Shown piece by piece: positions 1 to 62,869 of a stretch of 62,869 nucleotides of DNA. The notes below the pieces were generated by a model. That model saw nothing but the letters and a program-made list of their open reading frames with translations, made no database searches and had not been told where the DNA came from. Each line of letters begins with the position of its first letter. Within the stretch, counting starts at the first letter, position 1. The DNA is from an uncultured Desulfovibrionaceae bacterium. Lineage in GTDB: Bacteria > Desulfobacterota > Desulfovibrionia > Desulfovibrionales > Desulfovibrionaceae. The stretch spans positions 49,680 through 112,548 of the forward strand of contig CAZGAH010000004.1 of assembly GCA_964523295.1 (NCBI GenBank), in the 5' to 3' direction. The position numbers were made by a program, and so were the translations under genes.

Positions 1-304
1 GCACGGCGCGATTCCAGGCGGCAAATCCGTGCAGACCGCCTCGCCGCGCGATCAACTCGTCTCCCGGCCGCAGATAGAGATGATAGGTGTTGCCCAGGAT
101 GATGTTCGCCCCGGGGGCGTACAGGTCGTCCGGGCTGAGGGCCTTGACGCTGCCCTGCGTGCCGACGGGCATGAAGACCGGCGTTTCGATCGTTCCGTGC
201 GCCGTGCGCAATATCCCGGCCCTGGCCTGCCCGTCCGTGGCCTGGAGCGTGAACGCCGGGTCCGTCTGACGAGCCGATTGTATAGTCGTGTCGCTGCGTA
301 TCAT
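1..304 (-). CDS. tgt: queuine tRNA-ribosyltransferase (tRNA-guanine transglycosylase), N-terminal 101 codons; the rest lies beyond the left window edge
   Basis: My reverse-strand translation from the ATG at 302-304 reads [94 protein letters not shown]. The [12 protein letters not shown] and ILGNTYHL blocks are the conserved Tgt N-terminus. It is absent from the ORF track because it is open at the edge. Confidence 0.85.
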
Positions 305-427
305 TTGCATTTGTCAGCGCATACTGCCCATAGGGTACGGGAAGCGCGTGCCACGAGGACGCGTCATCCCCGTCTCCAGCGGCGGGCGCGTGTTGAGGGT
401 TAACGGCGGTATCGCAAGGGCGATTGC

Positions 428-1564
428 TCAGGTCCTGTTCCGGCGGTCCTCCAGTACGATGGCCCGCGTCCGGACCAGTCGCCGGGCAAGCTCCCGGCAA
501 TAGCCACACTGGCGGCAATGCTGGCCGCAGTTGCCGACCCTGGCCGCAAAATCCGAAGGCAGGGCGGGATTGTCCACGTAGAGCCTGTCGGCCAGCGCCT
601 CCTGCGTGTCGAGTAAATCCAGAAGATTCCCGGACCAGGAGCCCTGCAGATAGGCCTTGACCGTGCTGGTCAATGCGGCTGGACTTCGGGTGCGGCCACA
701 GATTTTGATCAGGTCGACCTCGCCGGCAACCATGGCAATATCTTCCGGCCGCATGAAGGGTGATTGAAAGATGTGCTCGGGGTGGAGAAAAAAGGTACGG
801 ATACAGCCCAGGCCTGAGAGCGTGGAATAGTTGAGCGCCCGGCCGCAATCCTGCGCCGCGTGCGCAACGTGGCTATCGTGTGCCGGCTTGAACGGACAGT
901 GCGCCAGGCAGCCCTCGTTGGCCATGAGCGCCAGGGACATCTCCGGGAAGGCCTGGCGCAGCTCGTGCGCCAGGGAGCGCAGCGCCGGCAAACGTCGATT
1001 GAGCGCACGATCCAGCACCAGCTTGGAAGGCGGCCGGAAGGCGGTGTCGGCAATGGCATCGAGCCGGGCGGCAATGGCGTCGAAGGCGTCGAGCCGGCAG
1101 TTGATGCCTGGCAGAGCCTCCAATCGGGCGCAGAGGGAGGCGTGCGCGTCGGAGAGCGCCCGAAGCAGAAACTGGTCGACATACACCAGCCCATGCAGCT
1201 GCCCCGCCTCGACCAGGTTCTCGATGCGAGCGGCCAGGGCGTCGATGCGCTCGCGATTGGCGTACAACTCCGGAGCGTGAAAACTGGCGTTGAGCAGCAG
1301 GTATTTTTTCGGCCGCTCTAGGGAGCGGAGCATCCGCATCATCCCGGCTTCGTCAAGAAAGCCTGTGCGATGCCTCGCGTCCGCGGCGAGCGGTGAATAG
1401 AGACTGAAGTGCACGCTGTGCAGTCGCGCCTCGTGCCCGGCCAGAAACCGCAGATAGCCCGGGTCCGGTATCAAGGGCACGTCGAAGCGGAGCCGGGGCG
1501 GAGCGCTTTCGGAGGCGTCTGGCACGGCGACATCCTTGCGTATCGGGTATTCAGAACGCGGCAT
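428..1564 (-). CDS. conserved hypothetical protein, Cys-rich (possible Fe-S protein); family not recognised
   Basis: 378-aa ORF with ordinary amino-acid composition, on the same strand as tgt. It has Cys clusters (NEGCLAHCPF, and C-terminal GNCGQHCRQCGYC). The overlapping opposite-strand ORFs are Arg/Ala-rich shadows. Confidence 0.6.
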   Translation of the reverse strand: MPRSEYPIRKDVAVPDASESAPPRLRFDVPLIPDPGYLRFLAGHEARLHSVHFSLYSPLAADARHRTGFLDEAGMMRMLRSLERPKKYLLLNASFHAPELYANRERIDALAARIENLVEAGQLHGLVYVDQFLLRALSDAHASLCARLEALPGINCRLDAFDAIAARLDAIADTAFRPPSKLVLDRALNRRLPALRSLAHELRQAFPEMSLALMANEGCLAHCPFKPAHDSHVAHAAQDCGRALNYSTLSGLGCIRTFFLHPEHIFQSPFMRPEDIAMVAGEVDLIKICGRTRSPAALTSTVKAYLQGSWSGNLLDLLDTQEALADRLYVDNPALPSDFAARVGNCGQHCRQCGYCRELARRLVRTRAIVLEDRRNRT

Positions 1565-1670
1565 CAGGTCTCCACGGTTGTGTTTCGGATGGATTCCGGC
1601 ACAAACGGCACGATGCCGGGCGCAAAGGAACTTCGGAGCAAGGGGGAAGAATTCCGGTATGAGCGGACAA

Positions 1671-1997
1671 CTACATGAGAAAATCTATGTACCATTTGAA
1701 GACGATACGAGCGAGTACAATGATGATGATGAGTTTGATGAAGTCGGAATAGTGGAGATAAATGCGCTTCAGGAACACTTTGGTGATATAATTATCCTCG
1801 ATGTTCACTATTCTGTAGTAGAAATGCCCATACCCCTGAACTGAAGACTTGATGACCTTTCCGACCTGAAGCTTATAGCGCTCGACCTCGGGGAAATACT
1901 GCATAATTTCGTGGCCTGTCGCTTCATTATAGTAATAGATGCCTCCTTTTACACCTTCAGGCTGAGCCTGGGCCTCGGGCTGTGTCTGTTCGCTCAT
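1671..1997 (-). CDS. hypothetical small tail-anchored protein (orphan, AT-rich)
   Basis: 108-aa ORF in a visibly AT-richer patch. It has a soluble N-terminal part (GGIYYYNEATGHEIMQYFPEVERYKLQVGK) and a hydrophobic C-terminal helix (FIKLIIIIVLARIVFKWYIDFLM). No family recognised. Confidence 0.4.
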   Translation of the reverse strand: MSEQTQPEAQAQPEGVKGGIYYYNEATGHEIMQYFPEVERYKLQVGKVIKSSVQGYGHFYYRIVNIEDNYITKVFLKRIYLHYSDFIKLIIIIVLARIVFKWYIDFLM

Positions 1998-2151
1998 GGT
2001 CGCCTCGTCTTCGGCAAACTGTTTTTATCAACAATCCTTATCACTACGCTAGCACGGGTTCTGCCGCGTTGCAAGCGCAATGAAGCCTCGAAAACGACAG
2101 GTGGCTTTGAACCCGATAGGATCGGCAAATCCTGCCAACGCCGATAGGGCT

Positions 2152-2173
2152 GATGAAAAAAGATTTTTTCATC
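2152..2173. promoter_or_regulatory. perfect 10-bp-arm AT-rich palindrome in the divergent leader region
   Basis: GATGAAAAAA-GA-TTTTTTCATC read directly. It sits between the divergent small ORF (1671-1997) and the kinase gene (2352). Two CCGATAGG direct repeats lie just upstream (2112-2119 and 2141-2148). Confidence 0.35.
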
Positions 2174-2291
2174 CGGAATGGTAAAATGCTTGCAGCGTCG
2201 GCGGCCTTCATTGTATGACAAAAGTCATCTGCTGGATGAATGCCAGCTGCCGTGTCGACCCGGGGGGGGCGGAACACATGGATATCGAGGC

Positions 2292-2317
2292 GGCAAGCCG
2301 GATTGCCTGTTTTTTTT
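2292..2317 (+). terminator. terminator-like short hairpin plus T8 run just upstream of the kinase start codon
   Basis: GGCAA-GCCGGA-TTGCC followed by TG and TTTTTTTT (2310-2317), about 35 nt before the ATG at 2352. The stem is only 5 bp, so this is weak. Confidence 0.3.
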
Positions 2318-2351
2318 GTGTCCGAGGTTGAGGTCGAGGTCTCGCTCAGTC

Positions 2352-5090
2352 ATGAGTCTGCGCTCCAGACTATCCCGCTTTCAACTCAAAACCAAGCTCC
2401 TGGTCCTGGAGGCCGCGGTTTTGTTGGCCTTCGGGGTTGTGACCCTGGCAATCTTCTTTTCCATGCACCAGGTCAACGCGCTGTTCTCCAACGTCATCGA
2501 AAGCGATGTCAGCCGCATTGTCGCCAATGGCGAACTGAGCCGGGATGTCGCCGCCGTATCGGCCGGCATCCGTCTCATAGCCGCCTCGTTTTACGGCAAC
2601 GACGTGCTGTTAAACAGCAAGTCCAACGAACTCGCCGTCTCCGGGGACAGGATTCTCGCCGATGTCGCAGGCACGGACCTGGCTCCGCCGATCAACCTCT
2701 GGCGTCATCTCCAGGTCGACTTCATCACCCAGTGCCAGGCCGTCAACGGCGTCGTTCGCGCCCGGCAGTCCACATGGAAGGCAATCGAGGAGCAACTGCG
2801 TCAGTTGGAGCAGGACCCGGTCGCGGGGGCTTCCGATCGCAGCCGCGGCGCACAGCGGGAGGAGTTATACCAGACAACGCGCGCAATTCGAGACCTGTTG
2901 CTGGAGGCAAAAGCGCGGTTTATCGAACAGAGCAGTCGGGCTGGCCAGTTCATGCAGCAGGGCTATTCGACCGAAGCCAGCCAGGAGGCCTGCCAGGAGC
3001 TGCTTCGCCGGATAGCGGCGTTGCCTCCAGGAGACGGTGAAACCGGGGCACGGCTTGCGACGATATCCTCGCTGGTAGGGGACTGCGTCCGCCTGACCGA
3101 CAATTACGGCCAGGCCATGCAATCCCTCATCCGACGATTCCGGGAAATGCAAAGCTCGGAAACCGACGCGACCGAGGCCATCGACCGCCTGGATCGCGAG
3201 CTCATTTCCCGGACCTCGCAGACGCGCGAGGCCATCGGCTCCACGATCCGGACCATTGGCCTGGCCTTCTTTTTCCTGTGCGCAGCGATAGTGACCGGCT
3301 TGCTCGGGCTGATCACCTATTTCGTGAATTCCAACGTGATGCATCCGCTTGGGCACGTCATCGACCGCTTCAGGGCCTTTGGCGAGGGCGACCGCAGCAT
3401 GCGCATCGATCTTAAACGGTCCGACGACTGGGCGCCAATCGAGCGCACGCTCAACAACGTGGCCCAGACGCTGAGCGATCAGGACTGGCTGAAAACCGGT
3501 CAGGCCGGGCTCGACGAGGCGCTACGCGGTGAACTGAGCGTCACGGACGTGGCCTCACGTAGCCTGACCTGGCTGGCCAGGCATCTGGACGCCCGACTGG
3601 GCGCCATCTACCTGGCCGACGAGAGCAATTCGTTGCAACTGAGCAGCGGGTACGCCCTTTCCAATCCGGACAAGCAGCACCACAGCATCCCCCTGGGAGA
3701 AGGCGTGATCGGCCAGGCGGCCCGGAACGGCACGCCGATACGCTTTCAAGGGGTGAACGGCGAAGTTCCGGACCTCGACTTCGGCCCCGGTCGATTGACA
3801 CCGGAGTTCTTCGTCGCCCTGCCTCTGGAAGATACCGGCCAGACGCTGGGCGTGCTGCTGCTCGGCTCCACCAGACCATTTACCGACCTGACGCTTCAGT
3901 TGCTTGAGCGCTGCCGCAACAGCCTTGTAGTCAGCCTGCTCACAGCGCGCTCGCATGAGCGCATCCAGGCCTTGCTGCTGGAGAGTCAGAACCAGGCCGA
4001 GATGTTGCAGCAGCAACAGGAGGAGCTGCGCCAGACCAACGACGAACTGGCCGAACAGGCCAAGGCCCTGCGCGAGTCCGAAGAAACGCTGCAGGCGCAG
4101 CAGGAAGAACTGCGGGTGACGAATGAAGAACTGGCCGAGCAGACGAGGGCCTTGCGCGAGTCTGAACGGCAGTTGCAGGATCAACAGGAAGAACTGCGCG
4201 CCTCAAATGCCGAACTGGCCTCGCTCAATGCCCGATTGGAAGAAATCGTCGACGAGCGGACCCGGGATCTGGCCCGCAAGGCCCAGGAGCTGGAGCTGGC
4301 GAATCAGCGTCTGCTGGAGCTGGACCAGCTCAAGTCGTCGTTCCTTTCGTCCGTATCCCACGAGTTGCGCACCCCGCTGACCTCTGTTCTGGGCTTTACC
4401 AAGCTCATCCACAAGGATCTGGCCCGCTCGTTCTGGCGTCTGGCCCAGGGTGACGAGCAGCTGGTGAAAAAAAGCGAACGCATCCAGGACAATCTGGGCA
4501 TCATCACCCACGAGGCGGAGCGCTTGTCGCGACTCATCAACGACGTGCTCGATCTGAACAAGATCGAATCCGGCCGCATGGCCTGGCATGACCGTACCGT
4601 CATTCCGGAAGAGATCATCGCCCGCACCCTGCAAAGCCAGCGCGGGCATCTGGCAGGCAAGAAACAGCTCAAGCTGCTCACCGAAGTCGCCGTGGAGCTT
4701 CCCGTTTTATTTGTCGATCCCGATCGTCTCGAACAGGTGCTCATCAACCTGCTTTCCAATGCCATCAAATTTACCGATCGAGGGCACATTCTGGTCCGGG
4801 CCTTCCCCACGGACGAGGGCTGGCTGCATGTCGAGGTGCAGGATACCGGCCCGGGCATCCCCGCCGACGAACTGTCCAAAATTTTCGACAAATTCCACCA
4901 GGCACGCGCCCGGGACACCCTGGTGGAAAAGCCGGCCGGAACGGGTCTTGGTCTGACTATCTGCCGTGAAATCGTCGAACATTACCATGGTCGTATCTGG
5001 GTGGAAAGCCAGGTCGACGTCGGCAGCAGCTTTTTCCTGGAACTCCCGGCGGCATCCCGCCTCGATAACGCCAAGGCCTCGACGGAATGA
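2352..5090 (+). CDS. membrane sensor histidine kinase (two TM helices, HAMP, GAF, coiled coil, HisKA, HATPase; no receiver)
   Basis: The internal ATG at 2352 of track ORF 2178..5090 gives MSLRSRLSRFQLKTKLLVLEAAVLLAFGVV (TM1). TM2 is IGLAFFFLCAAIVTGLLGLITYF. Then come a DWLKTG-GAF segment, a 3 x 28-aa coiled coil, the H-box SSVSHELRTPLTSV, and N/G boxes NLLSNAIKFT, DTGPGI and GTGLGL. Confidence 0.9.
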   Translation: MSLRSRLSRFQLKTKLLVLEAAVLLAFGVVTLAIFFSMHQVNALFSNVIESDVSRIVANGELSRDVAAVSAGIRLIAASFYGNDVLLNSKSNELAVSGDRILADVAGTDLAPPINLWRHLQVDFITQCQAVNGVVRARQSTWKAIEEQLRQLEQDPVAGASDRSRGAQREELYQTTRAIRDLLLEAKARFIEQSSRAGQFMQQGYSTEASQEACQELLRRIAALPPGDGETGARLATISSLVGDCVRLTDNYGQAMQSLIRRFREMQSSETDATEAIDRLDRELISRTSQTREAIGSTIRTIGLAFFFLCAAIVTGLLGLITYFVNSNVMHPLGHVIDRFRAFGEGDRSMRIDLKRSDDWAPIERTLNNVAQTLSDQDWLKTGQAGLDEALRGELSVTDVASRSLTWLARHLDARLGAIYLADESNSLQLSSGYALSNPDKQHHSIPLGEGVIGQAARNGTPIRFQGVNGEVPDLDFGPGRLTPEFFVALPLEDTGQTLGVLLLGSTRPFTDLTLQLLERCRNSLVVSLLTARSHERIQALLLESQNQAEMLQQQQEELRQTNDELAEQAKALRESEETLQAQQEELRVTNEELAEQTRALRESERQLQDQQEELRASNAELASLNARLEEIVDERTRDLARKAQELELANQRLLELDQLKSSFLSSVSHELRTPLTSVLGFTKLIHKDLARSFWRLAQGDEQLVKKSERIQDNLGIITHEAERLSRLINDVLDLNKIESGRMAWHDRTVIPEEIIARTLQSQRGHLAGKKQLKLLTEVAVELPVLFVDPDRLEQVLINLLSNAIKFTDRGHILVRAFPTDEGWLHVEVQDTGPGIPADELSKIFDKFHQARARDTLVEKPAGTGLGLTICREIVEHYHGRIWVESQVDVGSSFFLELPAASRLDNAKASTE
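4008..4259 (+). repeat. in-frame tandem repeat, 3 x 84 bp (3 x 28 aa = 4 heptads each), encoding an E/Q-rich coiled coil
   Basis: The units start at 4008, 4092 and 4176. They encode QQQQEELRQTNDELAEQAKALRESEETL, QAQQEELRVTNEELAEQTRALRESERQL and QDQQEELRASNAELASLNARLEEIVDER. A single related unit (QTQQEELRVTNEELAERS) occurs in the next kinase at 7120-7170. Confidence 0.85.
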
Positions 5091-5100
5091 GGATTCCACG

Positions 5101-8100
5101 ATGAAACGCCGTCTACAGATAGGCATGAAAGGCAAGTTGTTAATGACTTTTTTGGCCGCAAGCATTTTTTCTTTCGGTCTTGCGGGGTGGTGGGGCAACC
5201 GCCTGGCCGAGTCCGTGCTTGTCGACGAGACCTTCAACCAGCTCGAAAGCGTACGGCAGGGAAAGAAAAATGCGCTGGAGACCCTGTTCAGGACCATGGG
5301 CAACCAACTGCATACCCTGGCCGAGGACCGGATGACCATAGCGGCCCTGTCCGAGTTCAGTGCCCAGTATCAGACCCTGCTGGCGCAATCGGGCGTCAGC
5401 GACGCCAGGCTGGTACGTATGCGGCAGGCCCTGCGCTCGTTCTATGCCGTGGATTTCGCCAATGAGTACCGCCGCCGCAACGACAACCGGGCTCCGGACG
5501 TGCTTCCGTATTTCACGAGCCTTTCCCCGGGCGCTATTGCCTTGCAATATCTCTACATCGCCGACAATCCCAACCCTCCGGGCGACAAGGCCCTGCAGGA
5601 CCGCGCCGCGGATACGGCCGGATACCACGACGTCCACGCGCGCTATCATCCCCTGTTTCATGATTATCTGACCCGTTTCGGCTATGAGGACATCCTGCTG
5701 GTGGATGGCAATACCGACGCGGTTGTCTATTCCGTGGCCAAGCATATCGATTTCGCCGCATCACTTGCCGACGGACTGCTGGCGACCAGCGGACTGGGGG
5801 CTGCCTGCCGCCAGGCGAAACAAAGCGGCGGGCCTGTAGTCTCCTTCGTCGATTTCGGACTCTATGAGCCGGATTTCGGCGCTCCGATCTGCTTTCTGGC
5901 CATTCCGGTCGACGCTGGCGACCGCAAGGCCGGCGTTCTGGTCTTTGCCGTATCCGGCGCCTCGATCAACACGCTGCTGCAGGAGAACTCCGGTCTGGGG
6001 CAGTCCGGCGAAACCTATCTGGTCAATCCGGACCGACTGCTGCGCTCGGACACCCGGCTCGATCCCCGTACGTACGGCCTCGTCGAGTCCCTGCGCAATC
6101 CCGGCAAGGCGCTCATCAGCAGCGAAACCGCCGCACTGGCGCTGCAAGGAAAAAGCGGACAGAAGACCGTCGTCAATTATCGCGGAGCGACGGTGCTGTC
6201 TTCGTACGCGCCGGTCCAGGTTTTCGACCGGGTCTGGGCTCTGCTGGTGGAGACCGACCTGAGCGAGGCCCTGCAGCCGGTGCAGCGCATGAACACCTCC
6301 ATGTATATGGTGGGGGTGATCATCCTCGCAGTCATGACTCTGCTGGCCCTGTTCGCCGCCAGGCGCTTCTCCGCCCCGCTGGTCAAAGGCTGCGCCTTTG
6401 CCGAGGCCATTACCGGCGGCAATTACAATGCCACCCTGCGACTGCCCGGACGCGACGAAGCCGGAGCCCTGGCCCGGGCGCTCAACCAGATGGCCCGGAG
6501 CCTGAGTGAGCAGGATTGGCTGAAAACCGGAAAGTCCGAATTGAACGACCAGTTGCGCGGAGAGCTTGGAATCGAGGAACTCGGCAGGCGCTGCATCAGT
6601 TACCTCGTCCAGCATCTGGACGCCCAGTTGGGGGCATTTTATCTGCTTCAGGGGAAATATCTCGTTCTGACGGCAAGCTACGCCTTCTGCGACCGTCGCG
6701 GCAACCTCAGCCGCATTGCCATTGGCGAGGGGCTTGTCGGTCAGGCCGCCCTGGAACAGGAGCTTATCGTCTTTCATCGCCCCGCCCACAGCACGCCCGC
6801 GTTGCATTATGGCATCGATCAGACCGTGCCCGATTATTTCCTCTGCGCGCCGATCGTATTCGAGCGCTCCTTGCTCGGCATCCTGCAAATCGGCTCCTCC
6901 AGGGAGTTCACCCCGCTGATGCGCCAGCTCATCACTGAAAATATCGAAAACATAGCTATCAGTCTGCATTCCGCTCAGACCAGGTCGGAAGTGCAGGAAC
7001 TGCTCAGATTTTCCCAGGAACAAGCCGACGTGCTCGAGGCGCAACACGCCCAGCTCAAGTCCGCCAACAGCGAACTCCAGGCCCAGACCGAGGCCTTGCG
7101 CGCCTCCGAGGAGTCGTTGCAGACTCAACAGGAAGAACTCCGCGTCACGAACGAGGAGCTGGCCGAGCGCTCGCATGCCCTGGAGGAACAGCGCAACGCC
7201 ATACGCAACAAGAACGTCCAGCTGAAAAAGGCGCACAACGAAATCCGGCGCAAGGCGCAGGAACTCGAGCTGGCCAGCAAGTACAAGTCTGAATTCCTGG
7301 CCAACATGTCGCACGAGCTGAGAACGCCACTCAACAGCATCCTTATCCTGGCCCAGCTGCTCAAGGAAAACAGGGAAAACAATCTCACGGACAAGCAGCT
7401 CGAGTTCGCCAACACCATATATACCTCGGGTGCCGGCCTGCTTGCGCTCATCAACGAAGTCCTGGACCTCTCCAAGGTCGAAGCCGGAAAGATGGAGCTG
7501 GAAATCCGGGACCTCGAACTGAGCGACCTGGCGGAAGGCCTGATCCGCACCTTCGCCCCCATTGCCGCAAGCAAGGGGCTTCAGCTGGATGTGGAGGTCG
7601 ACCCGACGCTACCGCCGAGCATCCACACCGACAGCCGGCGAGTTCTGCAAATCATCCACAATCTGCTGACCAATGCCTTCAAATTCACCGAGCGCGGCGG
7701 CGTACTCGTGAGCATCCAGTCTCCCGCGGAGGATATGGACCTGCCCCGCTGCGGCCTGACGCCTGCGCAGGCCGTGGCCATTGCCGTCACGGACACCGGT
7801 ATCGGCGTCGCGGAAGACAAGCAAGCGCTCATCTTCGAGGCCTTTCAGCAGGCCGACGGCACGACAAACCGCAAATACGGCGGAACAGGGCTCGGGCTGG
7901 CCATTTCCCGCGAGTTCGCCATCCTGCTGGGGGGAGAGATTCAGCTCATCAGCGCGCCGGACGAAGGCAGCACCTTTACCTTGGTGTTACCGCTGGTATT
8001 CACGCCGCAGGCCGACAGCGACACCTCGCGCACCACCTACCGCGAGGTCGAGACCTTCGACGACCCGGCGACAGCCTGCCAGCCCAGGCCCGACTACCCC

Positions 8101-9303
8101 ACCGATGATCGCGATCACCTGAAAACAGGCGACAAGACGCTGCTCATCATCGAGGATGATCCGAATTTTTCGCGGATACTCTGTAACATCGGCCAGGAAA
8201 AGGGTTTCAAGTGCATCATCTCCCCGGACGGCGAAAAGGGCCTGGACCTGGCGGGCAACCTTACTCCCAGCGCCATCGTCCTGGACATCGGCCTGCCCGG
8301 CATGGACGGCATGAAGGTGATGGATCAGCTCAAGAATTCACCCAAAACCCGACATATCCCCGTCCACGTCATCTCCGCCTTCGACGAATCCCTGGACGCC
8401 ATGCGCATGGGCGCCATCGGTTACCTGACCAAGCCGGTCAGCATGGAGCAGCTCGACCAGGTCTTCGACCGCATCGACGATCTCATCTCCAGGCCGGTAA
8501 AAAAGCTCCTGGTCGTCGAAGACAATCCGAGCCAACGGCAGGCCATCATCGAGCTTATCGGGAACAACGACGTTCAGAGCCGGGCCGTGGGCAGGGGAGA
8601 CGAGGCATGGGCCTTGCTGCAACACGAGCAGTTCGACTGCATCATCCTCGATCTCGGACTGGCGGACATGCCCGGCATCGAGCTGCTCGAGCGCATCGAC
8701 GCCAATCCAAAACTTGCGCGTATCCCGATCATCATCTACACTGGTCGGGACATTACGCCCAAAGAAGAGGCCAGGCTGGCCAGGCTGTCCGACAGCATCA
8801 TCATCAAGGGTGTGCGTTCGCCGGAGCGGCTGCTCGATGAAACAGCGCTCTTTCTTCACCGCGTGCAGGCCAATCTGCCGCAGGAAAAGCAGCGCATGCT
8901 CAAGAAGGTCCACGACCGCCAGTCCATCCTGGAAGACAAAAAAATACTCGTCATCGACGACGACCGCCGCAACATCTACGCCATTTCCGCCGTGCTTGAG
9001 AGTCACGGCATGAAGGTGTTCAGCGGCGATACCGGCAGGGAGTGTCTGGCGATGCTGGAAAAACATGGCGATGTCGATCTCGTGCTCATGGATATTATGA
9101 TGCCCGAAATGGACGGTTACGAAGCCATACGCACCATCCGCCAGGACCCGCGGTTCAAGGCCCTGCCCATCATTGCGCTCACCGCCAAGGCAATGCTCGG
9201 CGATCGCGGCAAATGCATCGAGGCCGGCGCCAACGACTATCTGGCCAAGCCCGTCGACACCGACAAACTGCTCTCGCTGTTGCGGGTGTGGCTCTATACA
9301 TGA
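5101..9303 (+). CDS. hybrid sensor histidine kinase (Cache-like periplasmic domain, HAMP, GAF, coiled coil, HisKA, HATPase, three receiver domains)
   Basis: The ATG at 5101 lies 10 nt after the upstream stop. The N-terminal TM is MKGKLLMTFLAASIFSFGLAGWW. The DWLKTG-GAF block is paralogous to the upstream kinase. The H-box is NMSHELRTPLNSI, and HATPase boxes are NLLTNAFKFT, DTGIGV and GTGLGL. The three REC domains begin LLIIEDDP, LLVVEDNP and ILVIDDD. Confidence 0.9.
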   Translation: MKRRLQIGMKGKLLMTFLAASIFSFGLAGWWGNRLAESVLVDETFNQLESVRQGKKNALETLFRTMGNQLHTLAEDRMTIAALSEFSAQYQTLLAQSGVSDARLVRMRQALRSFYAVDFANEYRRRNDNRAPDVLPYFTSLSPGAIALQYLYIADNPNPPGDKALQDRAADTAGYHDVHARYHPLFHDYLTRFGYEDILLVDGNTDAVVYSVAKHIDFAASLADGLLATSGLGAACRQAKQSGGPVVSFVDFGLYEPDFGAPICFLAIPVDAGDRKAGVLVFAVSGASINTLLQENSGLGQSGETYLVNPDRLLRSDTRLDPRTYGLVESLRNPGKALISSETAALALQGKSGQKTVVNYRGATVLSSYAPVQVFDRVWALLVETDLSEALQPVQRMNTSMYMVGVIILAVMTLLALFAARRFSAPLVKGCAFAEAITGGNYNATLRLPGRDEAGALARALNQMARSLSEQDWLKTGKSELNDQLRGELGIEELGRRCISYLVQHLDAQLGAFYLLQGKYLVLTASYAFCDRRGNLSRIAIGEGLVGQAALEQELIVFHRPAHSTPALHYGIDQTVPDYFLCAPIVFERSLLGILQIGSSREFTPLMRQLITENIENIAISLHSAQTRSEVQELLRFSQEQADVLEAQHAQLKSANSELQAQTEALRASEESLQTQQEELRVTNEELAERSHALEEQRNAIRNKNVQLKKAHNEIRRKAQELELASKYKSEFLANMSHELRTPLNSILILAQLLKENRENNLTDKQLEFANTIYTSGAGLLALINEVLDLSKVEAGKMELEIRDLELSDLAEGLIRTFAPIAASKGLQLDVEVDPTLPPSIHTDSRRVLQIIHNLLTNAFKFTERGGVLVSIQSPAEDMDLPRCGLTPAQAVAIAVTDTGIGVAEDKQALIFEAFQQADGTTNRKYGGTGLGLAISREFAILLGGEIQLISAPDEGSTFTLVLPLVFTPQADSDTSRTTYREVETFDDPATACQPRPDYPTDDRDHLKTGDKTLLIIEDDPNFSRILCNIGQEKGFKCIISPDGEKGLDLAGNLTPSAIVLDIGLPGMDGMKVMDQLKNSPKTRHIPVHVISAFDESLDAMRMGAIGYLTKPVSMEQLDQVFDRIDDLISRPVKKLLVVEDNPSQRQAIIELIGNNDVQSRAVGRGDEAWALLQHEQFDCIILDLGLADMPGIELLERIDANPKLARIPIIIYTGRDITPKEEARLARLSDSIIIKGVRSPERLLDETALFLHRVQANLPQEKQRMLKKVHDRQSILEDKKILVIDDDRRNIYAISAVLESHGMKVFSGDTGRECLAMLEKHGDVDLVLMDIMMPEMDGYEAIRTIRQDPRFKALPIIALTAKAMLGDRGKCIEAGANDYLAKPVDTDKLLSLLRVWLYT

Positions 9304-10151
9304 CCAGCCACGACGGTGGAACGCTCCATCTTGACGTCGAAAACATTGAGATCGAACTGATCCTCGAGGCCATTCGACTGCGCTACGGCCACGATTTCAG
9401 AAACTACTCCCGTGCGCACGTCAAGCGACGTATTCTTCATCGTCAGAGCCTTTCCGGCCTGGATCGGCTCTGCGACCTGCAATACGGCATCCTGCATGAC
9501 CGGGCCATGTTCGAGGCCCTGCTGCTCGATCTCTCCATCAACGTCACCGAGATGTTCAGGGATCCCTCCTTCTATCTGGCCCTGCGCAACGAGGTCATGC
9601 CCCTGCTGCGCACCTATCCCTTCATCAAGGTCTGGCACGCCGGCTGTTCCTCCGGGGAAGAAGTCTATTCCATGGCCATCGTGCTCAAAGAAGAGGACAT
9701 GTATGACCACGCGCAGGTCTATGCCACGGATTTCAATCAGATGATCCTGCAGCGGGCCAAAGAGGCGACCTATCCCATCAATCTGATCAAGGAGTACACC
9801 GCCAACTACCAGAAAGCCGGCGGGCAGGCCTCGTTCGCCGATTATTACATCGCCAAGTACGAAACCGTGATCATCGAGCAGTCGTTGAAGCGACGTATCG
9901 TCTTCGCCGACCACAATCTCGTTACCGACGGGGTATTCGGCGAGATGAACATGATCATCTGCCGTAACGTGCTCATCTACTTCAACCGCGAACTCCAGGA
10001 CCGGGTCATCAAACTTTTTCTCGACAGCCTCTGCCCCGGCGGCTTCCTCTGCCTGGGGTCCAAAGAATCCTTGAAATTCTCCAAGTACGCGGAAGCATTC
10101 GAGCCTGTGGTCGAAAAAGAAAAAATGTATAAAAAGCGTCTGGGGATCTGA
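9300..10151 (+). CDS. cheR: CheR-type protein-glutamate O-methyltransferase
   Basis: The ATG at 9300 overlaps the kinase stop (ATGA at 9300-9303). Motifs present are MFRDPSFY, the SAM-binding KVWHAGCSSGEEVYSMAI, and IICRNVLIYF. The longer track ORF from 9042 is an out-of-frame overlap with the kinase. Confidence 0.9.
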   Translation: MTSHDGGTLHLDVENIEIELILEAIRLRYGHDFRNYSRAHVKRRILHRQSLSGLDRLCDLQYGILHDRAMFEALLLDLSINVTEMFRDPSFYLALRNEVMPLLRTYPFIKVWHAGCSSGEEVYSMAIVLKEEDMYDHAQVYATDFNQMILQRAKEATYPINLIKEYTANYQKAGGQASFADYYIAKYETVIIEQSLKRRIVFADHNLVTDGVFGEMNMIICRNVLIYFNRELQDRVIKLFLDSLCPGGFLCLGSKESLKFSKYAEAFEPVVEKEKMYKKRLGI

Positions 10152-10181
10152 GGCTCCCGGACAAAACGGACTGTTATCGGC

Positions 10182-10820
10182 ATGAGTGATATCTCTTGCA
10201 CCAGCGACCTTCGCTACGATGCGGTGGTTATCGGCGTCTCCGCGGGCGGATTAAAGGCCTTGCGGACTATTTTACCGGCATTGAGTCCGTATTTTCCCGT
10301 CCCTGTTCTCGTTGTCCAGCATCTCAGCCCGCAGGCCGACGACTTTCTTGCCCGTTTTCTCAATGAGATCAGCCAGGTCAAGGTCAAGGAAGCCGATGAA
10401 AAAGAACCCTTGCTGCCCGGCACGGTCTACCTTGCGCCGCCCAACTACCATCTGCTTGTGGAGACCGACAAAACCCTGTCCCTGTCCGTGGAGGGGCGCG
10501 TTAATTACGCCCGGCCTTCGATTGATGTGCTCTTTCTGACCGCCTCCGAGGCCTTCGGGGCGAGGCTCATCGGTCTGGTGCTGACCGGCGCGAACGACGA
10601 CGGCAGCCGCGGACTCAAGCGCATCAAACAGCGTGGCGGCCTGGCGCTGGTCCAGGACCCGGCAACGGCCGACGCGGACCACATGCCCCGCGCAGCCATT
10701 ACCGCGGCCAACCCGGATGCCATCATCCCCTTGCAGGAGATTGCTGCCTTTCTGGAGTGCGCTGTCTACGGCATCGAGCACTGTCCGGGAAAGCAGCAAA
10801 GCCCGCCCGACCCCGCCTGA
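10182..10820 (+). CDS. cheB: CheB-type protein-glutamate methylesterase, catalytic domain only (no receiver domain)
   Basis: The contexts of the CheB Ser-His-Asp triad are present: GVSAGGLKAL, VVQHLSP and LTGANDDGSRG. The protein is only 212 aa and starts directly with the esterase fold. Confidence 0.85.
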   Translation: MSDISCTSDLRYDAVVIGVSAGGLKALRTILPALSPYFPVPVLVVQHLSPQADDFLARFLNEISQVKVKEADEKEPLLPGTVYLAPPNYHLLVETDKTLSLSVEGRVNYARPSIDVLFLTASEAFGARLIGLVLTGANDDGSRGLKRIKQRGGLALVQDPATADADHMPRAAITAANPDAIIPLQEIAAFLECAVYGIEHCPGKQQSPPDPA

Positions 10821-10838
10821 CGCCACCGACGCCCGGCC

Positions 10839-12149
10839 TTATCTGATGGGCAGCAAGATGAAAAAGGTGGTCCCTTTTCCCGGCTCGCTCTGCGCCCAGA
10901 GACGGCCTCCGTGGTGTTGCACGATGTGGTTGCTGATGGGAACGCCCAGGCCCGTCCCCTGCGGTTTGTCGGTCAGACCGTCCCCGGTCTGGCGAAAGAT
11001 GGCGAATACGCTCTCGTATTCACTGGCGGAAAAGCCGCGACCGGTATCCTGCACGGTGATGAGCACGGCGTGCCCACGGTTGACGGCACGACAGGCAATA
11101 TGCCCGTGATCGGTAAACTTGACGGCGTTGGCGAGGAGACTGCCAATGGCCTGAACCAGTCTGATCCGGTCTCCGGTGATGATCGGCAAATCGGGAGCAA
11201 TCTCCAGCTTGAATTCAAGCCCTTTCTCCTCGATGGCCCGGGCATGGGCCGTAACGGCTTGCCTGATCACCTCGGCCAGGTCCACCCGCCCTTTGCTCCA
11301 TTGGACCTCGCCGGTCTCCATCTGCGTGATATCAAGCACGTCACGAATCCTGGTCGTCAAACGCCTGGCCTCGGCGATGATGATGTCGATATTCTGATCC
11401 ACGCGCTGCATGGCCTTGCGCGTGGCGGTGGCATTCGGATCTACCGTCGCGTCGTCACAGAAATGGGGATACAGGGACTCGTGCAGGACATGTCGGATAC
11501 GCGAGGCAAACCCCAGCACCGAGGTCAACGGGCTGAGAAGCTCGTGAGAGACATTGGAGAGAAAGGCGGTTTTCATATCGTCGAGCGCCTTAAGCTCCGC
11601 ATAGGCCTTTTCCAGCTCCGCAGTGCGCTCCTGGACACGCTTCTCCAGATGCAGGTTCAAATCTTCCAACTGCTTATACGCCTCGGCCAGGCTGCCCGTC
11701 AGCTCGAGCAGTCCGCGTTCATTGAGAATGCGGTTGTTCATCTCCTGCCTGAAGAGCAGAACGGACTTGACCCTGGCCAGCAGTTCGATCTTACGCACCG
11801 GCTTGCCGATGTAATCCAGCGCGCCGGCAGCAAAGGCGTTCTGAAGACTCTCTTCGTCGTCGCTGCCGGTGACCATGACGACGGGAACGTCCTCGATCGT
11901 CGGGTCGGCCTTGATCAGGCGCAGAGTCTCAATGCCGCTCAACCCGGGCATGTTGATGTCCATGAGCACCAGATCCACCGCCTCGCCAGGCACCTGAGAC
12001 CGCTGCCGCAGCAGCTCCAGGGCCTGCTCGCCCGAAGACGCCGTGACCAGACTCGGGTACCCGGCCTTCAACAGTATCGTCTTCAGCAGCAGCAGAGAAG
12101 AATCGGAGTCGTCGACGATGAGCAGGGTCGTATCGGTCGCGTTGCTCAT
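10839..12149 (-). CDS. response-regulator receiver fused to a histidine kinase (REC-coiled coil-HisKA-HATPase)
   Basis: N-terminal REC (LLIVDDSDSSLLLL, VLMDINMPGLSG, GKPV), H-box NVSHELLSPLTSV, and HATPase boxes (LLANAVKFT, DTGRGF, GTGLGV). It is convergent with cheB, with 18 nt between the stops. Confidence 0.9.
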   Translation of the reverse strand: MSNATDTTLLIVDDSDSSLLLLKTILLKAGYPSLVTASSGEQALELLRQRSQVPGEAVDLVLMDINMPGLSGIETLRLIKADPTIEDVPVVMVTGSDDEESLQNAFAAGALDYIGKPVRKIELLARVKSVLLFRQEMNNRILNERGLLELTGSLAEAYKQLEDLNLHLEKRVQERTAELEKAYAELKALDDMKTAFLSNVSHELLSPLTSVLGFASRIRHVLHESLYPHFCDDATVDPNATATRKAMQRVDQNIDIIIAEARRLTTRIRDVLDITQMETGEVQWSKGRVDLAEVIRQAVTAHARAIEEKGLEFKLEIAPDLPIITGDRIRLVQAIGSLLANAVKFTDHGHIACRAVNRGHAVLITVQDTGRGFSASEYESVFAIFRQTGDGLTDKPQGTGLGVPISNHIVQHHGGRLWAQSEPGKGTTFFILLPIR

Positions 12150-12378
12150 AGAGAAACAATCCTGCCCCTCTTCAGAATGGAAAACAACCGCCCGACACGC
12201 GGGATGAACATCCCGGTAGCGATCCGAAAAACAGACGATATCACTGTTGGTGATGGAAAAGGCTGGCAGAACGTCCGCGATACGTTCCTGATACGATGAG
12301 ACTGGTCGAGCAAAGGTTTTCCCCCCGTTTGCTGAACGCGTCCGGTCTGCTTTACCCTGGTCCCCGGTTCAGCAGAAA

Positions 12379-13131
12379 TCAGAGAATCTGGTCGAGAAAT
12401 TTTTTCAGTCTCGGATGTTCCGCTCCGTCGAAAAATTGATCCGGTGATCCCTTTTCCAGAATTTCGCCGTGGTCCATGAAGACCACCGTGTCGGCGACCT
12501 GCCGGGCGAAGCCCATTTCGTGCGTGACCACGACCATAGTCATGCCTTCGTTGGCCAGCGCGACCATGACGTCGAGCACCTCGCCAATCATTTCCGGATC
12601 CAGCGCCGAGGTGGGCTCGTCGAAAAGCATGATTTTGGGATTCATGGCCAGCGCCCTGGCGATGGCCACGCGCTGCTGCTGCCCTCCCGAGAGCTTGGCG
12701 GGATAGACGTCGGCCTTGGCCTTGATGCCGACCTTGTCCAGCAGTTCCAAAGCCCTGACCTCGGCCTGTTCCCTGGGGATCTTCTTGAGCTTGACAGGTG
12801 CCAGGGTCAGATTCTGGAGCACGGTCTTGTGCGGAAAGAGGTTGAACTGCTGAAAAACCATGCCCAGTTCGGTACGAATGACGTTGATGTCGTTGTTGCG
12901 GTCGTTGATGTCCAGGCCGTCAACAATGATCCGCCCCCGGTCTATTGTTTCCAGCCGGTTGATGGTCCGCAGCAGCGTGCTCTTGCCCGAGCCGCTGGGG
13001 CCGATGATGACGGCCTTTTCGCCAGGTGCGATGGACAGGGAGACGTCGTTCAACGCCCGCAGCTGGCCAAAATACTTGAAAACCCGATCGATAGTGATTA
13101 TCGGCGCTGCGGCCGTATCAGTCGCGGTCAT
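12379..13131 (-). CDS. polar amino-acid ABC transporter, ATP-binding protein (GlnQ/HisP-like)
   Basis: Walker [10 protein letters not shown], signature [15 protein letters not shown], Walker [13 protein letters not shown], and H-loop VVVTHEM. Confidence 0.92.
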
Positions 13132-13900
13132 AGTAGTTCAACTTGTTTTCCATGAGGCTGACTCCCTTGGACAGAAGCAGCGTGATAAACAGGTACACCA
13201 GCGCGACCATGGTATAGGCCTCGAAATAATAAAAACTCTCGCTGGCGAACTCGCGCCCGCGCCGCAGCATGTCCGAGACAGCCAGAATGGACACCAGCGA
13301 GCTGTCCTTGAGCAGGGCAATGAATTCGTTGCCTACGGGTGGCAGGATGGTCCTCCAGGCCTGCGGCAGCACCACCAGAAACATGGTCTGCGTGCGGTTG
13401 AAACCCAGCGAACGCGCCGCCTCGGTCTGGCCCTTGTCTATAGCCTCTATGCCGGCCCTGAACACCTCGCCCATATACGCCCCGTAGCAGAAGCTCATGG
13501 CGATGACTGCGGCAAAAATGTCCGGCACTTTGACAATACGGCCCAGGGCATAATAGATGTAAAAGAGTTGAACCAGCAGCGGAATGCCGCGGACGATCTC
13601 GACATAGGTCGAAGCGACGAGATTGATGAACCGGTTGCGCGAGATGCGGCCCAGGCCGGTTATCAGGCCGATCACCAGGGCCAGCACAATGGACATTACC
13701 GTAACCTGGAAGGTGACCAGAATGCCGTCGGGCAAAAACTTCAAAATACGCCAGTAGGGATCCGGGCGAAACACGATCAGACAGACAATCACCGCAATGG
13801 CCCCGATGAATGCCAGCCACCAGGCATTGAGCAGCCCTTTGTCTTTCTTGCTGGGAATGGCCGCGCCATCTCCTATTTCTATTCTGACATTTTCCGCCAT
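13118..13900 (-). CDS. polar amino-acid ABC transporter permease (His/Glu/Gln/Arg/opine family)
   Basis: 260-aa multi-TM protein with the EAA-like loop ([28 protein letters not shown]). It overlaps the ATPase gene start by 14 nt. Confidence 0.9.
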
Positions 13901-13930
13901 TGGGGCCTCGTCGTCAATGAAGCAGGAGGG

Positions 13931-13956
13931 GCGCCGGGAGGATATCCTCCCGGCGC
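13931..13956 (-). promoter_or_regulatory. perfect intercistronic hairpin between the binding-protein and permease genes
   Basis: GCGCCGGGAGGAT / ATCCTCCCGGCGC, with 13-nt perfectly complementary arms read directly. No U-run follows on the coding (minus) strand, so this is more likely an mRNA-stability or processing element than a terminator. Confidence 0.55.
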
Positions 13957-13983
13957 GCCCGGTTCGTTGTTGCTCTGTTCAGC

Positions 13984-14730
13984 CTACTTGCGGCCAAACC
14001 ACTTTGTCATAAGCTCGTCGTACGCTCCGCTTGCCTTGACCGCGGCCAGGCCCTTGTTGATCAGAGCCAGGGACTCGGTGTCGCCCTTCTTCACCGGCCA
14101 GCCGTAGTATTCCTTTTCCGGGGTTTCGATGATGAAGGCGATGGTCAGCTTTTCCTTGTATTCCTTTTTCTGCAGGGCGTAATCCGCGGCCACCGGGTCG
14201 TCACAGAAGACCGCGTCGATCCGGCCATTGAACAGGTCTTCCATGGCCAGGCCGATCTCGTCGTAGGACTTGCCATTCGCGCCCTCGATCTTTTTGATGG
14301 CGAAAAAGCCCGTCGTGCCGATCTGCCCGCCGACCTGCTTGCCCTTCAGGTCGGTAACGGCCGCAATGCCGCCACCCTTCTGAACGACGACGGCCTGCTT
14401 GACTTCAAAATACGGCTCGCTGAAATCCATGGTCTTTTTCCGCTCATCGGTAATCGACACCGAGGAGGAAATGGCGTCGTACTTCCCGGCTTCCAGACCG
14501 GCAAAAATGCCGTCCCAGGCGGTATTCTTCACCACGGCCGTGAATCCCGCCGCCTTGGCCATGGCAGCGAGCAGTTCCGGAGCAAAGCCCGTAATCTCTT
14601 TATTCTCGTTCATGAATTCCATTGGCGGCCACGTACAGTCCGCAGCGAAGGTGAGGGTCTTCTCCTCCGCCCGGGCAACGCCGGACATCAGCGCAAGCAG
14701 CAATACGACCAGAAAAATTTTCCGCAGCAT
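13984..14730 (-). CDS. amino-acid ABC transporter substrate-binding protein (SBP family 3)
   Basis: The internal ATG at 14728-14730 gives the signal peptide MLRKIFLVVLLLALMSGVARA, preceded by GGAGGAAAAGGGA. The mature part is SBP_bac_3-like (TFAADCTWPPMEF, WDGIFAGLEAGKYDAI). Confidence 0.85.
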   Translation of the reverse strand: MLRKIFLVVLLLALMSGVARAEEKTLTFAADCTWPPMEFMNENKEITGFAPELLAAMAKAAGFTAVVKNTAWDGIFAGLEAGKYDAISSSVSITDERKKTMDFSEPYFEVKQAVVVQKGGGIAAVTDLKGKQVGGQIGTTGFFAIKKIEGANGKSYDEIGLAMEDLFNGRIDAVFCDDPVAADYALQKKEYKEKLTIAFIIETPEKEYYGWPVKKGDTESLALINKGLAAVKASGAYDELMTKWFGRK

Positions 14731-14877
14731 TCCCTTTTCCTCCCGTGAGTAATTAAGATGGTACGCCGGAGCACACGCTCTCGTACGCATTCGTGACCCA
14801 AGCAAGGCTGGCGCGCACGGTCTCTTTTGGTAGTAATATCATGCCAATGTCAACTCTTTTGTCCCCCGGCCGGCAAA

Positions 14878-16086
14878 TTACGCGTAGGCCAGGGCCGCGA
14901 AGCTCACCGCCGAATGCGTCGGCTGTTCGTGCCAGATGTCATACCCGAGCACCTGCCCCCGCGCCTGGGGAATCGCCTCGAGCAGGCAGGCCAGGGCGCT
15001 GAAGCCGCAGACATTGAAACAGTCCTGAACGCGAACGGACTCGGCCCAGAAGCCGGGCGCATCGGCAGCGGCCAGGCGTTCCAGCAACGCCGTGTCGTGG
15101 GCCTTGGCCTGCGCCTCGAGCAACGATGCCGGTTGCGGGTGTCCGAACTTGAGCCCGAAGTGCGAAAAATCCACTCCCGCGAGCAGCAAGGTTCCCGGCG
15201 TGTCGGCCAGATCGCGCAGGACGTCCAGGAACGGACCGGCCTTCTCCAGAAAGGCATCCCGGCTGTACCGGGGCAACCCGCTCAGCAACGAGCCGCAGAG
15301 CACGGGCACGATGCTGAAGGAGTCGGGCGCCAGCACGTGCTGTAAAAAAACAACCTGGAACTCCACCGAGTGCTCGGCACGGTGGGCATAATCATCGCCG
15401 GCGCAGCACTCGCCCGCAGCCAGGCTCAACAGCCGCACGGCATCTTTATCCGTGCGCACGCGCCCAAGCGGCGTGTCGAAGTCCTTTTCGGTGAGCGAAA
15501 ACAACCCATGCATCAGGCTGTGACCGACGCCGAGAACAATCACCCGCGAGGGTCTGGCCGCACGTAGCATCTGATACGCGCAAGAATAGACGCGCGCCCC
15601 GATCTGCGGATCGATATGCGGCGCGACAAGTCCGGCCAGCTGCCCCTCCGGCGCAGAAGGCGCCGGGGCGACGCGCAGGATGGCATCGAGCTGGCTGGAA
15701 AGCGCGGCCGGATCGTCCGCAAAGGCCCGACCGGCATGAGCCGCAGGCCGGACCGGCCGGGCAGCGTACTCGGCGAGCACCGTGGCCCGGGCCTGCGCAT
15801 AGGATGGCGAATCGAGCAGAAACAAACTGTCCAGCTCGTCCAACAGCTCCCGCACCTCGACCGCGGAGATGAGCTTGCCACCCTGCGCCTGCGCGATTTC
15901 CAGCTGCAACGCGGATACCGAACGGTTGCCGTCGAGCAACGCCAGGATGCGGCAGAACGTGGCCGGAAAGGCCAGTCCCTCGCGCACCAGCCCCAGCGCG
16001 TCGCGTATGAATACGAGCTGCTTGCCTTCATGCTGCAGGGGAAGAAATTCAAGGTCCCGACGAAGGGCCGCAGGATTTTCAGACAT
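14878..16086 (-). CDS. Memo-family (AmmeMemoRadiSam protein B-like) protein with an extra N-terminal domain of about 130 aa
   Basis: Start taken at MSENPAAL (ATG 16084-16086). The C-terminal ~270 aa carry Memo-like blocks: GLVAPHID, VIVLGVGH, AEHSVEFQVVFLQH, LAGVDFSHFG and NVCGFSA. Confidence 0.75.
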   Translation of the reverse strand: MSENPAALRRDLEFLPLQHEGKQLVFIRDALGLVREGLAFPATFCRILALLDGNRSVSALQLEIAQAQGGKLISAVEVRELLDELDSLFLLDSPSYAQARATVLAEYAARPVRPAAHAGRAFADDPAALSSQLDAILRVAPAPSAPEGQLAGLVAPHIDPQIGARVYSCAYQMLRAARPSRVIVLGVGHSLMHGLFSLTEKDFDTPLGRVRTDKDAVRLLSLAAGECCAGDDYAHRAEHSVEFQVVFLQHVLAPDSFSIVPVLCGSLLSGLPRYSRDAFLEKAGPFLDVLRDLADTPGTLLLAGVDFSHFGLKFGHPQPASLLEAQAKAHDTALLERLAAADAPGFWAESVRVQDCFNVCGFSALACLLEAIPQARGQVLGYDIWHEQPTHSAVSFAALAYA

Positions 16087-16209
16087 ACGCGTGCTCCGCC
16101 CTGCCGCGCGGGCAGGAATCACTCCGGTCACGCCGGGAGTTCGCGCTCGGGCGGCAGGGCCGCCTGCCACCAGGCGCAAAACGAACCTGACGTTCGTGAC
16201 GGGCGAGGG

Positions 16210-17217
16210 TCAGACATTGAAACGAAATTCGATAATGTCGCCGTCCTGAACCACGTACTCCTTGCCCTCGAGTCGGACCAGACCGCGCTCCCGGGCCTTC
16301 TTGAAATCGCCGCAGGCCACGAAATCCGCATACCCCAAGACCTCGGCCCGGATGAATCCTTTCTGAAAATCGGAATGGATCACCCCGGCAGCCTCGGGAG
16401 CCGTGGCCCCGCGCCGTACCGGCCAGGACCGGACTTCCTTCTCGCCGGCCGTCAGAAAGGAAATCAAGCCCAACAGTCTGTAGGTTGCGGCGATGACGCG
16501 GTCGAGCACGGACTCGCTGACGCCAAGATCCTGGAGAAACATAGCCCGCTCCTCCGGATCGGCAAGCTCGGCAAGCTCACGCTCCAGCCTGGCCGCGAAC
16601 ACAATATGCTCCATGCCGGGACCGGCCTCAGGCGGATGAAACTCCCCGAGCAGGGATTCGGAGCAATTCCAGGCGTAGAGCACGGGCTTGGCGGAAAGAA
16701 AGCGGTAGCCACGCAGCTGAGGCGCCTCGGCCAGCACCGGGGACGTCCGCAACGGCGCGTCCGTCTCAAGGTGTGCCCGGGCCTGCACAAGCAGCTCTTC
16801 TTCCTTGGGATCGACCAGGCTCTTGGCCTTGCGTTTGTCGAGCACGATCCGCTCCAGACGCTTTTCCACTACGGCCAGATCGGTCACGACCAGATCGGCC
16901 TCCACGCCCTGCCACTGCTCGCGCGGATCGTTCGCGCCGGTAAAGGCGTCCAGCACGGCCAGCAGACAGTCGCAAGGCCGGATGTCATTGAGCACGCGTT
17001 CGCTCAATCCGTGCCCCTTGCCGCCGCCCGGGATGTCCACATATTCAATTTCACTGTACGTGACCTTTTTGGCGGTGTAGAGCCGGACCAAAGGGTCCAG
17101 CCGCGGCTCCGGAACCTTGACCATAGCCCGGTTGCCTCCACCCGCCGCCGCGGGCGCCAGCGCTGCGAACAACTCGCTTTTCCCGCTGCCCGCATAACCG
17201 ATTATCGCTGTTTTCAT
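16210..17217 (-). CDS. YchF/OLA1-like P-loop NTPase (DUF933-type C-terminus)
   Basis: Start at MKTAIIGYAGSGKSELF (ATG 17215-17217). The C-terminus HSDFQKGFIRAEV...DGDIIEFRFNV resembles the YchF TGS-like end. The P-loop GYAGSGKS differs from the canonical YchF G1 motif. Confidence 0.75.
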   Translation of the reverse strand: MKTAIIGYAGSGKSELFAALAPAAAGGGNRAMVKVPEPRLDPLVRLYTAKKVTYSEIEYVDIPGGGKGHGLSERVLNDIRPCDCLLAVLDAFTGANDPREQWQGVEADLVVTDLAVVEKRLERIVLDKRKAKSLVDPKEEELLVQARAHLETDAPLRTSPVLAEAPQLRGYRFLSAKPVLYAWNCSESLLGEFHPPEAGPGMEHIVFAARLERELAELADPEERAMFLQDLGVSESVLDRVIAATYRLLGLISFLTAGEKEVRSWPVRRGATAPEAAGVIHSDFQKGFIRAEVLGYADFVACGDFKKARERGLVRLEGKEYVVQDGDIIEFRFNV

Positions 17218-17673
17218 GATACACTCCGCTCTGCTCTTTTCCCGCACGGGCTTATCAGGTCTTCGCGACAAAGCAAAGAGAAAGGACAGCCGACAATTCA
17301 CGCCCCGCTTCCCACGCAGCCCAAAGGCACAGGCACGCCCTACGACACGTGCGATACGCGCTCCCGGGAATCCGATTCAGACAGCCCGTCCCTGGTAACG
17401 TGTCATGACCCGTGCGTAGCCGACAAACTGCTGACGACGGACATGATCGTCAAGTCCTGGTGTCTCTTGCATCCGGAAAACGGGCACGCGGAGTGACCGT
17501 CCCGCAACAGGATACGCGGAGACAGGCCTCTCGGCCTGACTCGCTGCCGACCCGTCATCGACGCTGACTTTCCTCTGAGTTCGTGGAGTGACGCGACGGA
17601 CGAGCGCGTTCGCTATCGCTGAGCGCACGCTGGCAACTGTTGCGAAGCAACGCCCTGAACGACCGCGTCCGCG

Positions 17674-18813
17674 TCAGCTGAACTGCGCAACGGGCAGACG
17701 CACGGTGATCGTTGTTCCGGTCGCTTCCGTTGTTGTCATGGCAATGCTGCCGCCCTGCGTCTCGGCAATGAGCCGGGCCGAGTAGGTGCCGAGTCCGGTG
17801 CCGCGATCCTTGCCCGACGTGGCGTATTTTTCGAAAAAACGCTCCCGGATGGCCTCCGGGACGACGCCGAGATTGTGTATGGCAATGGCGGCCGCGTCGT
17901 CGTACGCGCAGGCGACAGTCACCACGCTGTGCTCCGGCGCTGCCTCGAGGGCATTCTTGATGAGATTGGCAAACATGGAATGACAGAGCAGGGCCTCCGC
18001 CTGAACCACGAATGTATCCGCCTCGCCCGCGTCGCGACCGTCCAGGGAGAGTCTCAGTTCGATGTGCCGCAATTCCAGCACCATCGAAAATTCCTTCCGT
18101 ATCTTGCGCACTATCCTGAGCACATCGACAGACGCCGATCGGCAGACATAGCTGCCGGTCTCCATTTTATACATATCCAGGGCCAGATTGACCATGTCCA
18201 GCATCCGGTAACCCTGCTCCTCGATGAGCTGCAGAATACTGCGATCCTCTTCGTCCAGAATCGTATCGAGCTTGTCCATGAGCAGCTGCGGCAGGTTGAT
18301 TATCGCCGTGATGGGTGATTTGAGGTCGTGTCGGGTAATGCGCTCGACATCCTCGCGCAGCCGCGCGTTTTCCTGAAGAATGTCATTCTGGCGTCGCAGA
18401 TCGCGCCGCGCCTGAAACAAGGCCAGGTGATTGGCGACACGGGCCTTGACAATCGCCGGACTGAAGGGCTTGGGAACATAATCCGCCGCCCCGAGGGCCA
18501 GTCCCTTGACTTCAGCGCCCTCGTCCCCCAGCGCCGTGATGAATATCACGGGAATGTCCTTCAGGCCTTCATCTGCCTTGATCCGGCGACAGACTTCATA
18601 CCCGTCGAGCCCGGGCATCATGATGTCGAGCAATATGAGATCGGGCGGTTCCGCGGCGATGAATCGCAACGCGCGCTCCCCGTCCAGGGCCACGCGCACG
18701 TCGTATTCCGGGTCCAGCAGATTCACCAGCACGTCGATGTTGGCCTTCGTGTCTTCCACGATCAGTATGGTAAAACGCGGCTCGTCAACCATCAGGAAAT
18801 CCTCGATTCGCAA
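17674..18813 (-). CDS. receiver domain fused to a histidine kinase-like core (REC-DHp-HATPase)
   Basis: REC (ILIVEDTKANIDVL, LLDIMMPGLDGY, PKPF), a DHp-like segment ITRHDLKSPITAI, and an ATPase end (GTGLGTYSARLIAE). An alternative start MVDEPRF at 18792 overlaps the upstream stop by 1 nt. The ATG at 18813 would overlap it by 22 nt. Confidence 0.85.
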   Translation of the reverse strand: MRIEDFLMVDEPRFTILIVEDTKANIDVLVNLLDPEYDVRVALDGERALRFIAAEPPDLILLDIMMPGLDGYEVCRRIKADEGLKDIPVIFITALGDEGAEVKGLALGAADYVPKPFSPAIVKARVANHLALFQARRDLRRQNDILQENARLREDVERITRHDLKSPITAIINLPQLLMDKLDTILDEEDRSILQLIEEQGYRMLDMVNLALDMYKMETGSYVCRSASVDVLRIVRKIRKEFSMVLELRHIELRLSLDGRDAGEADTFVVQAEALLCHSMFANLIKNALEAAPEHSVVTVACAYDDAAAIAIHNLGVVPEAIRERFFEKYATSGKDRGTGLGTYSARLIAETQGGSIAMTTTEATGTTITVRLPVAQFS

Positions 18814-21800
18814 CGTTGGATCAGGTCGCGGGTCAAAGGCTCGGCCTCGTCGAAACGATACTCGGCCACAAGCCGCCCCAGCGCCATGATATCGGTATTG
18901 AGGAACAAAGGCCAGTCCCGCGTACGCAGCTGCTCCCAGGCCTTGTTCGCCTTGCCGGCCCGGTGTTTGCTCAAATGCTCCAACAGTTTGCGCAGCCCGG
19001 CCGCCAGCTCTTCCAAGGACCCTTCCTGCACGGGCTGGCTCTGGGGGAGAAGCGGCGGGAGCGTAGCCAGGGCATCCAGCAAGGCATTCAGCGCCTCGAG
19101 GAATTCAGCCAGCTCCGGCGCGCCCGAGGCCTGTTCCTCGCCGGCAAGGAGGGCCTCCAACCCGGCAGCGGCCGTCGCGAGCCGGCCGGCGCCGATCGTT
19201 CCGGCCACGCTCTTCATGGAGTGGACCAGACGCCGGGCAAGCGCACGGTCGCCGGCTTCCAGCGCCTCCGTCACCAACGTGGCGTCGTTGCCATGGTCCT
19301 GCCGAAAATCATGCAGCAACTTCCGGTACAGGTCCAGGTTCCCGCCGACGCGCTCCAATCCGACAGCAGTATCCACGCCGGCCACATCAGGGAGGGACGA
19401 CGCTGCCGACTCGTCGACCGCCAACAGTGGCATCTCCGTGCGCGGTTCAGGGCGTTGGCCCGGGGGAATCCATTCCAGCAGGACGCGGAACAACTCGCCC
19501 GGATCGACGGGCTTGGTCACATGGGCGACCATGCCTTCGTGCAGCGACCTGTCCCGGTCGCCGGCCATGGCGTGCGCGGTCATGGCAATGATCGGCGTAG
19601 CAATGCCGCGCTCCCGAATCCGCCGCGTCGTCTCGTAGCCGTCCATATCGGGCATCTGAATGTCCATGAGCACGACGTCATATTCGCCGTTGCAGGCCAT
19701 TTCCACGCCGTGGCTGCCGTCCGGAGCCGTATCGACGACCAGTCCGGCACGCTGCAACAGCTCGGTGGCGACCTGACGGTTGATGGCGTTATCCTCGACA
19801 ACGAGCACGCGCGCGCCCCGAATGCGCTGCAGGGACTCCCGGCGGCCGGTAAAGGCCGACATCGAGCGCGTGCGCCGGGCAATCTCCTTGCCGAAGGCCT
19901 CCATGATGCTGTCGAAGAGCAGCGACCGGTTGGCCGGTTTGAGCACGAAGCCGGTAACGCCGACTGCCCGGGCACGCGCGGCGATGTCCTCGCCGCCGAA
20001 AGCCCCGACCATGAGCAACCTGGGCAGGGAAGTGTACTCAAAGCGCGTCGCAATGCGCGCCAGGGTCTCGATGCCGTCCCAGCCGGGCATATGCTGATCC
20101 AGGATGAGCAGCCGGTAGGCGGTACCCGCCTGCTGCGCCCGGTCCAGCTCGGCCAGGGCCGCGACCCCGGAATCGGCCACGCCGACGCGGAACGAAAAAC
20201 TTTCCAGCGTCTCTTTCAAGATATCGAGGGCCGTAGGGTTGTCGTCCACGAGCAGCACTCTCAGACCACGCAGATCACCGGGAGGATGATAACAGCGGTC
20301 CTCCTCGCAGGGTTTGCTTCCGAGCTGCACGGTGAACGAAAAGACGCTGCCCTTCCCGGGGACGCTATGGGCCGCGAGCTTGCCGTGCATCATCTCCACA
20401 AGCCGTTTGCTGATGGCCAGTCCCAGGCCGGTGCCGCCGTAGCGGCGGGTGATGCTGCCATCCGCCTGCTGGAAGGGTTGAAAAAGCCGTTCCAGCGCTT
20501 CCGCATCCAGACCGATACCGGTATCCCGGATGGAAAACCCCAGTTCGACCTCGTCTCCCAGCTCCCGCACCAGCTGAGCGGACACGACCACCTCGCCCTG
20601 CTCGGTGAACTTGACCGCGTTTCCGGCCAGATTGACCAGGATCTGCGTAAGCCGGTGCGGATCGCCGACAAGCGCGTGCGGTACGTCCGGGGCCGTGCGA
20701 AAGAGGATTTCCAGATTCTTTTCCTCGGCCTTGAGGGCGATGATATTGGAGAGGTTGCCCAGCACGTCTTCCAATTGGAATTCCACATGCTCGATGTCCA
20801 GTTTTCCGGCCTCGATCTTGGCGAAATCGAGGATGTCGTTGACGATGCGCAACAGGGAATCCGCGGAAACCGATATCTTGCTCAAATAGTCGTGCTGCCG
20901 GGCGGTAAGCTCGGTCTCCAGGGCCAGCATGGTCATCCCCGTGATGGCATTGAGCGGCGTGCGTATCTCGTGACTCATGCGGGCCAGGAAATCGCTTTTC
21001 GCCCGGCTGGCCTCCTCGGCGGCGGCCCGGGCCTGCCGCATGGCCTCCTCGGCCTTTTTCCATTCGGTGATGTCGGTCAGGAAGGACACGTGTCCGATAA
21101 TCTCGCCCTTGTCGTCGCGCAAATGACTGCTGTTGACCAGCATGGGGATACGCCGGCCGTCCTTGGCCACGCACACGGACTCGAATGCCCCGCTTTCGTC
21201 GACGCCGGCCCGGCCCATGATGCAGGCCCGGGTTTCATCGCAGGCGAATTCCCTGGGATGGCGGTGCAGGAGTTCCTCGCGCGTATAGCCGAGCAGCCGG
21301 AGCATGGCGGCGTTGACTTCCTGAATCACGAAATCCGGGTCTGCGAAGAGAAATCCCTCGCTGGCGGTTTCGATGATCCGCCGGAACTTCGCCTCCCCGC
21401 GCTGGACCTCCTCCTCGGCGCGCTTGCGCTCGTCGATGTCCATGGACAATCCGAGCAAGGTTGTGGCGACGTCGGAGTCCTCCCGCCGCAGCACCTTGCC
21501 GTGCAGGGCGATCCAGACCCATTCCCCGGAGGCCGCGCGGACGCGCATCTCCGAATAGAAACGATCGGTCTCGCGCCGGAGATGCCGCCCCACGGCCTTT
21601 CTGGCCAGGGCATAATCGTCGGGGTGGCAGAACAAGGCCTCGTCGAGCACGCTCCGGGGCGTCTGTTCCGGCGGATACCCGAGTTTTTCGTAAAGGCGCA
21701 CTGGCGGCGTGACGTAGTCCCATGAGCGCGTATCGATTTCCCACATATCCGCACCGGCGACTTCCAGCGCCAGCTGCAACCGCTCCTCTGACAGCGTCAA

Positions 21801-23492
21801 TTCCTCGCGGGCGCGACGCTCGGCGGTGATATCAAAGGCAAACCCCTCGATGAGTTCTTCACCCGCGTCGTTCCGGGTTATTCTGGCATTGAGGAGCAAC
21901 CAGCGTGCCTCTCCGTCGGCACGCCGGATCCGCAACTCGTAATTGCTCAGGGCGCCCTGCTGCCGCAGCGCCTTCAGCCAGACGAAACGATCCTCGGCCT
22001 GGACGTACAGGGTCTGATCGAGCGCGTCTATGCCCAAGGCTTTCTCGGGCGAGTCGTAGCCCAGAATGCGCGCCCCGGCCGGGTTGATGGCCTCGAAACC
22101 GTGACCGACTCTGGCCTGGAATATCCCCAGCAAGGCGTTCTCGTACAAACGCTGAAAGCTCTTCTCGGCCTTGTGTAACTCCTGGGCCTGCTCGTCAATG
22201 AGCCGCTGAAGCTTTTTGCGTCCCTGGCGAAAAACGAAAAACAGGCAGACGACCAGTACGAGATAGATCATCCCGGCATGGACAAGATGCCCGCGCAGCG
22301 AGGAAACCAGCTCGTTGTATATTTCCGGAAACTCGGCCCAGACCAGAATGCTCGCCACCGGGCCACGCTCTTCGTGGCCCGCGGCGTCAGGCGCCGCGCC
22401 GTGCGCGGGGGTTATAAAAATGGGCAAAGGCTGGATGCCGTAAAGGCGATCCAGGCACATGGTCAGGCTGCCCCGGGCGCGATCGATGAACCGGAAGGTC
22501 TTTCGAGCCTTTTCGCGCTCGGCCTGCTCATCATGCATGGCCTTTGAGAAATCGAAGGGCCCGCGATCCTCCTCGGCGAACATGGTATGGAACTCGGACG
22601 TATCCGCCAGAGCGCGCAGCGGAGTGGAATCCCCGAGCACGACGAAATAGTCTTCGTTGCCGATGCGCAGTTCGGGTTTGCGGGCGACGAAATCATCGGA
22701 GGCGTGATCCCGGGCGTAATCCTTGCGTAACAACAGGGCCGATTCGCAGGAAAAAAAGAGATGTGTTGCCTGCTCGATGCGCTGAAAAACCGTGGACATG
22801 TCCACGCCAAGCTCGATCACGCCAATGACCCGCTCCTCGTCGGCGTCCATGACGTCGAACACGGGCACCACGCTGCGCAATCCCGAGTAGTCGGGCGCAA
22901 TGACAAAGCCGATCTGGGCCTCGCCGCTGCGAAAGGCATCCTGAATCAACAGGTCATTGTATCCGGAAGCAAAGGGCGGCGAGGTGGTGTCGGCGATGGC
23001 AAAGCCCGCCGGCCCGCCTTCAGGACGCGGCAAATCCAGACGAAGCCAGGGTGTCGGGTCTCCGGGCAGATAAACGGCAACATGCCGCCCCTCGTTGAGC
23101 ATGTTGGCCTTGAATCCCCGTCCTCCGGCCCACAGGGCCATGGCCAGCTCGCCGCGCAGCCGCCTCGACTCCCCGCGGGCTACGGGGGAATCGTCCCGGC
23201 TCATTCGGGCCGCCTCGATCAACAGATCGCCCACCTGCGGATTGGTGGCCATGACCTCGCCCCGCCGGGTAAGCTCGCTGCCCAGCCCTTCCACAGCCAG
23301 ATTGGCCCCGGCGCGCAGCCCACCGACCAGCTCCACCGTGCCGATAAACGCTCCGGTCATCGATCGGGCGATGTATTCGTGCAGCGCGAACCCGAAAACA
23401 ATGACGAAAACAACCAGAGAGACCAGGATGAACCAGCGCAAGGGAATCCGATATCCCGGACAATCGCGCTGTCGGCGACGAAACCAACGCAT
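18792..23492 (-). CDS. large hybrid sensor kinase (N-terminal TM-bounded sensor region, several PAS domains, HisKA, HATPase, two receivers, Hpt)
   Basis: Start chosen at MRWFRRRQ (ATG 23490-23492), preceded by GGAGGGGG. The H-box is RMSHEIRTPLNAI and HATPase boxes are NLAGNAVKFT, DTGIGL and GTGLGL. The REC domains begin VLLVDDNP and VLVVEDNA. The Hpt motif is HSMKSVAGTIGA. Confidence 0.9.
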   Translation of the reverse strand: MRWFRRRQRDCPGYRIPLRWFILVSLVVFVIVFGFALHEYIARSMTGAFIGTVELVGGLRAGANLAVEGLGSELTRRGEVMATNPQVGDLLIEAARMSRDDSPVARGESRRLRGELAMALWAGGRGFKANMLNEGRHVAVYLPGDPTPWLRLDLPRPEGGPAGFAIADTTSPPFASGYNDLLIQDAFRSGEAQIGFVIAPDYSGLRSVVPVFDVMDADEERVIGVIELGVDMSTVFQRIEQATHLFFSCESALLLRKDYARDHASDDFVARKPELRIGNEDYFVVLGDSTPLRALADTSEFHTMFAEEDRGPFDFSKAMHDEQAEREKARKTFRFIDRARGSLTMCLDRLYGIQPLPIFITPAHGAAPDAAGHEERGPVASILVWAEFPEIYNELVSSLRGHLVHAGMIYLVLVVCLFFVFRQGRKKLQRLIDEQAQELHKAEKSFQRLYENALLGIFQARVGHGFEAINPAGARILGYDSPEKALGIDALDQTLYVQAEDRFVWLKALRQQGALSNYELRIRRADGEARWLLLNARITRNDAGEELIEGFAFDITAERRAREELTLSEERLQLALEVAGADMWEIDTRSWDYVTPPVRLYEKLGYPPEQTPRSVLDEALFCHPDDYALARKAVGRHLRRETDRFYSEMRVRAASGEWVWIALHGKVLRREDSDVATTLLGLSMDIDERKRAEEEVQRGEAKFRRIIETASEGFLFADPDFVIQEVNAAMLRLLGYTREELLHRHPREFACDETRACIMGRAGVDESGAFESVCVAKDGRRIPMLVNSSHLRDDKGEIIGHVSFLTDITEWKKAEEAMRQARAAAEEASRAKSDFLARMSHEIRTPLNAITGMTMLALETELTARQHDYLSKISVSADSLLRIVNDILDFAKIEAGKLDIEHVEFQLEDVLGNLSNIIALKAEEKNLEILFRTAPDVPHALVGDPHRLTQILVNLAGNAVKFTEQGEVVVSAQLVRELGDEVELGFSIRDTGIGLDAEALERLFQPFQQADGSITRRYGGTGLGLAISKRLVEMMHGKLAAHSVPGKGSVFSFTVQLGSKPCEEDRCYHPPGDLRGLRVLLVDDNPTALDILKETLESFSFRVGVADSGVAALAELDRAQQAGTAYRLLILDQHMPGWDGIETLARIATRFEYTSLPRLLMVGAFGGEDIAARARAVGVTGFVLKPANRSLLFDSIMEAFGKEIARRTRSMSAFTGRRESLQRIRGARVLVVEDNAINRQVATELLQRAGLVVDTAPDGSHGVEMACNGEYDVVLMDIQMPDMDGYETTRRIRERGIATPIIAMTAHAMAGDRDRSLHEGMVAHVTKPVDPGELFRVLLEWIPPGQRPEPRTEMPLLAVDESAASSLPDVAGVDTAVGLERVGGNLDLYRKLLHDFRQDHGNDATLVTEALEAGDRALARRLVHSMKSVAGTIGAGRLATAAAGLEALLAGEEQASGAPELAEFLEALNALLDALATLPPLLPQSQPVQEGSLEELAAGLRKLLEHLSKHRAGKANKAWEQLRTRDWPLFLNTDIMALGRLVAEYRFDEAEPLTRDLIQRCESRIS

Positions 23493-23687
23493 GGCAACCC
23501 CCTCCATACTGGACGTGACGCGATGGGCACGGGGATTGTGCAGGGAATGGCGCCGTATGGCAATGGGGAAAAAACGGACTTCGGGGAGAGCGACGCAGGG
23601 CATCTTTTGCCAGCCCTGCTCAACGATGAAGCCGTACGACCGCTGCCAGCGTCGAGAAAACTTCCATGCGCCGGCTCGAATTAGGAT

Positions 23688-23737
23688 GGTGGGGAATCCG
23701 ATTCTTGCGGGGGGGGAGGCGAATCGAATTCCCCACC
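23688..23737. repeat. 17-bp imperfect inverted repeat in the divergent kinase/tetR intergenic region
   Basis: GGTGGGGAATCCGATTC (23688-23704) and GAATCGAATTCCCCACC (23721-23737) have one mismatch. They are separated by a G-rich 16-nt spacer. Confidence 0.5.
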
Positions 23738-24009
23738 GGTTGGGGACTCCTCTGTGTAGCCCGTGCGCCAGAGAAAATCAACCGGTAACTTCACTTTTTC
23801 ATGGCTCGTTGCAACCGTGCGCGGAGGTTGCTGAAAGAATTGTCCGGGCCGGTTTCATCAATTCGACGCTACGCGGCCTCGTATCCGCGCGCGCAGCGCC
23901 GGTTTCATAGGTGGCGACCCGGGTCGGCGCAACAGGTTTTCCCCGATTTTCCAGGTTTTTTTCCGGCACAGGGCCTTGACGCCGCCCCCCCTCCGGGATA
24001 GCCTGCTCT

Positions 24010-24036
24010 AAAACAAACGTTTAAAACGGAAGTTTT
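24010..24036 (+). promoter_or_regulatory. AT-rich palindromic patch immediately upstream of tetR (candidate operator or RBS-masking hairpin)
   Basis: AAACGTTT (24015-24022) is followed by AAAAC-GGAA-GTTTT (24023-36), whose loop contains the only purine-rich RBS-like stretch before the ATG at 24040. Function is inferred only. Confidence 0.3.
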
Positions 24037-24039
24037 CCT

Positions 24040-24723
24040 ATGACAGACAGCCAAGTGTATACCCGCAGCCGACTGCTCGAGGCCGCCGGGGATGTTTTCT
24101 CGCGCAAAGGGTACCGGGCGACCACTGTCCGGGAGATATGCCGCAAGGCACGGGCCAACGTGGCCTCCATCAACTATCACTTCGGGAGCAAGGAAAACCT
24201 CTATCTGGAGCTGCTCCGGCTGGCCCATGACCAGGCAGCGGCCGACGCGCCGCTGCTTACCAACGCACGGGCCGGGGAAAACCCTGAGGCGGCGCTGCGG
24301 CGCTGGATTCAGTCCACCCTGGCGCTGGTAGTTGCCAAGGGGCGCCATGCCTGGTTCGACCGACTCATGCTCTGGGAAATGCTCGACCCCACGCCCGCAG
24401 TAGCGGCCTTTGTCGAAGGCACCATCCTGCCCCGCACCGACGAACTCAAGGCCATCATCATCCGTCTGCTGGGCTCCGACGCCCGGGAGAGGACGGTTTC
24501 GCGCTGCGCCCAGAGCGTCGTGGGCCAATGCCGGTACTACGCCGTCGAACAACCGGTCCGGGAGCGCGCTTTTTCCGATGCCCGACTGGATGAAACGCAT
24601 CTTTCGGAATCCTGGTGCTCTTCTGTCTGGTCGCCGGCTGCGGGGGGAACGGCGCGGATTCAGCAAAAGCGAAAAAGCCGCCGGCGCCCGTCGCCGTCGT
24701 CGAGGCCGGCCAACGGCCCGTAG
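24040..24723 (+). CDS. TetR-family transcriptional regulator
   Basis: The N-terminal HTH is RLLEAAGDVFSRKGYRATTVREICRKARANVASINYHFGSKENLY. The last ~40 aa (SESWCSSVWSPAAGGTARIQQKRKSRRRPS...) look non-native and overlap the next gene, so the true 3' end is uncertain. Confidence 0.8.
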   Translation: MTDSQVYTRSRLLEAAGDVFSRKGYRATTVREICRKARANVASINYHFGSKENLYLELLRLAHDQAAADAPLLTNARAGENPEAALRRWIQSTLALVVAKGRHAWFDRLMLWEMLDPTPAVAAFVEGTILPRTDELKAIIIRLLGSDARERTVSRCAQSVVGQCRYYAVEQPVRERAFSDARLDETHLSESWCSSVWSPAAGGTARIQQKRKSRRRPSPSSRPANGP

Positions 24724-25709
24724 ACAAGAGCATCCGCGCGATCGGCAATGTCGAGCCATTTGCGACGGTCACACTTCGCTCCCTGGTCGGCGGCATGATC
24801 GTGGAGCAGTACGCCCGCGACGGGCAAGACGTACGCGCGGGCGATGCGCTGTTTCAGATCGATCCCCGGCCCTTTGCTCTGGCAATCAATGAGGCGGAAG
24901 GCCGGCTGGAGCGCGACCACGCCCTTTTCGCCAGGGCCTCGGCGGATCTGAAACGATACTCCTCGCTAAAACAGATAAACGTAATCGACCAGGGCCGGTT
25001 TGACGAAACCGTCGCATCGGCCAAATCTTTGGAAGGAACGATCCGCTTCAATACGGCCGCGCTCGAGCGCGCCAGACTCGACCTGGAATACGCGCGTCTG
25101 CTTGCGCCGATTTCCGGCCGCATCGGGTCCATCCTGCTGCACAAAGGCAACGTGCTCAAGGCCAATGACGACCGGGCGATATGTATCATCAATCAGATAG
25201 AACCCGTATTCATCGTCTTTTCCGTGCCGGAAATGAGGCTGCCGATCATCACGCAGCGCATGAAAGAGGGAACGCTTACGGTCCTGGCCCGACCTGCTGG
25301 CGACGAGGGTGAGCCCGTGCGCGCCGTGCTGCACTCCCTGGACAACCAGGTGGACAAACAGACCGGGACCATCAAGCTCAAGGCACTCTACCCCAACAAG
25401 GACCATCGGCTATGGCCCGGCCAGTTCGTCCGTACGGAGCTGATTACCGGGCACGACGACAACGCCGTAGTCATTCCTGCACGGGCCTTGCTCGACGGGG
25501 TGAAGGGGCCGTACGTCTATGTTCTCGCTCCCGGCGATATCGCCGAGGTCCGTACGGTAAAAGCCGGAGAGATGATCGGCGCCGATGTGGTCATTCGTGA
25601 AGGCCTGACGGCCGGCGAGCGCGTGGTCACGGATGGTCAGCTGCTGCTGGCGCCCGGAGCCAGGGCCGAGGTCGTCGCCTTGCCCGAGCGCTCCGGAGCG
25701 ACGCAATGA
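24615..25709 (+). CDS. RND efflux periplasmic adaptor (membrane fusion protein, HlyD/MdtA-like)
   Basis: Lipobox LVAGC, then typical MFP blocks (VEPFATVTLRSLVGGMI, RAGDALFQIDPRPF, LEYARLLAPISGRIG). The track start is a GTG that leaves only 8 residues before the lipobox Cys (see the finding on a probable frameshift). Confidence 0.85.
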   Translation: MLFCLVAGCGGNGADSAKAKKPPAPVAVVEAGQRPVDKSIRAIGNVEPFATVTLRSLVGGMIVEQYARDGQDVRAGDALFQIDPRPFALAINEAEGRLERDHALFARASADLKRYSSLKQINVIDQGRFDETVASAKSLEGTIRFNTAALERARLDLEYARLLAPISGRIGSILLHKGNVLKANDDRAICIINQIEPVFIVFSVPEMRLPIITQRMKEGTLTVLARPAGDEGEPVRAVLHSLDNQVDKQTGTIKLKALYPNKDHRLWPGQFVRTELITGHDDNAVVIPARALLDGVKGPYVYVLAPGDIAEVRTVKAGEMIGADVVIREGLTAGERVVTDGQLLLAPGARAEVVALPERSGATQ

Positions 25710-28700
25710 ACATTTCCGCGCTCTGCATCCGGCGACCGGTCATGACCACGCTGGTCATGCTCGCCATGCTGCTCTTCGGGACCATGGCCTATCTCAAACT
25801 CCCGGTCAGCGCCCTGCCCAGCGTGGATTTTCCAACCATCGACGTCTCGGCCTCGCTGCCCGGAGCCCGCCCGGAAACTATGGCCTCGGCCGTGGCCACG
25901 CCCCTGGAAAAGAATTTTTCCACCATCGCCGGGCTGACGAGCATGACCTCGAACAGCACCCTCGGTGGCACGCGCATCACCCTGCAGTTCGCCCTGAACC
26001 GGAATATCGATGCCGCGGCCCAGGACGTGCAAGCCGCCATCTCCGCCTCGCTGTCCAAGCTGCCCAAGGACATGCAGACCCCGCCGACCTATCGGAAGGT
26101 CAATCCCGCCGACGACCCCATCCTCTATCTGGCCCTGTACTCGACCACCCTGCGTATCAGCGACGTCACCGACTACGCCCTGAACCGTATGGCCCAGCGC
26201 ATCTCGATGATCGACGGCGTGGCGCAGGTCCAGGTCTATGGAGAGCAGAAGTACACCGTACGCATTCAGCTCGATCCCGAGATCATGGCTGCGCGGGACG
26301 TCGGCGTGGACGAGGCCGCCGCGGCCGTCAGACAGGGCAATGTCAATCTGCCCGTCGGCATTGTCGCCGGCCAGGCCAGGGAGTACACCGTCCAGTCCGC
26401 CGGAAAACTGGAAAAGGCGCAGGCCTACAGACCGCTGATCGTGGCCTGGCGAAATGGCTCCCCGATACGCCTGGAAGATATCGCCAGCGTAACCGATAGC
26501 GTTGCCCAGCCGCGACGGGGCAACTGGTTCAACAACACCCCGGGGGTCGTCCTGGCAGTGCAGCGCCAGCCGGGCGCCAACACGGTAGCCGTATCCGAAG
26601 CCGTCCAGAAGCTCATGCCCGAATTCCGATCCCAGATACCAGCCGCTGTCAATCTGGACGTGCTCTACGACCGGGCCGTAACCATCAAGGAATCGATCCA
26701 GGACGTGGAATTCACACTGGTCCTGACAGCAGCCCTGGTAATTCTGGTCATCTTTCTGTTTCTGCGCAATGTGACGGCCACTATTCTTCCCGGTCTGGCC
26801 CTGCCCCTTTCGCTGGTCGGCGCCTTTGCCTGCATGCATCTGTTCAATTTCAGTCTCAACGCCATCTCCCTCATGGCCTTGACCCTGGCCCTGGGATTTG
26901 TCGTCGACGACGCCATCGTGGTGCTCGAAAACATCTTTCGGCACATGGAGGCGGGCAAGCCGCCGCTGCAGGCCGCTCTGGACGGCTCCAAGGAAATTGT
27001 CTTCACCATCGTCTCAATGACCATATCCCTGGCCGCCGTGTTTATCCCCATCCTGTTCATGGGCGGCATCGTCGGCCGGCTCTTTCACGAATTCGCCGTC
27101 ACCATCGCAGCCGCGGTGCTCATCTCCGGATTCGTCTCGCTCACGCTCACGCCCATGCTGGCCAGTAAATTGTTCAAATCCGGCCCTACCCAACGCCATG
27201 GCCGGCTCTACGCCTGGTCCGAGCGCCTGTTCGAGGGACTGCGCGCACTCTATGAAACCACCCTGCGTCTGAGCCTGCGCCGTCATGCGCTGACCATGCT
27301 CTTCTCCCTGGCCCTGCTGGTGCTGACGGTCGCGTTGTTCACAATCTCACCCAAAGGCTTCTTACCGGGCGAGGATACCGGCCAGCTCTCGGTCATGACC
27401 CAGGCCGACGCCGGCGTGGCCTTCCCGACCATGGTCGCCAGACAACAGGCGCTCATGGATATTGTTGCCAAGGATCCGGATATCCGCGCCTTCATGTCCG
27501 TTGTCGGCGCGGGTGGACCCAATGCCGCGTCGAATAATGGCCGGATGCGCCTGGCGCTCAAGCCGAGGGATGAGCGCAGGGCCAGCGCCGATACCATTCT
27601 GCAGCGACTCCGGCGCCAGTTCGCGCGCGTGCCGGGTATCCGGAGCTTCGTGATCAACCCCCCGCCGCTGAATATCGGCGGTCGGATCGCCAAAGGGCAG
27701 TATCAGTATACGCTGCAAAGCCAGCAGCTCGACGTGCTCTACCGCGATACCCTGCTGTTCGAAGAGCGCTTGCGCACCTTGCCCGAACTGAGCGAAGTAT
27801 CCAGCGACCTGGAGCTGAAAAACCCGGAAGTGCAGCTCACTATCGACCGGGATAAAAGCTCCGCCCTGGGAATCAGCGCCTTCGCCATCGAGGACGCCCT
27901 GGCCACGGCGTACGGAAACCGCTCCATCTCCACCATCTACGCCGATACCGATACCTTCGATGTCGTCATGGAGCTTGCCCCCGAGTACCAGGCCAATCCC
28001 AAGGCCCTGTCTCTCCTGCACGTACGCTCGGCAAAAGGCAGACTCGTGCCCCTGGAGTCCCTGACAACGCACCGGCTCGGCGTCGGCCCCCTGTCGGTCA
28101 ATCACGCCGGACAGATGCCCTCGGCGACCATCGCCTTCAACCTGGCCCCTGGCGTGTCCTTGAGCACGGCCCTGACTGCCGTGGAAAACCTGGCCCGAAC
28201 GACGCTTTCGGACGGTGTCACCGCCAGATTCCAGGGCGAGGCGCAGGCCTTCCAGGATTCCCTCCGCGGCCTCTGGCTGCTGCTGATCATCTCCGTGGCC
28301 GTCATTTATATTGTTCTGGGCATCCTCTACGAATCATTCATCCACCCGCTGACCATCCTCTCCGGCCTGCCCTCGGCCGGCGCCGGCGCGCTCATAGCCC
28401 TGTGGATCTTCGGCATGCCGCTGGACCTCTACGGTTTTGTCGGCATAATCATGCTCATCGGCATCGTCAAGAAAAACGCCATCATGATGATCGATTTCGC
28501 CCTGGAAGCACAGCGCCGCGAGGGACTTGCCCCGGCAGAGGCCATTTTTCAGGGCGCCCTGATACGCTTTCGACCCATCATGATGACCACCATGGCCGCG
28601 CTCATGGGCACGCTCCCCATCGCGCTCGGCCTGGGCGCCGGCGCCGAATCCCGGCGCCCGCTGGGCATCGCCGTGGTCGGCGGCCTGCTTGTGTCGCAGT

Positions 28701-28849
28701 TCCTGACCCTGTACTTTACGCCCGTGTATTACATCTATTTTGAACGAATCCAGCAATTCTTCCGGCCGCGGCATCGGGAGTCCGCGGCGATCACCCCCGA
28801 GGCGCCAACGCTGCCGACAGAACACCAGCCGGCGGCGAAAACCGTATAG
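25706..28849 (+). CDS. RND-family inner-membrane efflux transporter (AcrB/MdtB/MdtC-like)
   Basis: 1047 aa. The N-terminus is MNISALCIRRPVMTTLVMLAMLLFG, the layout is 12-TM with two large loops, and it has VVDDAIVVLENI-type blocks. The ATGA overlap with the adaptor stop is at 25706-25709. Confidence 0.95.
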   Translation: MNISALCIRRPVMTTLVMLAMLLFGTMAYLKLPVSALPSVDFPTIDVSASLPGARPETMASAVATPLEKNFSTIAGLTSMTSNSTLGGTRITLQFALNRNIDAAAQDVQAAISASLSKLPKDMQTPPTYRKVNPADDPILYLALYSTTLRISDVTDYALNRMAQRISMIDGVAQVQVYGEQKYTVRIQLDPEIMAARDVGVDEAAAAVRQGNVNLPVGIVAGQAREYTVQSAGKLEKAQAYRPLIVAWRNGSPIRLEDIASVTDSVAQPRRGNWFNNTPGVVLAVQRQPGANTVAVSEAVQKLMPEFRSQIPAAVNLDVLYDRAVTIKESIQDVEFTLVLTAALVILVIFLFLRNVTATILPGLALPLSLVGAFACMHLFNFSLNAISLMALTLALGFVVDDAIVVLENIFRHMEAGKPPLQAALDGSKEIVFTIVSMTISLAAVFIPILFMGGIVGRLFHEFAVTIAAAVLISGFVSLTLTPMLASKLFKSGPTQRHGRLYAWSERLFEGLRALYETTLRLSLRRHALTMLFSLALLVLTVALFTISPKGFLPGEDTGQLSVMTQADAGVAFPTMVARQQALMDIVAKDPDIRAFMSVVGAGGPNAASNNGRMRLALKPRDERRASADTILQRLRRQFARVPGIRSFVINPPPLNIGGRIAKGQYQYTLQSQQLDVLYRDTLLFEERLRTLPELSEVSSDLELKNPEVQLTIDRDKSSALGISAFAIEDALATAYGNRSISTIYADTDTFDVVMELAPEYQANPKALSLLHVRSAKGRLVPLESLTTHRLGVGPLSVNHAGQMPSATIAFNLAPGVSLSTALTAVENLARTTLSDGVTARFQGEAQAFQDSLRGLWLLLIISVAVIYIVLGILYESFIHPLTILSGLPSAGAGALIALWIFGMPLDLYGFVGIIMLIGIVKKNAIMMIDFALEAQRREGLAPAEAIFQGALIRFRPIMMTTMAALMGTLPIALGLGAGAESRRPLGIAVVGGLLVSQFLTLYFTPVYYIYFERIQQFFRPRHRESAAITPEAPTLPTEHQPAAKTV

Positions 28850-28966
28850 CGGACAAAGAGCCCTCAGGAGCACCTGTGAGCGGAAACGACGAAACCTTCC
28901 CAAAAGCAACGCGCACGCGGGCTTGCACGCGCACAGATCCGCCCCGCGCGCAGCTCTGAGCAGACA

Positions 28967-29845
28967 ATGGACGACATGCACCACGAAGGCCTCGTCATCC
29001 GGCCGCCAGCCGAGGCCGACAGCATCCTGTTGCAGGTCACGCTGGGCTGCTCGCACAACGCCTGCACCTTTTGCGGCGCGTACAAGACCAAGCGCTTTGC
29101 CATCAAGCCCGAGGCCACGATCATGGCGGATATCGACTTCGCCGCGCGTTACTGCACCCGGCAGCGCCGCGTGTTTCTCTGCGACGGCGATGCCCTGGTC
29201 ATGCCGCAGGAGCGGCTCTGCTCACTGCTGGAGGAACTGCGCCGGCGTCTCCCCCAGGTCACGCGCATTGGCGCATACGCCAACGCGAAAAGCGTTCGCG
29301 GGAAAACCCTCGCCGAGCTTGTCGCCCTGCGCGAGCGCGGACTGCGCATCCTCTATATGGGGCTGGAATCCGGCGACGACGCGACGCTGGCCGCCGTGCG
29401 CAAGGACGAAACCGCGGCCTCGATCATCGCCGCGGGGCGCACCGTGCGCGCTGCAGGAATCAAACTATCCGTCACCGTGCTGCTTGGGCTGGCCGGTCCG
29501 GAGGGCTCGCAGCGTCATGCCCGGGCTACGGGCGAGGCGATCAGCGCCATGCAGCCGGAGTACGCCAGCGCGCTCAGCCTGATGCTCATACCCGGCACCC
29601 CGTTGCACCAGGACTGGGAAAAGGGAGAATTCCGGCTGCCCGCGGCGCCGGAGCTGCTGTCGGAACTGAGAACCATGCTGGCCGCGACCGACCTGCCCCA
29701 GGGACAATTCTTCTCCAACCACGCCTCGAACTATCTTCCCCTGGCGCTGCGGCTCCCGCGCGACAAGCCCACGGCCCTGGAGCGGATCGACGCGGCCCTG
29801 GCCGGACAGGTACCCCTGCGTCCGGAATGGCTGCGCCGGCTCTGA
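28967..29845 (+). CDS. radical SAM domain protein (subfamily not recognised)
   Basis: Cys cluster LGCSHNACTFCG near the N-terminus and a GGE-like LCDGDAL. TIM-barrel-like blocks include YMGLESGDDATL. Confidence 0.8.
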   Translation: MDDMHHEGLVIRPPAEADSILLQVTLGCSHNACTFCGAYKTKRFAIKPEATIMADIDFAARYCTRQRRVFLCDGDALVMPQERLCSLLEELRRRLPQVTRIGAYANAKSVRGKTLAELVALRERGLRILYMGLESGDDATLAAVRKDETAASIIAAGRTVRAAGIKLSVTVLLGLAGPEGSQRHARATGEAISAMQPEYASALSLMLIPGTPLHQDWEKGEFRLPAAPELLSELRTMLAATDLPQGQFFSNHASNYLPLALRLPRDKPTALERIDAALAGQVPLRPEWLRRL

Positions 29846-29861
29846 GCGCGCAGCACCTGCT

Positions 29862-30758
29862 TCAACCGAGCTGACTGCGCAGGCGACATACCCCGCAGAC
29901 GCCGGCAGAAGTCGGAAAACCGCAACTGGTACACGGCCCTACGGCCTGGCCGAATTCCCGATCCAGAGATTGAAACGCCTGGCGACCGCGTACGAGAAAC
30001 TGCTCGTAAAACTGAATCTTCTGCCCCGGCATGGCCTCTTCCAGGCCCGACCAGAGCTGCTTGTGCGCGGTAAAGGTAGCGCCCGGACTGTAGGGACAGC
30101 CACCCTGGTGGTAATCGATGCCCCGGAGAAAGCAGTACGCGGCGGTCTCGAATTCCGTGAGCCTGTAAAGCGGCTTGACCTTGCGCGCAAAGCCGTTCTC
30201 CGCTGGCAGGCAGGGTCCCTGATCGCCGAGATAGGCGCTGTCCCAGCGCAACACATTGGCGAAAAGCCGACTGACCTCGTCGTCAAGGTTGTGTCCGGTC
30301 GCCAGAACCGGAAAGCCATAGTCAAGGGCGGTCTTATTGAAGAAATAGCGCTTGACCTTGCCGCACATCGAGCAGATCGGCCGCCTGATCTTTGACTTGA
30401 CCAGCGGAATGGGCAGCCCCTCTTTTTCCAGCTCCACGCAGATGAGCCGAAAGCCATGGCGGGCGCAAAAGGCTTCCACCGCCGCCCTGGCACAGGCCGA
30501 AGAATCCGGAATGCCCAGATCCACGTGTACGCCAGCGACGTCGTAGCCCTGCAGCCCCAACTCCAACATCAGCGCCAGGGAATCCTTACCCCCGGACAGG
30601 GCTACGAGCACGGGCTCCTCCTTGGAAAAAAGCCGATGCCGCCGTATGGCGCGCTCCACCTGACGGGTAAAGAACTGCAGAAAGCAGTCGGGACAGAATC
30701 CCGCGTGATGACTGGGCAAGGCAACGGCAGCCGGCGCCTTGCATCGTGAACATTTCAT
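29862..30758 (-). CDS. PP-loop ATPase with N- and C-terminal zinc ribbons (TtuA/Ncs6/TtcA-like tRNA thiolation family)
   Basis: Start at MKCSRCKAPA (ATG 30756-30758), preceded by GGGGGAGG. Motifs are CxxC...CxxC (CSRCK...CPDC), the PP-loop LSGGKDS, CSMCG, and C-terminal CTSCG...CGVC. Confidence 0.8.
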   Translation of the reverse strand: MKCSRCKAPAAVALPSHHAGFCPDCFLQFFTRQVERAIRRHRLFSKEEPVLVALSGGKDSLALMLELGLQGYDVAGVHVDLGIPDSSACARAAVEAFCARHGFRLICVELEKEGLPIPLVKSKIRRPICSMCGKVKRYFFNKTALDYGFPVLATGHNLDDEVSRLFANVLRWDSAYLGDQGPCLPAENGFARKVKPLYRLTEFETAAYCFLRGIDYHQGGCPYSPGATFTAHKQLWSGLEEAMPGQKIQFYEQFLVRGRQAFQSLDREFGQAVGPCTSCGFPTSAGVCGVCRLRSQLG

Positions 30759-30961
30759 AAACCTCCCCCGGATCTTCGGGCCGTGCCCTCGACTCTTCAC
30801 GCTGTCGTGGAATCGAATTGTCCGACTTTTCTTTCTGAAAATATCATAACAGCTGAATTGGCAAACAACCTGCGTCCATTATTCAGTTCACTCTCTCTGT
30901 GGTGGGGCGCAGGATGCATGTACAGAATACTGTTTGCGCTTGCAAGAAACAAGACGTCGCC

Positions 30962-31168
30962 TCAGGTCTCTCGCTGAATCATGACGCCATGTTTTGGGGC
31001 TCGACTTCGTAGCCGAGGTCTTTGAACCCTTGGGTATCGAGACGCGCCATGCCCCCCTCCTCGCGTCGGGAAAATAGTCGTTGCCTGATTCAGCATGCTA
31101 CAGGCAACTACAAGAATGAACGCCCCAACGGCGAGCGCCGTCCGTTTTGAGCCTCGTCGACTTTTCAT
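30962..31168 (-). CDS. possible small lipoprotein (very tentative)
   Basis: The N-terminus MKSRRGSKRTALAVGAFILVVAC looks like a lipoprotein signal with a lipobox. The remaining 44 aa are Arg/Pro/Gly-rich, and a G6 run precedes an alternative, more protein-like frame. Confidence 0.25.
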   Translation of the reverse strand: MKSRRGSKRTALAVGAFILVVACSMLNQATTIFPTRGGGHGASRYPRVQRPRLRSRAPKHGVMIQRET

Positions 31169-31747
31169 GCGAAGTTATTGTGCATTAGCGAAGTTTTGCC
31201 TTGAAACACTGTCTCATTGTTTCAGGGAACTGCATAAGAGCGTCTCAAGTAATTCAAAGTACAAATGATCTGGTCCTCCAAGGGTACGATTGATGCCGAG
31301 GCAATGAACGACGTCGTAGTATTCAGGAAGAGGAGGTGGCTTATACGCCGGCAGGGAGCTGAAAGCGCCATGCAGCGAAATCACATGACCGGAGTTCGCA
31401 TCCCAATCCGGTTTCTTTTCTATTTTCAGACCTGCCCTGAACTGATCCGCTTTGACCCGGTACTGATCTTTTCACGTAACCGACTTGAAATACCCATGCG
31501 TTTCGGGTAGAATTGATACCAATTGGCGAGCCGTTCCGGCTCGACCAGTGATGTCAACGTCCGACTTTCGTCATGGCTGGAGCGAGATGGACAGCCAAAC
31601 CTTCATTATTCAGGAGGTGCGTCGCGTTCGACTTCAGCGTACCGTGTTCGAACTCCATTCCGGCTATGACACGACGGCTGTATGACTATTTTTTTTCTAT
31701 TGTAGCATTTCGTTACAACCATGTTGACAAACCAAAGGGGGGAAAAC

Positions 31748-33466
31748 ATGTCCGAGACGCTTTCCGGGGTACACTCTGCTGTCCCACCGACTGTGGCAGC
31801 TTCACGAGCTGAAATGTGTTCCGCTCGGGGCAGTATCCAGGTACGCATCGTCGTCTCCATCGTTCTGGCCGTATCTTCCGTGCTCGGCGGCATTGCAGCC
31901 TACGATTACGTGACTGACAGCAAAAAGCTGAATCACGAGCTTCAAGCCAGGGCACGGACCGCGGCCTCGCGTCTGGTGCTCACGCTGGTTCCGGCGCTGT
32001 GGGACATCGATCCGGCGCGCGCGCTCCACGCCCTTGGCAGCGAGATGAATGACCAGCACATTCATGAAATCGTCGTCTACGAGGCCGACGGAAAGACCGT
32101 TTTTGCGGCCATGACGCGCGACGCCTCCTGGAACGCCGTATCAGGCAAGGCCCCTTCAGGGGGGAAGACGCACGGCGAGCGGGAGGACATCCTGCGCAAC
32201 GGGAAAAAGATCGGCGAAGTTGAGGTGCTCGTCGCGAAGCGGTTCATGGAACAGCAGCTCGACGCCTCGCTCAAGCTGATCATTCTTCGCGGGCTGCTGC
32301 TCGACGTCGTGATTGTCCTGCTGCTTGTTTTTCTCATCCGGCGCTACCTCATCGCACCGCTGGTCGCCATCCAGGAATTCGCCGCACGCGTGGGCACCGG
32401 AGACCTCGACTGTCGTCAGCTGGAGGGGCGCTTTCGCTGCGAGTTGTTTCGCCTGAAGGATTCGTTGGAATGCATGGTCTCCCGGCTTCGGGAAGACATG
32501 CAGGAGTTGCAGGTACAGCGCCACGAAGCCGAAGAACAGAGCAGGAAGGCCCGGGAGGCGGCCGAGCAGGCCGATGCGGCCCGCCACGCGGCAGAACATG
32601 CCCGACGCGAAGGCATGATCCAGGCAGCCCGAACCCTGGAAGGTATTGTCCACAACATCTGCTCCGCCTCGGACGAACTCTCGCGACAGATTCGGGAAGT
32701 CACGCGCGGCGCTGCGGTCCAGGCGGAAAACAGCAGCGATACGGCGGCCGCGATGGAGGAGATGAACAGCACGGTGACCGAGGTTGCCAGAAATGCCGGC
32801 AATACCGCCAGCATGGCCGATGAAATGAAAAAGGAGGCCGAGCAGGGCACACGCATCATGCAGAATACCCGCTCCGGCATAGACAAAGTGAACCAGCAGA
32901 CCATACGACTGCAAGAAATCATGACCGATCTGCAAACCAAGGCGCAGAACACCGGTCAGATTCTCAACGTCATTTCCGACATTGCCGACCAGACCAACCT
33001 GCTGGCGCTCAACGCCGCCATTGAGGCCGCACGGGCCGGCGAGGCAGGCCGCGGCTTCGCCGTCGTTGCCGATGAGGTCCGCAAGCTCGCCGAAAAGACC
33101 ATGAGCGCGACCAAGGAGGTCGAAAGCTCCATCAACGCCATCCAGCAAGGAACAACCGTGTGCATGCAGACAACCGAGGCCGCGGCAAAGGACGTGGTCA
33201 AGGCAACGTCCCTGACGACGGAGTCGGAACAATCGCTCCACCGGATATTCACGCTGATCAACGAGACGACCACGCAGATCACCTCCATCGCGACCGCTGC
33301 CGAGCAACAGTCCGCGACCAGCGAAGAGATCAACCGCAAAGTGGACTCCATCAACGCCATCACCAAAGCCATTGCCCGCGGCATGGAAGACGCGGCCAAC
33401 TCGATCGCCGACCTGGCCACGTTGACACAGGAACTGGACCATCTGGTGGAACAGCTCAACGCCTGA
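31748..33466 (+). CDS. methyl-accepting chemotaxis protein (TM, sensor, TM, HAMP, MA domain)
   Basis: The ATG at 31748 is preceded by AAGGGGGGAAAAC. The signalling hairpin [43 protein letters not shown] is highly conserved. Confidence 0.92.
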
Positions 33467-33482
33467 CGCAAAGGAGACGAGC

Positions 33483-34229
33483 ATGAAACGCGTGATTTCG
33501 ATCCTTTGCCTGCTGTCCGTGCTCCTCCCTCCCGCCCTGGCCCTGGCGGAGACCGTAACCATGACCTCCCTGGACTGGCCCCCCTACACCGGAGAAACAC
33601 TTCCGGGCAAAGGCGCCAGCACCGGAATCGCCGCTGCGGCCTTCAAAGCCGCCGGATTCGCCTTTGCCGTCGAATTCTACCCCTGGAAGCGCGCCGTCCA
33701 GACCGGAAAGATGGACGGGTACGCAGGATACTTCCCCGAGTACCTGTCGGACGACATCGGCAAGGAATTCGACTTTTCCGAACCCATGGGAACCAGTCCC
33801 CTCGGGTTCATCGAATCCGTTGACAAACCAATCCCCTGGACGACGCTCGCCGATCTGAAGGGGCGGGTCATCGGCGTGGTCTCGGGTTACGTCAACACCG
33901 CCAAATTCGATGCCAAGGCGGCGGCCGGCGAACTCACGATCGAAGAAGTCGTCAACGACGCGGCCAACATCAAATAAATCGGCGCCGGGCGTATCGACCT
34001 GGCCGTCATCGACAAGCACGTGTTCGAATACCTCGTCACGAACGACCCCGAACTCCGGGCGTTCAAAAACAAGGTACGCTTCAATGACCAAATTCTCGAA
34101 GAAAAGGCCCTGTACCTGTGCTTCAAAAAGGATGCTGCCGGCAAGGCCGCCAGGACAGCCTTCAACGAGGGACTGGGCAAGATCAATTGTAAAGCCATGC
34201 AAATCGAGTATATGAAAACGCTCCACTGA
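33483..34229 (+). pseudogene. SBP family 3 periplasmic binding protein gene interrupted by one in-frame TAA (33975-33977)
   Basis: Track ORFs 33483..33977 and 34020..34229 are in the same frame. Reading through the TAA gives ...VVNDAANIK*IGAGRIDLAVIDKHVFEYL..., a continuous SBP_bac_3-like sequence. The signal peptide is MKRVISILCLLSVLLPPALALA. Confidence 0.75.
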
Positions 34230-34399
34230 CGGCGGGGGGAGACGGAAACCCCCGCGTCTGAAATATGTCTGGATTTTACCTCCCGATCGTGGTAGTGTAT
34301 GTTATCCTTTTTCGTACATAGCCCCTTGCCGGACCGGGACAGCGACCAGGTCGTTCACGCCCTCCCGTCCGGCAGGATTGTTCAACCAAGGAGTTCTCC

Positions 34400-36430
34400 A
34401 TGATCCACGCATTCCTGTTTCCCCTGGCCGTGCTTGCCACGCTGTCCCTGTGCAGCCTGACTCCTCCGGGAGAAGCACTCGCGGCCGAAAACGGCCTTTT
34501 CGCTCCGGCAGCCGAGGCCGAGCGGACCATTCCCGCGAAGGATTCCGCCGGACTGGTGCTCAGAGAGCGTCTGGTGCATATCAACTTCGACCTGCTCACC
34601 GACGGTCCCCAGCGCGGCGAGCAGGATCAGGCGCCAAGGCCGGTGACGCTGAACCTGTTCCCGGGGCTCGATCTCCCCATGAACCACGTGCGGACGGAAT
34701 TCCCGACTCCGGACGGCACAAGGGTCTGGATCGGCCAGATCGTGAATCAGCCGGGCAGCCAGATCACCATTGCCGTGACCAATGGCGTTGCCGCAGGCAA
34801 CATCCGCACCCAGCTGGGCGATCTGTTTCAAATCCGGTATGCCGGCGGCGATGTCTACGCCTTGCGTCAGATTGACACCGGCGCCTTCCCCCCGGAGGCC
34901 GAGCCCCGCGTTGCACCGGACGCCAGGCCAAACGCCATACCAGACGCGGCGCCCGGGTCCGGCGATTCGAGCCAGGCGCCGGCACAGCCTGACGACGGCT
35001 CGATCATCGACGTCATGATCGTCTACACGCCGGCGGCCGTCACCGCCGTCGGCGGTCTCTCTGCCATGCAGAGTCTGGTGGCCACGGCCGTCACCGAGAC
35101 CAATACCGGGTACGGCAATTCCGGGCTGGTCCAGCGCATCCGTCTGGTCTACCAATCCCAGGTAGAATACACGGAATCACAGGGATTCGAAGGCGCTCTG
35201 GACGACGTGACCAACGGCAACGTCCCGAATGTCCATACCTGGCGCGACCAATACGGCGCGGACATGGTCAGCTTCTGGATCGACGATTACCAATACTGCG
35301 GTCTGGCCTGGCTGATGACCCAATCCAGCGGCGACTTCGCCAACCGGGCCTTCAGCGTTGTATCCCACAGATGCGCCACGGGGTACTACTCCTTTGCCCA
35401 CGAGATGGGACACAATCAGGGCTGTCATCACGACCGGGCCAATGCCTCGGGCGAGGGCTACTACCCCTACTCCTACGGCTATCAACACACCACCGCGCCC
35501 CTGTTCCGCACCATCATGGCCTACGCCTGCTCCGGCGTAAACTGCCCGCGTCTCAATTACTGGTCCAACCCCGATGTCTCCTATCAGGGCGCTGCCATGG
35601 GCGTTTCCAGCTCAGCCAGCAATTCGGCCGACAACCGACTGTCCATGAACAACACCCGCACCATCGCCGCGAACTGGCGGCAGGCGGTGAATACGGGATC
35701 GAGCCACCTGTTCTGGCGCAACATCGCCGACGGACGCAACAAGGTCTGGCACTACAGCGGCTCGTCCGTGAGCAGCACCACGGACTACCGGACCGTCAAC
35801 ACCGTCTGGCAGATGTGCGGCACGGGCGATTTCAACGGCGACGGTCAGACCGACGTGGTCTGGCGCAATACCGCCACCGGTGAAAACGCGCTCTGGCTGC
35901 TGAACAACGGCACGCCCACAACCGTACTGACCCGCACGGTCGAGGACCAGACCTGGCAGATTCAGGCCACCGGCGACTTCAACGGCGACAGCCGTACCGA
36001 TCTGATGTGGCGGAACACGAGCACGGGCAAGAACCGGGTCTGGTACATGGACGGCGCCAATGCAACCGCCGTGGCTTTCACCGACCTGCCCGACACGAAC
36101 TGGGCCTTTGCCGGCTCGGGCGACTTCAACAGCGACGGCCAGCCCGATCTCATCCTGCGCAACTACGCCACGGGCGAGAACGCAATCTGGTACCTCAACG
36201 GAATTACCATCACCAGCGCCTCCGGATTCGAACAGGTCGGCAGCACTGCCTGGCGCATCGTTGCGGCAACGGATTTCAACGGCGACAACTTTCCTGACAT
36301 CTTCTGGCGCAACATGGGCAATGGCAACGGCTCGGTATGGGTCATGAACAGCAGTCTGGGTCCTTCACCCACCAGCCTGACCCAGGTGCCCAATCTCAAC
36401 TGGACCATCGGCGGCGCCGGCGCCTTCTGA
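34400..36430 (+). CDS. secreted reprolysin/adamalysin-like zinc metalloprotease fused to a C-terminal FG-GAP/VCBS-type repeat (beta-propeller-like) domain
   Basis: Signal peptide MIHAFLFPLAVLATLSLCSL, zinc site HEMGHNQGCHHD (HExxHxxGxxHD), and a Met-turn candidate RTIMAY. At least five repeats follow the pattern GDFNGDGxxDxxWRNxxTGxNxxW between about 35700 and 36430. Confidence 0.85.
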   Translation: MIHAFLFPLAVLATLSLCSLTPPGEALAAENGLFAPAAEAERTIPAKDSAGLVLRERLVHINFDLLTDGPQRGEQDQAPRPVTLNLFPGLDLPMNHVRTEFPTPDGTRVWIGQIVNQPGSQITIAVTNGVAAGNIRTQLGDLFQIRYAGGDVYALRQIDTGAFPPEAEPRVAPDARPNAIPDAAPGSGDSSQAPAQPDDGSIIDVMIVYTPAAVTAVGGLSAMQSLVATAVTETNTGYGNSGLVQRIRLVYQSQVEYTESQGFEGALDDVTNGNVPNVHTWRDQYGADMVSFWIDDYQYCGLAWLMTQSSGDFANRAFSVVSHRCATGYYSFAHEMGHNQGCHHDRANASGEGYYPYSYGYQHTTAPLFRTIMAYACSGVNCPRLNYWSNPDVSYQGAAMGVSSSASNSADNRLSMNNTRTIAANWRQAVNTGSSHLFWRNIADGRNKVWHYSGSSVSSTTDYRTVNTVWQMCGTGDFNGDGQTDVVWRNTATGENALWLLNNGTPTTVLTRTVEDQTWQIQATGDFNGDSRTDLMWRNTSTGKNRVWYMDGANATAVAFTDLPDTNWAFAGSGDFNSDGQPDLILRNYATGENAIWYLNGITITSASGFEQVGSTAWRIVAATDFNGDNFPDIFWRNMGNGNGSVWVMNSSLGPSPTSLTQVPNLNWTIGGAGAF

Positions 36431-36447
36431 TCCGCGCGACGCTGGAC

Positions 36448-36487
36448 GGCCGGAAACCGGGCAAGACAGAAAACCCGGCTTCCGGCC
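36448..36487 (+). terminator. probable intrinsic terminator after the metalloprotease gene
   Basis: The arms GGCCGGAAACCGGG and CCCGGCTTCCGGCC flank a 12-nt loop and are followed by a modestly T-rich tail (GTTGCATTCTGT). Confidence 0.5.
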
Positions 36488-36640
36488 GTTGCATTCTGTC
36501 CCGGACTCCTTCATACTCCGCGCGCCGGGCTGGGGAGAAGACAACCTCGCCACAGTCCTGCCGTGCGTACGGCCGCCAGGGGGGCAGTCCTCAGCCCCTT
36601 GACGGCGTTGTCCATTTTGACGATAGAGGCCCCAACATTT

Positions 36641-38446
<1,806 letters not shown>

Positions 38447-38479
38447 CAACCCGGCCGCCACGACCACCCGGACACCACT

Positions 38480-39085
38480 ATGATACCCCGCTGGCAACGC
38501 TTGCTCAAAGAATACTGCGAGGCCGTGATCATCGCACTGATCCTGGCCGTTATCATCCGCACCTTTTTCATTCAGGCCTTCAAGATCCCTTCGGGCTCCA
38601 TGCTCGAAACCCTCCAGATCGGCGACCATCTGCTGGTCAGCAAGATCATCTACGGCATAAAAATTCCCTTCCTGGACAAATTCATAGTCACCTTTGCCGA
38701 ACCGCAGCAAGGCGACATCATTGTCTTCGAATATCCCGAAGACGAGTCCAAGGATTTCATCAAGCGCATCGTGGGCCTGCCTGGCGATACCATCGAGATT
38801 CGCAACAAGGACGTCTACCGCAACGGGCAAAAACTCGTGGAACCCTACGTGAAGCATACCGACGCGATGATTCAGGAAACGAGCTCTCGCGACAACAAAG
38901 GCCCGCTGGTGGTGCCGCCGGACAAATACTTTGTCATGGGTGACAACCGGGACGAATCCTACGACTCGCGCTTCTGGGGCTTCGTCGACAAGGCCAAGAT
39001 CAAGGGCAAGGCCTGGGTGCTGTACTGGTCGTGGCGCGGTTTCAAAGAGATACGCTGGAACCGCCTCGGGACCTTTGTCCACTAG
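38480..39085 (+). CDS. lepB: signal peptidase I
   Basis: TM helix AVIIALILAVIIRTFF, catalytic Ser box IPSGSMLETL, Lys box KRIVGLPGD, and GDNRDESYDSRFWG. Confidence 0.9.
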   Translation: MIPRWQRLLKEYCEAVIIALILAVIIRTFFIQAFKIPSGSMLETLQIGDHLLVSKIIYGIKIPFLDKFIVTFAEPQQGDIIVFEYPEDESKDFIKRIVGLPGDTIEIRNKDVYRNGQKLVEPYVKHTDAMIQETSSRDNKGPLVVPPDKYFVMGDNRDESYDSRFWGFVDKAKIKGKAWVLYWSWRGFKEIRWNRLGTFVH

Positions 39086-39107
39086 CCAAAGCAGGCTGAC
39101 GCCTCCC

Positions 39108-40667
39108 ATGGCAGCATCCGGCTCGCATTCTTGCCGCACTACCGGCAAGGCCCGCGAACAGGCGCTCCCCGCCCTTTCCGGTCGTACGCCACGACTCCGC
39201 CGGGCCGACCGCGCCTCTTCCCGGCTGCTCCGTCGTGCGCGCCGCAGGCCCTCCGAGCTGCTCCTCTTCCTGCTGGCAACCTGCCTGCTCGTGGCCGTGC
39301 CCGGTCTTTCGACTGCCCTGGCTGATGAATGGAACGAAACGTACAAACCGCCGCGTCCGTTTGTCATGCTCCAATCCATCACCCTGCGCGAAGGACCGGG
39401 CAATGACAGGAAAAAATCCGGACGGGTCGAGCGGGACGCCGTCGTTTCCGTCCATGCCCTCGTCAACGGCTGGTGCCAGCTCACCACCAAGGACGGGCAG
39501 ACCGGCTACATCTTCAAGCGCTATCTCAAACCGCTGACCGGGGCGAGCGCTCCCGGCGGCCCTGCTCCCACGGCCTCGACGCCGGCGCCCCGCCCCGAAC
39601 CAGCCAGCGCCGACGCTCCCGGCTCCCAGGAGACGCAGAGCCCGGAATTTCGTACCGCAGCCGCAGCCGAACTCGCGGCGGTTGCCAGACAAAGCGCCAC
39701 CGCGACGCCTCCCACGCCCGCGACGCCCCCTACGCCGCCCGCTGCCCCGGCGTTGCCACCGTCCGCCTCCGCTCCGGCGGCAACGCCCGCTACGCCTTCG
39801 CTCCCGACGCCGAGCCCGACGCCCTCGCCTCCGCCGGCTCAAGCCCTTGCCACCGCGCAAATCCCCGACCCGCCGCGCCCGGAAGCCACCAAGGCGAGCG
39901 CTCGGGCCGGTATAATCAAGCCGCTCCCCTTGCCAGCCCAGCCCAAGGTTCCGCCGCCCGCTCCGCCGAGCCCGCCGGCGGCTCCGACGCCGGCGCCCCT
40001 TGCCCCGGTCACGGAGTCCTTCGCCGAATATACCGGCCCGGCCCTTTCGCCGGACGAGCCGCCCGTCGTACCCCAGGCCACGCCCCCTGCCCCGCCTGCG
40101 ACAGCGCAGCCCCCGGTCCCGACGGCGCAGCAACCAGAGCCTACGGTCGCAGCAGCGCCGCCGTCACCGCCGCAGAGTCAGGCCACGCGCCCTGATACGA
40201 CCGCCGCGCCCACCGGCCCCGAGCTGGCGGCCCTGACCGAACCGGCGCGCCCGACGCCGCCCGCGATCGAGCGGGACAAAAAGAATGGCGCCGGGCAGTC
40301 CAAGCCGCTCGATACGGCCGGCTGCAAGCGCTACCTCACCCTGCGCTTCGCCAACGGACAAGGCTCGGCCTCGGCCCAGAACACCCTGACCGAGGACGGA
40401 CCGCATTGCTATCGCCTGCTGGCGCTGAAGAAAAACGATCTGGCCATCACGCTCGCCGCCGATGCCGACGCAGCGCGCTTCGACGTATACGCCCCGCTCG
40501 AAGGCCAGCTCACAATGGACAGGCTGTCCTGGATATGGCGCGTAGACCGCTCCGGCGACAAAATCATCGTCGTCCACGCCGCCACGCCGCCCGTGGGATA
40601 TGAACTGAAGGTGAGCGTGACCGGAGAGAATGAGGTCGGACCGAGCCAACCACCTGATCACAAGTGA
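39108..40667 (+). CDS. membrane-anchored/secreted SH3-domain protein with a long Pro/Ala/Thr-rich linker and a small C-terminal domain
   Basis: The ATG at 39108 is the first Met after the lepB stop. The hydrophobic segment is LLLFLLATCLLVAVPGLSTALA. The SH3_3-like part is ITLREGPGNDRKKSGRVERDAVVSVHALVNGWCQLTTKDGQTGYIFKRYL. About 300 aa of PT/PA-rich low complexity follow. The longer track start at 38931 overlaps lepB out of frame. Confidence 0.7.
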   Translation: MAASGSHSCRTTGKAREQALPALSGRTPRLRRADRASSRLLRRARRRPSELLLFLLATCLLVAVPGLSTALADEWNETYKPPRPFVMLQSITLREGPGNDRKKSGRVERDAVVSVHALVNGWCQLTTKDGQTGYIFKRYLKPLTGASAPGGPAPTASTPAPRPEPASADAPGSQETQSPEFRTAAAAELAAVARQSATATPPTPATPPTPPAAPALPPSASAPAATPATPSLPTPSPTPSPPPAQALATAQIPDPPRPEATKASARAGIIKPLPLPAQPKVPPPAPPSPPAAPTPAPLAPVTESFAEYTGPALSPDEPPVVPQATPPAPPATAQPPVPTAQQPEPTVAAAPPSPPQSQATRPDTTAAPTGPELAALTEPARPTPPAIERDKKNGAGQSKPLDTAGCKRYLTLRFANGQGSASAQNTLTEDGPHCYRLLALKKNDLAITLAADADAARFDVYAPLEGQLTMDRLSWIWRVDRSGDKIIVVHAATPPVGYELKVSVTGENEVGPSQPPDHK

Positions 40668-40829
40668 GGACGACGCCCACCGGCGCTACGACTCGCGAGG
40701 AACCAGCCGCTTACAATGCCCTTTTTGAGGGGGGAATGGACGTTGCAAGGCATGGAAGCAGCCTGAATTTTGGTTTTTCATGAATGAATTCACGGTGTTG
40801 ACTCTGCCCGGCCCCAACTCAAACTCACA
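40666..40829 (+). repeat. repeat copy 1: 3'-terminal ~165 bp of the Y1-transposase-like element (see 42515-43090)
   Basis: It aligns without gaps to 42923-43090. Both share GACGCCCACCGGCGCTACG, CGCTTACAATGCCC, AAGGCATGGA, TCATGAATGAATT, GGTGTTGACTC and CCCCAACTCA. It starts at the stop codon of the SH3 gene and ends 11 nt before the MFS gene stop. Confidence 0.8.
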
Positions 40830-40840
40830 GACAGTCCGAA

Positions 40841-42370
40841 TTATCGACGACGACCGATAAACAAGAGTGACATGATCGCTCCAGCCAGGGCGACTCCTCC
40901 GAGGGCCGTCATGCTTATCGTGATGGTTGAAGATTGCGCATAAACCATGGCTTGTTTCACCATGGCGGCGGTGTTGGACGGCAGCGTCTCGAGAAGGGCT
41001 CTGGCTCCGTCGTCGTTCCCGTTCTTGAGCGCTTGCGCGTACTCCAGACCCTGCTGGAGAAACGGTCGGCCAGCCAACTCCGCTTTCATCCTGTCCAGCC
41101 ACAGCGATCCCATGATTGAGGTGACGAGCGCGACGCCGAGCGCGGCCGGCACGTTGAACGTCATCTGAATAAGGCCCGAGCCCATACCAGCCTGCTCAGG
41201 CTTGAGCGCGTTCATCCCGGCCGTATTGCAGGCTGGAAGAGCGACGCCGGCGCCGGCGCCCATCAGCGTCAACGGAAGGATGAGTTCGGCCAAGGTTGTT
41301 TGCGGCGTGAAGCCGCCCATCCAGAACAACGCGACGGCCAGCATGACCAGTGAGATCGCAAGGGGAATGCCAGGCCCGAAACGATCGACGATGCGGCCTG
41401 CGGGCGGTCCAAGCGCCATACAGACGCCGGGCGTGATGGCGATGACCCAACTGGCTTTCACCGGAGAGTAGCCGAGCACGTTGATAAAAAATAGCGAGCC
41501 CACAAAGGTCAGCATCGGGATATAGATGAAGCCGACTGCGCTCTGGACGAAAAAGGCACCGGCGAACAGGCGTTCCCGCCATAGAGAAAAATCGACGAGC
41601 GGGTCGGCGGTACGGGTTTCGACCAGGCCGAACGCAACGAGCAGCGCCGCTCCGGCTGCAAGAGCGCCCCATGTGGCCGGAAGAGTCCAACCGTCGCAGG
41701 CGTTTTGCAACCCGTATGTCGCCAAGGTGGTGCCGCCTCCGCCGAGGATAAGACCGATGACGTCATAGCGGCCAGAAGACAGCTTGCTTCGGTAGTTCCT
41801 TGTAGCCGCCAGCGTGATGAGGATGACCATCGCAGTCAGCGGCATCGCTATCCAGAAGATCCAACGCCAATCAAGCAGGTCGAGCATGTAACCTGCGAAG
41901 AACGGGCCGACCAGGAGTCCTGACCCGTGGGCAGAGCCCCACACGCCGACTGCGAACCCGCGACGGAGCGCGGGGAAGACGTTCACCACGATCGACAGGG
42001 TGGCTGGCGCAGAGACGCCGATGCCGATGCCTTGCACCGTGCGTCCAGAAATCATGACTAGGCCATCCGTAGCCATAGCGGAAAGAACAAGTCCTCCGCC
42101 GAATAGCATAAAGCCGATCACAATCATCCGGACCTCGCCGACGAGGTCGCCGAGGCGACCGCCGGCGATCAGGGCCGTCCCGAAGGCCAGGCTGTATGAG
42201 GTGATCGTCCAGGTCTGTTCCGACAGGGACAAATCGAGATCGTCCCCAATCGTAGGCAGCGCGGGACCGATCACCGTGCTGAACATCTGAGCGATGAACG
42301 CGCCAAAACCCATAGCCGCCAAAATTCCCCAAGCGCTGGCGCTGACCCCGTTTTCAGTTGTCTTGCTCAC
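40841..42370 (-). CDS. MFS transporter, 14-TM drug:H+ antiporter (EmrB/QacA-like)
   Basis: The GTG at 42368-42370 is preceded by AGGAGGAG and gives MSKTTENGVSASAWGILAAMGFGAFIAQM. The protein is multi-TM throughout, with an MFS motif-A-like GRLGDLVGEVR. The longer track ORF adds 33 unlikely residues. Confidence 0.88.
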   Translation of the reverse strand: MSKTTENGVSASAWGILAAMGFGAFIAQMFSTVIGPALPTIGDDLDLSLSEQTWTITSYSLAFGTALIAGGRLGDLVGEVRMIVIGFMLFGGGLVLSAMATDGLVMISGRTVQGIGIGVSAPATLSIVVNVFPALRRGFAVGVWGSAHGSGLLVGPFFAGYMLDLLDWRWIFWIAMPLTAMVILITLAATRNYRSKLSSGRYDVIGLILGGGGTTLATYGLQNACDGWTLPATWGALAAGAALLVAFGLVETRTADPLVDFSLWRERLFAGAFFVQSAVGFIYIPMLTFVGSLFFINVLGYSPVKASWVIAITPGVCMALGPPAGRIVDRFGPGIPLAISLVMLAVALFWMGGFTPQTTLAELILPLTLMGAGAGVALPACNTAGMNALKPEQAGMGSGLIQMTFNVPAALGVALVTSIMGSLWLDRMKAELAGRPFLQQGLEYAQALKNGNDDGARALLETLPSNTAAMVKQAMVYAQSSTITISMTALGGVALAGAIMSLLFIGRRR

Positions 42371-42514
42371 CAGTCTCCTCCTGGATGCGTACGCGTCACA
42401 AAGGGCGCCCCTTCCCCCTTCCCTTTCGTTTGAAGATTGGGGTCGGACCAAGCCAATCCCTTGATCCAAAAGGGAAAATGCCTGAAATATACTTGCGTTT
42501 TCCCCTTTGAACGA

Positions 42515-43090
42515 CTATTTTGCCTTCAAAAATACCTGTTTACGATTTCCACATCGGGAAAGCAACTTCGCTGTGCGCGCAAAACACGGGAATACGCCCG
42601 CAATCTGCTGTTCATCGCCCTGAACATGCTCCGGGCCGAAGTTGTGGAGCATCCCCGGCAATGGCCCTTCACCGGATTTCACGAAATAACAGCACCGCCT
42701 GAGAGGTACCGGCACATCAACCGACACAAGCTGCTCCAGCTTCTGGATGGCACGGACGAAACCGCTCTGGCCCGGGACTAAGCATCGCGGGTCGCTGAGA
42801 CACCCGGTTGCCCTGCGAGGCATGAGCCCGACTGAACGGAAAGTATTGCCGTGGGAACCCGGTCGTTCGTGGAGCGTATTCAGGCGAAATTGGGGTACAA
42901 GGCCGTTAGAAGAAGAATCATCGAGCACGACGCCCACCGGCGCTACGCTTCGGGAGGAACCCGTCGCTTACAATGCCCATTTTGAGGGTGAAATGGGTGT
43001 TGTAAGGCATGGAGGCAGGCGGGGTTGGGATTTATCATGAATGAATTAAGGGTGTTGACTCGATCCGACCCCAACTCACCAACTCACCAC
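42515..43090 (+). pseudogene. repeat copy 2: 5'-truncated, frameshifted remnant of a Y1/IS200-like (COG1943, RAYT-like) transposase-like gene plus its downstream conserved tail
   Basis: One frame reads YARNLLFIALNMLRAEVVEHPRQWPFTGFHEI (compare the family block YIHLNPVRAGLV..P..WPWSS). Two other frames read GTRSFVERIQAKLGYKA and ATLREEPVAYNAHFEGE. The HUH/Tyr catalytic N-terminal half is absent. The family assignment is from memory of such proteins. Confidence 0.55.
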
Positions 43091-43146
43091 TCAAGAAAAG
43101 ACGAACAAGACACGTTAGACAAGCTACATGGAGGGGCTCAAGAGGC

Positions 43147-45261
43147 ATGGCTCAACTGGAACATATAGAGGCTATTGAGAAGAGGCTGTGGACAGCCGCT
43201 GATACACTTCGGGCCAATTCGAATTACGCCAGCAACGAGTATTTCCTGCCCGTCATGGGCCTTATCTTTCTTCGCCACGCCTACAGCCGGTTTCTGGCGG
43301 TGAAAGACGACATCGAAGCGAACCTTCCCATGCGCGGCGGAAAATCCAGGCCGCTGACCAAGGAAGACTTCTCGCAGAAAAGTTCCATCTTCCTCCAGCC
43401 TCAGGCGCAGTTCGACGCCCTGGTTACGCTCACGGATAGCGACGATCGGGCCAAGGCCCTTATCGAGGCCATGGAATCCATCGAATCCGATTACGAGAGC
43501 CTGCGCGGCGTCCTGCCCAAGAACGAATACCAGGAACTGGACAACCAGGTTCTGGGGCAACTGCTGCGAACCCTGAACCCGGATGAGCTGAAGCGGGTGA
43601 AGGGAGATGTCTTTGGCCGCATCTACGAATATTTTCTGACCCAGTTTGCCGATCAGAAGGCGCATGACGGCGGCGAGTTCTTCACGCCCATTTCCCTGGT
43701 CTCCTTGATTGCGAACGTCCTTGAGCCGAGCCATGGCACTGTCCTTGATCCGGCGTGCGGCTCCGGGGGCATGTTCGTGCAAAGCGCCCGCGTGGTTGAG
43801 CGGCAACACCAGAACCCCAACGAGAAGCTGACCTTTCGGGGCCTGGAGAAGAATGCCACCACCATCAGGCTGGCAAAGATGAATCTCGCGGTTCATGGCC
43901 TGGAAGGCGACATCCAGAAGGCCATCACCTATTATGAGGACCCGCACGAGATGCTCGGCAAGGCCGCGTACGTCATGGCCAATCCCCCCTTCAACGTGGA
44001 CGAGATCGACGCGGACAAGGTCAAGACCGATCCGCGGCTTCCATTCGGTCTGCCGGGCGTGAACAAGAAGAGCAAGGTCTCCAACGGCAACTACATCTGG
44101 ATCAGCTATTTCTACAGCTACCTGAACGAGACCGGACGCGCAGGCTTTGTCATGTCCTCCCAGGCCTCGAGTGCGGGTCGGGATGAGGCCAGGGTCCGCC
44201 AGAAGCTTGTGGAGAGCGGCGACGTTGACGCCATGGTCGCCATCCGGTCGAACTTTTTTTACACCCGCACCGTGCCCTGCGAACTGTGGTTTCTGAATCG
44301 CGCCAAGCCCGCGGAGCACAAAGACAAGGTGCTCATGATCGACGCGCGGAGCATCTACCGCAAAGTCACGCGCAAGATTTACGACTTCAGCCCCGAGCAG
44401 GAGCAGAATATCCTCGCGATTGTCTGGCTCTACCGTGGGCAGATGGAGAAGTATCTCGATCTGGTTGCCGGGTATTGCCAGCGGGTGCTTCATGAGGCCG
44501 AAGGCTGCTTCGCCGGCCAGGGGGGAAATGGCGAGGCCGTCGAACCGTTGCCCGAGTTTACGGCGTCCCTGGATACGTTGCTGGCCGCCATGAAGCCCTT
44601 TGTGCAAACCCTTGCTGCGGACGCGGCCCATGCGGAGCCGATCAAGGAGTACGAGACCGCACTGGCCGCTTTCCATGCCGATGTGGACGACTTCAAGGCC
44701 GCCATTGGCGAGCAGGTGGAGACATGTAAAACCCGGGGCACCAGCAATGGAAAGCTGAAGCAGGCGGTCCAGCGCCTTGCCCCGCTTGCCGAAGCAAGCC
44801 GTGATGTGGTCAAGCAGACCGACCTGCTCTACAAACTGGCCTGCCGCCTCGTCGAGACCTGCGAGACCGGGTGCGCGGCCCGCGGCAGCGACTCCTGGGC
44901 CAGCCGGGACATTTCCCGCGCCCGTAAGACAGCGGATCAGGCCCGGCAATTGGCCGTGGAGCAACTCAAGCTGGTTCGCTACTTCCACCGCCACGCCCAC
45001 TGGCTGACCGAGCGCTTCCCCGAGGCGCAACTCCGCGACGTAGAAGGCTTGGTCAAGCTCGTGGACCGTGCCGAGATCAAGGCCAACGATTGGAGTCTGA
45101 CGCCGGGGCGTTACGTCGGCGTCGCCCCGGAAGAGGTGGACGAGGATTTCGACTTTGAAGAAGCCCTCCGGGACATCCATGTGGAACTGCAAGACTTGAA
45201 CGCCGAGGCCGTGCACCTGGCAGCGACCATCAAGAAGAATTTTGAGGAGCTGGGGATATGA
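43147..45261 (+). CDS. hsdM: Type I restriction-modification system, DNA methyltransferase subunit (long C-terminal extension)
   Basis: The N-terminal HsdM block is LWTAADTLRANSNYASNEYFLPVMGLIFLRH. Motif I is VLDPACGSGGMF and motif IV is VMANPPFN. At 704 aa it has a helical C-terminal extension. Confidence 0.95.
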   Translation: MAQLEHIEAIEKRLWTAADTLRANSNYASNEYFLPVMGLIFLRHAYSRFLAVKDDIEANLPMRGGKSRPLTKEDFSQKSSIFLQPQAQFDALVTLTDSDDRAKALIEAMESIESDYESLRGVLPKNEYQELDNQVLGQLLRTLNPDELKRVKGDVFGRIYEYFLTQFADQKAHDGGEFFTPISLVSLIANVLEPSHGTVLDPACGSGGMFVQSARVVERQHQNPNEKLTFRGLEKNATTIRLAKMNLAVHGLEGDIQKAITYYEDPHEMLGKAAYVMANPPFNVDEIDADKVKTDPRLPFGLPGVNKKSKVSNGNYIWISYFYSYLNETGRAGFVMSSQASSAGRDEARVRQKLVESGDVDAMVAIRSNFFYTRTVPCELWFLNRAKPAEHKDKVLMIDARSIYRKVTRKIYDFSPEQEQNILAIVWLYRGQMEKYLDLVAGYCQRVLHEAEGCFAGQGGNGEAVEPLPEFTASLDTLLAAMKPFVQTLAADAAHAEPIKEYETALAAFHADVDDFKAAIGEQVETCKTRGTSNGKLKQAVQRLAPLAEASRDVVKQTDLLYKLACRLVETCETGCAARGSDSWASRDISRARKTADQARQLAVEQLKLVRYFHRHAHWLTERFPEAQLRDVEGLVKLVDRAEIKANDWSLTPGRYVGVAPEEVDEDFDFEEALRDIHVELQDLNAEAVHLAATIKKNFEELGI

Positions 45262-46721
45262 GCATTGCCGAACTGCTCACGGCCGACGAGGGCAAGACCC
45301 TGGAATTCAAGCAGGACCTCTCGTCTCCGCGTAATCTCCTCAAGACGCTGGTGGCCTTTGCCAATACTGCCGGCGGCAGGATCGTCGTCGGCGTGGCGGA
45401 CAGGACGCGGAAACCGGTGGGGATCGACAACCCGCTGGATGAAGAAGAGCGGCTCTGTAACCTGATCGCCGACTCCATCAGCCCTCGCCTGGTGCCCAAT
45501 ATCGAAATGACCACGGTCGCGGGGAAAACCCTGCTGGTCATCGAAGTATTCCTGAGCAGTTCCCGGCCCCATTATCTGCGCTCCGAGGGGCAGGAATCCG
45601 GCGTCTATGTCCGGCTCGGCTCCACCAACCGCCAGGCCGACCGGGAACTGGTCGGCGAACTGCGCCGCTCCGTTGAAGGCGTTGCCTTTGACCAACTGCC
45701 CATGCCGGAGTTGTCCATCGACGATCTGGATATCGAGGCTGCCCAAGCTGCCTTTGGCACCAGCCGCCAGCTGGATGCGCAAGCCTTGCTCACCTTGAAA
45801 TTGCTGACGCCCCATCAAAATAAGCTTGTGCCGACGCGGGGTGGAATGCTCCTCTTTGGCAGGCAGCGTACGCAGCATTTTTCCGATGCCTGGGTTCAAT
45901 GCGGCCGTTTTTTGGGCACCGAAAAAATCGACATTTTTGACCATATCGACATCGACGTCCCGCTGCCACAGGCTGTTGACGAGGTTATGCTGTTTCTGAA
46001 AAAGCATGCGTATCGCGGCGCCGATATCTCCGAGGTGCGCCGCAAGGATGTCTGGAGCATCCCCCTGGGGATTTTGCGCGAGATGATCGTCAACGCCCTG
46101 GTGCACAGCGATTACTCACAGCGTGGCGCACCCATCCGGGTTGTCTTTCTCGATGACCGCATCGAGGTGGAAAGCATGGGCATTCTTCTCCCCGGCCTGA
46201 CCATCGACGAGATGAAACAGGGCTCCTCCCGCATCCGCAATCCGGTTATCGCCCGCGTATTCAAGGAGCTCGGCCTGATAGAGCAATGGGGAACCGGCGT
46301 GCGCCGCATCTTTAGGGAAGCTCGGGAACTGGGCCTGCCGGAGCCTGAGATTGAGGAAATTGCCTTGCGTCTGCGCTTCACCGTGTATCTGGCGCAACCG
46401 CATCGCATCCCGGCGCAGAGGCCCCAGGCAGGGTCGGAAGAACGCGCCGAGGCAGCAACCCAGCAAGTAACCCAGCAAGTAACCCAGCAACTAACCCAGC
46501 AAGTAAGAAGGTTGTTGGCCGTTTGTGTCGGCGAAGTAAGCAGGACGGCGCTCATGAACGCTGTCGGCCTGAAGGATCGGGTCACGTTTTCCAAACACTA
46601 CCTGGAACCGGCGCTCGGGGGAGCGTTCGTCGAAATGACCCAGCCCGATTCCCCCACAAGCCCAACCCAGAAATACCGACTGACCGAAAAAGGCCGGCGT
46701 GTGGTGGAGGACGGGAGATGA
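45258..46721 (+). CDS. AlbA_2 (Schlafen-type divergent-AAA) plus HATPase_c_4-like plus C-terminal wHTH protein, of the kind often annotated RecG-like putative transcriptional regulator
   Basis: The ATGA overlap with the hsdM stop is at 45258-45261. The N-terminus is EGKTLEFKQDLSSPRNLLKTLVAFANTAGGRIVVGV (AlbA_2 signature as I recall it). The mid region is LREMIVNALVHSDYSQRGAPIRVVFLDDRIEVES. The C-terminal region looks wHTH-like. Confidence 0.85.
   Translation: MSIAELLTADEGKTLEFKQDLSSPRNLLKTLVAFANTAGGRIVVGVADRTRKPVGIDNPLDEEERLCNLIADSISPRLVPNIEMTTVAGKTLLVIEVFLSSSRPHYLRSEGQESGVYVRLGSTNRQADRELVGELRRSVEGVAFDQLPMPELSIDDLDIEAAQAAFGTSRQLDAQALLTLKLLTPHQNKLVPTRGGMLLFGRQRTQHFSDAWVQCGRFLGTEKIDIFDHIDIDVPLPQAVDEVMLFLKKHAYRGADISEVRRKDVWSIPLGILREMIVNALVHSDYSQRGAPIRVVFLDDRIEVESMGILLPGLTIDEMKQGSSRIRNPVIARVFKELGLIEQWGTGVRRIFREARELGLPEPEIEEIALRLRFTVYLAQPHRIPAQRPQAGSEERAEAATQQVTQQVTQQLTQQVRRLLAVCVGEVSRTALMNAVGLKDRVTFSKHYLEPALGGAFVEMTQPDSPTSPTQKYRLTEKGRRVVEDGR
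46458..46505 (+). repeat. 12-bp in-frame tandem repeat x4 (ACCCAGCAAGTA, third unit ...CTA) encoding TQQV TQQV TQQL TQQV
   Basis: Read directly. It lies in the linker before the C-terminal wHTH-like domain of the AlbA_2 gene. Confidence 0.9.
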
Positions 46722-46777
46722 AGGATTGTGAAAGCGCCTGTTTCGTTTGCTGCGCAAGGCGGGCGTGCAGCGTTTCC

Positions 46778-46855
46778 GGGTTGGAGGACTTGAAGGGCAA
46801 GGCGGGGCAGCTCGCAGCGCCCATCAAGAAAAATTTTGAGGTGCTGGGAGTATGA
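46778..46855 (+). pseudogene. relic of a second hsdM 3' end (last 25 codons plus stop), directly fused to the hsdS start
   Basis: The codon-for-codon alignment with 45184-45261 is ELQDLNAEAVHLAATIKKNFEELGI* versus GLEDLKGKAGQLAAPIKKNFEVLGV*. By my hand count about 61 of 78 nt are identical. Both ends carry the same ATGA stop/start overlap. Confidence 0.8.
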
Positions 46856-48003
46856 GCGCTGAATCATACACTCTTTTTAAGCTAATAGAGTTGCATGGCG
46901 GTCTAATTCAGACTGGGCCTTTTGGATCCCAGTTGCATCAACACGAATATGTCGAATCAGGCGTCCCTGTTGTCATGCCAAAAGACATCGCTGATGGCCG
47001 CGTCAATGATGCAGGCATAGCAATGGTTTCTGAAAACAAAGCTAACGCATTGGCGCGTCACAAGCTCAAGAAAGGCGACATTGTTTTCCCAAGAAGAGGG
47101 GACATTAGAAAATGTGCCCTCATTGGCGAAGACCAGGATGGGTACTTATGCGGCACTGGCTGTTTGAAAATTACTCTTCCAAAACAGGTTTATTCTCCGC
47201 ATTTTCTGTACTACTATTTAGTTCTTCCAAAAGTTGGAGAATGGCTGGAAAGAAATGCCGTTGGAACGACAATGCTCAATCTCAATACGTCTATTCTTGG
47301 TGGCGTATCCATCCCAGACAAGAGCATTGATGAACAGAATGAAATAGTCTCTATCCTCTCCGCCTACGACGACCTCATCGAGAACAACCGCCGCCGCATC
47401 CAGTTGCTCGAAGCGTCGGCGCGGCTGCTCTACAAGGAATGGTTCGTGCGGCTTCGCTTCCCCGGGCATGAGCATGTCACGGTTGTGGATGGGGTGCCGG
47501 AGGGGTGGGAGAAAAAAACGCTCGGAGAAGTGGCTCCACTCAGCTATGGGAAGGCGTTGAAAAAGGAATTACGAATTCCTGGCCCTTTCCCCGTTTATGG
47601 TTCGAGCGGCTACGTGGGGAGCCACAATAAACCCTTGGTGAAAGGCCCTGGTATCATCCTCGGCAGAAAGGGAAATTTTGGCAGCGTGTTTTGGAGTTCA
47701 AAAGACTTCTTTCCCATAGATACAGTTTACTTTTTACCAAATGAGAAAGCGAATCTGTACCTGTACTATGTCCTCATGCACATGTCATTTATTAGCACCG
47801 ATGTCGCAGTCCCTGGTTTAAACCGTGATTTCGCGCATAGCAGAAAGCTGCTCATCCCAGACGACAAGATCATGATGCTTTTTGATGAACAGGTCATATC
47901 AATTCATAGCCAGATTGACTGTCTCAATGATTACAACACGTCTCTTGCCCAAGCCCGAGACCTCCTTCTCCCCCGGCTTATGAATGGCGAGGTGGCTGTA
48001 TGA
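46852..48003 (+). CDS. hsdS: Type I restriction-modification system, specificity subunit (two TRDs)
   Basis: The central conserved region is ILSAYDDLIENNRRRIQLLEASARLLYKEWFVRLRFPGHE and the distal one is LAQARDLLLPRLMNGEV. Two variable TRDs flank them. Confidence 0.92.
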   Translation: MSAESYTLFKLIELHGGLIQTGPFGSQLHQHEYVESGVPVVMPKDIADGRVNDAGIAMVSENKANALARHKLKKGDIVFPRRGDIRKCALIGEDQDGYLCGTGCLKITLPKQVYSPHFLYYYLVLPKVGEWLERNAVGTTMLNLNTSILGGVSIPDKSIDEQNEIVSILSAYDDLIENNRRRIQLLEASARLLYKEWFVRLRFPGHEHVTVVDGVPEGWEKKTLGEVAPLSYGKALKKELRIPGPFPVYGSSGYVGSHNKPLVKGPGIILGRKGNFGSVFWSSKDFFPIDTVYFLPNEKANLYLYYVLMHMSFISTDVAVPGLNRDFAHSRKLLIPDDKIMMLFDEQVISIHSQIDCLNDYNTSLAQARDLLLPRLMNGEVAV

Positions 48004-50432
48004 TCACAAATTTTAAATCCATTGGCAATTTCGCCGTATTCAACAATTTTGACTGGGATAAAGAAGTCTGCGACGAAAACGGCAATGTGCGGAACTTCCA
48101 AGCCATCAATGTCATCTACGGCAGGAATTATTCCGGCAAAACTACCCTTTCACGTATTCTGCGCGCCATGGAGACAGGAGAGATATCTGATAAATTTGAA
48201 AATCCATCATTTAGTGTGGCTCTCGCCGATGGAAGTCAGGTAACGGAGTCCTCTTTATTGGGGCATGGTAAAACCGTTCGGGTTTTCAACGATGATTTCA
48301 TCCGTGCCAATCTGCGCTTCATCGCCAACCCGGATGACAACATCGAGCCATTCGCAATCCTTGGCGATGACAACAACAAGATCGAAATAGAAATTGAAGC
48401 ACTTGAAACAGAGCTCGGTTCAAAGGAAGTAGGGAACGAGACAGGGCTATATGCCCAAATAACAGCAGCTGTCGCAGAGTACACGAAAACCTTCCAAGCA
48501 CACCAGAAAAGCAATGATAGCCTTGAAAGACAGCTTAAAGAAAAGGCTACGGGCAGAGAAATCGGTATCAAGTACAAGCCGGAACGCTTTGGTGATCAAA
48601 ACTATAACATTCAAAAACTCAAAAACGACATTGAAAAGGTCCTGAACTCAAACTACCGAAAACCAACCGAGGAACTACTGGCTCACTACGAAAGGTTAAT
48701 TTTAGAGAATACGCTCCAACCGATCTCACCATTCCATGCACTAGAACTTAAATTTGAAGGCTTGGCCACTGAAACCGAAGGTCTTGTTACAAAGAAGATA
48801 AGCGGGGCGGACAAGATTGAAGAACTGGTGAAGGATGCTGTCCTGAACCGCTGGGTGAATGAAGGCCGTACTCACCATAAAGGCAAACGAACCAAATGCG
48901 CGTTTTGCGACAATCCCATCTCGGAAGATCGTTGGCAGGAACTTGAAAAGCATTTTGATGAAGAGTCAGCGCGGCTTGAAAAGGATATTGATGCGTTGAT
49001 TGTCAGGATTGAAATTGAGAAGAACAAGGCAAGCACAGTGCTGTCCATCGACAAATCACTTTTTTATTCCAATTTTCACAACCCTCTTGATGAATTAGCT
49101 AGAACACTAACAAATGCCGTTAATCAGTATGGGAATTGCCTGGAAAAGCTAGTTGCTCAGCTGAAGACCAGGAAAGAAAACATTCTGAATCAGAAAGCAT
49201 TTGAAAAGCCCGATGACGCCTCTGCCTATTTATTGGATGTGTGTAGTGTGTATGAATTGATCCATGCTAAATCTGATAATTTTACAAACTCGTTGCGAGT
49301 TGAGCAGACAAGCGCCAAGGCAGCTTTGCGATTTAAGGAAGTCTCGGACTACCTTATCACAATCGGATACCAGGAACAGCAATCCTCAATTGACGAGTTC
49401 AAGGAGAAACTCGAGGGAATCAAGCAGAAGAAAGATCAAAACGAGGACTCTATCCGCTCTAAAAAGGAACTGCTCGCCTCCAAGAAACGAGAATTGAATG
49501 ACGAGGAAAAAGGTGCCAAAAAGGTTAATGAATACCTGAACAACTTCTTTGGGCACCATTTTCTCACGCTTGAGGCCAAAAAGGATGAGATATCCGAAGA
49601 AGAATCAAAACGAATCCGTTTTGAAGTCATTCGTGATGGCAAAAAGGCCCATCATTTGAGTGAAGGGGAATGCAGCCTGCTAGCTTTTTGCTATTTTCTT
49701 GCAAAACTCGACGATATAGACACCCGGGATTCAAAGCCGATCATCTGGATTGACGACCCCATCTCATCGCTCGACGGGAACCACATATTTTTTGTCTACA
49801 GCCTGCTTAGCACCGAGATTGTATCAACAGGAAAGTTCGAGCAAGTGTTTATATCGACACACAACCTTGACTTTTTAAAGTACTTAAGGAGATTGAATGG
49901 TTCTTTCCTTGACCCCGATGGAAAGTCAAAGAACTATCAGAAAAGCTACTTTATGGTTGTCCGGCAAGACAAAAGGTCCACGGTTGGAGTCATGCCGAAT
50001 TACTTGAAGGAGTATGGAACCGAATTCAACTACCTCTTTCACCAAATACACAAATGCGCTGAAATTGAAACGGTTGACGACACGAACTACGTAACTTTTT
50101 ACAACTTCGCAAACAACGCCAGAAAGTTCTTAGAGATCTACTTGTATTACAAATATCCAGATCAGGGAATGAAGGAAGAAGAAAGGCTACGTCTATTCTT
50201 CGGTGATGCAAAAATCCCTTCGGTTTTAACCGACAGAATATGTAATGAATACTCACATCTTTGCGGAGTTTTCGAGCGGGGCTCAACGCCGGTTGAAGTC
50301 CCTGAGATGCGAACGACAGCGAGGCAAATCATTGAAAAGCTCAAGGAGGACAAAGCTCAATATTCCGCCTTGCTGAAAAGTATCGGGGTAGCTGAAAAGG
50401 CGGAGGCAGAATCATGCATGGAATCAAATTGA
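48000..50432 (+). CDS. AAA_13-family ABC/Rad50-like ATPase with a CxxC hook in a long coiled-coil insert and a PrrC/RloC-like C-terminal region (RloC-like putative anticodon nuclease)
   Basis: The ATGA overlap with the hsdS stop is at 48000-48003. Walker A is GRNYSGKT (48120-48143) and the CxxC motif is KCAFCDNP (Cys codons at 48897-48908). The signature-like segment is LSEGECSLLAF, Walker B is IIWIDDPISSLD, and the H-loop is FISTHNLDF. The C-terminal ARKFLE ... NEYSH gives an R-x3-E ... H arrangement. Confidence 0.8.
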   Translation: MITNFKSIGNFAVFNNFDWDKEVCDENGNVRNFQAINVIYGRNYSGKTTLSRILRAMETGEISDKFENPSFSVALADGSQVTESSLLGHGKTVRVFNDDFIRANLRFIANPDDNIEPFAILGDDNNKIEIEIEALETELGSKEVGNETGLYAQITAAVAEYTKTFQAHQKSNDSLERQLKEKATGREIGIKYKPERFGDQNYNIQKLKNDIEKVLNSNYRKPTEELLAHYERLILENTLQPISPFHALELKFEGLATETEGLVTKKISGADKIEELVKDAVLNRWVNEGRTHHKGKRTKCAFCDNPISEDRWQELEKHFDEESARLEKDIDALIVRIEIEKNKASTVLSIDKSLFYSNFHNPLDELARTLTNAVNQYGNCLEKLVAQLKTRKENILNQKAFEKPDDASAYLLDVCSVYELIHAKSDNFTNSLRVEQTSAKAALRFKEVSDYLITIGYQEQQSSIDEFKEKLEGIKQKKDQNEDSIRSKKELLASKKRELNDEEKGAKKVNEYLNNFFGHHFLTLEAKKDEISEEESKRIRFEVIRDGKKAHHLSEGECSLLAFCYFLAKLDDIDTRDSKPIIWIDDPISSLDGNHIFFVYSLLSTEIVSTGKFEQVFISTHNLDFLKYLRRLNGSFLDPDGKSKNYQKSYFMVVRQDKRSTVGVMPNYLKEYGTEFNYLFHQIHKCAEIETVDDTNYVTFYNFANNARKFLEIYLYYKYPDQGMKEEERLRLFFGDAKIPSVLTDRICNEYSHLCGVFERGSTPVEVPEMRTTARQIIEKLKEDKAQYSALLKSIGVAEKAEAESCMESN

Positions 50433-50463
50433 TGGGAGATTCGAGCAAAGGAGGGGACATCCG

Positions 50464-53400
50464 GTGACGCCCAGTTCCTACACCGAAGACACCCTCGTCC
50501 AACAAACCACAGCCGACTACCTGGAACGCCAGCTCGGGTGGAATTCGGTCTACGCCTTCAACACCGAGACCTACGGGCCTGACGGGACCTTGGGGCGGCA
50601 ATCGGACAAGGAGGTCGTGCTGACGCGGTACCTGCGCGAGGCGCTGGTCAAGCTCAATCCTGGCCTGCCGGATTCCGCATACGACGATGCCGTCCGCCAG
50701 ATGACCGCCATCGTGGCCAGCCAGACCATGCTGGCGACCAACCGCGAGAAATACGAACTCATCACCAACGGGGTCCAGGTCACGTTCCGCAACGCCAAAG
50801 GAGAACGGGTACGCGCGCGGTTGCGGGTATTGGATTTTGCCGAGCCCGCAAACAACCACTTTTTGTGCGTACGTGAGCTGTGGGTCAAGGGAGACCTCTA
50901 TCGGCGGCGGGCGGATATCGTCGGCTTCGTCAATGGGCTCCCCGTGCTGTTCATGGAACTGAAGAACGTCAGCAAAAACATTCGTGCGGCCTACGAAAGG
51001 AACTTTTTGGACTACAAGGATACCGTCCCGCACCTGTTCCATCACAACGCGGTTGTCGTCCTGGCGAACGGAGTGGACGCCAGGCTTGGATCGGTCTCCA
51101 GCAAGTTCGAACACTTCAACGACTGGAAACGACTGGAAGAAGACGAGCCCGGAGCCGTGGACATGGAGACCTTGCTCAAGGGCGTTTGCGACAAGGACAA
51201 CCTTATAGACCTCATTGAAAATTTTATTCTTTTTGACGAATCGACAGGGGAGCCCAGGAAAATCCTTGCGCGAAACCACCAGTTTCTCGGCGTGAACCGG
51301 GCGATCGAGGCTGTCAAGGACAGAGCGAATCGCCAGGGAAAACTTGGCGTGTTCTGGCACACGCAGGGGGCGGGAAAGAGCTATTCCATTGTCTTCTTTA
51401 CGCGCAAGGTACACCGCAAGCTAGGGGGCAACTTCACCTTCGTGGTGCTCACGGACAGAGAAGACCTTGACACGCAACTCTACAAAACCTTTGCCGGGTG
51501 CGGCGTGGTAGATAATGACCGCGATCCCTGCCGCGCCGCAAGCGGCCAGCATTTGAGTTCCTTGTTGGCAGAGCACAAAGCCTATGTCTTCTCCTTGATC
51601 CAAAAGTTCAATCAGGAAGTGGACTCAATAGAAGGCTACACCGCCAGAAACGATGTCATCGTCATCACGGACGAAGCCCACCGGACGCAGTATGGCATGT
51701 TGGCCCTGAATTTGCGTAACGCCCTGCCCAATGCAAGCTACATCGGGTTCACAGGGACACCTCTGTTTTCCAATGATGAGATTACCCGTCATGTCTTTGG
51801 GGACTATGTCTCCACCTACGATTTCCAACGCGCCGTCGAAGACAAGGCCACGGTCCCCCTTTACTACGACGCACGAGGCGACAAGCTCAGGATTACCACT
51901 GAAAGTCTGAACGAAAGAATTGCTGAAAAACTTGAAGAGATTGAGATAGATAACATTGATGTAGAGCAACGTCTCGAAAAGGAGCTGAAGCGCGACTATC
52001 ATGTCATCACAGACACAAAGCGATTGGATCAAATAGCCCGGGATCTCGTTCTTCATTATACGAGGGCGTGGGAAACTGGCAAGGCCATGTTGATCTGCAT
52101 CGACAAGCTTACCTGCGTCCGCATGTACGAGCTGATTCTCGGCCACTGGAATCAGCGCGTAGCTGCGCTTGACGTGGAACTGAAGTCGGCTTCAGATGAA
52201 CAGGATGAATCGTACCGACGCAGGCAGATTCAGTGGATGAAAGAAACCGTCGTCGCCGTGGTTGTCAGCGAAGAGCAAGGGGAGGTTGACAAATTCAACA
52301 CGTGGGGCCTGGACATCAAGCCGCACCGCCGGCTGATCAAAGAAGGCATTGAGCTTCCGGAATTCATGAGAAGCAAACCGCAATTCCGAAACAGACAGCG
52401 GATGGGACTGGAAGAAGCCTTCAAGATCGAGGAGCACCCGTTCCGTATCGCCATTGTCTGCGCCATGTGGCTGACGGGGTTTGACGTTCCCTGCCTTTCC
52501 ACGCTGTACCTGGACAAACCGCTCAAGGCCCATACCCTGATGCAGGCCATTGCCCGTGCGAACAGGGTCAACGAAGGCAAGAACAATGGTCTCATCGTTG
52601 ACTATTGCGGCATCCTGAAGAACCTCCGCAAGGCCCTGGCGACCTTTGCAGGACGAGGCGATACCGGCCATGGTGGAAAGGATGAAGAACGAGACCCGGT
52701 CAGGCCGGATGAGGAGCTTCTTGCGGAACTGTCTGAAGCGATCGCCTTTGTTCGCGCCTTCCTGGTCAATAGTGGCGCCTCCTTGGACAACATCATTATC
52801 AAGGCAGGGTTCGAGCGGAACGCCGCCATACTTGCCGCGAAAGAAGCCGCCAATGAGAATGATCAGTCCCGCAAACGTTTCGAGGTCATGTGCAGGGAAG
52901 TATTCAAAAAATTCAAAGCGTGCATCAACGTCAAAGACATAAACAACTACCGGGCCGACTATAACGCCATCAATGTGGTGTACAAGAGCTTGCTGCAGGA
53001 TCGAGAGCAGGCGGACATATCCCATATCATCCGCAGGCTTCATGACGTGGTTGATGAAGCCATCGAGACGGATTCCATGCAGTCCGGCCATGAAAGCGAG
53101 CCGTATGACATGAGCAAGGTCGATTTCGATCAGCTCAGGAAAGAATTTGAAAGGAGCCCAAGGCAGCACACAACGGTCCAGAACCTGAAAGACGCTATTG
53201 AGCAACGAGTGAACCGTCTTCTCTTGCAGAATCCCCTGCGAACTGATTTTCAGCAACATTACGAGGACATTGTCGCCCAGTATAATCGAGAGAAAGATCG
53301 TGCGACCATTGAAAAAACCTTCGAAGCCCTGATCAAGTTTGTGAAGACTCTCAGCGAAGAGGAAACACGGGCGGTTCGGGAAGGGCTCTCCGAGGAATCT

Positions 53401-53712
53401 TTGGCCATATTCGATCTGTTGAAAAAGGACACTCTTCGTGTTGTCGATGTAAAACGAATTAAAAAGATCGCTGTGGACTTGCTTCACAGCCTTAAATCAG
53501 AAAAACTCAAAATAGATAGCTGGCGTGAAAAGGAAACAACTCGTGACGCAGTGAGAGTTGCCATCAGAAATTATCTTTGGGATGATGAAATTGGCCTTCC
53601 AGTAAATTTATATAACGAGACAGAGGTTGAGGAAAAAGCAAACCTGGTTTTTTCCCACGTTTTTCGAGTGTATCCGACAGTTCCATCCCCATACTATGCA
53701 ACGGTTATGTAG
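50464..53712 (+). CDS. hsdR: Type I restriction-modification system, endonuclease/translocase subunit
   Basis: The GTG start at 50464 is preceded by AGGAGGGG. The N-terminal HsdR block is YTEDTLVQQTTADYLERQLGW. Helicase motifs are FWHTQGAGKS, VIVITDEAHRTQYG, FTGTP and MQAIARANR. The C-terminal block is of the NPLRTDFQQHYEDIVAQYN type. Confidence 0.95.
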   Translation: MTPSSYTEDTLVQQTTADYLERQLGWNSVYAFNTETYGPDGTLGRQSDKEVVLTRYLREALVKLNPGLPDSAYDDAVRQMTAIVASQTMLATNREKYELITNGVQVTFRNAKGERVRARLRVLDFAEPANNHFLCVRELWVKGDLYRRRADIVGFVNGLPVLFMELKNVSKNIRAAYERNFLDYKDTVPHLFHHNAVVVLANGVDARLGSVSSKFEHFNDWKRLEEDEPGAVDMETLLKGVCDKDNLIDLIENFILFDESTGEPRKILARNHQFLGVNRAIEAVKDRANRQGKLGVFWHTQGAGKSYSIVFFTRKVHRKLGGNFTFVVLTDREDLDTQLYKTFAGCGVVDNDRDPCRAASGQHLSSLLAEHKAYVFSLIQKFNQEVDSIEGYTARNDVIVITDEAHRTQYGMLALNLRNALPNASYIGFTGTPLFSNDEITRHVFGDYVSTYDFQRAVEDKATVPLYYDARGDKLRITTESLNERIAEKLEEIEIDNIDVEQRLEKELKRDYHVITDTKRLDQIARDLVLHYTRAWETGKAMLICIDKLTCVRMYELILGHWNQRVAALDVELKSASDEQDESYRRRQIQWMKETVVAVVVSEEQGEVDKFNTWGLDIKPHRRLIKEGIELPEFMRSKPQFRNRQRMGLEEAFKIEEHPFRIAIVCAMWLTGFDVPCLSTLYLDKPLKAHTLMQAIARANRVNEGKNNGLIVDYCGILKNLRKALATFAGRGDTGHGGKDEERDPVRPDEELLAELSEAIAFVRAFLVNSGASLDNIIIKAGFERNAAILAAKEAANENDQSRKRFEVMCREVFKKFKACINVKDINNYRADYNAINVVYKSLLQDREQADISHIIRRLHDVVDEAIETDSMQSGHESEPYDMSKVDFDQLRKEFERSPRQHTTVQNLKDAIEQRVNRLLLQNPLRTDFQQHYEDIVAQYNREKDRATIEKTFEALIKFVKTLSEEETRAVREGLSEESLAIFDLLKKDTLRVVDVKRIKKIAVDLLHSLKSEKLKIDSWREKETTRDAVRVAIRNYLWDDEIGLPVNLYNETEVEEKANLVFSHVFRVYPTVPSPYYATVM

Positions 53713-53824
53713 GCTTGTTTAATATTAATATGACAATATGCAATATGGCGTCTGACCAAGCTGCCATCTAGATTTAAATAATAGCACACCTTAATCCGGC
53801 TTATTATTTCCTCTTAAAACCACC

Positions 53825-53975
53825 CTTTCGCCTTCACCCCCCCCATTTACAATTACCACATCCACAAACCGACTTCGCTCTACGCGCGAAACACGAAAAA
53901 ACCGTCCGCAATCTGCCAACGCCAAGAGACAAGAGACAAAAGCCAAGAGCTTAACACGCTCCGACCCCACCCCCC
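53825..53975 (+). repeat. repeat copy 3: miniature, internally deleted copy of the same element (5' ~90 bp plus 3' ~25 bp)
   Basis: 53825-53917 aligns with 42515-42608. Shared blocks are TTTGCCTTCA, ATTTAC-ATT-CCACATC, CGACTTCGCT, CGCGCGAAACACG and CCGCAATCTGC. 53951-53975 (TTAACACGCTCCGACCCCAC) aligns with 43054-43078 (TTGACTCGATCCGACCCCAAC). It ends at the stop codon of the MBL gene. Confidence 0.65.
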
Positions 53976-53976
53976 C

Positions 53977-54858
53977 TCAGAGAACCACTTCCAGTCCCTC
54001 ATAGGCGAGCCCGGCTTCCAAACCCAGGGCGAGGCCGGTCTCGCGTACGCGTTCGTGTATTGCGTCCAGGGCGCTGTCCGGACGCGTGGGTTCGTGGTGC
54101 GTCAGCAGCAGTGACTTTGCGCCGGACTCTTTGGCCAGAGCCAGGCCTGCTTCGTGCGTGGAATGGCCCCAGCCGATCTTGCCCGGGTATTCGCTTTCGG
54201 TATACTGCGCGTCGGCGATGAGCAGGTTGCAGCCGTGGATGAAGTCGACGAGCTGTTGTCGTTTTTCGACGATCCACTTTTCGTATTCGGAATAATCCTC
54301 GTCCTCGGGCGCGTAGATATTGGAGTGTTGTTCGTGATCGCCGGTGTAGAAGAGCGTCTTGCCGTTGCTCTCGATCCGGTATCCGAGCGTAAACACGGGA
54401 TGGTTCATGACGATGGGCGTGATACTGGCCGAGCCGACGGACACGGTCTCGCCTTCGTGCAGCGAGGCGTAACTGAGCGTGGCCTTGAGTTCGGCCTCCC
54501 TGACCGGGAAGTAGCGGTATTCCATCTGCACCGAGAGCACGTCTTTAATCCCCAGCATGGTCACGGGATCGGAGGCGCCGTAGATGGAAAGTTGATTGCC
54601 CGGGACGAAAAGGGGAATGAAAAAGGGCAGGCCCTGGATGTGATCCCAGTGCGTGTGCGTGATGAACAAGGAGGCCGTAATCGGCATCTTTCGCGCCAGC
54701 AGCAGCCCGAGGGGGCGGATTCCGGTGCCGGCGTCAAGGATGATGCAATCGCCTTCGTCGGTGCGCACTTCCAGACAGGGCGTATTGCCCCCGTACTTGA
54801 CGGTGTCCGGCCCGGGCGTGGGAATTGAGCCGCGCACGCCCCAGAATTTTACGTACAT
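53977..54858 (-). CDS. MBL-fold metallo-hydrolase
   Basis: The N-terminus is MYVKFWGVRGSIPTPG...KYGGNTPCLEV and the metal motif is ITHTHWDHIQG (HxHxDH). Later residues are GDHE and LTHHEP. Confidence 0.85.
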   Translation of the reverse strand: MYVKFWGVRGSIPTPGPDTVKYGGNTPCLEVRTDEGDCIILDAGTGIRPLGLLLARKMPITASLFITHTHWDHIQGLPFFIPLFVPGNQLSIYGASDPVTMLGIKDVLSVQMEYRYFPVREAELKATLSYASLHEGETVSVGSASITPIVMNHPVFTLGYRIESNGKTLFYTGDHEQHSNIYAPEDEDYSEYEKWIVEKRQQLVDFIHGCNLLIADAQYTESEYPGKIGWGHSTHEAGLALAKESGAKSLLLTHHEPTRPDSALDAIHERVRETGLALGLEAGLAYEGLEVVL

Positions 54859-54905
54859 ACGCTCTTCCTTGCGGCGCTGCGGTCCCCGGGGCGCAGGCCC
54901 CCCGC

Positions 54906-55793
54906 TCAGGCAGCGACGATGACGACGGTTTTTTCAAGCTCCTCCGTCAGGTCGGGCAAATCCCGAACGAGCCGGTCGAGATTCATGTTCACGCGCTGTT
55001 GGATAGCCGGAGTGAGTTCTTCGATGAGCGCCTCGCCGGAAAAGCCATACCCGCGCGTCTTGCTGGCCTGGTCGGCGGCAAAGACAAAGGCGACGAGGTC
55101 GGAGTTGTCGATATCGGGCCGGTGATGCCGGGCGATGCATTCGGAGAAATCGTCGGGCAATCCCCATTTTTTTGCCACCATGGCCCCGATGTCGGCATGA
55201 TTGACGCCGATGACCCGGCTTTCCACCTCGAACAGGGGCTCGGGATTGTCGCTTTCGTAGCTCGCCGTAGCGAGTCGGAGCGATTCCTTGAACTCCGCGG
55301 GCAGATAGAGCGCGAAGGCGACCTTGCCGATGTCGTGCAGCAGCCCGGCAGAGAAGAAATCGGCGACCCTAGACTTCTCGATGTTAAACATTTCCGCAAG
55401 CTTTCTGCTGATAATCGCCACGGCCAGGGAGTGCAGCCAGAAGGCATTCATATCGAAGCCGGCGTCGTTCTTCATGGGCAGCGCGCCGATGGCTGCCAGA
55501 CTCAGGGCCAGATTTTTCAGCGTGTTCACGCCGAGATAGACGCTGGCCTGATGGATGGAGGTGATTTTTTGTCGCAGGCCGATAAACGGCGAATTCACGA
55601 CCTTGAGGATTTTCAGCGTAAAGATGGGATCATGCTTGATTACGGCGACGAGATCCTTCGGCAGACAGTTGATATCCGACGCCAGTTGGAGCACCTGTTG
55701 CACGCTCTTTGGAAAGGCGGGCATGCTCTCGATGGCCTTGAAGACGCGCTCAGGGGCTGAATCCATACGGGAATTCCTGGTTTGACCCGACAC
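54906..55793 (-). CDS. HDOD domain signalling protein
   Basis: Blocks present are LPAFPKSVQQVLQLASD, IKHDPIFTLKILKVVNSPFIG, the HD-like LLHDIGKVAF, and HADIGAMVAKKWGLP. An alternative start MDSAPERV lies at 55766. Confidence 0.85.
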   Translation of the reverse strand: MSGQTRNSRMDSAPERVFKAIESMPAFPKSVQQVLQLASDINCLPKDLVAVIKHDPIFTLKILKVVNSPFIGLRQKITSIHQASVYLGVNTLKNLALSLAAIGALPMKNDAGFDMNAFWLHSLAVAIISRKLAEMFNIEKSRVADFFSAGLLHDIGKVAFALYLPAEFKESLRLATASYESDNPEPLFEVESRVIGVNHADIGAMVAKKWGLPDDFSECIARHHRPDIDNSDLVAFVFAADQASKTRGYGFSGEALIEELTPAIQQRVNMNLDRLVRDLPDLTEELEKTVVIVAA

Positions 55794-55817
55794 GTGTACA
55801 GCTCCCGCGCGGCGGTC

Positions 55818-56375
55818 TCAACCCGCCAGCGGAGACTCGTCCGCGGGCAGGATCGGTTCGATGCGCGCAAGGACCGCAAGGACGTCTGTCTCGGGATCCT
55901 GCTCGAGCAGGTCGCGCTGCGCGATCAGCTCCTGGTGCACGGCATTTTCCGAGTCCGGACCAAGGCCCTGCCAGACATGAATGGCGCGTTCCCGTTTCCC
56001 GAGTCGCAGCAGCGTCAGACCCAGGAAGGCCGTGGCCAGAAGGTCCTGTTTGCGGAGCATGAGCGTGCGCTCGAATTCGACCCGGGCCTGGATATGCTGG
56101 CCCAGGGCATACAGGCATTTTCCCAGTGCAAACCGAACGTCCGCATTGTTGGGATCGGCCTTGATATAGTCCCGATATCGCTCCACGGCGCCAGGCAGGT
56201 CGCCGCCGAGTTGCGCCTCTGCGGCTTCGGCGAGCAGGTGGGCAGGCAGCGGAGCGATGGCCTGCGGCGGCGTTGCGCCTGTCAGCTCGAGGATGTTCTT
56301 ATGCAGCTCCTTGAGCGGCGCAGAAAGCATTTCCCGACGCGTCATAGTCAACTGCTTTTTCGGTTTCGGTGCCAT
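55818..56375 (-). CDS. TPR-repeat protein
   Basis: 185 aa with TPR-like units (AVERYRDYIKADPNNADVRFALGKCLYALGQHIQARVEFERTL, and TAFLGLTLLRLGKRERAIHVWQ). It lies 24 nt upstream of the HDOD gene on the same strand. Confidence 0.7.
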   Translation of the reverse strand: MAPKPKKQLTMTRREMLSAPLKELHKNILELTGATPPQAIAPLPAHLLAEAAEAQLGGDLPGAVERYRDYIKADPNNADVRFALGKCLYALGQHIQARVEFERTLMLRKQDLLATAFLGLTLLRLGKRERAIHVWQGLGPDSENAVHQELIAQRDLLEQDPETDVLAVLARIEPILPADESPLAG

Positions 56376-56515
56376 AGTCGTTCCCTCGTTTTTTCCGAAA
56401 TCAGGCCTCGAATCACACGCTGCGAACAGCTGTTTTCCACCATACCGTTTTCGGCGGCCGGGTCAATTCCCTGTTGCTTCGGCCGGTCTTGCTGGCAGAC
56501 GTTTCCAGGCCGGGC

Positions 56516-57304
56516 TCAGCCGGAGACGCGGTTGCGTATGGCCTCGGCCAGTGCGGGTTCGATACCCAGGGAAATCCGCAATCCTTCCAGGTAATCGTGT
56601 TCGGCGTCGGTATCCACGTCCACGGCGAGCAAGGAGACGGCATAAACCTCGGCCGCGGCCTGCGGCGAGGCAACATCGGCGGCGATTTCTCTGCGCGTGC
56701 GTGGCGAGGCGAATTCCCGCTCCAGAAACGCGCGCTCGTCGTCGTCAAGTGTGCTCCTCTGCAACTGCGAGGAGATGCGCTCCCGCTCGGTCGCGTCCAT
56801 GATACCGTCGGCGTGCGCGGCAGCAATCATGGCCCGGATGAGCAGCACGGGATCCGCCGCCGACGCAGAAGGCGGCGGGGCGACAGGCGGAAGGCCGAAG
56901 GAAGCGCCGGCGTTTGCCGCGGGTATGGCCCGGGTGGTACCGTACGCTCCGGACGGAAGTCCCGGGGCCGGGCCTGCTGACGTCAGGGGCGCTGACCCGG
57001 GCGGTGGCGGCGGAGGAGAAGACGGAGATAGCGGAGGAGGCACCTGGGGCGCGGCGGCCGGGTACTGGGCGGGGTACTGGGCCGGGTACGCGGCCGGGCG
57101 GCTGGTAAAATGCTCGAAAGCGGCAATGGCCACGCCCAGGATGCCCATGCCGATGGCCGCCTTTCCCGGCAGGATGCCCGCGGGCAACAACCCGTCGATC
57201 AGGCTGCTTTTCTTGTGTTTCTTGTGCTTATGGTGTTTGCTGCCCAGCGCCCCGTCCGCCACGCCGCCCAGCATATCGCCCAGAAGTCGTTTCGCATCGA
57301 ACAT
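56516..57304 (-). CDS. DUF533/YebE-like protein with a TerB-like C-terminal domain and a Pro-rich linker
   Basis: Start at MFDAKRLLGDMLGG (ATG 57302-57304). It has one hydrophobic segment. The C-terminus is LLIRAMIAAAHADGIMDATERERI ... AAAEVYAVSLLAVDVDTDAEHDYLEGL, which matches my recollection of DUF533. Confidence 0.75.
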   Translation of the reverse strand: MFDAKRLLGDMLGGVADGALGSKHHKHKKHKKSSLIDGLLPAGILPGKAAIGMGILGVAIAAFEHFTSRPAAYPAQYPAQYPAAAPQVPPPLSPSSPPPPPPGSAPLTSAGPAPGLPSGAYGTTRAIPAANAGASFGLPPVAPPPSASAADPVLLIRAMIAAAHADGIMDATERERISSQLQRSTLDDDERAFLEREFASPRTRREIAADVASPQAAAEVYAVSLLAVDVDTDAEHDYLEGLRISLGIEPALAEAIRNRVSG

Positions 57305-57442
57305 AGGCCTGCTCCGAAAAAAGGTTGAAAAAAGCCTGACCCGACTGCGAGGCATGGTGAAAAATACGACATCGGAGGGATGAGGTCAATTCGCGGCCTG
57401 CGCCCCGGCCCCTGCGGAGCGCGGCATCGTCAGCGTATCCGC

Positions 57443-57646
57443 TCAGGCAGGCTCGGAGCGATCGTCCGAGGCCAGCACCAGGATCAGCCCCAGCGCGGGC
57501 GTCAGCATCATGGAGGCGAAAAAGTATCCCCAGAACCCGAACTTGCGGTTGACGCCGAGCAAGGACACGATCACGGCCGCCAGGACGTAGATGAGAAAAT
57601 ACATGAGACCCTCCTCGGCTGCTTTTGCAGACAGCCCGCGTGTCAT
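57443..57646 (-). CDS. small two-TM membrane protein
   Basis: The ATG at 57644-57646 overlaps the SPFH gene stop (ATGA). An alternative ATG at 57604 is preceded by GAGGAGGG. The core is MYFLIYVLAAVIVSLLGVNRKFGFWGYFFASMMLTPALGLILVL. Confidence 0.5.
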   Translation of the reverse strand: MTRGLSAKAAEEGLMYFLIYVLAAVIVSLLGVNRKFGFWGYFFASMMLTPALGLILVLASDDRSEPA

Positions 57647-58668
57647 TTTCCGGTCGGAGCCCGCTCCGGGGCCGGCGTAACCGCAGGCATCGACCCGGAT
57701 TCCGGCGTCGGCGGATTCTGTTGCTCCGACGGACTCCCCATTTTCCGCCAACTGTCCTGCTTTGCCGCGCCGTCAGCCTCGGGAGCGCTGTCCGGCGGGG
57801 CGCTGGCTTGTGCCGGATTGGCGCCGTCCATGTTGAGAATGACCGGCAGACCGTTCTTTCCGCCACCGACAATGACCAGCTTCGCGTTGTTCGAGCTTGC
57901 CAGATCGGACGTGGCCTTGACGCCTGCCCAGGTCAGCAGCTCGGGAGACAGACTTTTGCGTATGCGGTCGTTGTAGACGGCAATACCCTCGGCCTCCAGG
58001 GAGAGACGCCTGATTTCCGCGGTCTGCGCCTCGATGCGGTATTTATAGGCCAGGAGTTCCTGTTGATGCCGCAGTTTGTTCTCAATAGCCGTTTTGATCC
58101 TGTCCGGCAAGGTGATGCGCTCGATGACCAGGCTGTCGTAGATGATGGGTATGCGCCCGGTCTGATTGATGACCTCGATGAGCACGTCGTCGCACATCTT
58201 CTGGGAATCGAGCGAGTAAATTCCTTCTGGCTGGTAGCGCCCGACAACCTGCCGCACCGATGATATCGAAATGGGAATGACCACCTTTTCCATGTATTCC
58301 GGCCCCACGTTGAGATGCAGATAGGGCAGACGCTCGCGATCTAGATGAAAGCGGACGGCAATATCCACGCCAATATAGAGCCCTTCCGAACTCAGGGTCG
58401 AAACTTCGCGCTGGAACCCTTGAATCCGGACATCATATGTATAGAGCTTGTCCCAGGGAAAAATGACGTAAAATCCGTCAGGATAAATCCTGTTGACAAC
58501 GGTACCGCCAAAGAGCCTGTTGAATTTGACCCCCATTTCTCCGGGATACACGGTGATGAAAATGGATTTGAAAAAAAACAAAAGCAAGAAAAGCAACAGC
58601 AACGTGACAAGCGCCAGCCGTCCGCGGTTGCGATGGAAAAAATTCATAGTTGATGACAGCATAGGCAT
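57643..58668 (-). CDS. SPFH/band-7 (prohibitin/stomatin superfamily) membrane protein with a Pro/Ala-rich tail
   Basis: Start MPMLSSTMNFFHRNRGRLALVTLLLLFLLLFFF (ATG at 58668), after the upstream stop at 58718. SPFH blocks are VYPGEMGVKFNRLFGG, GLYIGVDIAVRF and VIERITLPDRIKTAIENK. Confidence 0.85.
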   Translation of the reverse strand: MPMLSSTMNFFHRNRGRLALVTLLLLFLLLFFFKSIFITVYPGEMGVKFNRLFGGTVVNRIYPDGFYVIFPWDKLYTYDVRIQGFQREVSTLSSEGLYIGVDIAVRFHLDRERLPYLHLNVGPEYMEKVVIPISISSVRQVVGRYQPEGIYSLDSQKMCDDVLIEVINQTGRIPIIYDSLVIERITLPDRIKTAIENKLRHQQELLAYKYRIEAQTAEIRRLSLEAEGIAVYNDRIRKSLSPELLTWAGVKATSDLASSNNAKLVIVGGGKNGLPVILNMDGANPAQASAPPDSAPEADGAAKQDSWRKMGSPSEQQNPPTPESGSMPAVTPAPERAPTGK

Positions 58669-58717
58669 TCTCTTAACCTTCTCCCGAGGATAAGGAGCCG
58701 GAGGAAAAGTACACGGC

Positions 58718-59263
58718 TCACCATAACTCGTCCGAAAACCGCTGATAATGTCCTCTCCAATACAGATCGAGGCAATACTCGATGCAGTTCCTTTCGATGA
58801 CCATGCAGTTTTTTGTATATCCGAGGGTACGGTCACCTTCGCAGATACTGTGCATGATCGGACATTTGGACAGACATTGGATAAATTTCGGTAGTCGGGG
58901 CACGGAATTGACGAACTTTCGGCTTAAATGAATGACCGACTTCGTATAGTCGTCCATGCACTGCCGGAGTTCCAGGCTGGCCATATCGCTCTTGGCGAAA
59001 CAGGTCTGACGCAGGCGAATGATGATGTTGAACACGTGGGAATAGTCGCTGTCGCGCGTTTCCTTCACATGCCCGTACATCTGAATGATGTCTTGAGCCG
59101 GGTGCAGGGTGATGGGCTCGTATCGAAATATGGCGACGTACAGCACGTAGCCGAATAGAGTCCAGCTGAAGCAGAACAGCAGGAAAAACAGACGACTGCT
59201 GCGGCGCCTGGCTCCTCGTGCCGCGGTATCGGCGGGTTCAGGGACGGTCGACGAGTTGGCCAT
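58718..59263 (-). CDS. hypothetical single-TM protein with an eight-Cys C-terminal domain (orphan)
   Basis: The start MANSSTVPEP (ATG 59261-59263) overlaps the ABC gene 3' end by 26 nt. The TM is LFFLLFCFSWTLFGYVLYVAIF. Eight Cys lie within ~95 aa (TCF, QCM, QCLSKCP, ICE, NCM, NCIEYC). The gene is visibly AT-richer than its neighbours. Confidence 0.5.
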   Translation of the reverse strand: MANSSTVPEPADTAARGARRRSSRLFFLLFCFSWTLFGYVLYVAIFRYEPITLHPAQDIIQMYGHVKETRDSDYSHVFNIIIRLRQTCFAKSDMASLELRQCMDDYTKSVIHLSRKFVNSVPRLPKFIQCLSKCPIMHSICEGDRTLGYTKNCMVIERNCIEYCLDLYWRGHYQRFSDELW

Positions 59264-60884
59264 ATTCCATTCGCAGCAGACGGTCGGCAGTATGAAAAAA
59301 ACGGTCATCGTGCGTCACGACGACGATGGTCCTGCCGGCCGCCTTCAGTTCGGGAAGATAGGTTTCATAAAAATAGCGCCTGAATTCCGGATCGAGATCG
59401 GAGCTTGCCTCGTCGAAGAGCAGCACGGGCTTGTCCTCCAGGATCGAGGTAGCCAGGGCCAGCCGTTTGCGCTGCCCGGTGGAGAGCTTCAGATTGGTGA
59501 AACGTCCATCCACGTAGGCAGTATGCGCGCTCAGGGACATGGTATCGAGCAGTTGCCGGAGACGTTCTTCATCGACGTCGGGCTGGCCATAGAGGCGGTC
59601 GAACAGATGAAAATCGGAATAGATGGTGGAAAACAGATTCCGATAATGCTCGTAATTACCCGGCGTCAGCACCGCATCGTCCAGCCGCATCCTGCCCTGC
59701 TGCGGATAGTAGAGCCCGGCGATGAGTTTGAGCAGCGTCGATTTGCCGCTGCCGTTTCCGCCGCAGATCATGAGCAGCTCGTTGCGCGGAATCGTCAGAG
59801 TCAGCGGCCCCAGCGCGAACGACCGCTTCCCCTCCAGTTCCGAATAGGCAAAAACGACCTCCTCAAGCTCGATGCGCGAAAAAGAAACCTTGCCTTCGAT
59901 GCGAGGATCCGGAGCGGTCAGGCGCATATCGTCCATGGCATCAAGCCTGGCTTCCAACTCCTCGATGGTCGTCACCGCCAGCTCTGCCTTGGCGAAAAAG
60001 GGAATGCCCAGCAACACCTGCATCAACGGACCGAACGAGAACAACACCACGGCCACGACACTGGTAATGGTGACGGTATCCAACGTGAAAAACTGAGGCA
60101 GAATAAACACGACGCTGGCGATAAGCCCGATGAAGAACACCCTGGTATTCAGAAATATATTGCACACGCGCACTTCTGTGGCGATTTTCAGCTCCCGGGC
60201 CTCGTCTGAAAGCTTGCGGACATAATTCTCGAACAGATCGTCGCTGCGCGCGCGGCTCATCTTCACTTCCTTGAACCCAAGGATCACGTGATTCACCGCA
60301 GCGATGAAGCCCTCGCGGATGTTGCGCACGACCGTGAGCTCCTGAACCAGCCGGTTTTGCGACAGAACAAATACGGTCAGCCCGACGATATCCATGAAGA
60401 GCACAAGAAAAAAGGCCTGGGCCGAGACAGAGGCGATGTATACGGCGGTTATGGCCACCATCATGACGTTGGATATACCCTCGGCCAGATAACGCGTGGC
60501 CTCGATCATGATATCGGCATTGTCAGTCAGGGCCGAGTGGACGCGCGTCGTTTCGAGTTCCTCGAATTCCTTGAACCCGGCGCGGCGGACTTTATCGACG
60601 ATGCGTACGTTGGTATTGTAGATGAAGCGGCCGATCGTTTGCAGAGACTGCGTCGTCGACCAGCGATCGCCGTAATAATAGAGCAGGATGCTGATCAGGA
60701 ACAGTCCGAGATTCTGAATATCGGCCCCATTGCCCGTAGCGGTTGTGACCACGGCGGCATTGATAAACACCACAGACAGGGCCTCAAACACGCCAGACAA
60801 GGCGCCAAGAAACAGAATTTTCTTTTTTTTCGGACCAGCCTCTTTTTGCAGCAGGGCGATGAATTTCGCTGGAAACAGCATCAT
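59238..60884 (-). CDS. fused permease/ATPase ABC exporter of the cyclic-peptide/YojI-PvdE-SyrD type
   Basis: The N-terminal half has about 6 TMs. Walker A is GGNGSGKST, the signature is LSTGQRKRLALA, Walker B is VLLFDEASSDLD, and the H-loop is VVVTHDDR. The subfamily assignment is from memory. Confidence 0.88.
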   Translation of the reverse strand: MMLFPAKFIALLQKEAGPKKKKILFLGALSGVFEALSVVFINAAVVTTATGNGADIQNLGLFLISILLYYYGDRWSTTQSLQTIGRFIYNTNVRIVDKVRRAGFKEFEELETTRVHSALTDNADIMIEATRYLAEGISNVMMVAITAVYIASVSAQAFFLVLFMDIVGLTVFVLSQNRLVQELTVVRNIREGFIAAVNHVILGFKEVKMSRARSDDLFENYVRKLSDEARELKIATEVRVCNIFLNTRVFFIGLIASVVFILPQFFTLDTVTITSVVAVVLFSFGPLMQVLLGIPFFAKAELAVTTIEELEARLDAMDDMRLTAPDPRIEGKVSFSRIELEEVVFAYSELEGKRSFALGPLTLTIPRNELLMICGGNGSGKSTLLKLIAGLYYPQQGRMRLDDAVLTPGNYEHYRNLFSTIYSDFHLFDRLYGQPDVDEERLRQLLDTMSLSAHTAYVDGRFTNLKLSTGQRKRLALATSILEDKPVLLFDEASSDLDPEFRRYFYETYLPELKAAGRTIVVVTHDDRFFHTADRLLRMEYGQLVDRP

Positions 60885-60971
60885 GTCATGAAGCTTTGGT
60901 TAAGGACGGCGCCAAGGCGCGACCGGCAGACGTTGGAGACAACGCCCGGAAGACCCCTGCCCGGGTATCCG

Positions 60972-61017
60972 AAAAAAAGCCTCTACCGCACGCCCTATCC
61001 TGCGGGCGCAGGTGCGG
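60972..61017 (-). terminator. possible intrinsic terminator downstream of the DUF697 gene
   Basis: The minus strand reads CCGCAC-CTGCGCCCGCAGGATAGGGC-GTGCGG, then TAGAGGC and TTTTTTT. The 7-nt gap between the stem and the U-run weakens the call. Confidence 0.4.
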
Positions 61018-61036
61018 CAACAGACCTGAAGGACTC

Positions 61037-61567
61037 TCAGGCGCCCTTCTTCAGATCAGCAACGTATTCCTTGCCTTCCTTGAACTTTTCGGAAAACTCC
61101 TCTTTCATCCTGGCCGGGTCGAAATCGAAGAGCGTACCGCCGCTGGCGAAATGCTTGATGAACAGCTGGCCAATGGCATAGGTGGACGCGCCGCCAACGA
61201 TGCTGAAGGTCATGACGCTGGTTGTATACCCGATGATCGGAATGAATTTCAGCAATCCCGCCACCGGCCCGGCAGCCAGCGAGGGCACGACGCTGCCCAG
61301 GAGGCTGACGAGAAGGTTTTTTCCCACGTCCCGACGAAAGCTCTGCCCGTATACTGTGGCGATCCTGGAAACCATCTCCAGCTGAATGCCCAGCAATGCG
61401 GCAAAATCCACCAGCGGGACAGGCACGAATCCGACGCCGATGGACCAATACACACGTTTGCGGACCAGATCGTTCGCTTTCTCCAGCAGATCGGGGGCTG
61501 GCTGCGCGGGAATAACAGCGGGGGACGACGTTGCTCCATTCTCCGACTGTTCGATGTGCTCGGTCAT
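61037..61567 (-). CDS. DUF697 (YcjF/YkfA-like) membrane-associated protein
   Basis: Blocks VRKRVYWSIGVGFVPVPLVDFAALLGIQLEMVSRIATVYG and SIVGGASTYAIGQLFIKHFASGG match my recollection of DUF697. Confidence 0.7.
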   Translation of the reverse strand: MTEHIEQSENGATSSPAVIPAQPAPDLLEKANDLVRKRVYWSIGVGFVPVPLVDFAALLGIQLEMVSRIATVYGQSFRRDVGKNLLVSLLGSVVPSLAAGPVAGLLKFIPIIGYTTSVMTFSIVGGASTYAIGQLFIKHFASGGTLFDFDPARMKEEFSEKFKEGKEYVADLKKGA

Positions 61568-61680
61568 GGTGCATCTCCTGGGGTTGAAAGAATGAATCGC
61601 GAAAATGCCAACTCCTGTTCAATGATCCTGAAACTCTTTTTTCGCATACTCTTCTCGTTGCGTCAATGCTCAATTGCCGA

Positions 61681-62812
61681 TTATCCTTGGGGATAGGTCC
61701 CAGTCCGGCTGCCAATAGCCAGGGGGACGACGTCGTGGCCGCTGATTCTTTTTCTCAGAGATGGTTTCAATCCGACTGAGATTCGGAGTACGTTTTTCGG
61801 GTCGCGGTAGGGACCGCTCTTTCGAGCGCCCCCCCCGCACAGATCCCGGCGTGCACAATTACCGCACCGGGCTCCTACCTCGGGTGTTTGGCGTAGAAAA
61901 CGCTCGTTTGGATAGGGATGCAACACTTTGGGCATAAGTATCCAACTTCTGACGATGGGCCCGAAACGCTCCCAGTTCATGCGACGTTTCTGACCGCGAC
62001 GTCGGATTACTTTCAGCCAGTATCGGCTCAGTTCCTCGCGCACCGTGTTCAATGCGTCACAATTCCCAGGTACTGCATGATATCGGCAATACCCTATCAC
62101 AACTCGCCGCAGCCATTCCTCCACATCTTCGATGGGGTCGTGCATTCGTCTACGCAGAACTTCTTTCACATACGCCAGAAATGCAACGGGGCTTTTCTAT
62201 ATCGTCTTCCGCCAGACATGAAACCACTTCCGCAGCCTGGTCTTTACGCAAATGTGCGTAAAGCCGGGGGAAGTCGAACGTGTCCGGCTTGCCTTCCCCG
62301 CGTTGTCGCCGCGTATCGCCGGCAAACCTGCCGAATTCGATAAGCCGGGTCTTTTTCGGATGTAGGGTAGGACCGAAGTGTTCCAGCCGTGACTTGAGAT
62401 CGACAAGAAACCGTTTGGCTTCATGACGATGTTGGAATCCAAGAACAAAATCATCGGCATAGCGCACAATGATGATGTCGCCTCTGGCGCGTTTGTGCCG
62501 CCAGTGCTGCGCCCATTGATCCAGGACATAGTGTAGATAGACCTTCGCAAGTAACGGCGATGTAACAGCCCCTTGCGGTGTCCCGACTCTCGTGCTGGAC
62601 CATTTGCCATCCTCGGAGACGCCAGCCCGGAGCCATTTGCGCACCACACCAGGGGTCGTATCCGCGGATCGGAAATTCTGTGCCCGATGAAGCGAAGCAT
62701 CCTTTTGTGGTCGATGGTGTCGAAGAAACCGCGGATGTCTGCGTCGAGCACCCAGTTCACCTTCCTGCGGGTCAACCCGACAATGAGCGCGTCAAGCGCA
62801 TCGCGCGTCCCG
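61681..62812 (-). mobile_element. group II intron-encoded reverse transcriptase/maturase, 5'-truncated and broken by at least three frameshifts (pseudogene)
   Basis: RT blocks are spread over three minus-strand frames. These are RDALDALIVGLTRRKVNWVLDADIRGFFDTIDH (62197..62775 frame), GTPQGAVTSPLLAKVYL ... IVRYADDFVLGF ... HPKKTRLIEF (62150..62647 frame), and GFTHICVKTR back in the first frame. The X/maturase part is RRRMHDPIEDVEEWLRRVVIGYCRYHAVPGN ... HPYPNERF (61681..62169 frame). RT motifs 0-1 are missing. Confidence 0.8.
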
Positions 62813-62869
62813 GTTCGTTGAGAACCTGGACGCGGGTTTCGTCCATCTCGATGATCGGCCCCGAGCGGA
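62806..62869 (-). mobile_element. IS66-family transposase internal fragment (runs off the right window edge)
   Basis: The minus-strand frame reads RSGPIIEMDETRVQVLNEPGRA. This resembles the DET..V.VL.EPGR block around the first catalytic Asp of IS66 TnpC as I recall it. Only ~20 codons are visible. Confidence 0.35.

Follow-up and report, generated by a model that had tools for sequence, protein, structure and literature searches.

A CheR and receiver-less CheB pair encoded with GAF sensor kinases in an uncultured Desulfovibrionaceae bacterium: a probable methyl-accepting two-component module independent of chemotaxis

The CheR-type methyltransferase RsbM of Bacillus cereus methylates the hybrid sensor kinase RsbK in vitro, on a signalling helix that lies before the H-box, and this methylation represses signalling (PMC4574943, citing Chen et al. 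2012). RsbK is composed of an extracytoplasmic sensor (CHASE3, per its description), HAMP, GAF, a helical linker (S-helix), HisKA, HATPase and a single C-terminal receiver, and the gene of its methyltransferase is located directly downstream. RsbM is an orphan, in the sense that it has no paired esterase, and output passes through a REC-PP2C phosphatase to a partner-switching σ cascade. Chen's work of 2012 reportedly placed the methylated residues of RsbK at E439 and E446.

The cfcABCDE cluster of Pseudomonas putida KT2440 encodes, in this order, a hybrid multisensor GAF kinase (CfcA, with a salt-responsive CHASE3 sensor), a CheR/CheB pair (CfcB/CfcC) and a REC protein (CfcD). A chemotaxis role of the pair is reported as ruled out (PMC4951495), and CfcA signals to a receiver-containing enzyme, CfcR (REC-PAS-GGDEF-EAL), which is encoded away from the cluster (PMC4951495; PMC6849547). 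The crinkly phenotype is retained in cfc mutants other than cfcA (an unpublished statement in PMC4951495), the other cfc genes being reported as dispensable for the phenotype studied, and methylation may therefore be modulatory only; no report of CfcA methylation was found in the cfc literature (PMC4951495; PMC6849547). CheB-CheR fusion kinases, on which no experimental work was found in the literature, unite both enzymes and a heptad array in a single chain, with PAS domains and a kinase after them.

The locus described here, in a 62.9-kb stretch of DNA from an uncultured Desulfovibrionaceae bacterium (the window), is probably a chemotaxis-independent methyl-accepting two-component module of the RsbK/RsbM and cfcABCDE kind. 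Four genes are closely packed on the + strand: the membrane sensor kinase K1 (2352-5090; ATG 2352, TGA 5090, 912 aa; its start identical in the gene call of an independent assembly), a spacing of 10 nt (5091-5100), the kinase K2 (5101-9303; ATG 5101, TGA 9303, 1400 aa), cheR (9300-10151; ATG 9300, 283 aa), whose start overlaps the K2 stop as ATGA, and, after a further 30 nt, cheB (10182-10820; 212 aa). The overlap implies that cheR is translationally coupled to K2. K3 (10839-12149, - strand; 436 aa), a REC-HisKA-HATPase protein, converges on cheB at a spacing of 18 nt. Direct reading confirmed every coordinate and spacing that the preliminary description of this DNA had given for the four-gene order and for the convergent REC-kinase downstream, and the Pfam calls that it had proposed as a check assigned CheR, CheB_methylest, GAF, HisKA, HATPase_c and Response_reg domains.

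K2 is the canonical member of its family. Its layout is dCache_1, TM, HAMP, GAF, methylation-type helix, HisKA (His738), HATPase and REC x3 (in Pfam terms dCache_1, HAMP, GAF, HisKA, HATPase_c and three Response_reg stretches). The tandem receivers (8134-9282, + strand), an arrangement that is conserved across the family, all retain the acidic pocket, phospho-acceptor Asp, Thr/Ser and Lys when the translation is read. An extreme C-terminal tail, RVWLYT (9283-9300, + strand), conforms to the family end ...LRVWL[YS]x; the strict form, W[LIFM][YF], is present in 39 of 65 REC3 kinases but in only 3 of the 88 other ORFs that end in a receiver, and with the RVWLS variant included the number rises to ~55 of 65 (counted by eye). 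The helix between GAF and HisKA (7045-7170, + strand) holds two copies of a heptad motif, one degenerate (AQHAQLKSANSELQAQ) and one perfect (LQTQQEELRVTNEELAER), with Glu-Glu pairs at E678/E679 and E685/E686, 60 and 53 residues upstream of His738. In the AlphaFold2 model, this region forms part of a single continuous 152-residue helix that runs into the His helix (pLDDT 90-98).

The cheR product, with Pfam matches to CheR_N and CheR (E 1.7e-41) and B. subtilis CheR as its closest solved structure (5FTW, E 1.4e-29), is predicted to be a SAM-dependent protein-glutamate O-methyltransferase. CheB matches CheB_methylest alone (E 5.5e-59; closest solved structure, 3SFT), which agrees with its earlier designation as receiver-less, and the best 120 CheB homologues are all single-domain proteins of 185-230 aa. 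Its catalytic triad (Ser20/His47/Asp140) is retained, these residues being invariant in 28 homologues, and on sequence grounds both enzymes look active. That control of CheB is delegated to one of the three K2 receivers is pure conjecture. To our knowledge, no study has demonstrated that CheB demethylates a histidine kinase.

Since CheR and CheB are bona fide chemotaxis enzyme folds, the same two, with catalytic residues intact, that serve classical adaptation (MCP, CheA/CheW, CheR and a REC-CheB), the pair might act on conventional chemoreceptors, in which case its adjacency to kinases would reflect co-regulation. The only MCP of the window (31721-33466) lies 20.9 kb from cheB, as the preliminary description had it (about 20 kb, with no cheA, cheW or MCP nearby), and it has methylation sites of textbook type, AAxxEExxST and TAxxQQxxTS; a che cluster outside would also serve, the sequence in view being the ~112-kb source contig and the remaining genome lying beyond it. 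Within the window, neither Pfam on the other large ORFs nor a six-frame CheW seed search (E<=10; sensitivity limited, because the seed was a single sequence) detected any CheA or CheW, or another MCP. What accompanies receiver-less CheB elsewhere argues against the chemoreceptor reading. The neighbourhood analysis proposed by the preliminary description, anchored on CheB, covered loci of 80 species, of which 50 are full-flank (>=5 kb on both sides). CheR adjoins CheB in 77 of the 80; the full-flank loci contain a GAF-HK-REC3 kinase of K2 architecture (43/50), a REC-first partner (41/50) or all three (37/50). An MCP domain occurs in 5 of the 80 loci only and is adjacent in none, and CheA, CheW and MCP were found in none of the Pfam-annotated neighbourhoods. 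In reverse synteny from the kinase helix, all 6 loci have CheR after the kinase. The preliminary description had placed similar neighbourhoods in other proteobacteria; they extend well beyond that group and span more than 10 phyla, and the arrangement, recurring as it does in 80 species, is evidently not a product of chance. Two of the loci (L018, L021) are from Flavobacterium, gliding bacteria without flagellar chemotaxis. Moreover, the CheA-to-CheB feedback loop is absent from the cassette because its CheB has no receiver that CheA could reach, cheR appears to be coupled to K2, and the P. putida pair, of orthologous type, reportedly plays no part in chemotaxis (PMC4951495). Service to chemoreceptors is therefore an unlikely function of the pair.

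The heptad motif of the GAF-kinases, QQEELRxTNEEL(E/x)E, is near-invariant. Among the CheB-anchored loci, 56 of 57 GAF-kinases have it but none of the 43 REC-first kinases does, and a six-frame scan of the window finds it only in K1 (three copies) and K2 (one copy). E1, E2, N7, E9 and L10 are invariant in all 58 proximal copies, the QQ pair is kept in 56 of 58, and the register relative to His is the same in 96 of 99 motif copies. Invariance of this sort could also stem from constraints on signal transmission instead of modification. CheB/CheR fusion proteins have arrays of 5-7 xEE[L/I]xxx heptads (NEELQSANEEIVSSNEELQSLNEELETSKEEIE...) with the same signature as K1 and K2, in a survey that is partly circular in that the query itself contained the array; unlike K2, these kinases have neither GAF nor a triple receiver. 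The predicted substrate of the cassette resembles that of classical adaptation, Glu/Gln pairs at heptads on a long kinase-controlling coiled coil, as does the provision of one enzyme pair for several receptors (K1 and K2). In contrast, the cassette lacks CheA, CheW and the MCP signalling domain, its kinase carries the methyl-accepting helix on its own chain, and the small-residue flanks of MCP sites are missing: the motif of the kinases departs from the chemoreceptor consensus [ASTG][ASTG]xx[EQ][EQ]xx[ASTG][ASTG], which the distant MCP does fit, and this mismatch weighs against the methylation reading.

If the heptad helix were purely an element of signal transmission, CheR and CheB would modify some other component, or CheB would act once, deamidating the QQ pair to mature it, and would not be a reversible eraser. 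The QQ pair varies no more than the EE pairs do, which would suit this alternative, as would the occurrence of CheR without CheB in 4 of the 6 reverse-lookup loci and in B. cereus with its orphan RsbM; with so many relatives of this kind, reversibility is not universal. However, the invariant catalytic triad of CheB, its consistent pairing with CheR and the identical heptads of CheB-CheR fusion proteins make this alternative improbable. The preferred reading, that the kinases next to them are what CheR and CheB modify, is supported by synteny across more than 10 phyla, a motif confined to GAF-kinases, the heptads of the fusion proteins and published precedent.

The preliminary description had named the kinases or the REC-kinase as substrates. 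It knew of no biochemical demonstration of the methylation target, but for this type of kinase the methylation of RsbK by RsbM is one (PMC4574943). The same evidence, with the precedents of PMC4574943 and PMC4951495, favors K1 and K2 and does not extend to K3 (Pfam: Response_reg, HisKA, HATPase_c). A REC-first gene does stand next to CheB in most full-flank loci, and the best full-length relatives of K3 elsewhere are REC-HK(-REC) genes adjoining CheB; the orientation of K3 is inverted relative to most other loci. Nevertheless, no EE heptad motif occurs in K3 or in any of its 43 counterparts, and the counterparts have swapped output domains (HK, REC-GGDEF, REC-GGDEF-EAL, PP2C output or REC alone), which is how response regulators behave and not how a conserved enzyme substrate would; these two features make K3 an unlikely substrate, and the methylated protein of B. 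cereus is a sensor kinase (PMC4574943). We consider it very improbable that K3 or another receiver protein, to the exclusion of K1 and K2, is the true substrate; K3 is probably the phosphoryl acceptor (response regulator) of the cassette.

K1 has no receiver (Pfam: GAF, HisKA, HATPase_c). Its layout is TM, helical sensor, TM, HAMP-like, GAF, three heptad motifs, ERT signalling helix, HisKA (His670) and HATPase. It had been described, with K2, as one of two paralogous HAMP-GAF kinases; the paralogy is sound (35% identity over 606 aa of TM2-HAMP-GAF-coiled coil-kinase, E 2e-92), while the HAMP of K1 is a sub-threshold Pfam match only (E 0.05, 14 bits) in a region alignable to the HAMP of K2. Residues 300-640 match K2 only and the core, 641-912, is nearer K3, which makes K1 a chimera, its methylation module being of K2 type and its kinase core of K3 type. 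The motif array (4017-4217, + strand; residues 556-622; from the six-frame scan) holds QEELRQTNDEL, QEELRVTNEEL and QEELRASNAEL, candidate methyl-accepting sites at a spacing of 28 residues. They lie 114, 86 and 58 residues from His, that is 2 mod 7, off the register of the family. The chimeric K1 and its out-of-register motif are specific to this window.

Among the described systems, K2 shares with RsbK the order from extracytoplasmic sensor to receiver and the CheR-type gene directly downstream, but it has three receivers and a dCache sensor. The window also differs from the B. cereus module in its dedicated receiver-less CheB, its REC-kinase partner, a second candidate methyl-accepting kinase, and the lack of STAS, RsbW and sigma genes near the cassette. 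A Paenibacillus kinase with 54% identity to the helix/DHp region of K2 has REC-PP2C, CheR, STAS, an RsbW-like gene and a sigma factor as neighbours; Paenibacillus kinases in such RsbY/RsbV/RsbW/sigma clusters have the same QQEEL...NE.L motif and three receivers, and by these features they are relatives of the RsbK/RsbM type. The gene order of cfcABCDE matches the window type, with a CHASE3 sensor in place of dCache. The published primer for mutagenesis of CfcA H496 encodes ANMS(H)EL, a match to the H-box of the family (FLANMSHELRTPLN), and CfcA, from its description alone, may be orthologous to the K2 family.

In the scheme that we infer for this locus, from the residues modified and the part played by CheB to the direction of the effect and the phosphotransfer route, K2 would sense through dCache, HAMP and GAF, and the stretch from GAF to His738 would be a long coiled-coil helix bearing the heptads. 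The heptad Leu would fill one core position and Gln, Asn and Thr the other, which would leave the Glu-Glu pairs exposed, 7 residues apart. CheR would methylate the exposed Glu with SAM; CheB would strip these methyl esters and may also act on the Gln-Gln pair as a deamidase. Neutralisation of charge on a marginally stable coiled coil would shift helix packing, which would set the balance of autokinase, phosphotransfer and phosphatase activities, as methylation does in chemoreceptors, and output would reach K3, the REC-kinase, by way of the K2 receivers. K1, with its HAMP-GAF-methylation module joined to a K3-like core at a phase shift of 3-4 residues, would be a second, lineage-specific receptor that uses the CheR/CheB pair of K2, and with this shift its response to methylation may differ.

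The idea of kinases tuned by CheR and CheB is already precedented in B. cereus and P. putida, and its novelty was overstated in the preliminary description. In the present family, the evidence from sequence and gene neighbourhood indicates that ordinary sensor kinases, and not chemoreceptors, are the most likely targets of tuning by CheR and the receiver-less CheB.

The locus consists of five tightly packed genes. K1, a membrane sensor kinase, runs on the (+) strand from an ATG at 2352 to a TGA at 5090, with Pfam matches to GAF, HisKA and HATPase_c. K2 (5101-9303, (+) strand) starts 10 nt after K1 and carries dCache_1, HAMP, GAF, HisKA, HATPase_c and three Response_reg domains. The ATG of cheR (9300-10151, (+)), which encodes CheR_N and CheR domains, overlaps the K2 stop as ATGA. 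The cheB gene (10182-10820, (+)) begins 30 nt past cheR and encodes 212 residues matching CheB_methylest alone. K3, a REC-HisKA-HATPase protein, is convergent (10839-12149, (-) strand), 18 nt past cheB. Direct reading of these genes confirms the coordinates and spacings of the preliminary description, and Pfam returns the domains that it had assigned: CheR, CheB without a receiver, three receivers in K2 and a receiver-first K3. Its designation of K1 and K2 as paralogous HAMP-GAF kinases stands with regard to GAF and to paralogy (35% identity from the second transmembrane helix through the ATPase domain, E 2e-92), while the HAMP domain of K1 is sub-threshold only (E 0.05), though aligned to that of K2. 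The same locus is found in three independent metagenome assemblies.

That cheA, cheW and MCP genes are not to be found nearby is also borne out. Neither CheA nor CheW is detected in the window by Pfam analysis of its other sizeable ORFs or by a six-frame seed search, and the sole MCP of the window is encoded at 31721-33466. The intergenic region preceding K1 (354 nt) contains a terminator-like leader hairpin, GGCAAGCCGGATTGCC followed by T8, at 2292-2315 (+), 37-60 nt ahead of the K1 ATG. (No Rfam family matches this hairpin, which may be either an attenuator or a fortuitous match.) Rfam and tRNA scans of the entire window yield no matches, and a promoter/terminator scan is uninformative, with 1 promoter-like site found vs 2.9 expected.

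Both modification enzymes look active, as judged from their sequences: the Pfam matches to the CheR and CheB catalytic domains are full-length, as are the matches to solved relatives (5FTW for CheR and 3SFT for CheB), and the CheB triad Ser20/His47/Asp140 is invariant in an alignment of 28 homologues. The missing receiver of CheB, correctly noted at the outset, is no local peculiarity; every one of the best 120 CheB relatives, which come from many phyla, is a single-domain protein of 185-230 residues.

A profile built on 28 CheB relatives retrieved 80 loci, one per species genome (80 species), in which ORFs were called and labelled by seeds from the window. In 77 of these loci the gene immediately upstream of CheB encodes CheR. 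In the subset with at least 5 kb of flank on either side (50 loci), a HisKA/HATPase kinase with three receivers, almost always with GAF also, lies within 6 kb in 43, a gene starting with a receiver is present in 41, and CheR, three-receiver kinase and receiver-first gene occur together in 37. Receiver-less CheB thus sits in a recurring cassette. Most of the 80 loci share the order hybrid GAF kinase-cheR-cheB-REC protein, and the window differs from most in the inversion of K3. Sensor domains of the kinases vary across the family (dCache, 4HB, CHASE3, HAMP arrays). An MCP signalling domain is encoded in 5 of the 80 loci and is adjacent to the cassette in none. CheW gives 0 matches in the 80 loci, a weak result since the query was a single E. 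coli sequence; the absence of CheA, CheW and MCP from those relatives' loci that bear precomputed Pfam labels is the better control. The hosts include Bacteroidota (among them Flavobacterium), Desulfobacterota, Clostridium, Desulfosporosinus, three Leptospira species and Anaerolineae, together with Nitrospirae, Scalindua, Ignavibacteria, Bdellovibrionota and alpha-, beta- and gamma-proteobacteria. (The similar neighbourhoods expected earlier in other proteobacteria do exist, and that range was too narrow.)

The association of these genes is strong, not absolute. Among relatives from named genomes, the two nearest to the window CheB (P0004 and P0010, 65-68% identical) are orphans. They are encoded at 10001-10639 of their loci (L004 and L005), flanked by a SIR2-family gene and a subtilase gene, and neither CheR nor a kinase is encoded within 10 kb. 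A reverse survey starting from the K2 helix/DHp segment finds CheR directly after the kinase receivers in 6 of 6 loci, and CheB next in 2 of the 6. That search returned mainly short fragments, and was used for locus look-ups and for the alignment underlying structure prediction. Kinase-helix matches are often fragments of 150-300 residues on frameshifted long-read contigs (L088, L089, L090, L092 and L093). The frameshifts split whole cassettes into many small called genes, so that automated counts of domain architecture would mislead.

Candidate substrate sites for the two enzymes lie in the helix that precedes the phospho-accepting His of the kinases. Alignment of the preceding 125 residues of 59 GAF-kinases reveals a motif, LQxQQEELRxTNEELEE[QR]T, in one to three copies spaced by 28 residues. 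In the His-proximal copy, Q-1 and Q0 are found in 56 of 58 sequences, E8 in 57, and E1, E2, N7, E9 and L10 in all 58. Counted from the motif start to the His, the distance is 5 mod 7 residues for 96 of the 99 copies, implying that linkers differ by whole heptads only. Leu occupies one heptad core position and Gln0, Asn7 and Thr14 the other, which leaves the EE pairs exposed, 7 residues apart; these invariant pairs, in a continuous helix, precede the His by 60/59 and 53/52 residues. An AlphaFold2 model of K2 residues 601-820 (34 homologues) shows one unbroken helix of 152 residues (pLDDT 90-98) that runs on into the His-bearing DHp helix. The heptad pattern is that of a weakly packed coiled coil with regular acidic pairs, like the methylation helices of chemoreceptors. 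Within QQEELRxTNEELEE the candidate methylation site is the second residue of every EE pair, at its fixed distance from the phospho-accepting His; in K2 these sites would be E679 and E686, and in K1 E558, E586, E593 and E614. E439 and E446 of RsbK, a Bacillus cereus kinase, are presumably the residues to set against these pairs.

Pfam and NCBIfam hold no model for the heptad motif and give spurious coiled-coil matches only (some database matches carry the precomputed labels PF28019 and PF28159). A six-frame scan of the 62.9-kb window confines the motif to K1, with three copies at nt 4017-4217, and K2, where a degenerate copy precedes a single perfect copy at nt 7129. Within the cassette loci it is present in 56 of 57 GAF-kinases vs none of 43 receiver-first kinases. 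On this ground, and because the output domain of the partner is interchangeable, K3 is rejected as a methylation substrate, a role that the preliminary description had allowed it. The partners found beside the cassette are of the types REC-HK(-REC), REC-GGDEF, REC-PAS-GGDEF-EAL, REC-PP2C and REC alone, and the best full-length relatives of K3 elsewhere are themselves receiver-first cassette partners. The receiver-first protein behaves like a response regulator whose output domain can be exchanged.

The window cassette has no Hpt domain, cyclase or sigma module next to it. A second two-component pair is located 5.5 kb downstream, at 17674-23603 (-), and comprises a 1603-residue PAS-PAS-HisKA-HATPase-REC-REC-Hpt hybrid kinase followed by a 379-residue REC-HisKA-HATPase protein resembling K3. 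Since it holds the only Hpt domain near the cassette, this pair might have a role in the same relay.

The motif or its heptads also occur in other settings. Proteins lacking a kinase domain, at 6806-9172 of locus L063, 6807-9158 of L076, 11911-13350 of L058 and 11947-13341 of L078, end ~15 residues past GAF and one QQEEL..NEEL motif; they may serve as independent methyl-accepting sensor modules or as decoys. The kinase of L034 and L050 seems to be split at the same helix. In Flavobacterium xanthum (L021), a 1218-residue CheB-CheR-PAS-kinase fusion has YEELQAANEEIVSSNEEFQTLNEELETSKEEIEATNEEL C-terminal to its CheR domain. Among that fusion segment's 120 database relatives, many of them named 'CheB/CheR fusion protein' at source, 111 have three or more xEE[LI]xxx heptads in a row; because the query included the heptad array, this count shows conservation and no unbiased association.

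K2, with its dCache sensor, is typical of the family; K1 is atypical. K1 has no receivers, and its sensor is helical and unassigned, with only a hint of 4HB_MCP_1 (E 0.049). Its HAMP-GAF-motif part (residues 300-640) matches K2 only (36% identity, 201 bits), whereas its kinase core (641-912) resembles K3 (40.5%, 174 bits) more than K2 (36.5%, 124 bits). Its motif copies, 58, 86 and 114 residues from the His (2 mod 7), are the sole three out-of-register instances in the data set. Thus, K1 looks like a lineage-specific chimera, one that appears to give the same CheR/CheB pair a second receptor, whose coupling may be altered.

The closest biochemical precedent comes from Bacillus cereus, in which RsbK is a CHASE3-HAMP-GAF-S-helix-HK-REC kinase and RsbM a CheR-type methyltransferase that is reported to methylate RsbK in vitro with labelled SAM and to hold the pathway in its off state (PMC4574943). 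An earlier remark that no biochemical demonstration of the target was known is therefore out of date. The RsbK receiver interacts with the kinase domain and S-helix, more strongly upon RsbM co-expression; RsbM in B. cereus is without a paired esterase; and the RsbY/RsbK/RsbM/RsbV/RsbW/SigB layout is found in the Bacillus cereus group and Paenibacillus (PMC4574943). Genomic association of RsbK with CheR had been observed by de Been and colleagues, according to PMC12848376.

K2 resembles RsbK in its sequence of sensor, HAMP, GAF, helix, HisKA, HATPase and receivers, with the CheR gene directly downstream (ATGA). Likeness at the level of sequence runs via Paenibacillus relatives. Two proteins (P0208 and P0198, in loci L088 and L090) are 54% identical to the K2 helix/DHp query over 95-98% of its length. 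These Paenibacillus-type loci encode, in this order, a REC-PP2C protein, a 4HB-HAMP-GAF-motif-kinase with three receivers, CheR and a REC-HK-REC protein, followed by an RsbW-like protein (HATPase_c_2) and a member of the sigma-70 family, to which L088 adds an intervening STAS protein. The layout is of the RsbY/RsbK/RsbM/RsbV/RsbW/SigB type. In the window, in contrast, the partner is REC-HisKA-HATPase rather than a REC-PP2C protein leading to a partner-switching sigma factor, and the flanks of the cassette contain no STAS, RsbW-like or sigma genes. The cassette is accordingly no sigma-B module and shares the sensing and methylation front end only.

The two-enzyme version is represented by cfcABCDE of Pseudomonas putida, where CfcA is a CHASE3/GAF hybrid kinase needed for activity of the CfcR diguanylate cyclase and CfcD bears a receiver (PMC4951495, PMC6849547). 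Its order of hybrid GAF kinase, CheR, CheB and REC protein is that of the window, save for the inverted K3, and the sensor differs (CHASE3 in CfcA vs dCache_1 in K2); the comparison was made by description and by the H-box encoded in a published CfcA primer only. We are confident that K2 is a member of this RsbK/CfcA-type family. For the CheR/CheB pair, cfcB and cfcC, a role in chemotaxis was reportedly ruled out (PMC4951495). This speaks against the main rival explanation of the window genes, namely that CheR and CheB serve distant MCPs, as do their synteny with kinases and the translational coupling of cheR to K2. The enzymes do have intact catalytic domains, as in classical chemosensory systems, and the distant MCP of the window fits the chemoreceptor site consensus [ASTG][ASTG]xx[EQ][EQ]xx[ASTG][ASTG]. 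The locus differs from such systems in having neither CheA nor CheW and no N-terminal receiver on CheB, and the kinase motif (L-Q-x-Q-Q-E-E-L-R-x-T-N-E-E-L-E-E) lies outside that consensus, without its small-residue flanks. Service to distant MCPs is disfavoured.

The original proposal, that CheR and CheB act on the adjacent kinases and not on MCPs, is essentially right, given the synteny, the confinement of the motif to GAF-kinases and the RsbK and CfcA precedents. K1 and K2 are probably the substrates. CheR would methylate the EE/QQ pairs of their coiled coil, and the receiver-less CheB would demethylate or deamidate them. The charge carried by this marginally stable coiled coil would bias the conformation of the adjoining DHp helix, which would set kinase output to the K2 receivers and K3. 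Sensor input and methylation would be integrated as they are in chemoreceptors.

The C-terminus of K2-type kinases is a further conserved feature. A tail, ...L[LM]RVWL[YS]x, is near-invariant 0-4 residues from the stop codon in three-receiver kinases (L006-L087; 9283-9300 in K2), and its strict form, W[LIFM][YF], ends 39 of 65 such kinases vs 3 of 88 other receiver-ending ORFs. It could be a docking site for CheR/CheB, or just the last helix of the third receiver. The NWETF pentapeptide of chemoreceptors is an enzyme tether; the W-x-Y spacing of the K2 tail mismatches xWxxF, and the equation of the two is no more than speculative. A more ambitious reading, which we consider unlikely as a whole, has the locus as a full adaptation (memory) circuit that works without CheA and serves ordinary two-component signalling. 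In it a phosphorylated K2 receiver would gate access of CheB or CheR to the QQEEL/NEEL helix, the ...LRVWLY tail would be a tether like NWETF, and K1 and K2, with opposite helical phase, would share the enzyme pair for push-pull integration of two signals.

Elsewhere in the window, a type I restriction-modification system is encoded at 43147-53712 (+) (HsdM 43147-45261, HsdS 46852-48003, HsdR 50464-53712). It is interrupted by genes for a Schlafen/AlbA_2 - HATPase_c_4 - Fic-like_C protein (45258-46721) and an 810-residue AAA_13 ATPase (48000-50432), and GC falls to 0.44-0.53 between 46 and 54 kb. The region has the look of a defence island gained by horizontal transfer. At the window end (61681-62775, (-)), two short ORFs have no Pfam match at E<=1e-4 and contain NWVLDADIRGFFDTIDH, which may resemble group II intron or retron reverse transcriptases.

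Cassettes of this kind are already known, though thinly studied. The window adds a well-defined member with an unusual chimeric second receptor, and its value in itself is incremental. The contributions of the analysis are a sharply defined candidate methylation motif in a fixed register, the finding of its heptads in CheB/CheR fusions, the spread of the cassette over phyla, the conserved C-terminal tail of K2-type kinases and the chimeric K1. Covalent adaptation by methylation is the textbook trait that separates chemotaxis from ordinary two-component signalling, and to our knowledge the kinase methylation half has been demonstrated in one Gram-positive species only. The present analysis suggests that adaptation by methylation is a built-in property of a large family of sensor kinases that spans phyla, with members in Leptospira, Clostridium, Bacteroidota and sulfate reducers, and that this family governs c-di-GMP enzymes, sigma-factor cascades and other kinases.

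Follow-up and report, generated by a model that had tools for sequence, protein, structure and literature searches.

Why should a type I restriction-modification (R-M) operon carry two genes that are foreign to the R-M system, and do these genes depend on the restriction enzyme, on each other, or on neither? The operon that raises this question lies at positions 43147-53712 of the window, a stretch of 62,869 nucleotides from an uncultured Desulfovibrionaceae bacterium. An open reading frame (ORF) check recovered five plus-strand ORFs with exactly the coordinates given in the preliminary description. Their order on the one strand is hsdM, Schlatpase gene (the AlbA_2-type gene, here Schlatpase-A), hsdS, AAA_13 gene (rloC), hsdR, and the described ATGA junctions at 45258 and 48000 and the 31-nt gap are equally real. 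The features of the locus are:

hsdM: 43147..45261, + strand, 704 aa with a long C-terminal extension; type I m6A methyltransferase subunit
Schlatpase-A: 45258..46721, + strand, 487 aa; SLFN/AlbA_2 nuclease domain, GHKL ATPase (PF13749) and C-terminal winged helix (Fic-like_C)
Bridge ORF: 46718..46855, + strand, 45 codons; occupies the '130-nt gap', with an ATGA overlap at each end
hsdS: 46852..48003, + strand, 383 aa; specificity subunit with two target-recognition domains
rloC: 48000..50432, + strand, 810 aa; predicted ABC-ATPase / zinc-hook coiled-coil / anticodon-nuclease protein
rloC-hsdR spacer: 50433..50463, + strand, 31 nt; GGAGGGG Shine-Dalgarno-like run ahead of the hsdR GTG
hsdR: 50464..53712, + strand, 1082 aa, GTG start; restriction/translocase subunit

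R-M genes and their junctions

Searches with Pfam, PADLOC, NCBIfam and regular expressions bore out the claim that hsdM, hsdS and hsdR are intact, as every checkable motif was present. HsdM consists of HsdM_N and N6_Mtase domains (Pfam), matches MTase_I over its full length (PADLOC PDLC03035, E 3.5e-263) and carries motif I (DPACGSGG, 201-208) and motif IV (NPPF, 279-282). HsdS contains Methylase_S in two stretches and matches Specificity_I (PADLOC, E 7e-74). HsdR combines HSDR_N, SWI2_SNF2/ResIII, T1R_D3-like and T1RH-like_C domains; it is called REase_I by PADLOC, exceeds the cut-off of the NCBIfam hsdR model TIGR00348 with 487 bits, and features D150...E165-L-K167, GAGKS (302-306) and DEAH (403-406). 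The locus has the genes and motifs that define a type I system: hsdM/S/R, motifs I and IV, two target-recognition domains (TRDs), and an HsdR that unites a PD-(D/E)xK nuclease with an SF2 helicase.

The stop codon of hsdM overlaps the start codon of Schlatpase-A (ATGA, 45258-45261), and the stop codon of hsdS that of rloC (ATGA, 48000-48003). As promoter and terminator scans of the locus gave matches at chance level only, we infer operon status from the gene overlaps alone. The gap of 130 nt between Schlatpase-A and hsdS was described correctly as to distance, but it is not empty, since the bridge ORF (46718-46855) spans it, its ATG overlapping the Schlatpase stop and its TGA the hsdS ATG. JGI calls this ORF as a 45-aa gene; when the gap was shuffled, it remained an open frame in 13 % of trials. 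The 3' half of the ORF (about 46781-46855), in which the ribosome-binding region of hsdS sits, repeats the 3' end of hsdM in degenerate form, as seen when its translation (...LEDLKGKAGQLAAPIKKNFEVLGV) is aligned with the HsdM tail (...LQDLNAEAVHLAATIKKNFEELGI). The ATGA-ORF-ATGA arrangement also occurs in L084, L085, L088, L094, L143 and L173, with ORFs of 37-45 codons whose N-terminal halves have diverged, and the hsdM-tail duplicate and the ORF are kept in 7 loci. This conservation suggests selection for translating the whole gene string. The insertion of a Schlatpase gene at the hsdM/hsdS junction is old. It left behind a second copy of the final ~75 nt of hsdM, which lives on as a 45-codon relay ORF that may keep hsdS translationally coupled.

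The two embedded genes

The call of the AAA_13 gene as RloC-like stands on motifs, alignment and the AF2 model. RloC is defined by ABC motifs, a CX2C pair in a coiled-coil insert, the triad Arg-X3-Glu-X36-52-His, often with Ser before the His, and a length of 658-897 aa; the 810-aa protein shows every one of these features. It matches AAA_13 (Pfam, E 2.7e-128), and its motifs are Walker A (GRNYSGKT, 41-48), CAFC (300-303), LSEGE (553-557), SSLD, IWIDDP (582-587) and STHN (619-622). The anticodon nuclease (ACNase) triad R708-KFL-E712-x40-S752-H753 and the zinc-hook residues C300/C303 are invariant in the alignment, as are G41-T48 (except T49-class positions), D585/D586 and H621 (n=18 sequences). 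In the AF2 model, helices 119-288 and 309-517 meet with CAFC at the turn (pLDDT of the block mostly 72-94), and the insert of about 400 aa splits the ATPase head. The ABC-ATPase motifs are those of RloC from G. kaustophilus, A. baylyi and the C. jejuni type I loci (rloC/E/G). Relative to the G. kaustophilus protein, the hook lies at C300/C303 instead of C291 and the triad at R708/E712/H753 instead of R692/E696/H737, with x40 in both. Homologues, under the source name 'wobble nucleotide-excising tRNase', form a tight clade at 63-80 % identity across phyla. Judged by its sequence, the AAA_13 gene qualifies as a complete RloC orthologue. The activity ascribed to RloC is excision of the tRNA wobble nucleotide, in response to Zn and DNA. 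In G. kaustophilus the RloC protein acts as an anticodon nuclease that its zinc hook regulates, and in A. baylyi an inducer of DNA breaks activates it.

The PADLOC run suggested in the preliminary description returned, besides MTase_I, Specificity_I and REase_I, a match of the AAA_13 protein to PDC-S06 (E = 0), a candidate family itself derived from embedding, and a match of residues 501-783 to the PrrC model. Like the PrrC gene of the E. coli prr locus (PrrC-EcoprrI), rloC lies between hsdS and hsdR of a type I locus, and the two proteins have a common ATPase and ACNase layout with an R/E/H triad. PrrC, however, is a compact protein of 341-416 aa without the coiled-coil/zinc-hook insert, about half the size of RloC. 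The 810 aa and the insert rule out the AAA_13 protein as PrrC; it is probably PrrC-like in its working, yet no PrrC. PrrC is also always R-M linked and silenced by its cognate R-M enzyme until anti-restriction (Stp) releases it, whereas the RloC family is mostly unlinked and survives hsd loss.

Schlatpase-A contains SLFN_AlbA_2 (PF04326, 11-127), HATPase_c_4 (PF13749, 290-374) and Fic-like_C (PF21247, 414-476), each with an E value of about 1e-25. Regular expressions located an E(x)4ExK nuclease motif (E11-GKTL-E16-F-K18), a SAFAN-type Schlafen box (VAFAN, 32-36), a GHKL pair (E275-x3-N279) and GTGV (345-348), and E11, E16, K18, F34/A35/N36, E275 and N279 are invariant among 20 homologues. The protein has all the marks of a Schlatpase, namely PF04326 followed by PF13749 and a C-terminal HTH, E(x)4(D/E)xK with SAFAN, and a GHKL Glu/Asn pair. 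In a PDB profile search, E11/E16/D48 aligned with the Schlafen-13 core (5yd0); we take D48 to be the counterpart of the third acidic residue in that core. The search also matched 2kyy, 3lmm and 4rgl, the C-terminal domain of 4rgl aligning with the winged helix (E 9e-19). The SLFN domain has a pLDDT <50 in the AF2 model, so that the active-site geometry is based on sequence alignment only.

The domain order of Schlatpase-A is that of the SLFN-pAgo RzAgo and the 'Cluster 7' R-M-associated Schlafens (Weickert et al. 2026), and motif spacing, as opposed to a structural superposition, equates E275/N279 with RzAgo E314/N318, the pair that coordinates Mg-ATP. CbCash has E17/D22/K24 at the same spacing as E11/E16/K18. 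Sensor modules of the Argonaute, CARF/Csx15 or NACHT kind are missing from Schlatpase-A. Schlatpase supradomain proteins share with it E(x)4(D/E)xK, SAFAN, the GHKL E...N pair, the short C-terminal HTH and an association with R-M that has been called 'tight' ('tightly associated'), including one reported HsdS fusion. The SLFN domains of this family were reported in 2026 to be tRNases, and those of Cash and SLFN-pAgo combine tRNA cleavage with abortive infection, tetramerisation being driven by the GHKL domain.

Databases often annotate Schlatpase-A homologues as 'predicted HTH transcriptional regulator / RecG-like'. Together with the winged helix, its 4rgl match and the gene's place near the operon head, this annotation would suit a controller-type DNA-binding or ATP-dependent chromatin protein that sets R-M expression and is no nuclease effector. 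We consider such a role very unlikely. The invariant E(x)4ExK motif and the GHKL catalytic Glu and Asn would be superfluous in a repressor, the characterised prokaryotic SLFN domains bearing an E(x)4ExK-type motif are tRNases, and the gene follows hsdM instead of preceding the operon.

Domains and motifs confirm that two non-R-M genes, an RloC-like one and a Schlafen/AlbA_2 one, are embedded in an intact type I R-M operon. The locus is an embedded system in the sense of Payne et al. (2024), with co-oriented foreign genes interspersed among those of a multigene system. By analogy with their characterised relatives, the two genes most likely cut the host's own tRNAs as an anti-virus back-up. A 'layered defence' had already been proposed for this locus, and that reading is supported: it is consistent with published embedded systems and with the prokaryotic Schlafen tRNases.

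Cargo slots in related operons

Comparison with relatives shows the operon, as far as gene content and motifs tell, to be an intact type I R-M system of a recurrent backbone family with two cargo positions. HsdM is 77-79 % identical to HsdM in L084, L088, L130, L141, L143 and L167, and HsdR is 71-76 % identical to HsdR of the backbone relatives. Identity of HsdS to that of most of these relatives is just 30-39 %, which is normal TRD turnover. A Schlatpase-A is constant at the hsdM/hsdS (M/S) junction wherever the backbone clade was sampled, whereas the content of the hsdS/hsdR (S/R) slot varies. It holds Gabija in L143, IetA/IetS (Ietis) in L088, SIR2-APAZ with a short pAgo in L094, pAgo_II with SIR2 in L130 and a second Schlatpase in L113. 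In an E. coli plasmid relative, hsdM and hsdS overlap directly and the cargo is RecQ-like and DprA-like. GC contents are 0.600 for hsdM, ~0.60 for the Schlatpase gene, 0.481 for hsdS and 0.435 for rloC (window, 0.593), and rloC is foreign, low-GC cargo in the S/R slot.

Same-strand nesting of this kind is published for defence genes embedded in type I R-M, BREX, DISARM and Hma loci (Payne et al. 2024, 'guilt by embedding'), and TgvAB in V. cholerae VPI-2 is likewise embedded. Unlike these systems, the present operon fills two separate slots at once, and the comparative series reveals turnover that is specific to the slot, together with relics at the junctions and a relay ORF. The relic in the present operon is an hsdM tail; L094, L130 and L172 retain hsdR heads, and L174 retains an hsdS tail.

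In 6/8 loci of the closest RloC clade (72-80 % identity), rloC is followed directly by a Schlatpase paralogue (Schlatpase-B) or its relic. At the rloC-hsdR position, L167 encodes a Schlatpase-B of 473 aa, and L171 and L173 have relics of it. In 6/8 close loci, the present window included, Schlatpase-B carries a frameshift or an internal deletion or has been lost. Pairs of RloC and Schlatpase-B remain where hsdM/hsdR are relics only (L165, L169), and RloC is found alone on a mobilisable element in L174. Judging by these neighbourhoods, the ancestral neighbour of this RloC clade was a Schlatpase paralogue; the pairing is, to our knowledge, not described in the RloC papers.

Interchangeable cargo, junction relics pointing to recombinational exchange, the foreign GC content of rloC and the frequent decay of Schlatpase-B would all fit pure hitch-hiking. 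The embedded genes would then be functionally unrelated to R-M and to each other, one or both might be inactive passengers, and embedding would bring them co-transfer and expression, in line with the 'selfish benefit' argument of the embedded-systems paper. We regard this as quite improbable. Both genes are full length and keep every catalytic and nucleotide-binding residue, with 60-85 % identity across phyla, the conserved relay ORF suggests selection for translation of the whole string, and every sampled backbone-clade member has kept Schlatpase-A.

Dependence of the embedded genes on R-M and on each other

According to the preliminary description, the inserts may act as stoichiometric partners or may sense R-M integrity. 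In its full form, RloC and/or Schlatpase would bind HsdMSR, be held latent as PrrC is by EcoprrI, and fire upon phage anti-restriction, perhaps also as mutual partners. Beyond the PrrC precedent, this proposal draws on the exact PrrC position of rloC, on hsdS-rloC 4-nt overlaps that recur across many lineages, and on translational coupling that runs from hsdM through Schlatpase-A, the relay ORF and hsdS to rloC without a break. The constancy of Schlatpase in the backbone, the Schlatpase-HsdS fusion and the Schlatpase paralogue or relic next to the closest RloC relatives also speak for it.

The locus census speaks against it. None of the 80 loci built around A-type Schlatpase homologues contained RloC, and 73/80 RloC loci had no Schlatpase. 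Genes of the hsd type accompanied rloC in just 25/64 informative loci, and the literature calls RloC 'rarely linked' to R-M (8/72); the hsd-embedded arrangement, first found in C. jejuni, is the minority one. Sister operons hold unrelated autonomous systems in the S/R slot, the RloC-Schlatpase-B pairs outlive hsd decay, RloC persists alone in L174, and Schlatpase-B itself is so often damaged or lost. These comparative data argue against an obligate dependence of RloC on R-M in cis, and we consider the guarding of HsdMSR by the inserts unlikely. A looser bond between the inserts is conceivable. In the broader sample, Schlatpase was present in 5/25 RloC loci with hsd genes and in 2/39 without (Fisher p = 0.10), and this, together with the downstream paralogue or relic in 6/8 close loci, means that a functional link between RloC and Schlatpase may exist.

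The reading that we favour, and hold to be somewhat better than even, is a two-slot R-M operon with two latent tRNA nucleases that serve as independent abortive-infection back-ups and not as obligate partners. HsdM2S1R2 would methylate self DNA and cut unmodified incoming DNA, and both latent self-targeting nucleases would be co-expressed from its operon. The Rad50-like zinc-hook ATPase of RloC would sense DNA damage or breaks, possibly also loss of restriction, and the activated protein would then excise the tRNA wobble nucleotide. Binding of ATP to the Schlatpase GHKL domain would assemble active SLFN oligomers that cleave tRNA, and the wHTH plausibly lets the protein sense DNA or the R-M complex. 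RloC and Schlatpase would be layers that share an operon without needing each other.

A more elaborate reading joins these elements differently. The hsd backbone would be a dedicated two-slot cargo carrier, its cargo swapped by homologous recombination via the flanking hsd ends, which leaves relics; the hsdM-tail relic would have been co-opted as a relay ORF handing ribosomes over from the insert to hsdS. The constant Schlatpase would be a genuine fourth R-M component, which the complex triggers to act as its tRNase arm, and RloC would also depend on Schlatpase, Schlatpase-A having made Schlatpase-B redundant here. Taken as a whole, we think this doubtful.

The three-layer combination had been put forward as uncharacterised. 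Experimentally this holds, but the combination of RloC, Schlatpase and R-M recurs in at least four other lineages, with identical gene order in L056, and each R-M link is published, as is the fact that type I operons can embed defence genes. With both genes and their nesting in restriction operons already described, the locus is a clear yet rather ordinary case, which adds an instance to current concepts and leaves them unchanged. If the operon works as proposed, one transcription unit would encode a DNA-level barrier and two independent tRNA-level suicide switches, a compact natural case of layered immunity. The operon would also be well suited to asking what triggers the very abundant stand-alone Schlatpase proteins, for which about 60,000 non-redundant sequences are cited, and whether RloC responds to the condition of an adjacent restriction enzyme or to DNA damage only. 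The comparative series gives a concrete picture of defence-cargo swapping in restriction operons.

Gene content and the two embedded genes

The ORF listing returned five co-directional ORFs with exactly the coordinates of the preliminary description (43147-53712, + strand), and the gene order proposed there is borne out by Pfam, PADLOC and NCBIfam matches, by motifs and by the junction sequences:

Features of the operon
hsdM, from 43147, + strand: HsdM_N and N6_Mtase domains (Pfam/PADLOC/NCBIfam)
Second gene, 45258-46721, + strand: SLFN_AlbA_2, HATPase_c_4 and Fic-like_C domains (Pfam)
hsdS, + strand: two Methylase_S stretches (Pfam)
Fourth gene, 48000-50432, + strand: AAA_13 (E 2.7e-128); PADLOC PDC-S06 (E = 0); PrrC model over residues 501-783
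hsdR, to 53712, + strand: HSDR_N, SWI2_SNF2/ResIII, T1R_D3-like and T1RH-like_C domains; TIGR00348 above cut-off

HsdM and HsdR have their catalytic and nucleotide-binding motifs. A scan for promoters and terminators gave counts at shuffle expectation and speaks neither for nor against internal promoters. An antisense ORF of 692 aa (43138-45216, - strand) was rejected as a gene and taken as a shadow ORF, because it lies wholly within hsdM, on the opposite strand of a 60 % GC gene.

The fourth gene is identified by its sequence features as an rloC gene. RloC was defined by Davidov & Kaufmann through ABC motifs of the PrrC type, a zinc hook (CX2C) carried by a coiled-coil insert, the motif Arg-X3-Glu-X36-52-His (Ser often preceding His) and a size of 658-897 aa; the window protein (810 aa) has all four features, and the x40 spacing is common to it and the Geobacillus kaustophilus enzyme. 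With this insert, and at double the size, it is not a PrrC. Invariant in an 18-sequence alignment are the Walker A core, C300/C303 (CAFC), Walker B D585/D586, H621, R708, E712, S752 and H753. Homologues at 63-80 % identity occur in Desulfovibrionales, Geobacterales, Nitrosomonas, Legionella, Bacteroidota-affiliated MAGs and others, and several carry the source annotation 'wobble nucleotide-excising tRNase'. The AF2 model is confident (block pLDDT mostly 72-94) only for two long helical stretches (residues 119-288 and 309-517) and places the CXXC at the turn between them; the ATPase heads and the anticodon nuclease domain are poor. The RloC profile, searched against PDB sequences, gave no match at E <= 0.01. 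In base composition rloC is the gene of the operon that looks most foreign, with a GC content of 0.435 (hsdM and the second gene, 0.60).

The second gene is, by its domains, a Schlatpase. This name comes from a 2026 preprint on the SLFN_AlbA_2 plus PF13749 GHKL combination, which found it in 58.6 % of 103,533 Schlafen proteins of prokaryotes, in most cases together with a short HTH at the C-terminus. Another 2026 paper, in Nature Communications, showed that a CRISPR-associated Schlafen cleaves tRNA via an E-D-K pocket (E17, D22, K24), and described a candidate cluster of Schlafens with ATPase and DNA-binding domains as 'tightly associated' with restriction-modification. Three motifs are present in the window protein: E11-x4-E16-x-K18, the Schlafen box as VAFAN, and E275-x3-N279. 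Across 20 homologues (64-84 % identity), E11, E16, K18, F34/A35/N36, E275 and N279 are invariant. A PDB profile search matched its N-terminus to 5yd0 and 7fex (both Schlafen cores) and to 2kyy, its central part to 3lmm and, at the C-terminal end, the 4rgl winged helix. The AF2 model has a mean pLDDT of 63.5 (SLFN domain <50). The linker before the winged helix (residues ~403-420) contains a short imperfect QQVT repeat (QQVTQQVTQQLTQQV), and homologues, as well as the Fic protein 4rgl, have related Q/E-V-T/S repeats of variable length in this position. From these features and the characterised relatives, both embedded genes are predicted to encode self-targeting tRNA nucleases, a point absent from the preliminary description.

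The hsdM/hsdS junction and its proposed relay ORF

As first described, the junctions at 45258 and 48000 are ATGA overlaps and a 31-nt spacer precedes hsdR, which starts with GTG, but the "130-nt gap" between the Schlatpase gene and hsdS is not empty. Over its final ~75 nt it repeats the 3' end of hsdM as a degenerate direct copy, down to the ATGA shared with the start of hsdS; the copy translates to a tail ending in APIKKNFEVLGV and a stop, and the HsdM tail itself ends in ATIKKNFEELGI and a stop. A 45-codon ORF (46718-46855, + strand), annotated by JGI as a 45-aa gene, spans the whole interval: its ATG overlaps the Schlatpase stop and its TGA the hsdS ATG. We call this the relay ORF.

Six comparison loci (L084, L085, L088, L094, L143 and L173) have an ATGA-ORF-ATGA bridge of the same design, with 37-45 codons. 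The N-terminal halves of the bridge ORFs have diverged past recognition, and the C-terminus is still HsdM-tail-like. A shuffled gap of matching length was open in only 13 % of trials, and with frame, length class and both overlaps kept across several diverged bridge ORFs, an accident is unlikely.

In an E. coli plasmid relative of the backbone, that is, of the hsdM/hsdR set (HsdM and HsdR 63 % identical), hsdM and hsdS overlap directly, without a Schlatpase; this is the predicted pre-insertion state. The Schlatpase gene would thus have inserted at the extreme end of hsdM, duplicating the hsdM tail, and the duplicate may have been retained for the translation-initiation region of hsdS that it contains and for passing on coupled ribosomes. 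In a Thalassotalea locus (L016:580-5714) two HsdM-like genes flank a Schlatpase in the order M-Schlatpase-M-S-R-RloC, a larger-scale version of the hsdM-duplication relic in the window.

Two slots and the turnover of their cargo

The backbone carries cargo at two junctions, hsdM/hsdS (slot 1) and hsdS/hsdR (slot 2). In a series of eight relatives (L084, L085, L088, L094, L113, L130, L141 and L143), HsdM is mostly 77-78 % identical to that of the window (84-88 % over parts at most), HsdR 72-76 % where the contig extends to hsdR, and the slot 1 Schlatpase 59-80 %. Slot 2 holds other complete defence systems:

Slot 2 cargo in backbone relatives
L088: IetA and IetS
L094: SIR2-APAZ and short pAgo
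L130: pAgo_II, Aga_SIR2 and an unannotatable 1219-aa protein
L143: GajA and GajB (Gabija)
L113: a second Schlatpase
E. coli plasmid relative: RecQ-like and DprA-like genes

The E. coli plasmid was the single match, partial and to hsdM, in a megablast of the operon against plasmids. The 1219-aa ORF (L130:9341-12997) has no Pfam or PADLOC match, and an hsdR 5' relic (L130:9192-9398) is found just upstream of it. Slot 1 can also take extra cargo, as shown by a PD-(D/E)xK protein between the Schlatpase gene and hsdS in a further backbone relative (L086:1768-2901; PADLOC candidate PDC-S02, E 1.6e-151).

The history of the RloC cargo was examined by tblastn comparison of eight close RloC relatives (72-80 % identity). 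Several carry a different Schlatpase paralogue next to rloC, termed SchlB as distinct from the slot 1 copy, SchlA:

Arrangement in close RloC relatives
L167, conjugative element: M(79 %)-S-RloC-SchlB-R(74 %); M/S junction without Schlatpase
L173: SchlA(80 %)-hsdM-tail relic-S-RloC-79-aa SchlB C-terminal relic-R; the architecture nearest to the window
L171: SchlB with an internal deletion
L172: N-terminal SchlB relic, then DUF6932, GmrSD and more
L165: RloC-SchlB without hsd genes; HsdM N-terminal relic (7767-7945)
L169: RloC-SchlB without hsd genes, SchlB frameshifted; HsdM N-terminal and HsdR C-terminal relics (7767-7945, 11847-12101)
L174, mobilisable element: RloC alone; hsdS 3' relic upstream

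SchlB of L167 has 473 aa and an HTH_24/MarR-type helix, and is 27 % identical to the window's Schlatpase; a SchlB 91 % identical to it overlaps the hsdR start in L088. On the simplest reading, an RloC-SchlB cassette once occupied slot 2 and SchlB, being dispensable, was lost in the window. The window's 31-nt rloC-hsdR spacer contains no recognisable SchlB scar, only a shared TGGGAG hexamer that is too short to count.

In L165 and L169 the R-M genes appear to have been deleted and the RloC-SchlB pair kept. These seemingly stand-alone pairs lie between housekeeping genes, with glycine cleavage/PfkB genes on one side and, in L165, a formyltransferase. Most simply read, the pair, or RloC alone, would outlive the R-M genes, whereas a toxin under obligate silencing by the R-M system would be expected to do the opposite. 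A parallel is the hsdR relic adjoining G. kaustophilus rloC, noted in 2008 by Davidov & Kaufmann.

Census, predicted mechanism and surroundings

An RloC-centred sample comprised 80 loci, one genome per species, the best 80 of 439 matches. Genes were called with iterative HMMs built for the purpose; a tblastn-only census under-detects divergent Hsd genes. Among these best 80 of 439, hsd genes lie beside rloC in 25 of 64 informative loci, typically in the order M-S-RloC-(x)-R and often with a 4-nt hsdS/rloC overlap; a Schlatpase occurs in 7/80, five of them with hsd genes, and is complete by Pfam in four (L016, L027, L028, L056). An Acholeplasmataceae MAG (L056) has exactly the order M-Schlatpase-S-RloC-R. 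Since the Schlatpases of such triple loci in distant lineages are only ~30 % identical to the window's, their recurrence points to independent assembly of the triple.

On 80 Schlatpase-centred metagenome contigs, 38 had hsd-type genes and none RloC; the upstream neighbour was HsdM in 17/62 informative cases and the downstream neighbour HsdS in 10/63. Both censuses led us to reject RloC and SchlA as an obligate pair. The interpretation proposed earlier is supported in part: a layered defence fits the comparisons, but the idea that the two inserts are stoichiometric partners or sensors of R-M integrity is not supported.

The sequences and their comparison establish the gene set, its intact motifs, the coupled junctions, the two slots and the exchange of cargo. 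By analogy with characterised homologues, the R-M enzyme would restrict unmodified DNA. RloC would be latent until its Rad50-like zinc-hook ATPase is activated by DNA damage or breaks, perhaps by restriction alleviation, and would then excise the tRNA wobble nucleotide. The Schlatpase would likewise be latent, becoming a tRNase after a trigger, upon ATP-dependent oligomerisation. SchlA may work with the R-M complex, given its constancy in the backbone and a Schlatpase-HsdS fusion reported in the Schlatpase preprint, and the RloC-SchlB ancestry makes a functional RloC-Schlatpase link possible.

The operon is of known kinds: the classic example of an embedded guard is PrrC, in EcoprrI; rloC genes were named as restriction-linked ORFs in Campylobacter jejuni; the PADLOC PDC families derive from the catalogue of Payne et al. 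(2024), which lists 17,432 genes nested within BREX, DISARM and type I R-M systems, and the window's RloC matches one of these embedded-derived families, PDC-S06; the two-gene system TgvAB, inside a Vibrio cholerae type I operon, has been tested experimentally; and R-M-associated Schlatpases are described, as a putative class, in the 2026 papers. What apparently goes beyond the literature on embedded systems, RloC and Schlafens is incremental: the two-slot backbone with cargo swapping, the junction relics and the conserved relay ORF.

In the RloC family at large, various genes follow rloC: SbcD/Metallophos-like ones in 8/51 loci, DUF2130 in 4 and RhuM in 3, with HsdR, Fic, Schlatpase and others after these. 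The eight phosphoesterases (L005, L006, L007, L010, L013 and others; for example L005:12402-13727) are calcineurin-like, co-oriented and immediately downstream, and five have an SbcD_C domain, as an Mre11/SbcD-like partner of a Rad50-like RloC might. The 2008 RloC paper reported RloC without such a partner in the cases examined there.

The operon, present identically on a JGI metagenome contig, lies in an ordinary chromosomal setting, with genes for hybrid histidine kinases, AcrB, an MCP, an MFS transporter, Band_7 and an ABC ATPase around it. No integrase adjoins it, and a tRNA scan found no tRNA in the window, hence no tRNA-linked island boundary. Directly after the hsdR stop, 53713-53850 is sharply AT-rich (GC ~0.40, then back to ~0.60) and could be the edge of an acquired segment. 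Just downstream, 53977-54858 (- strand) encodes a metallo-beta-lactamase-fold protein (Anti-Pycsar_Apyc1/Lactamase_B_2 by Pfam on the JGI contig), which may be a plain housekeeping hydrolase. Two of the hybrid sensor kinases, unrelated to the operon, are very large (4966-9303, + strand, and 18792-23603, - strand; 1445 and 1603 aa), with multiple receiver domains, one with dCache/HAMP/GAF and the other with PAS/Hpt domains.
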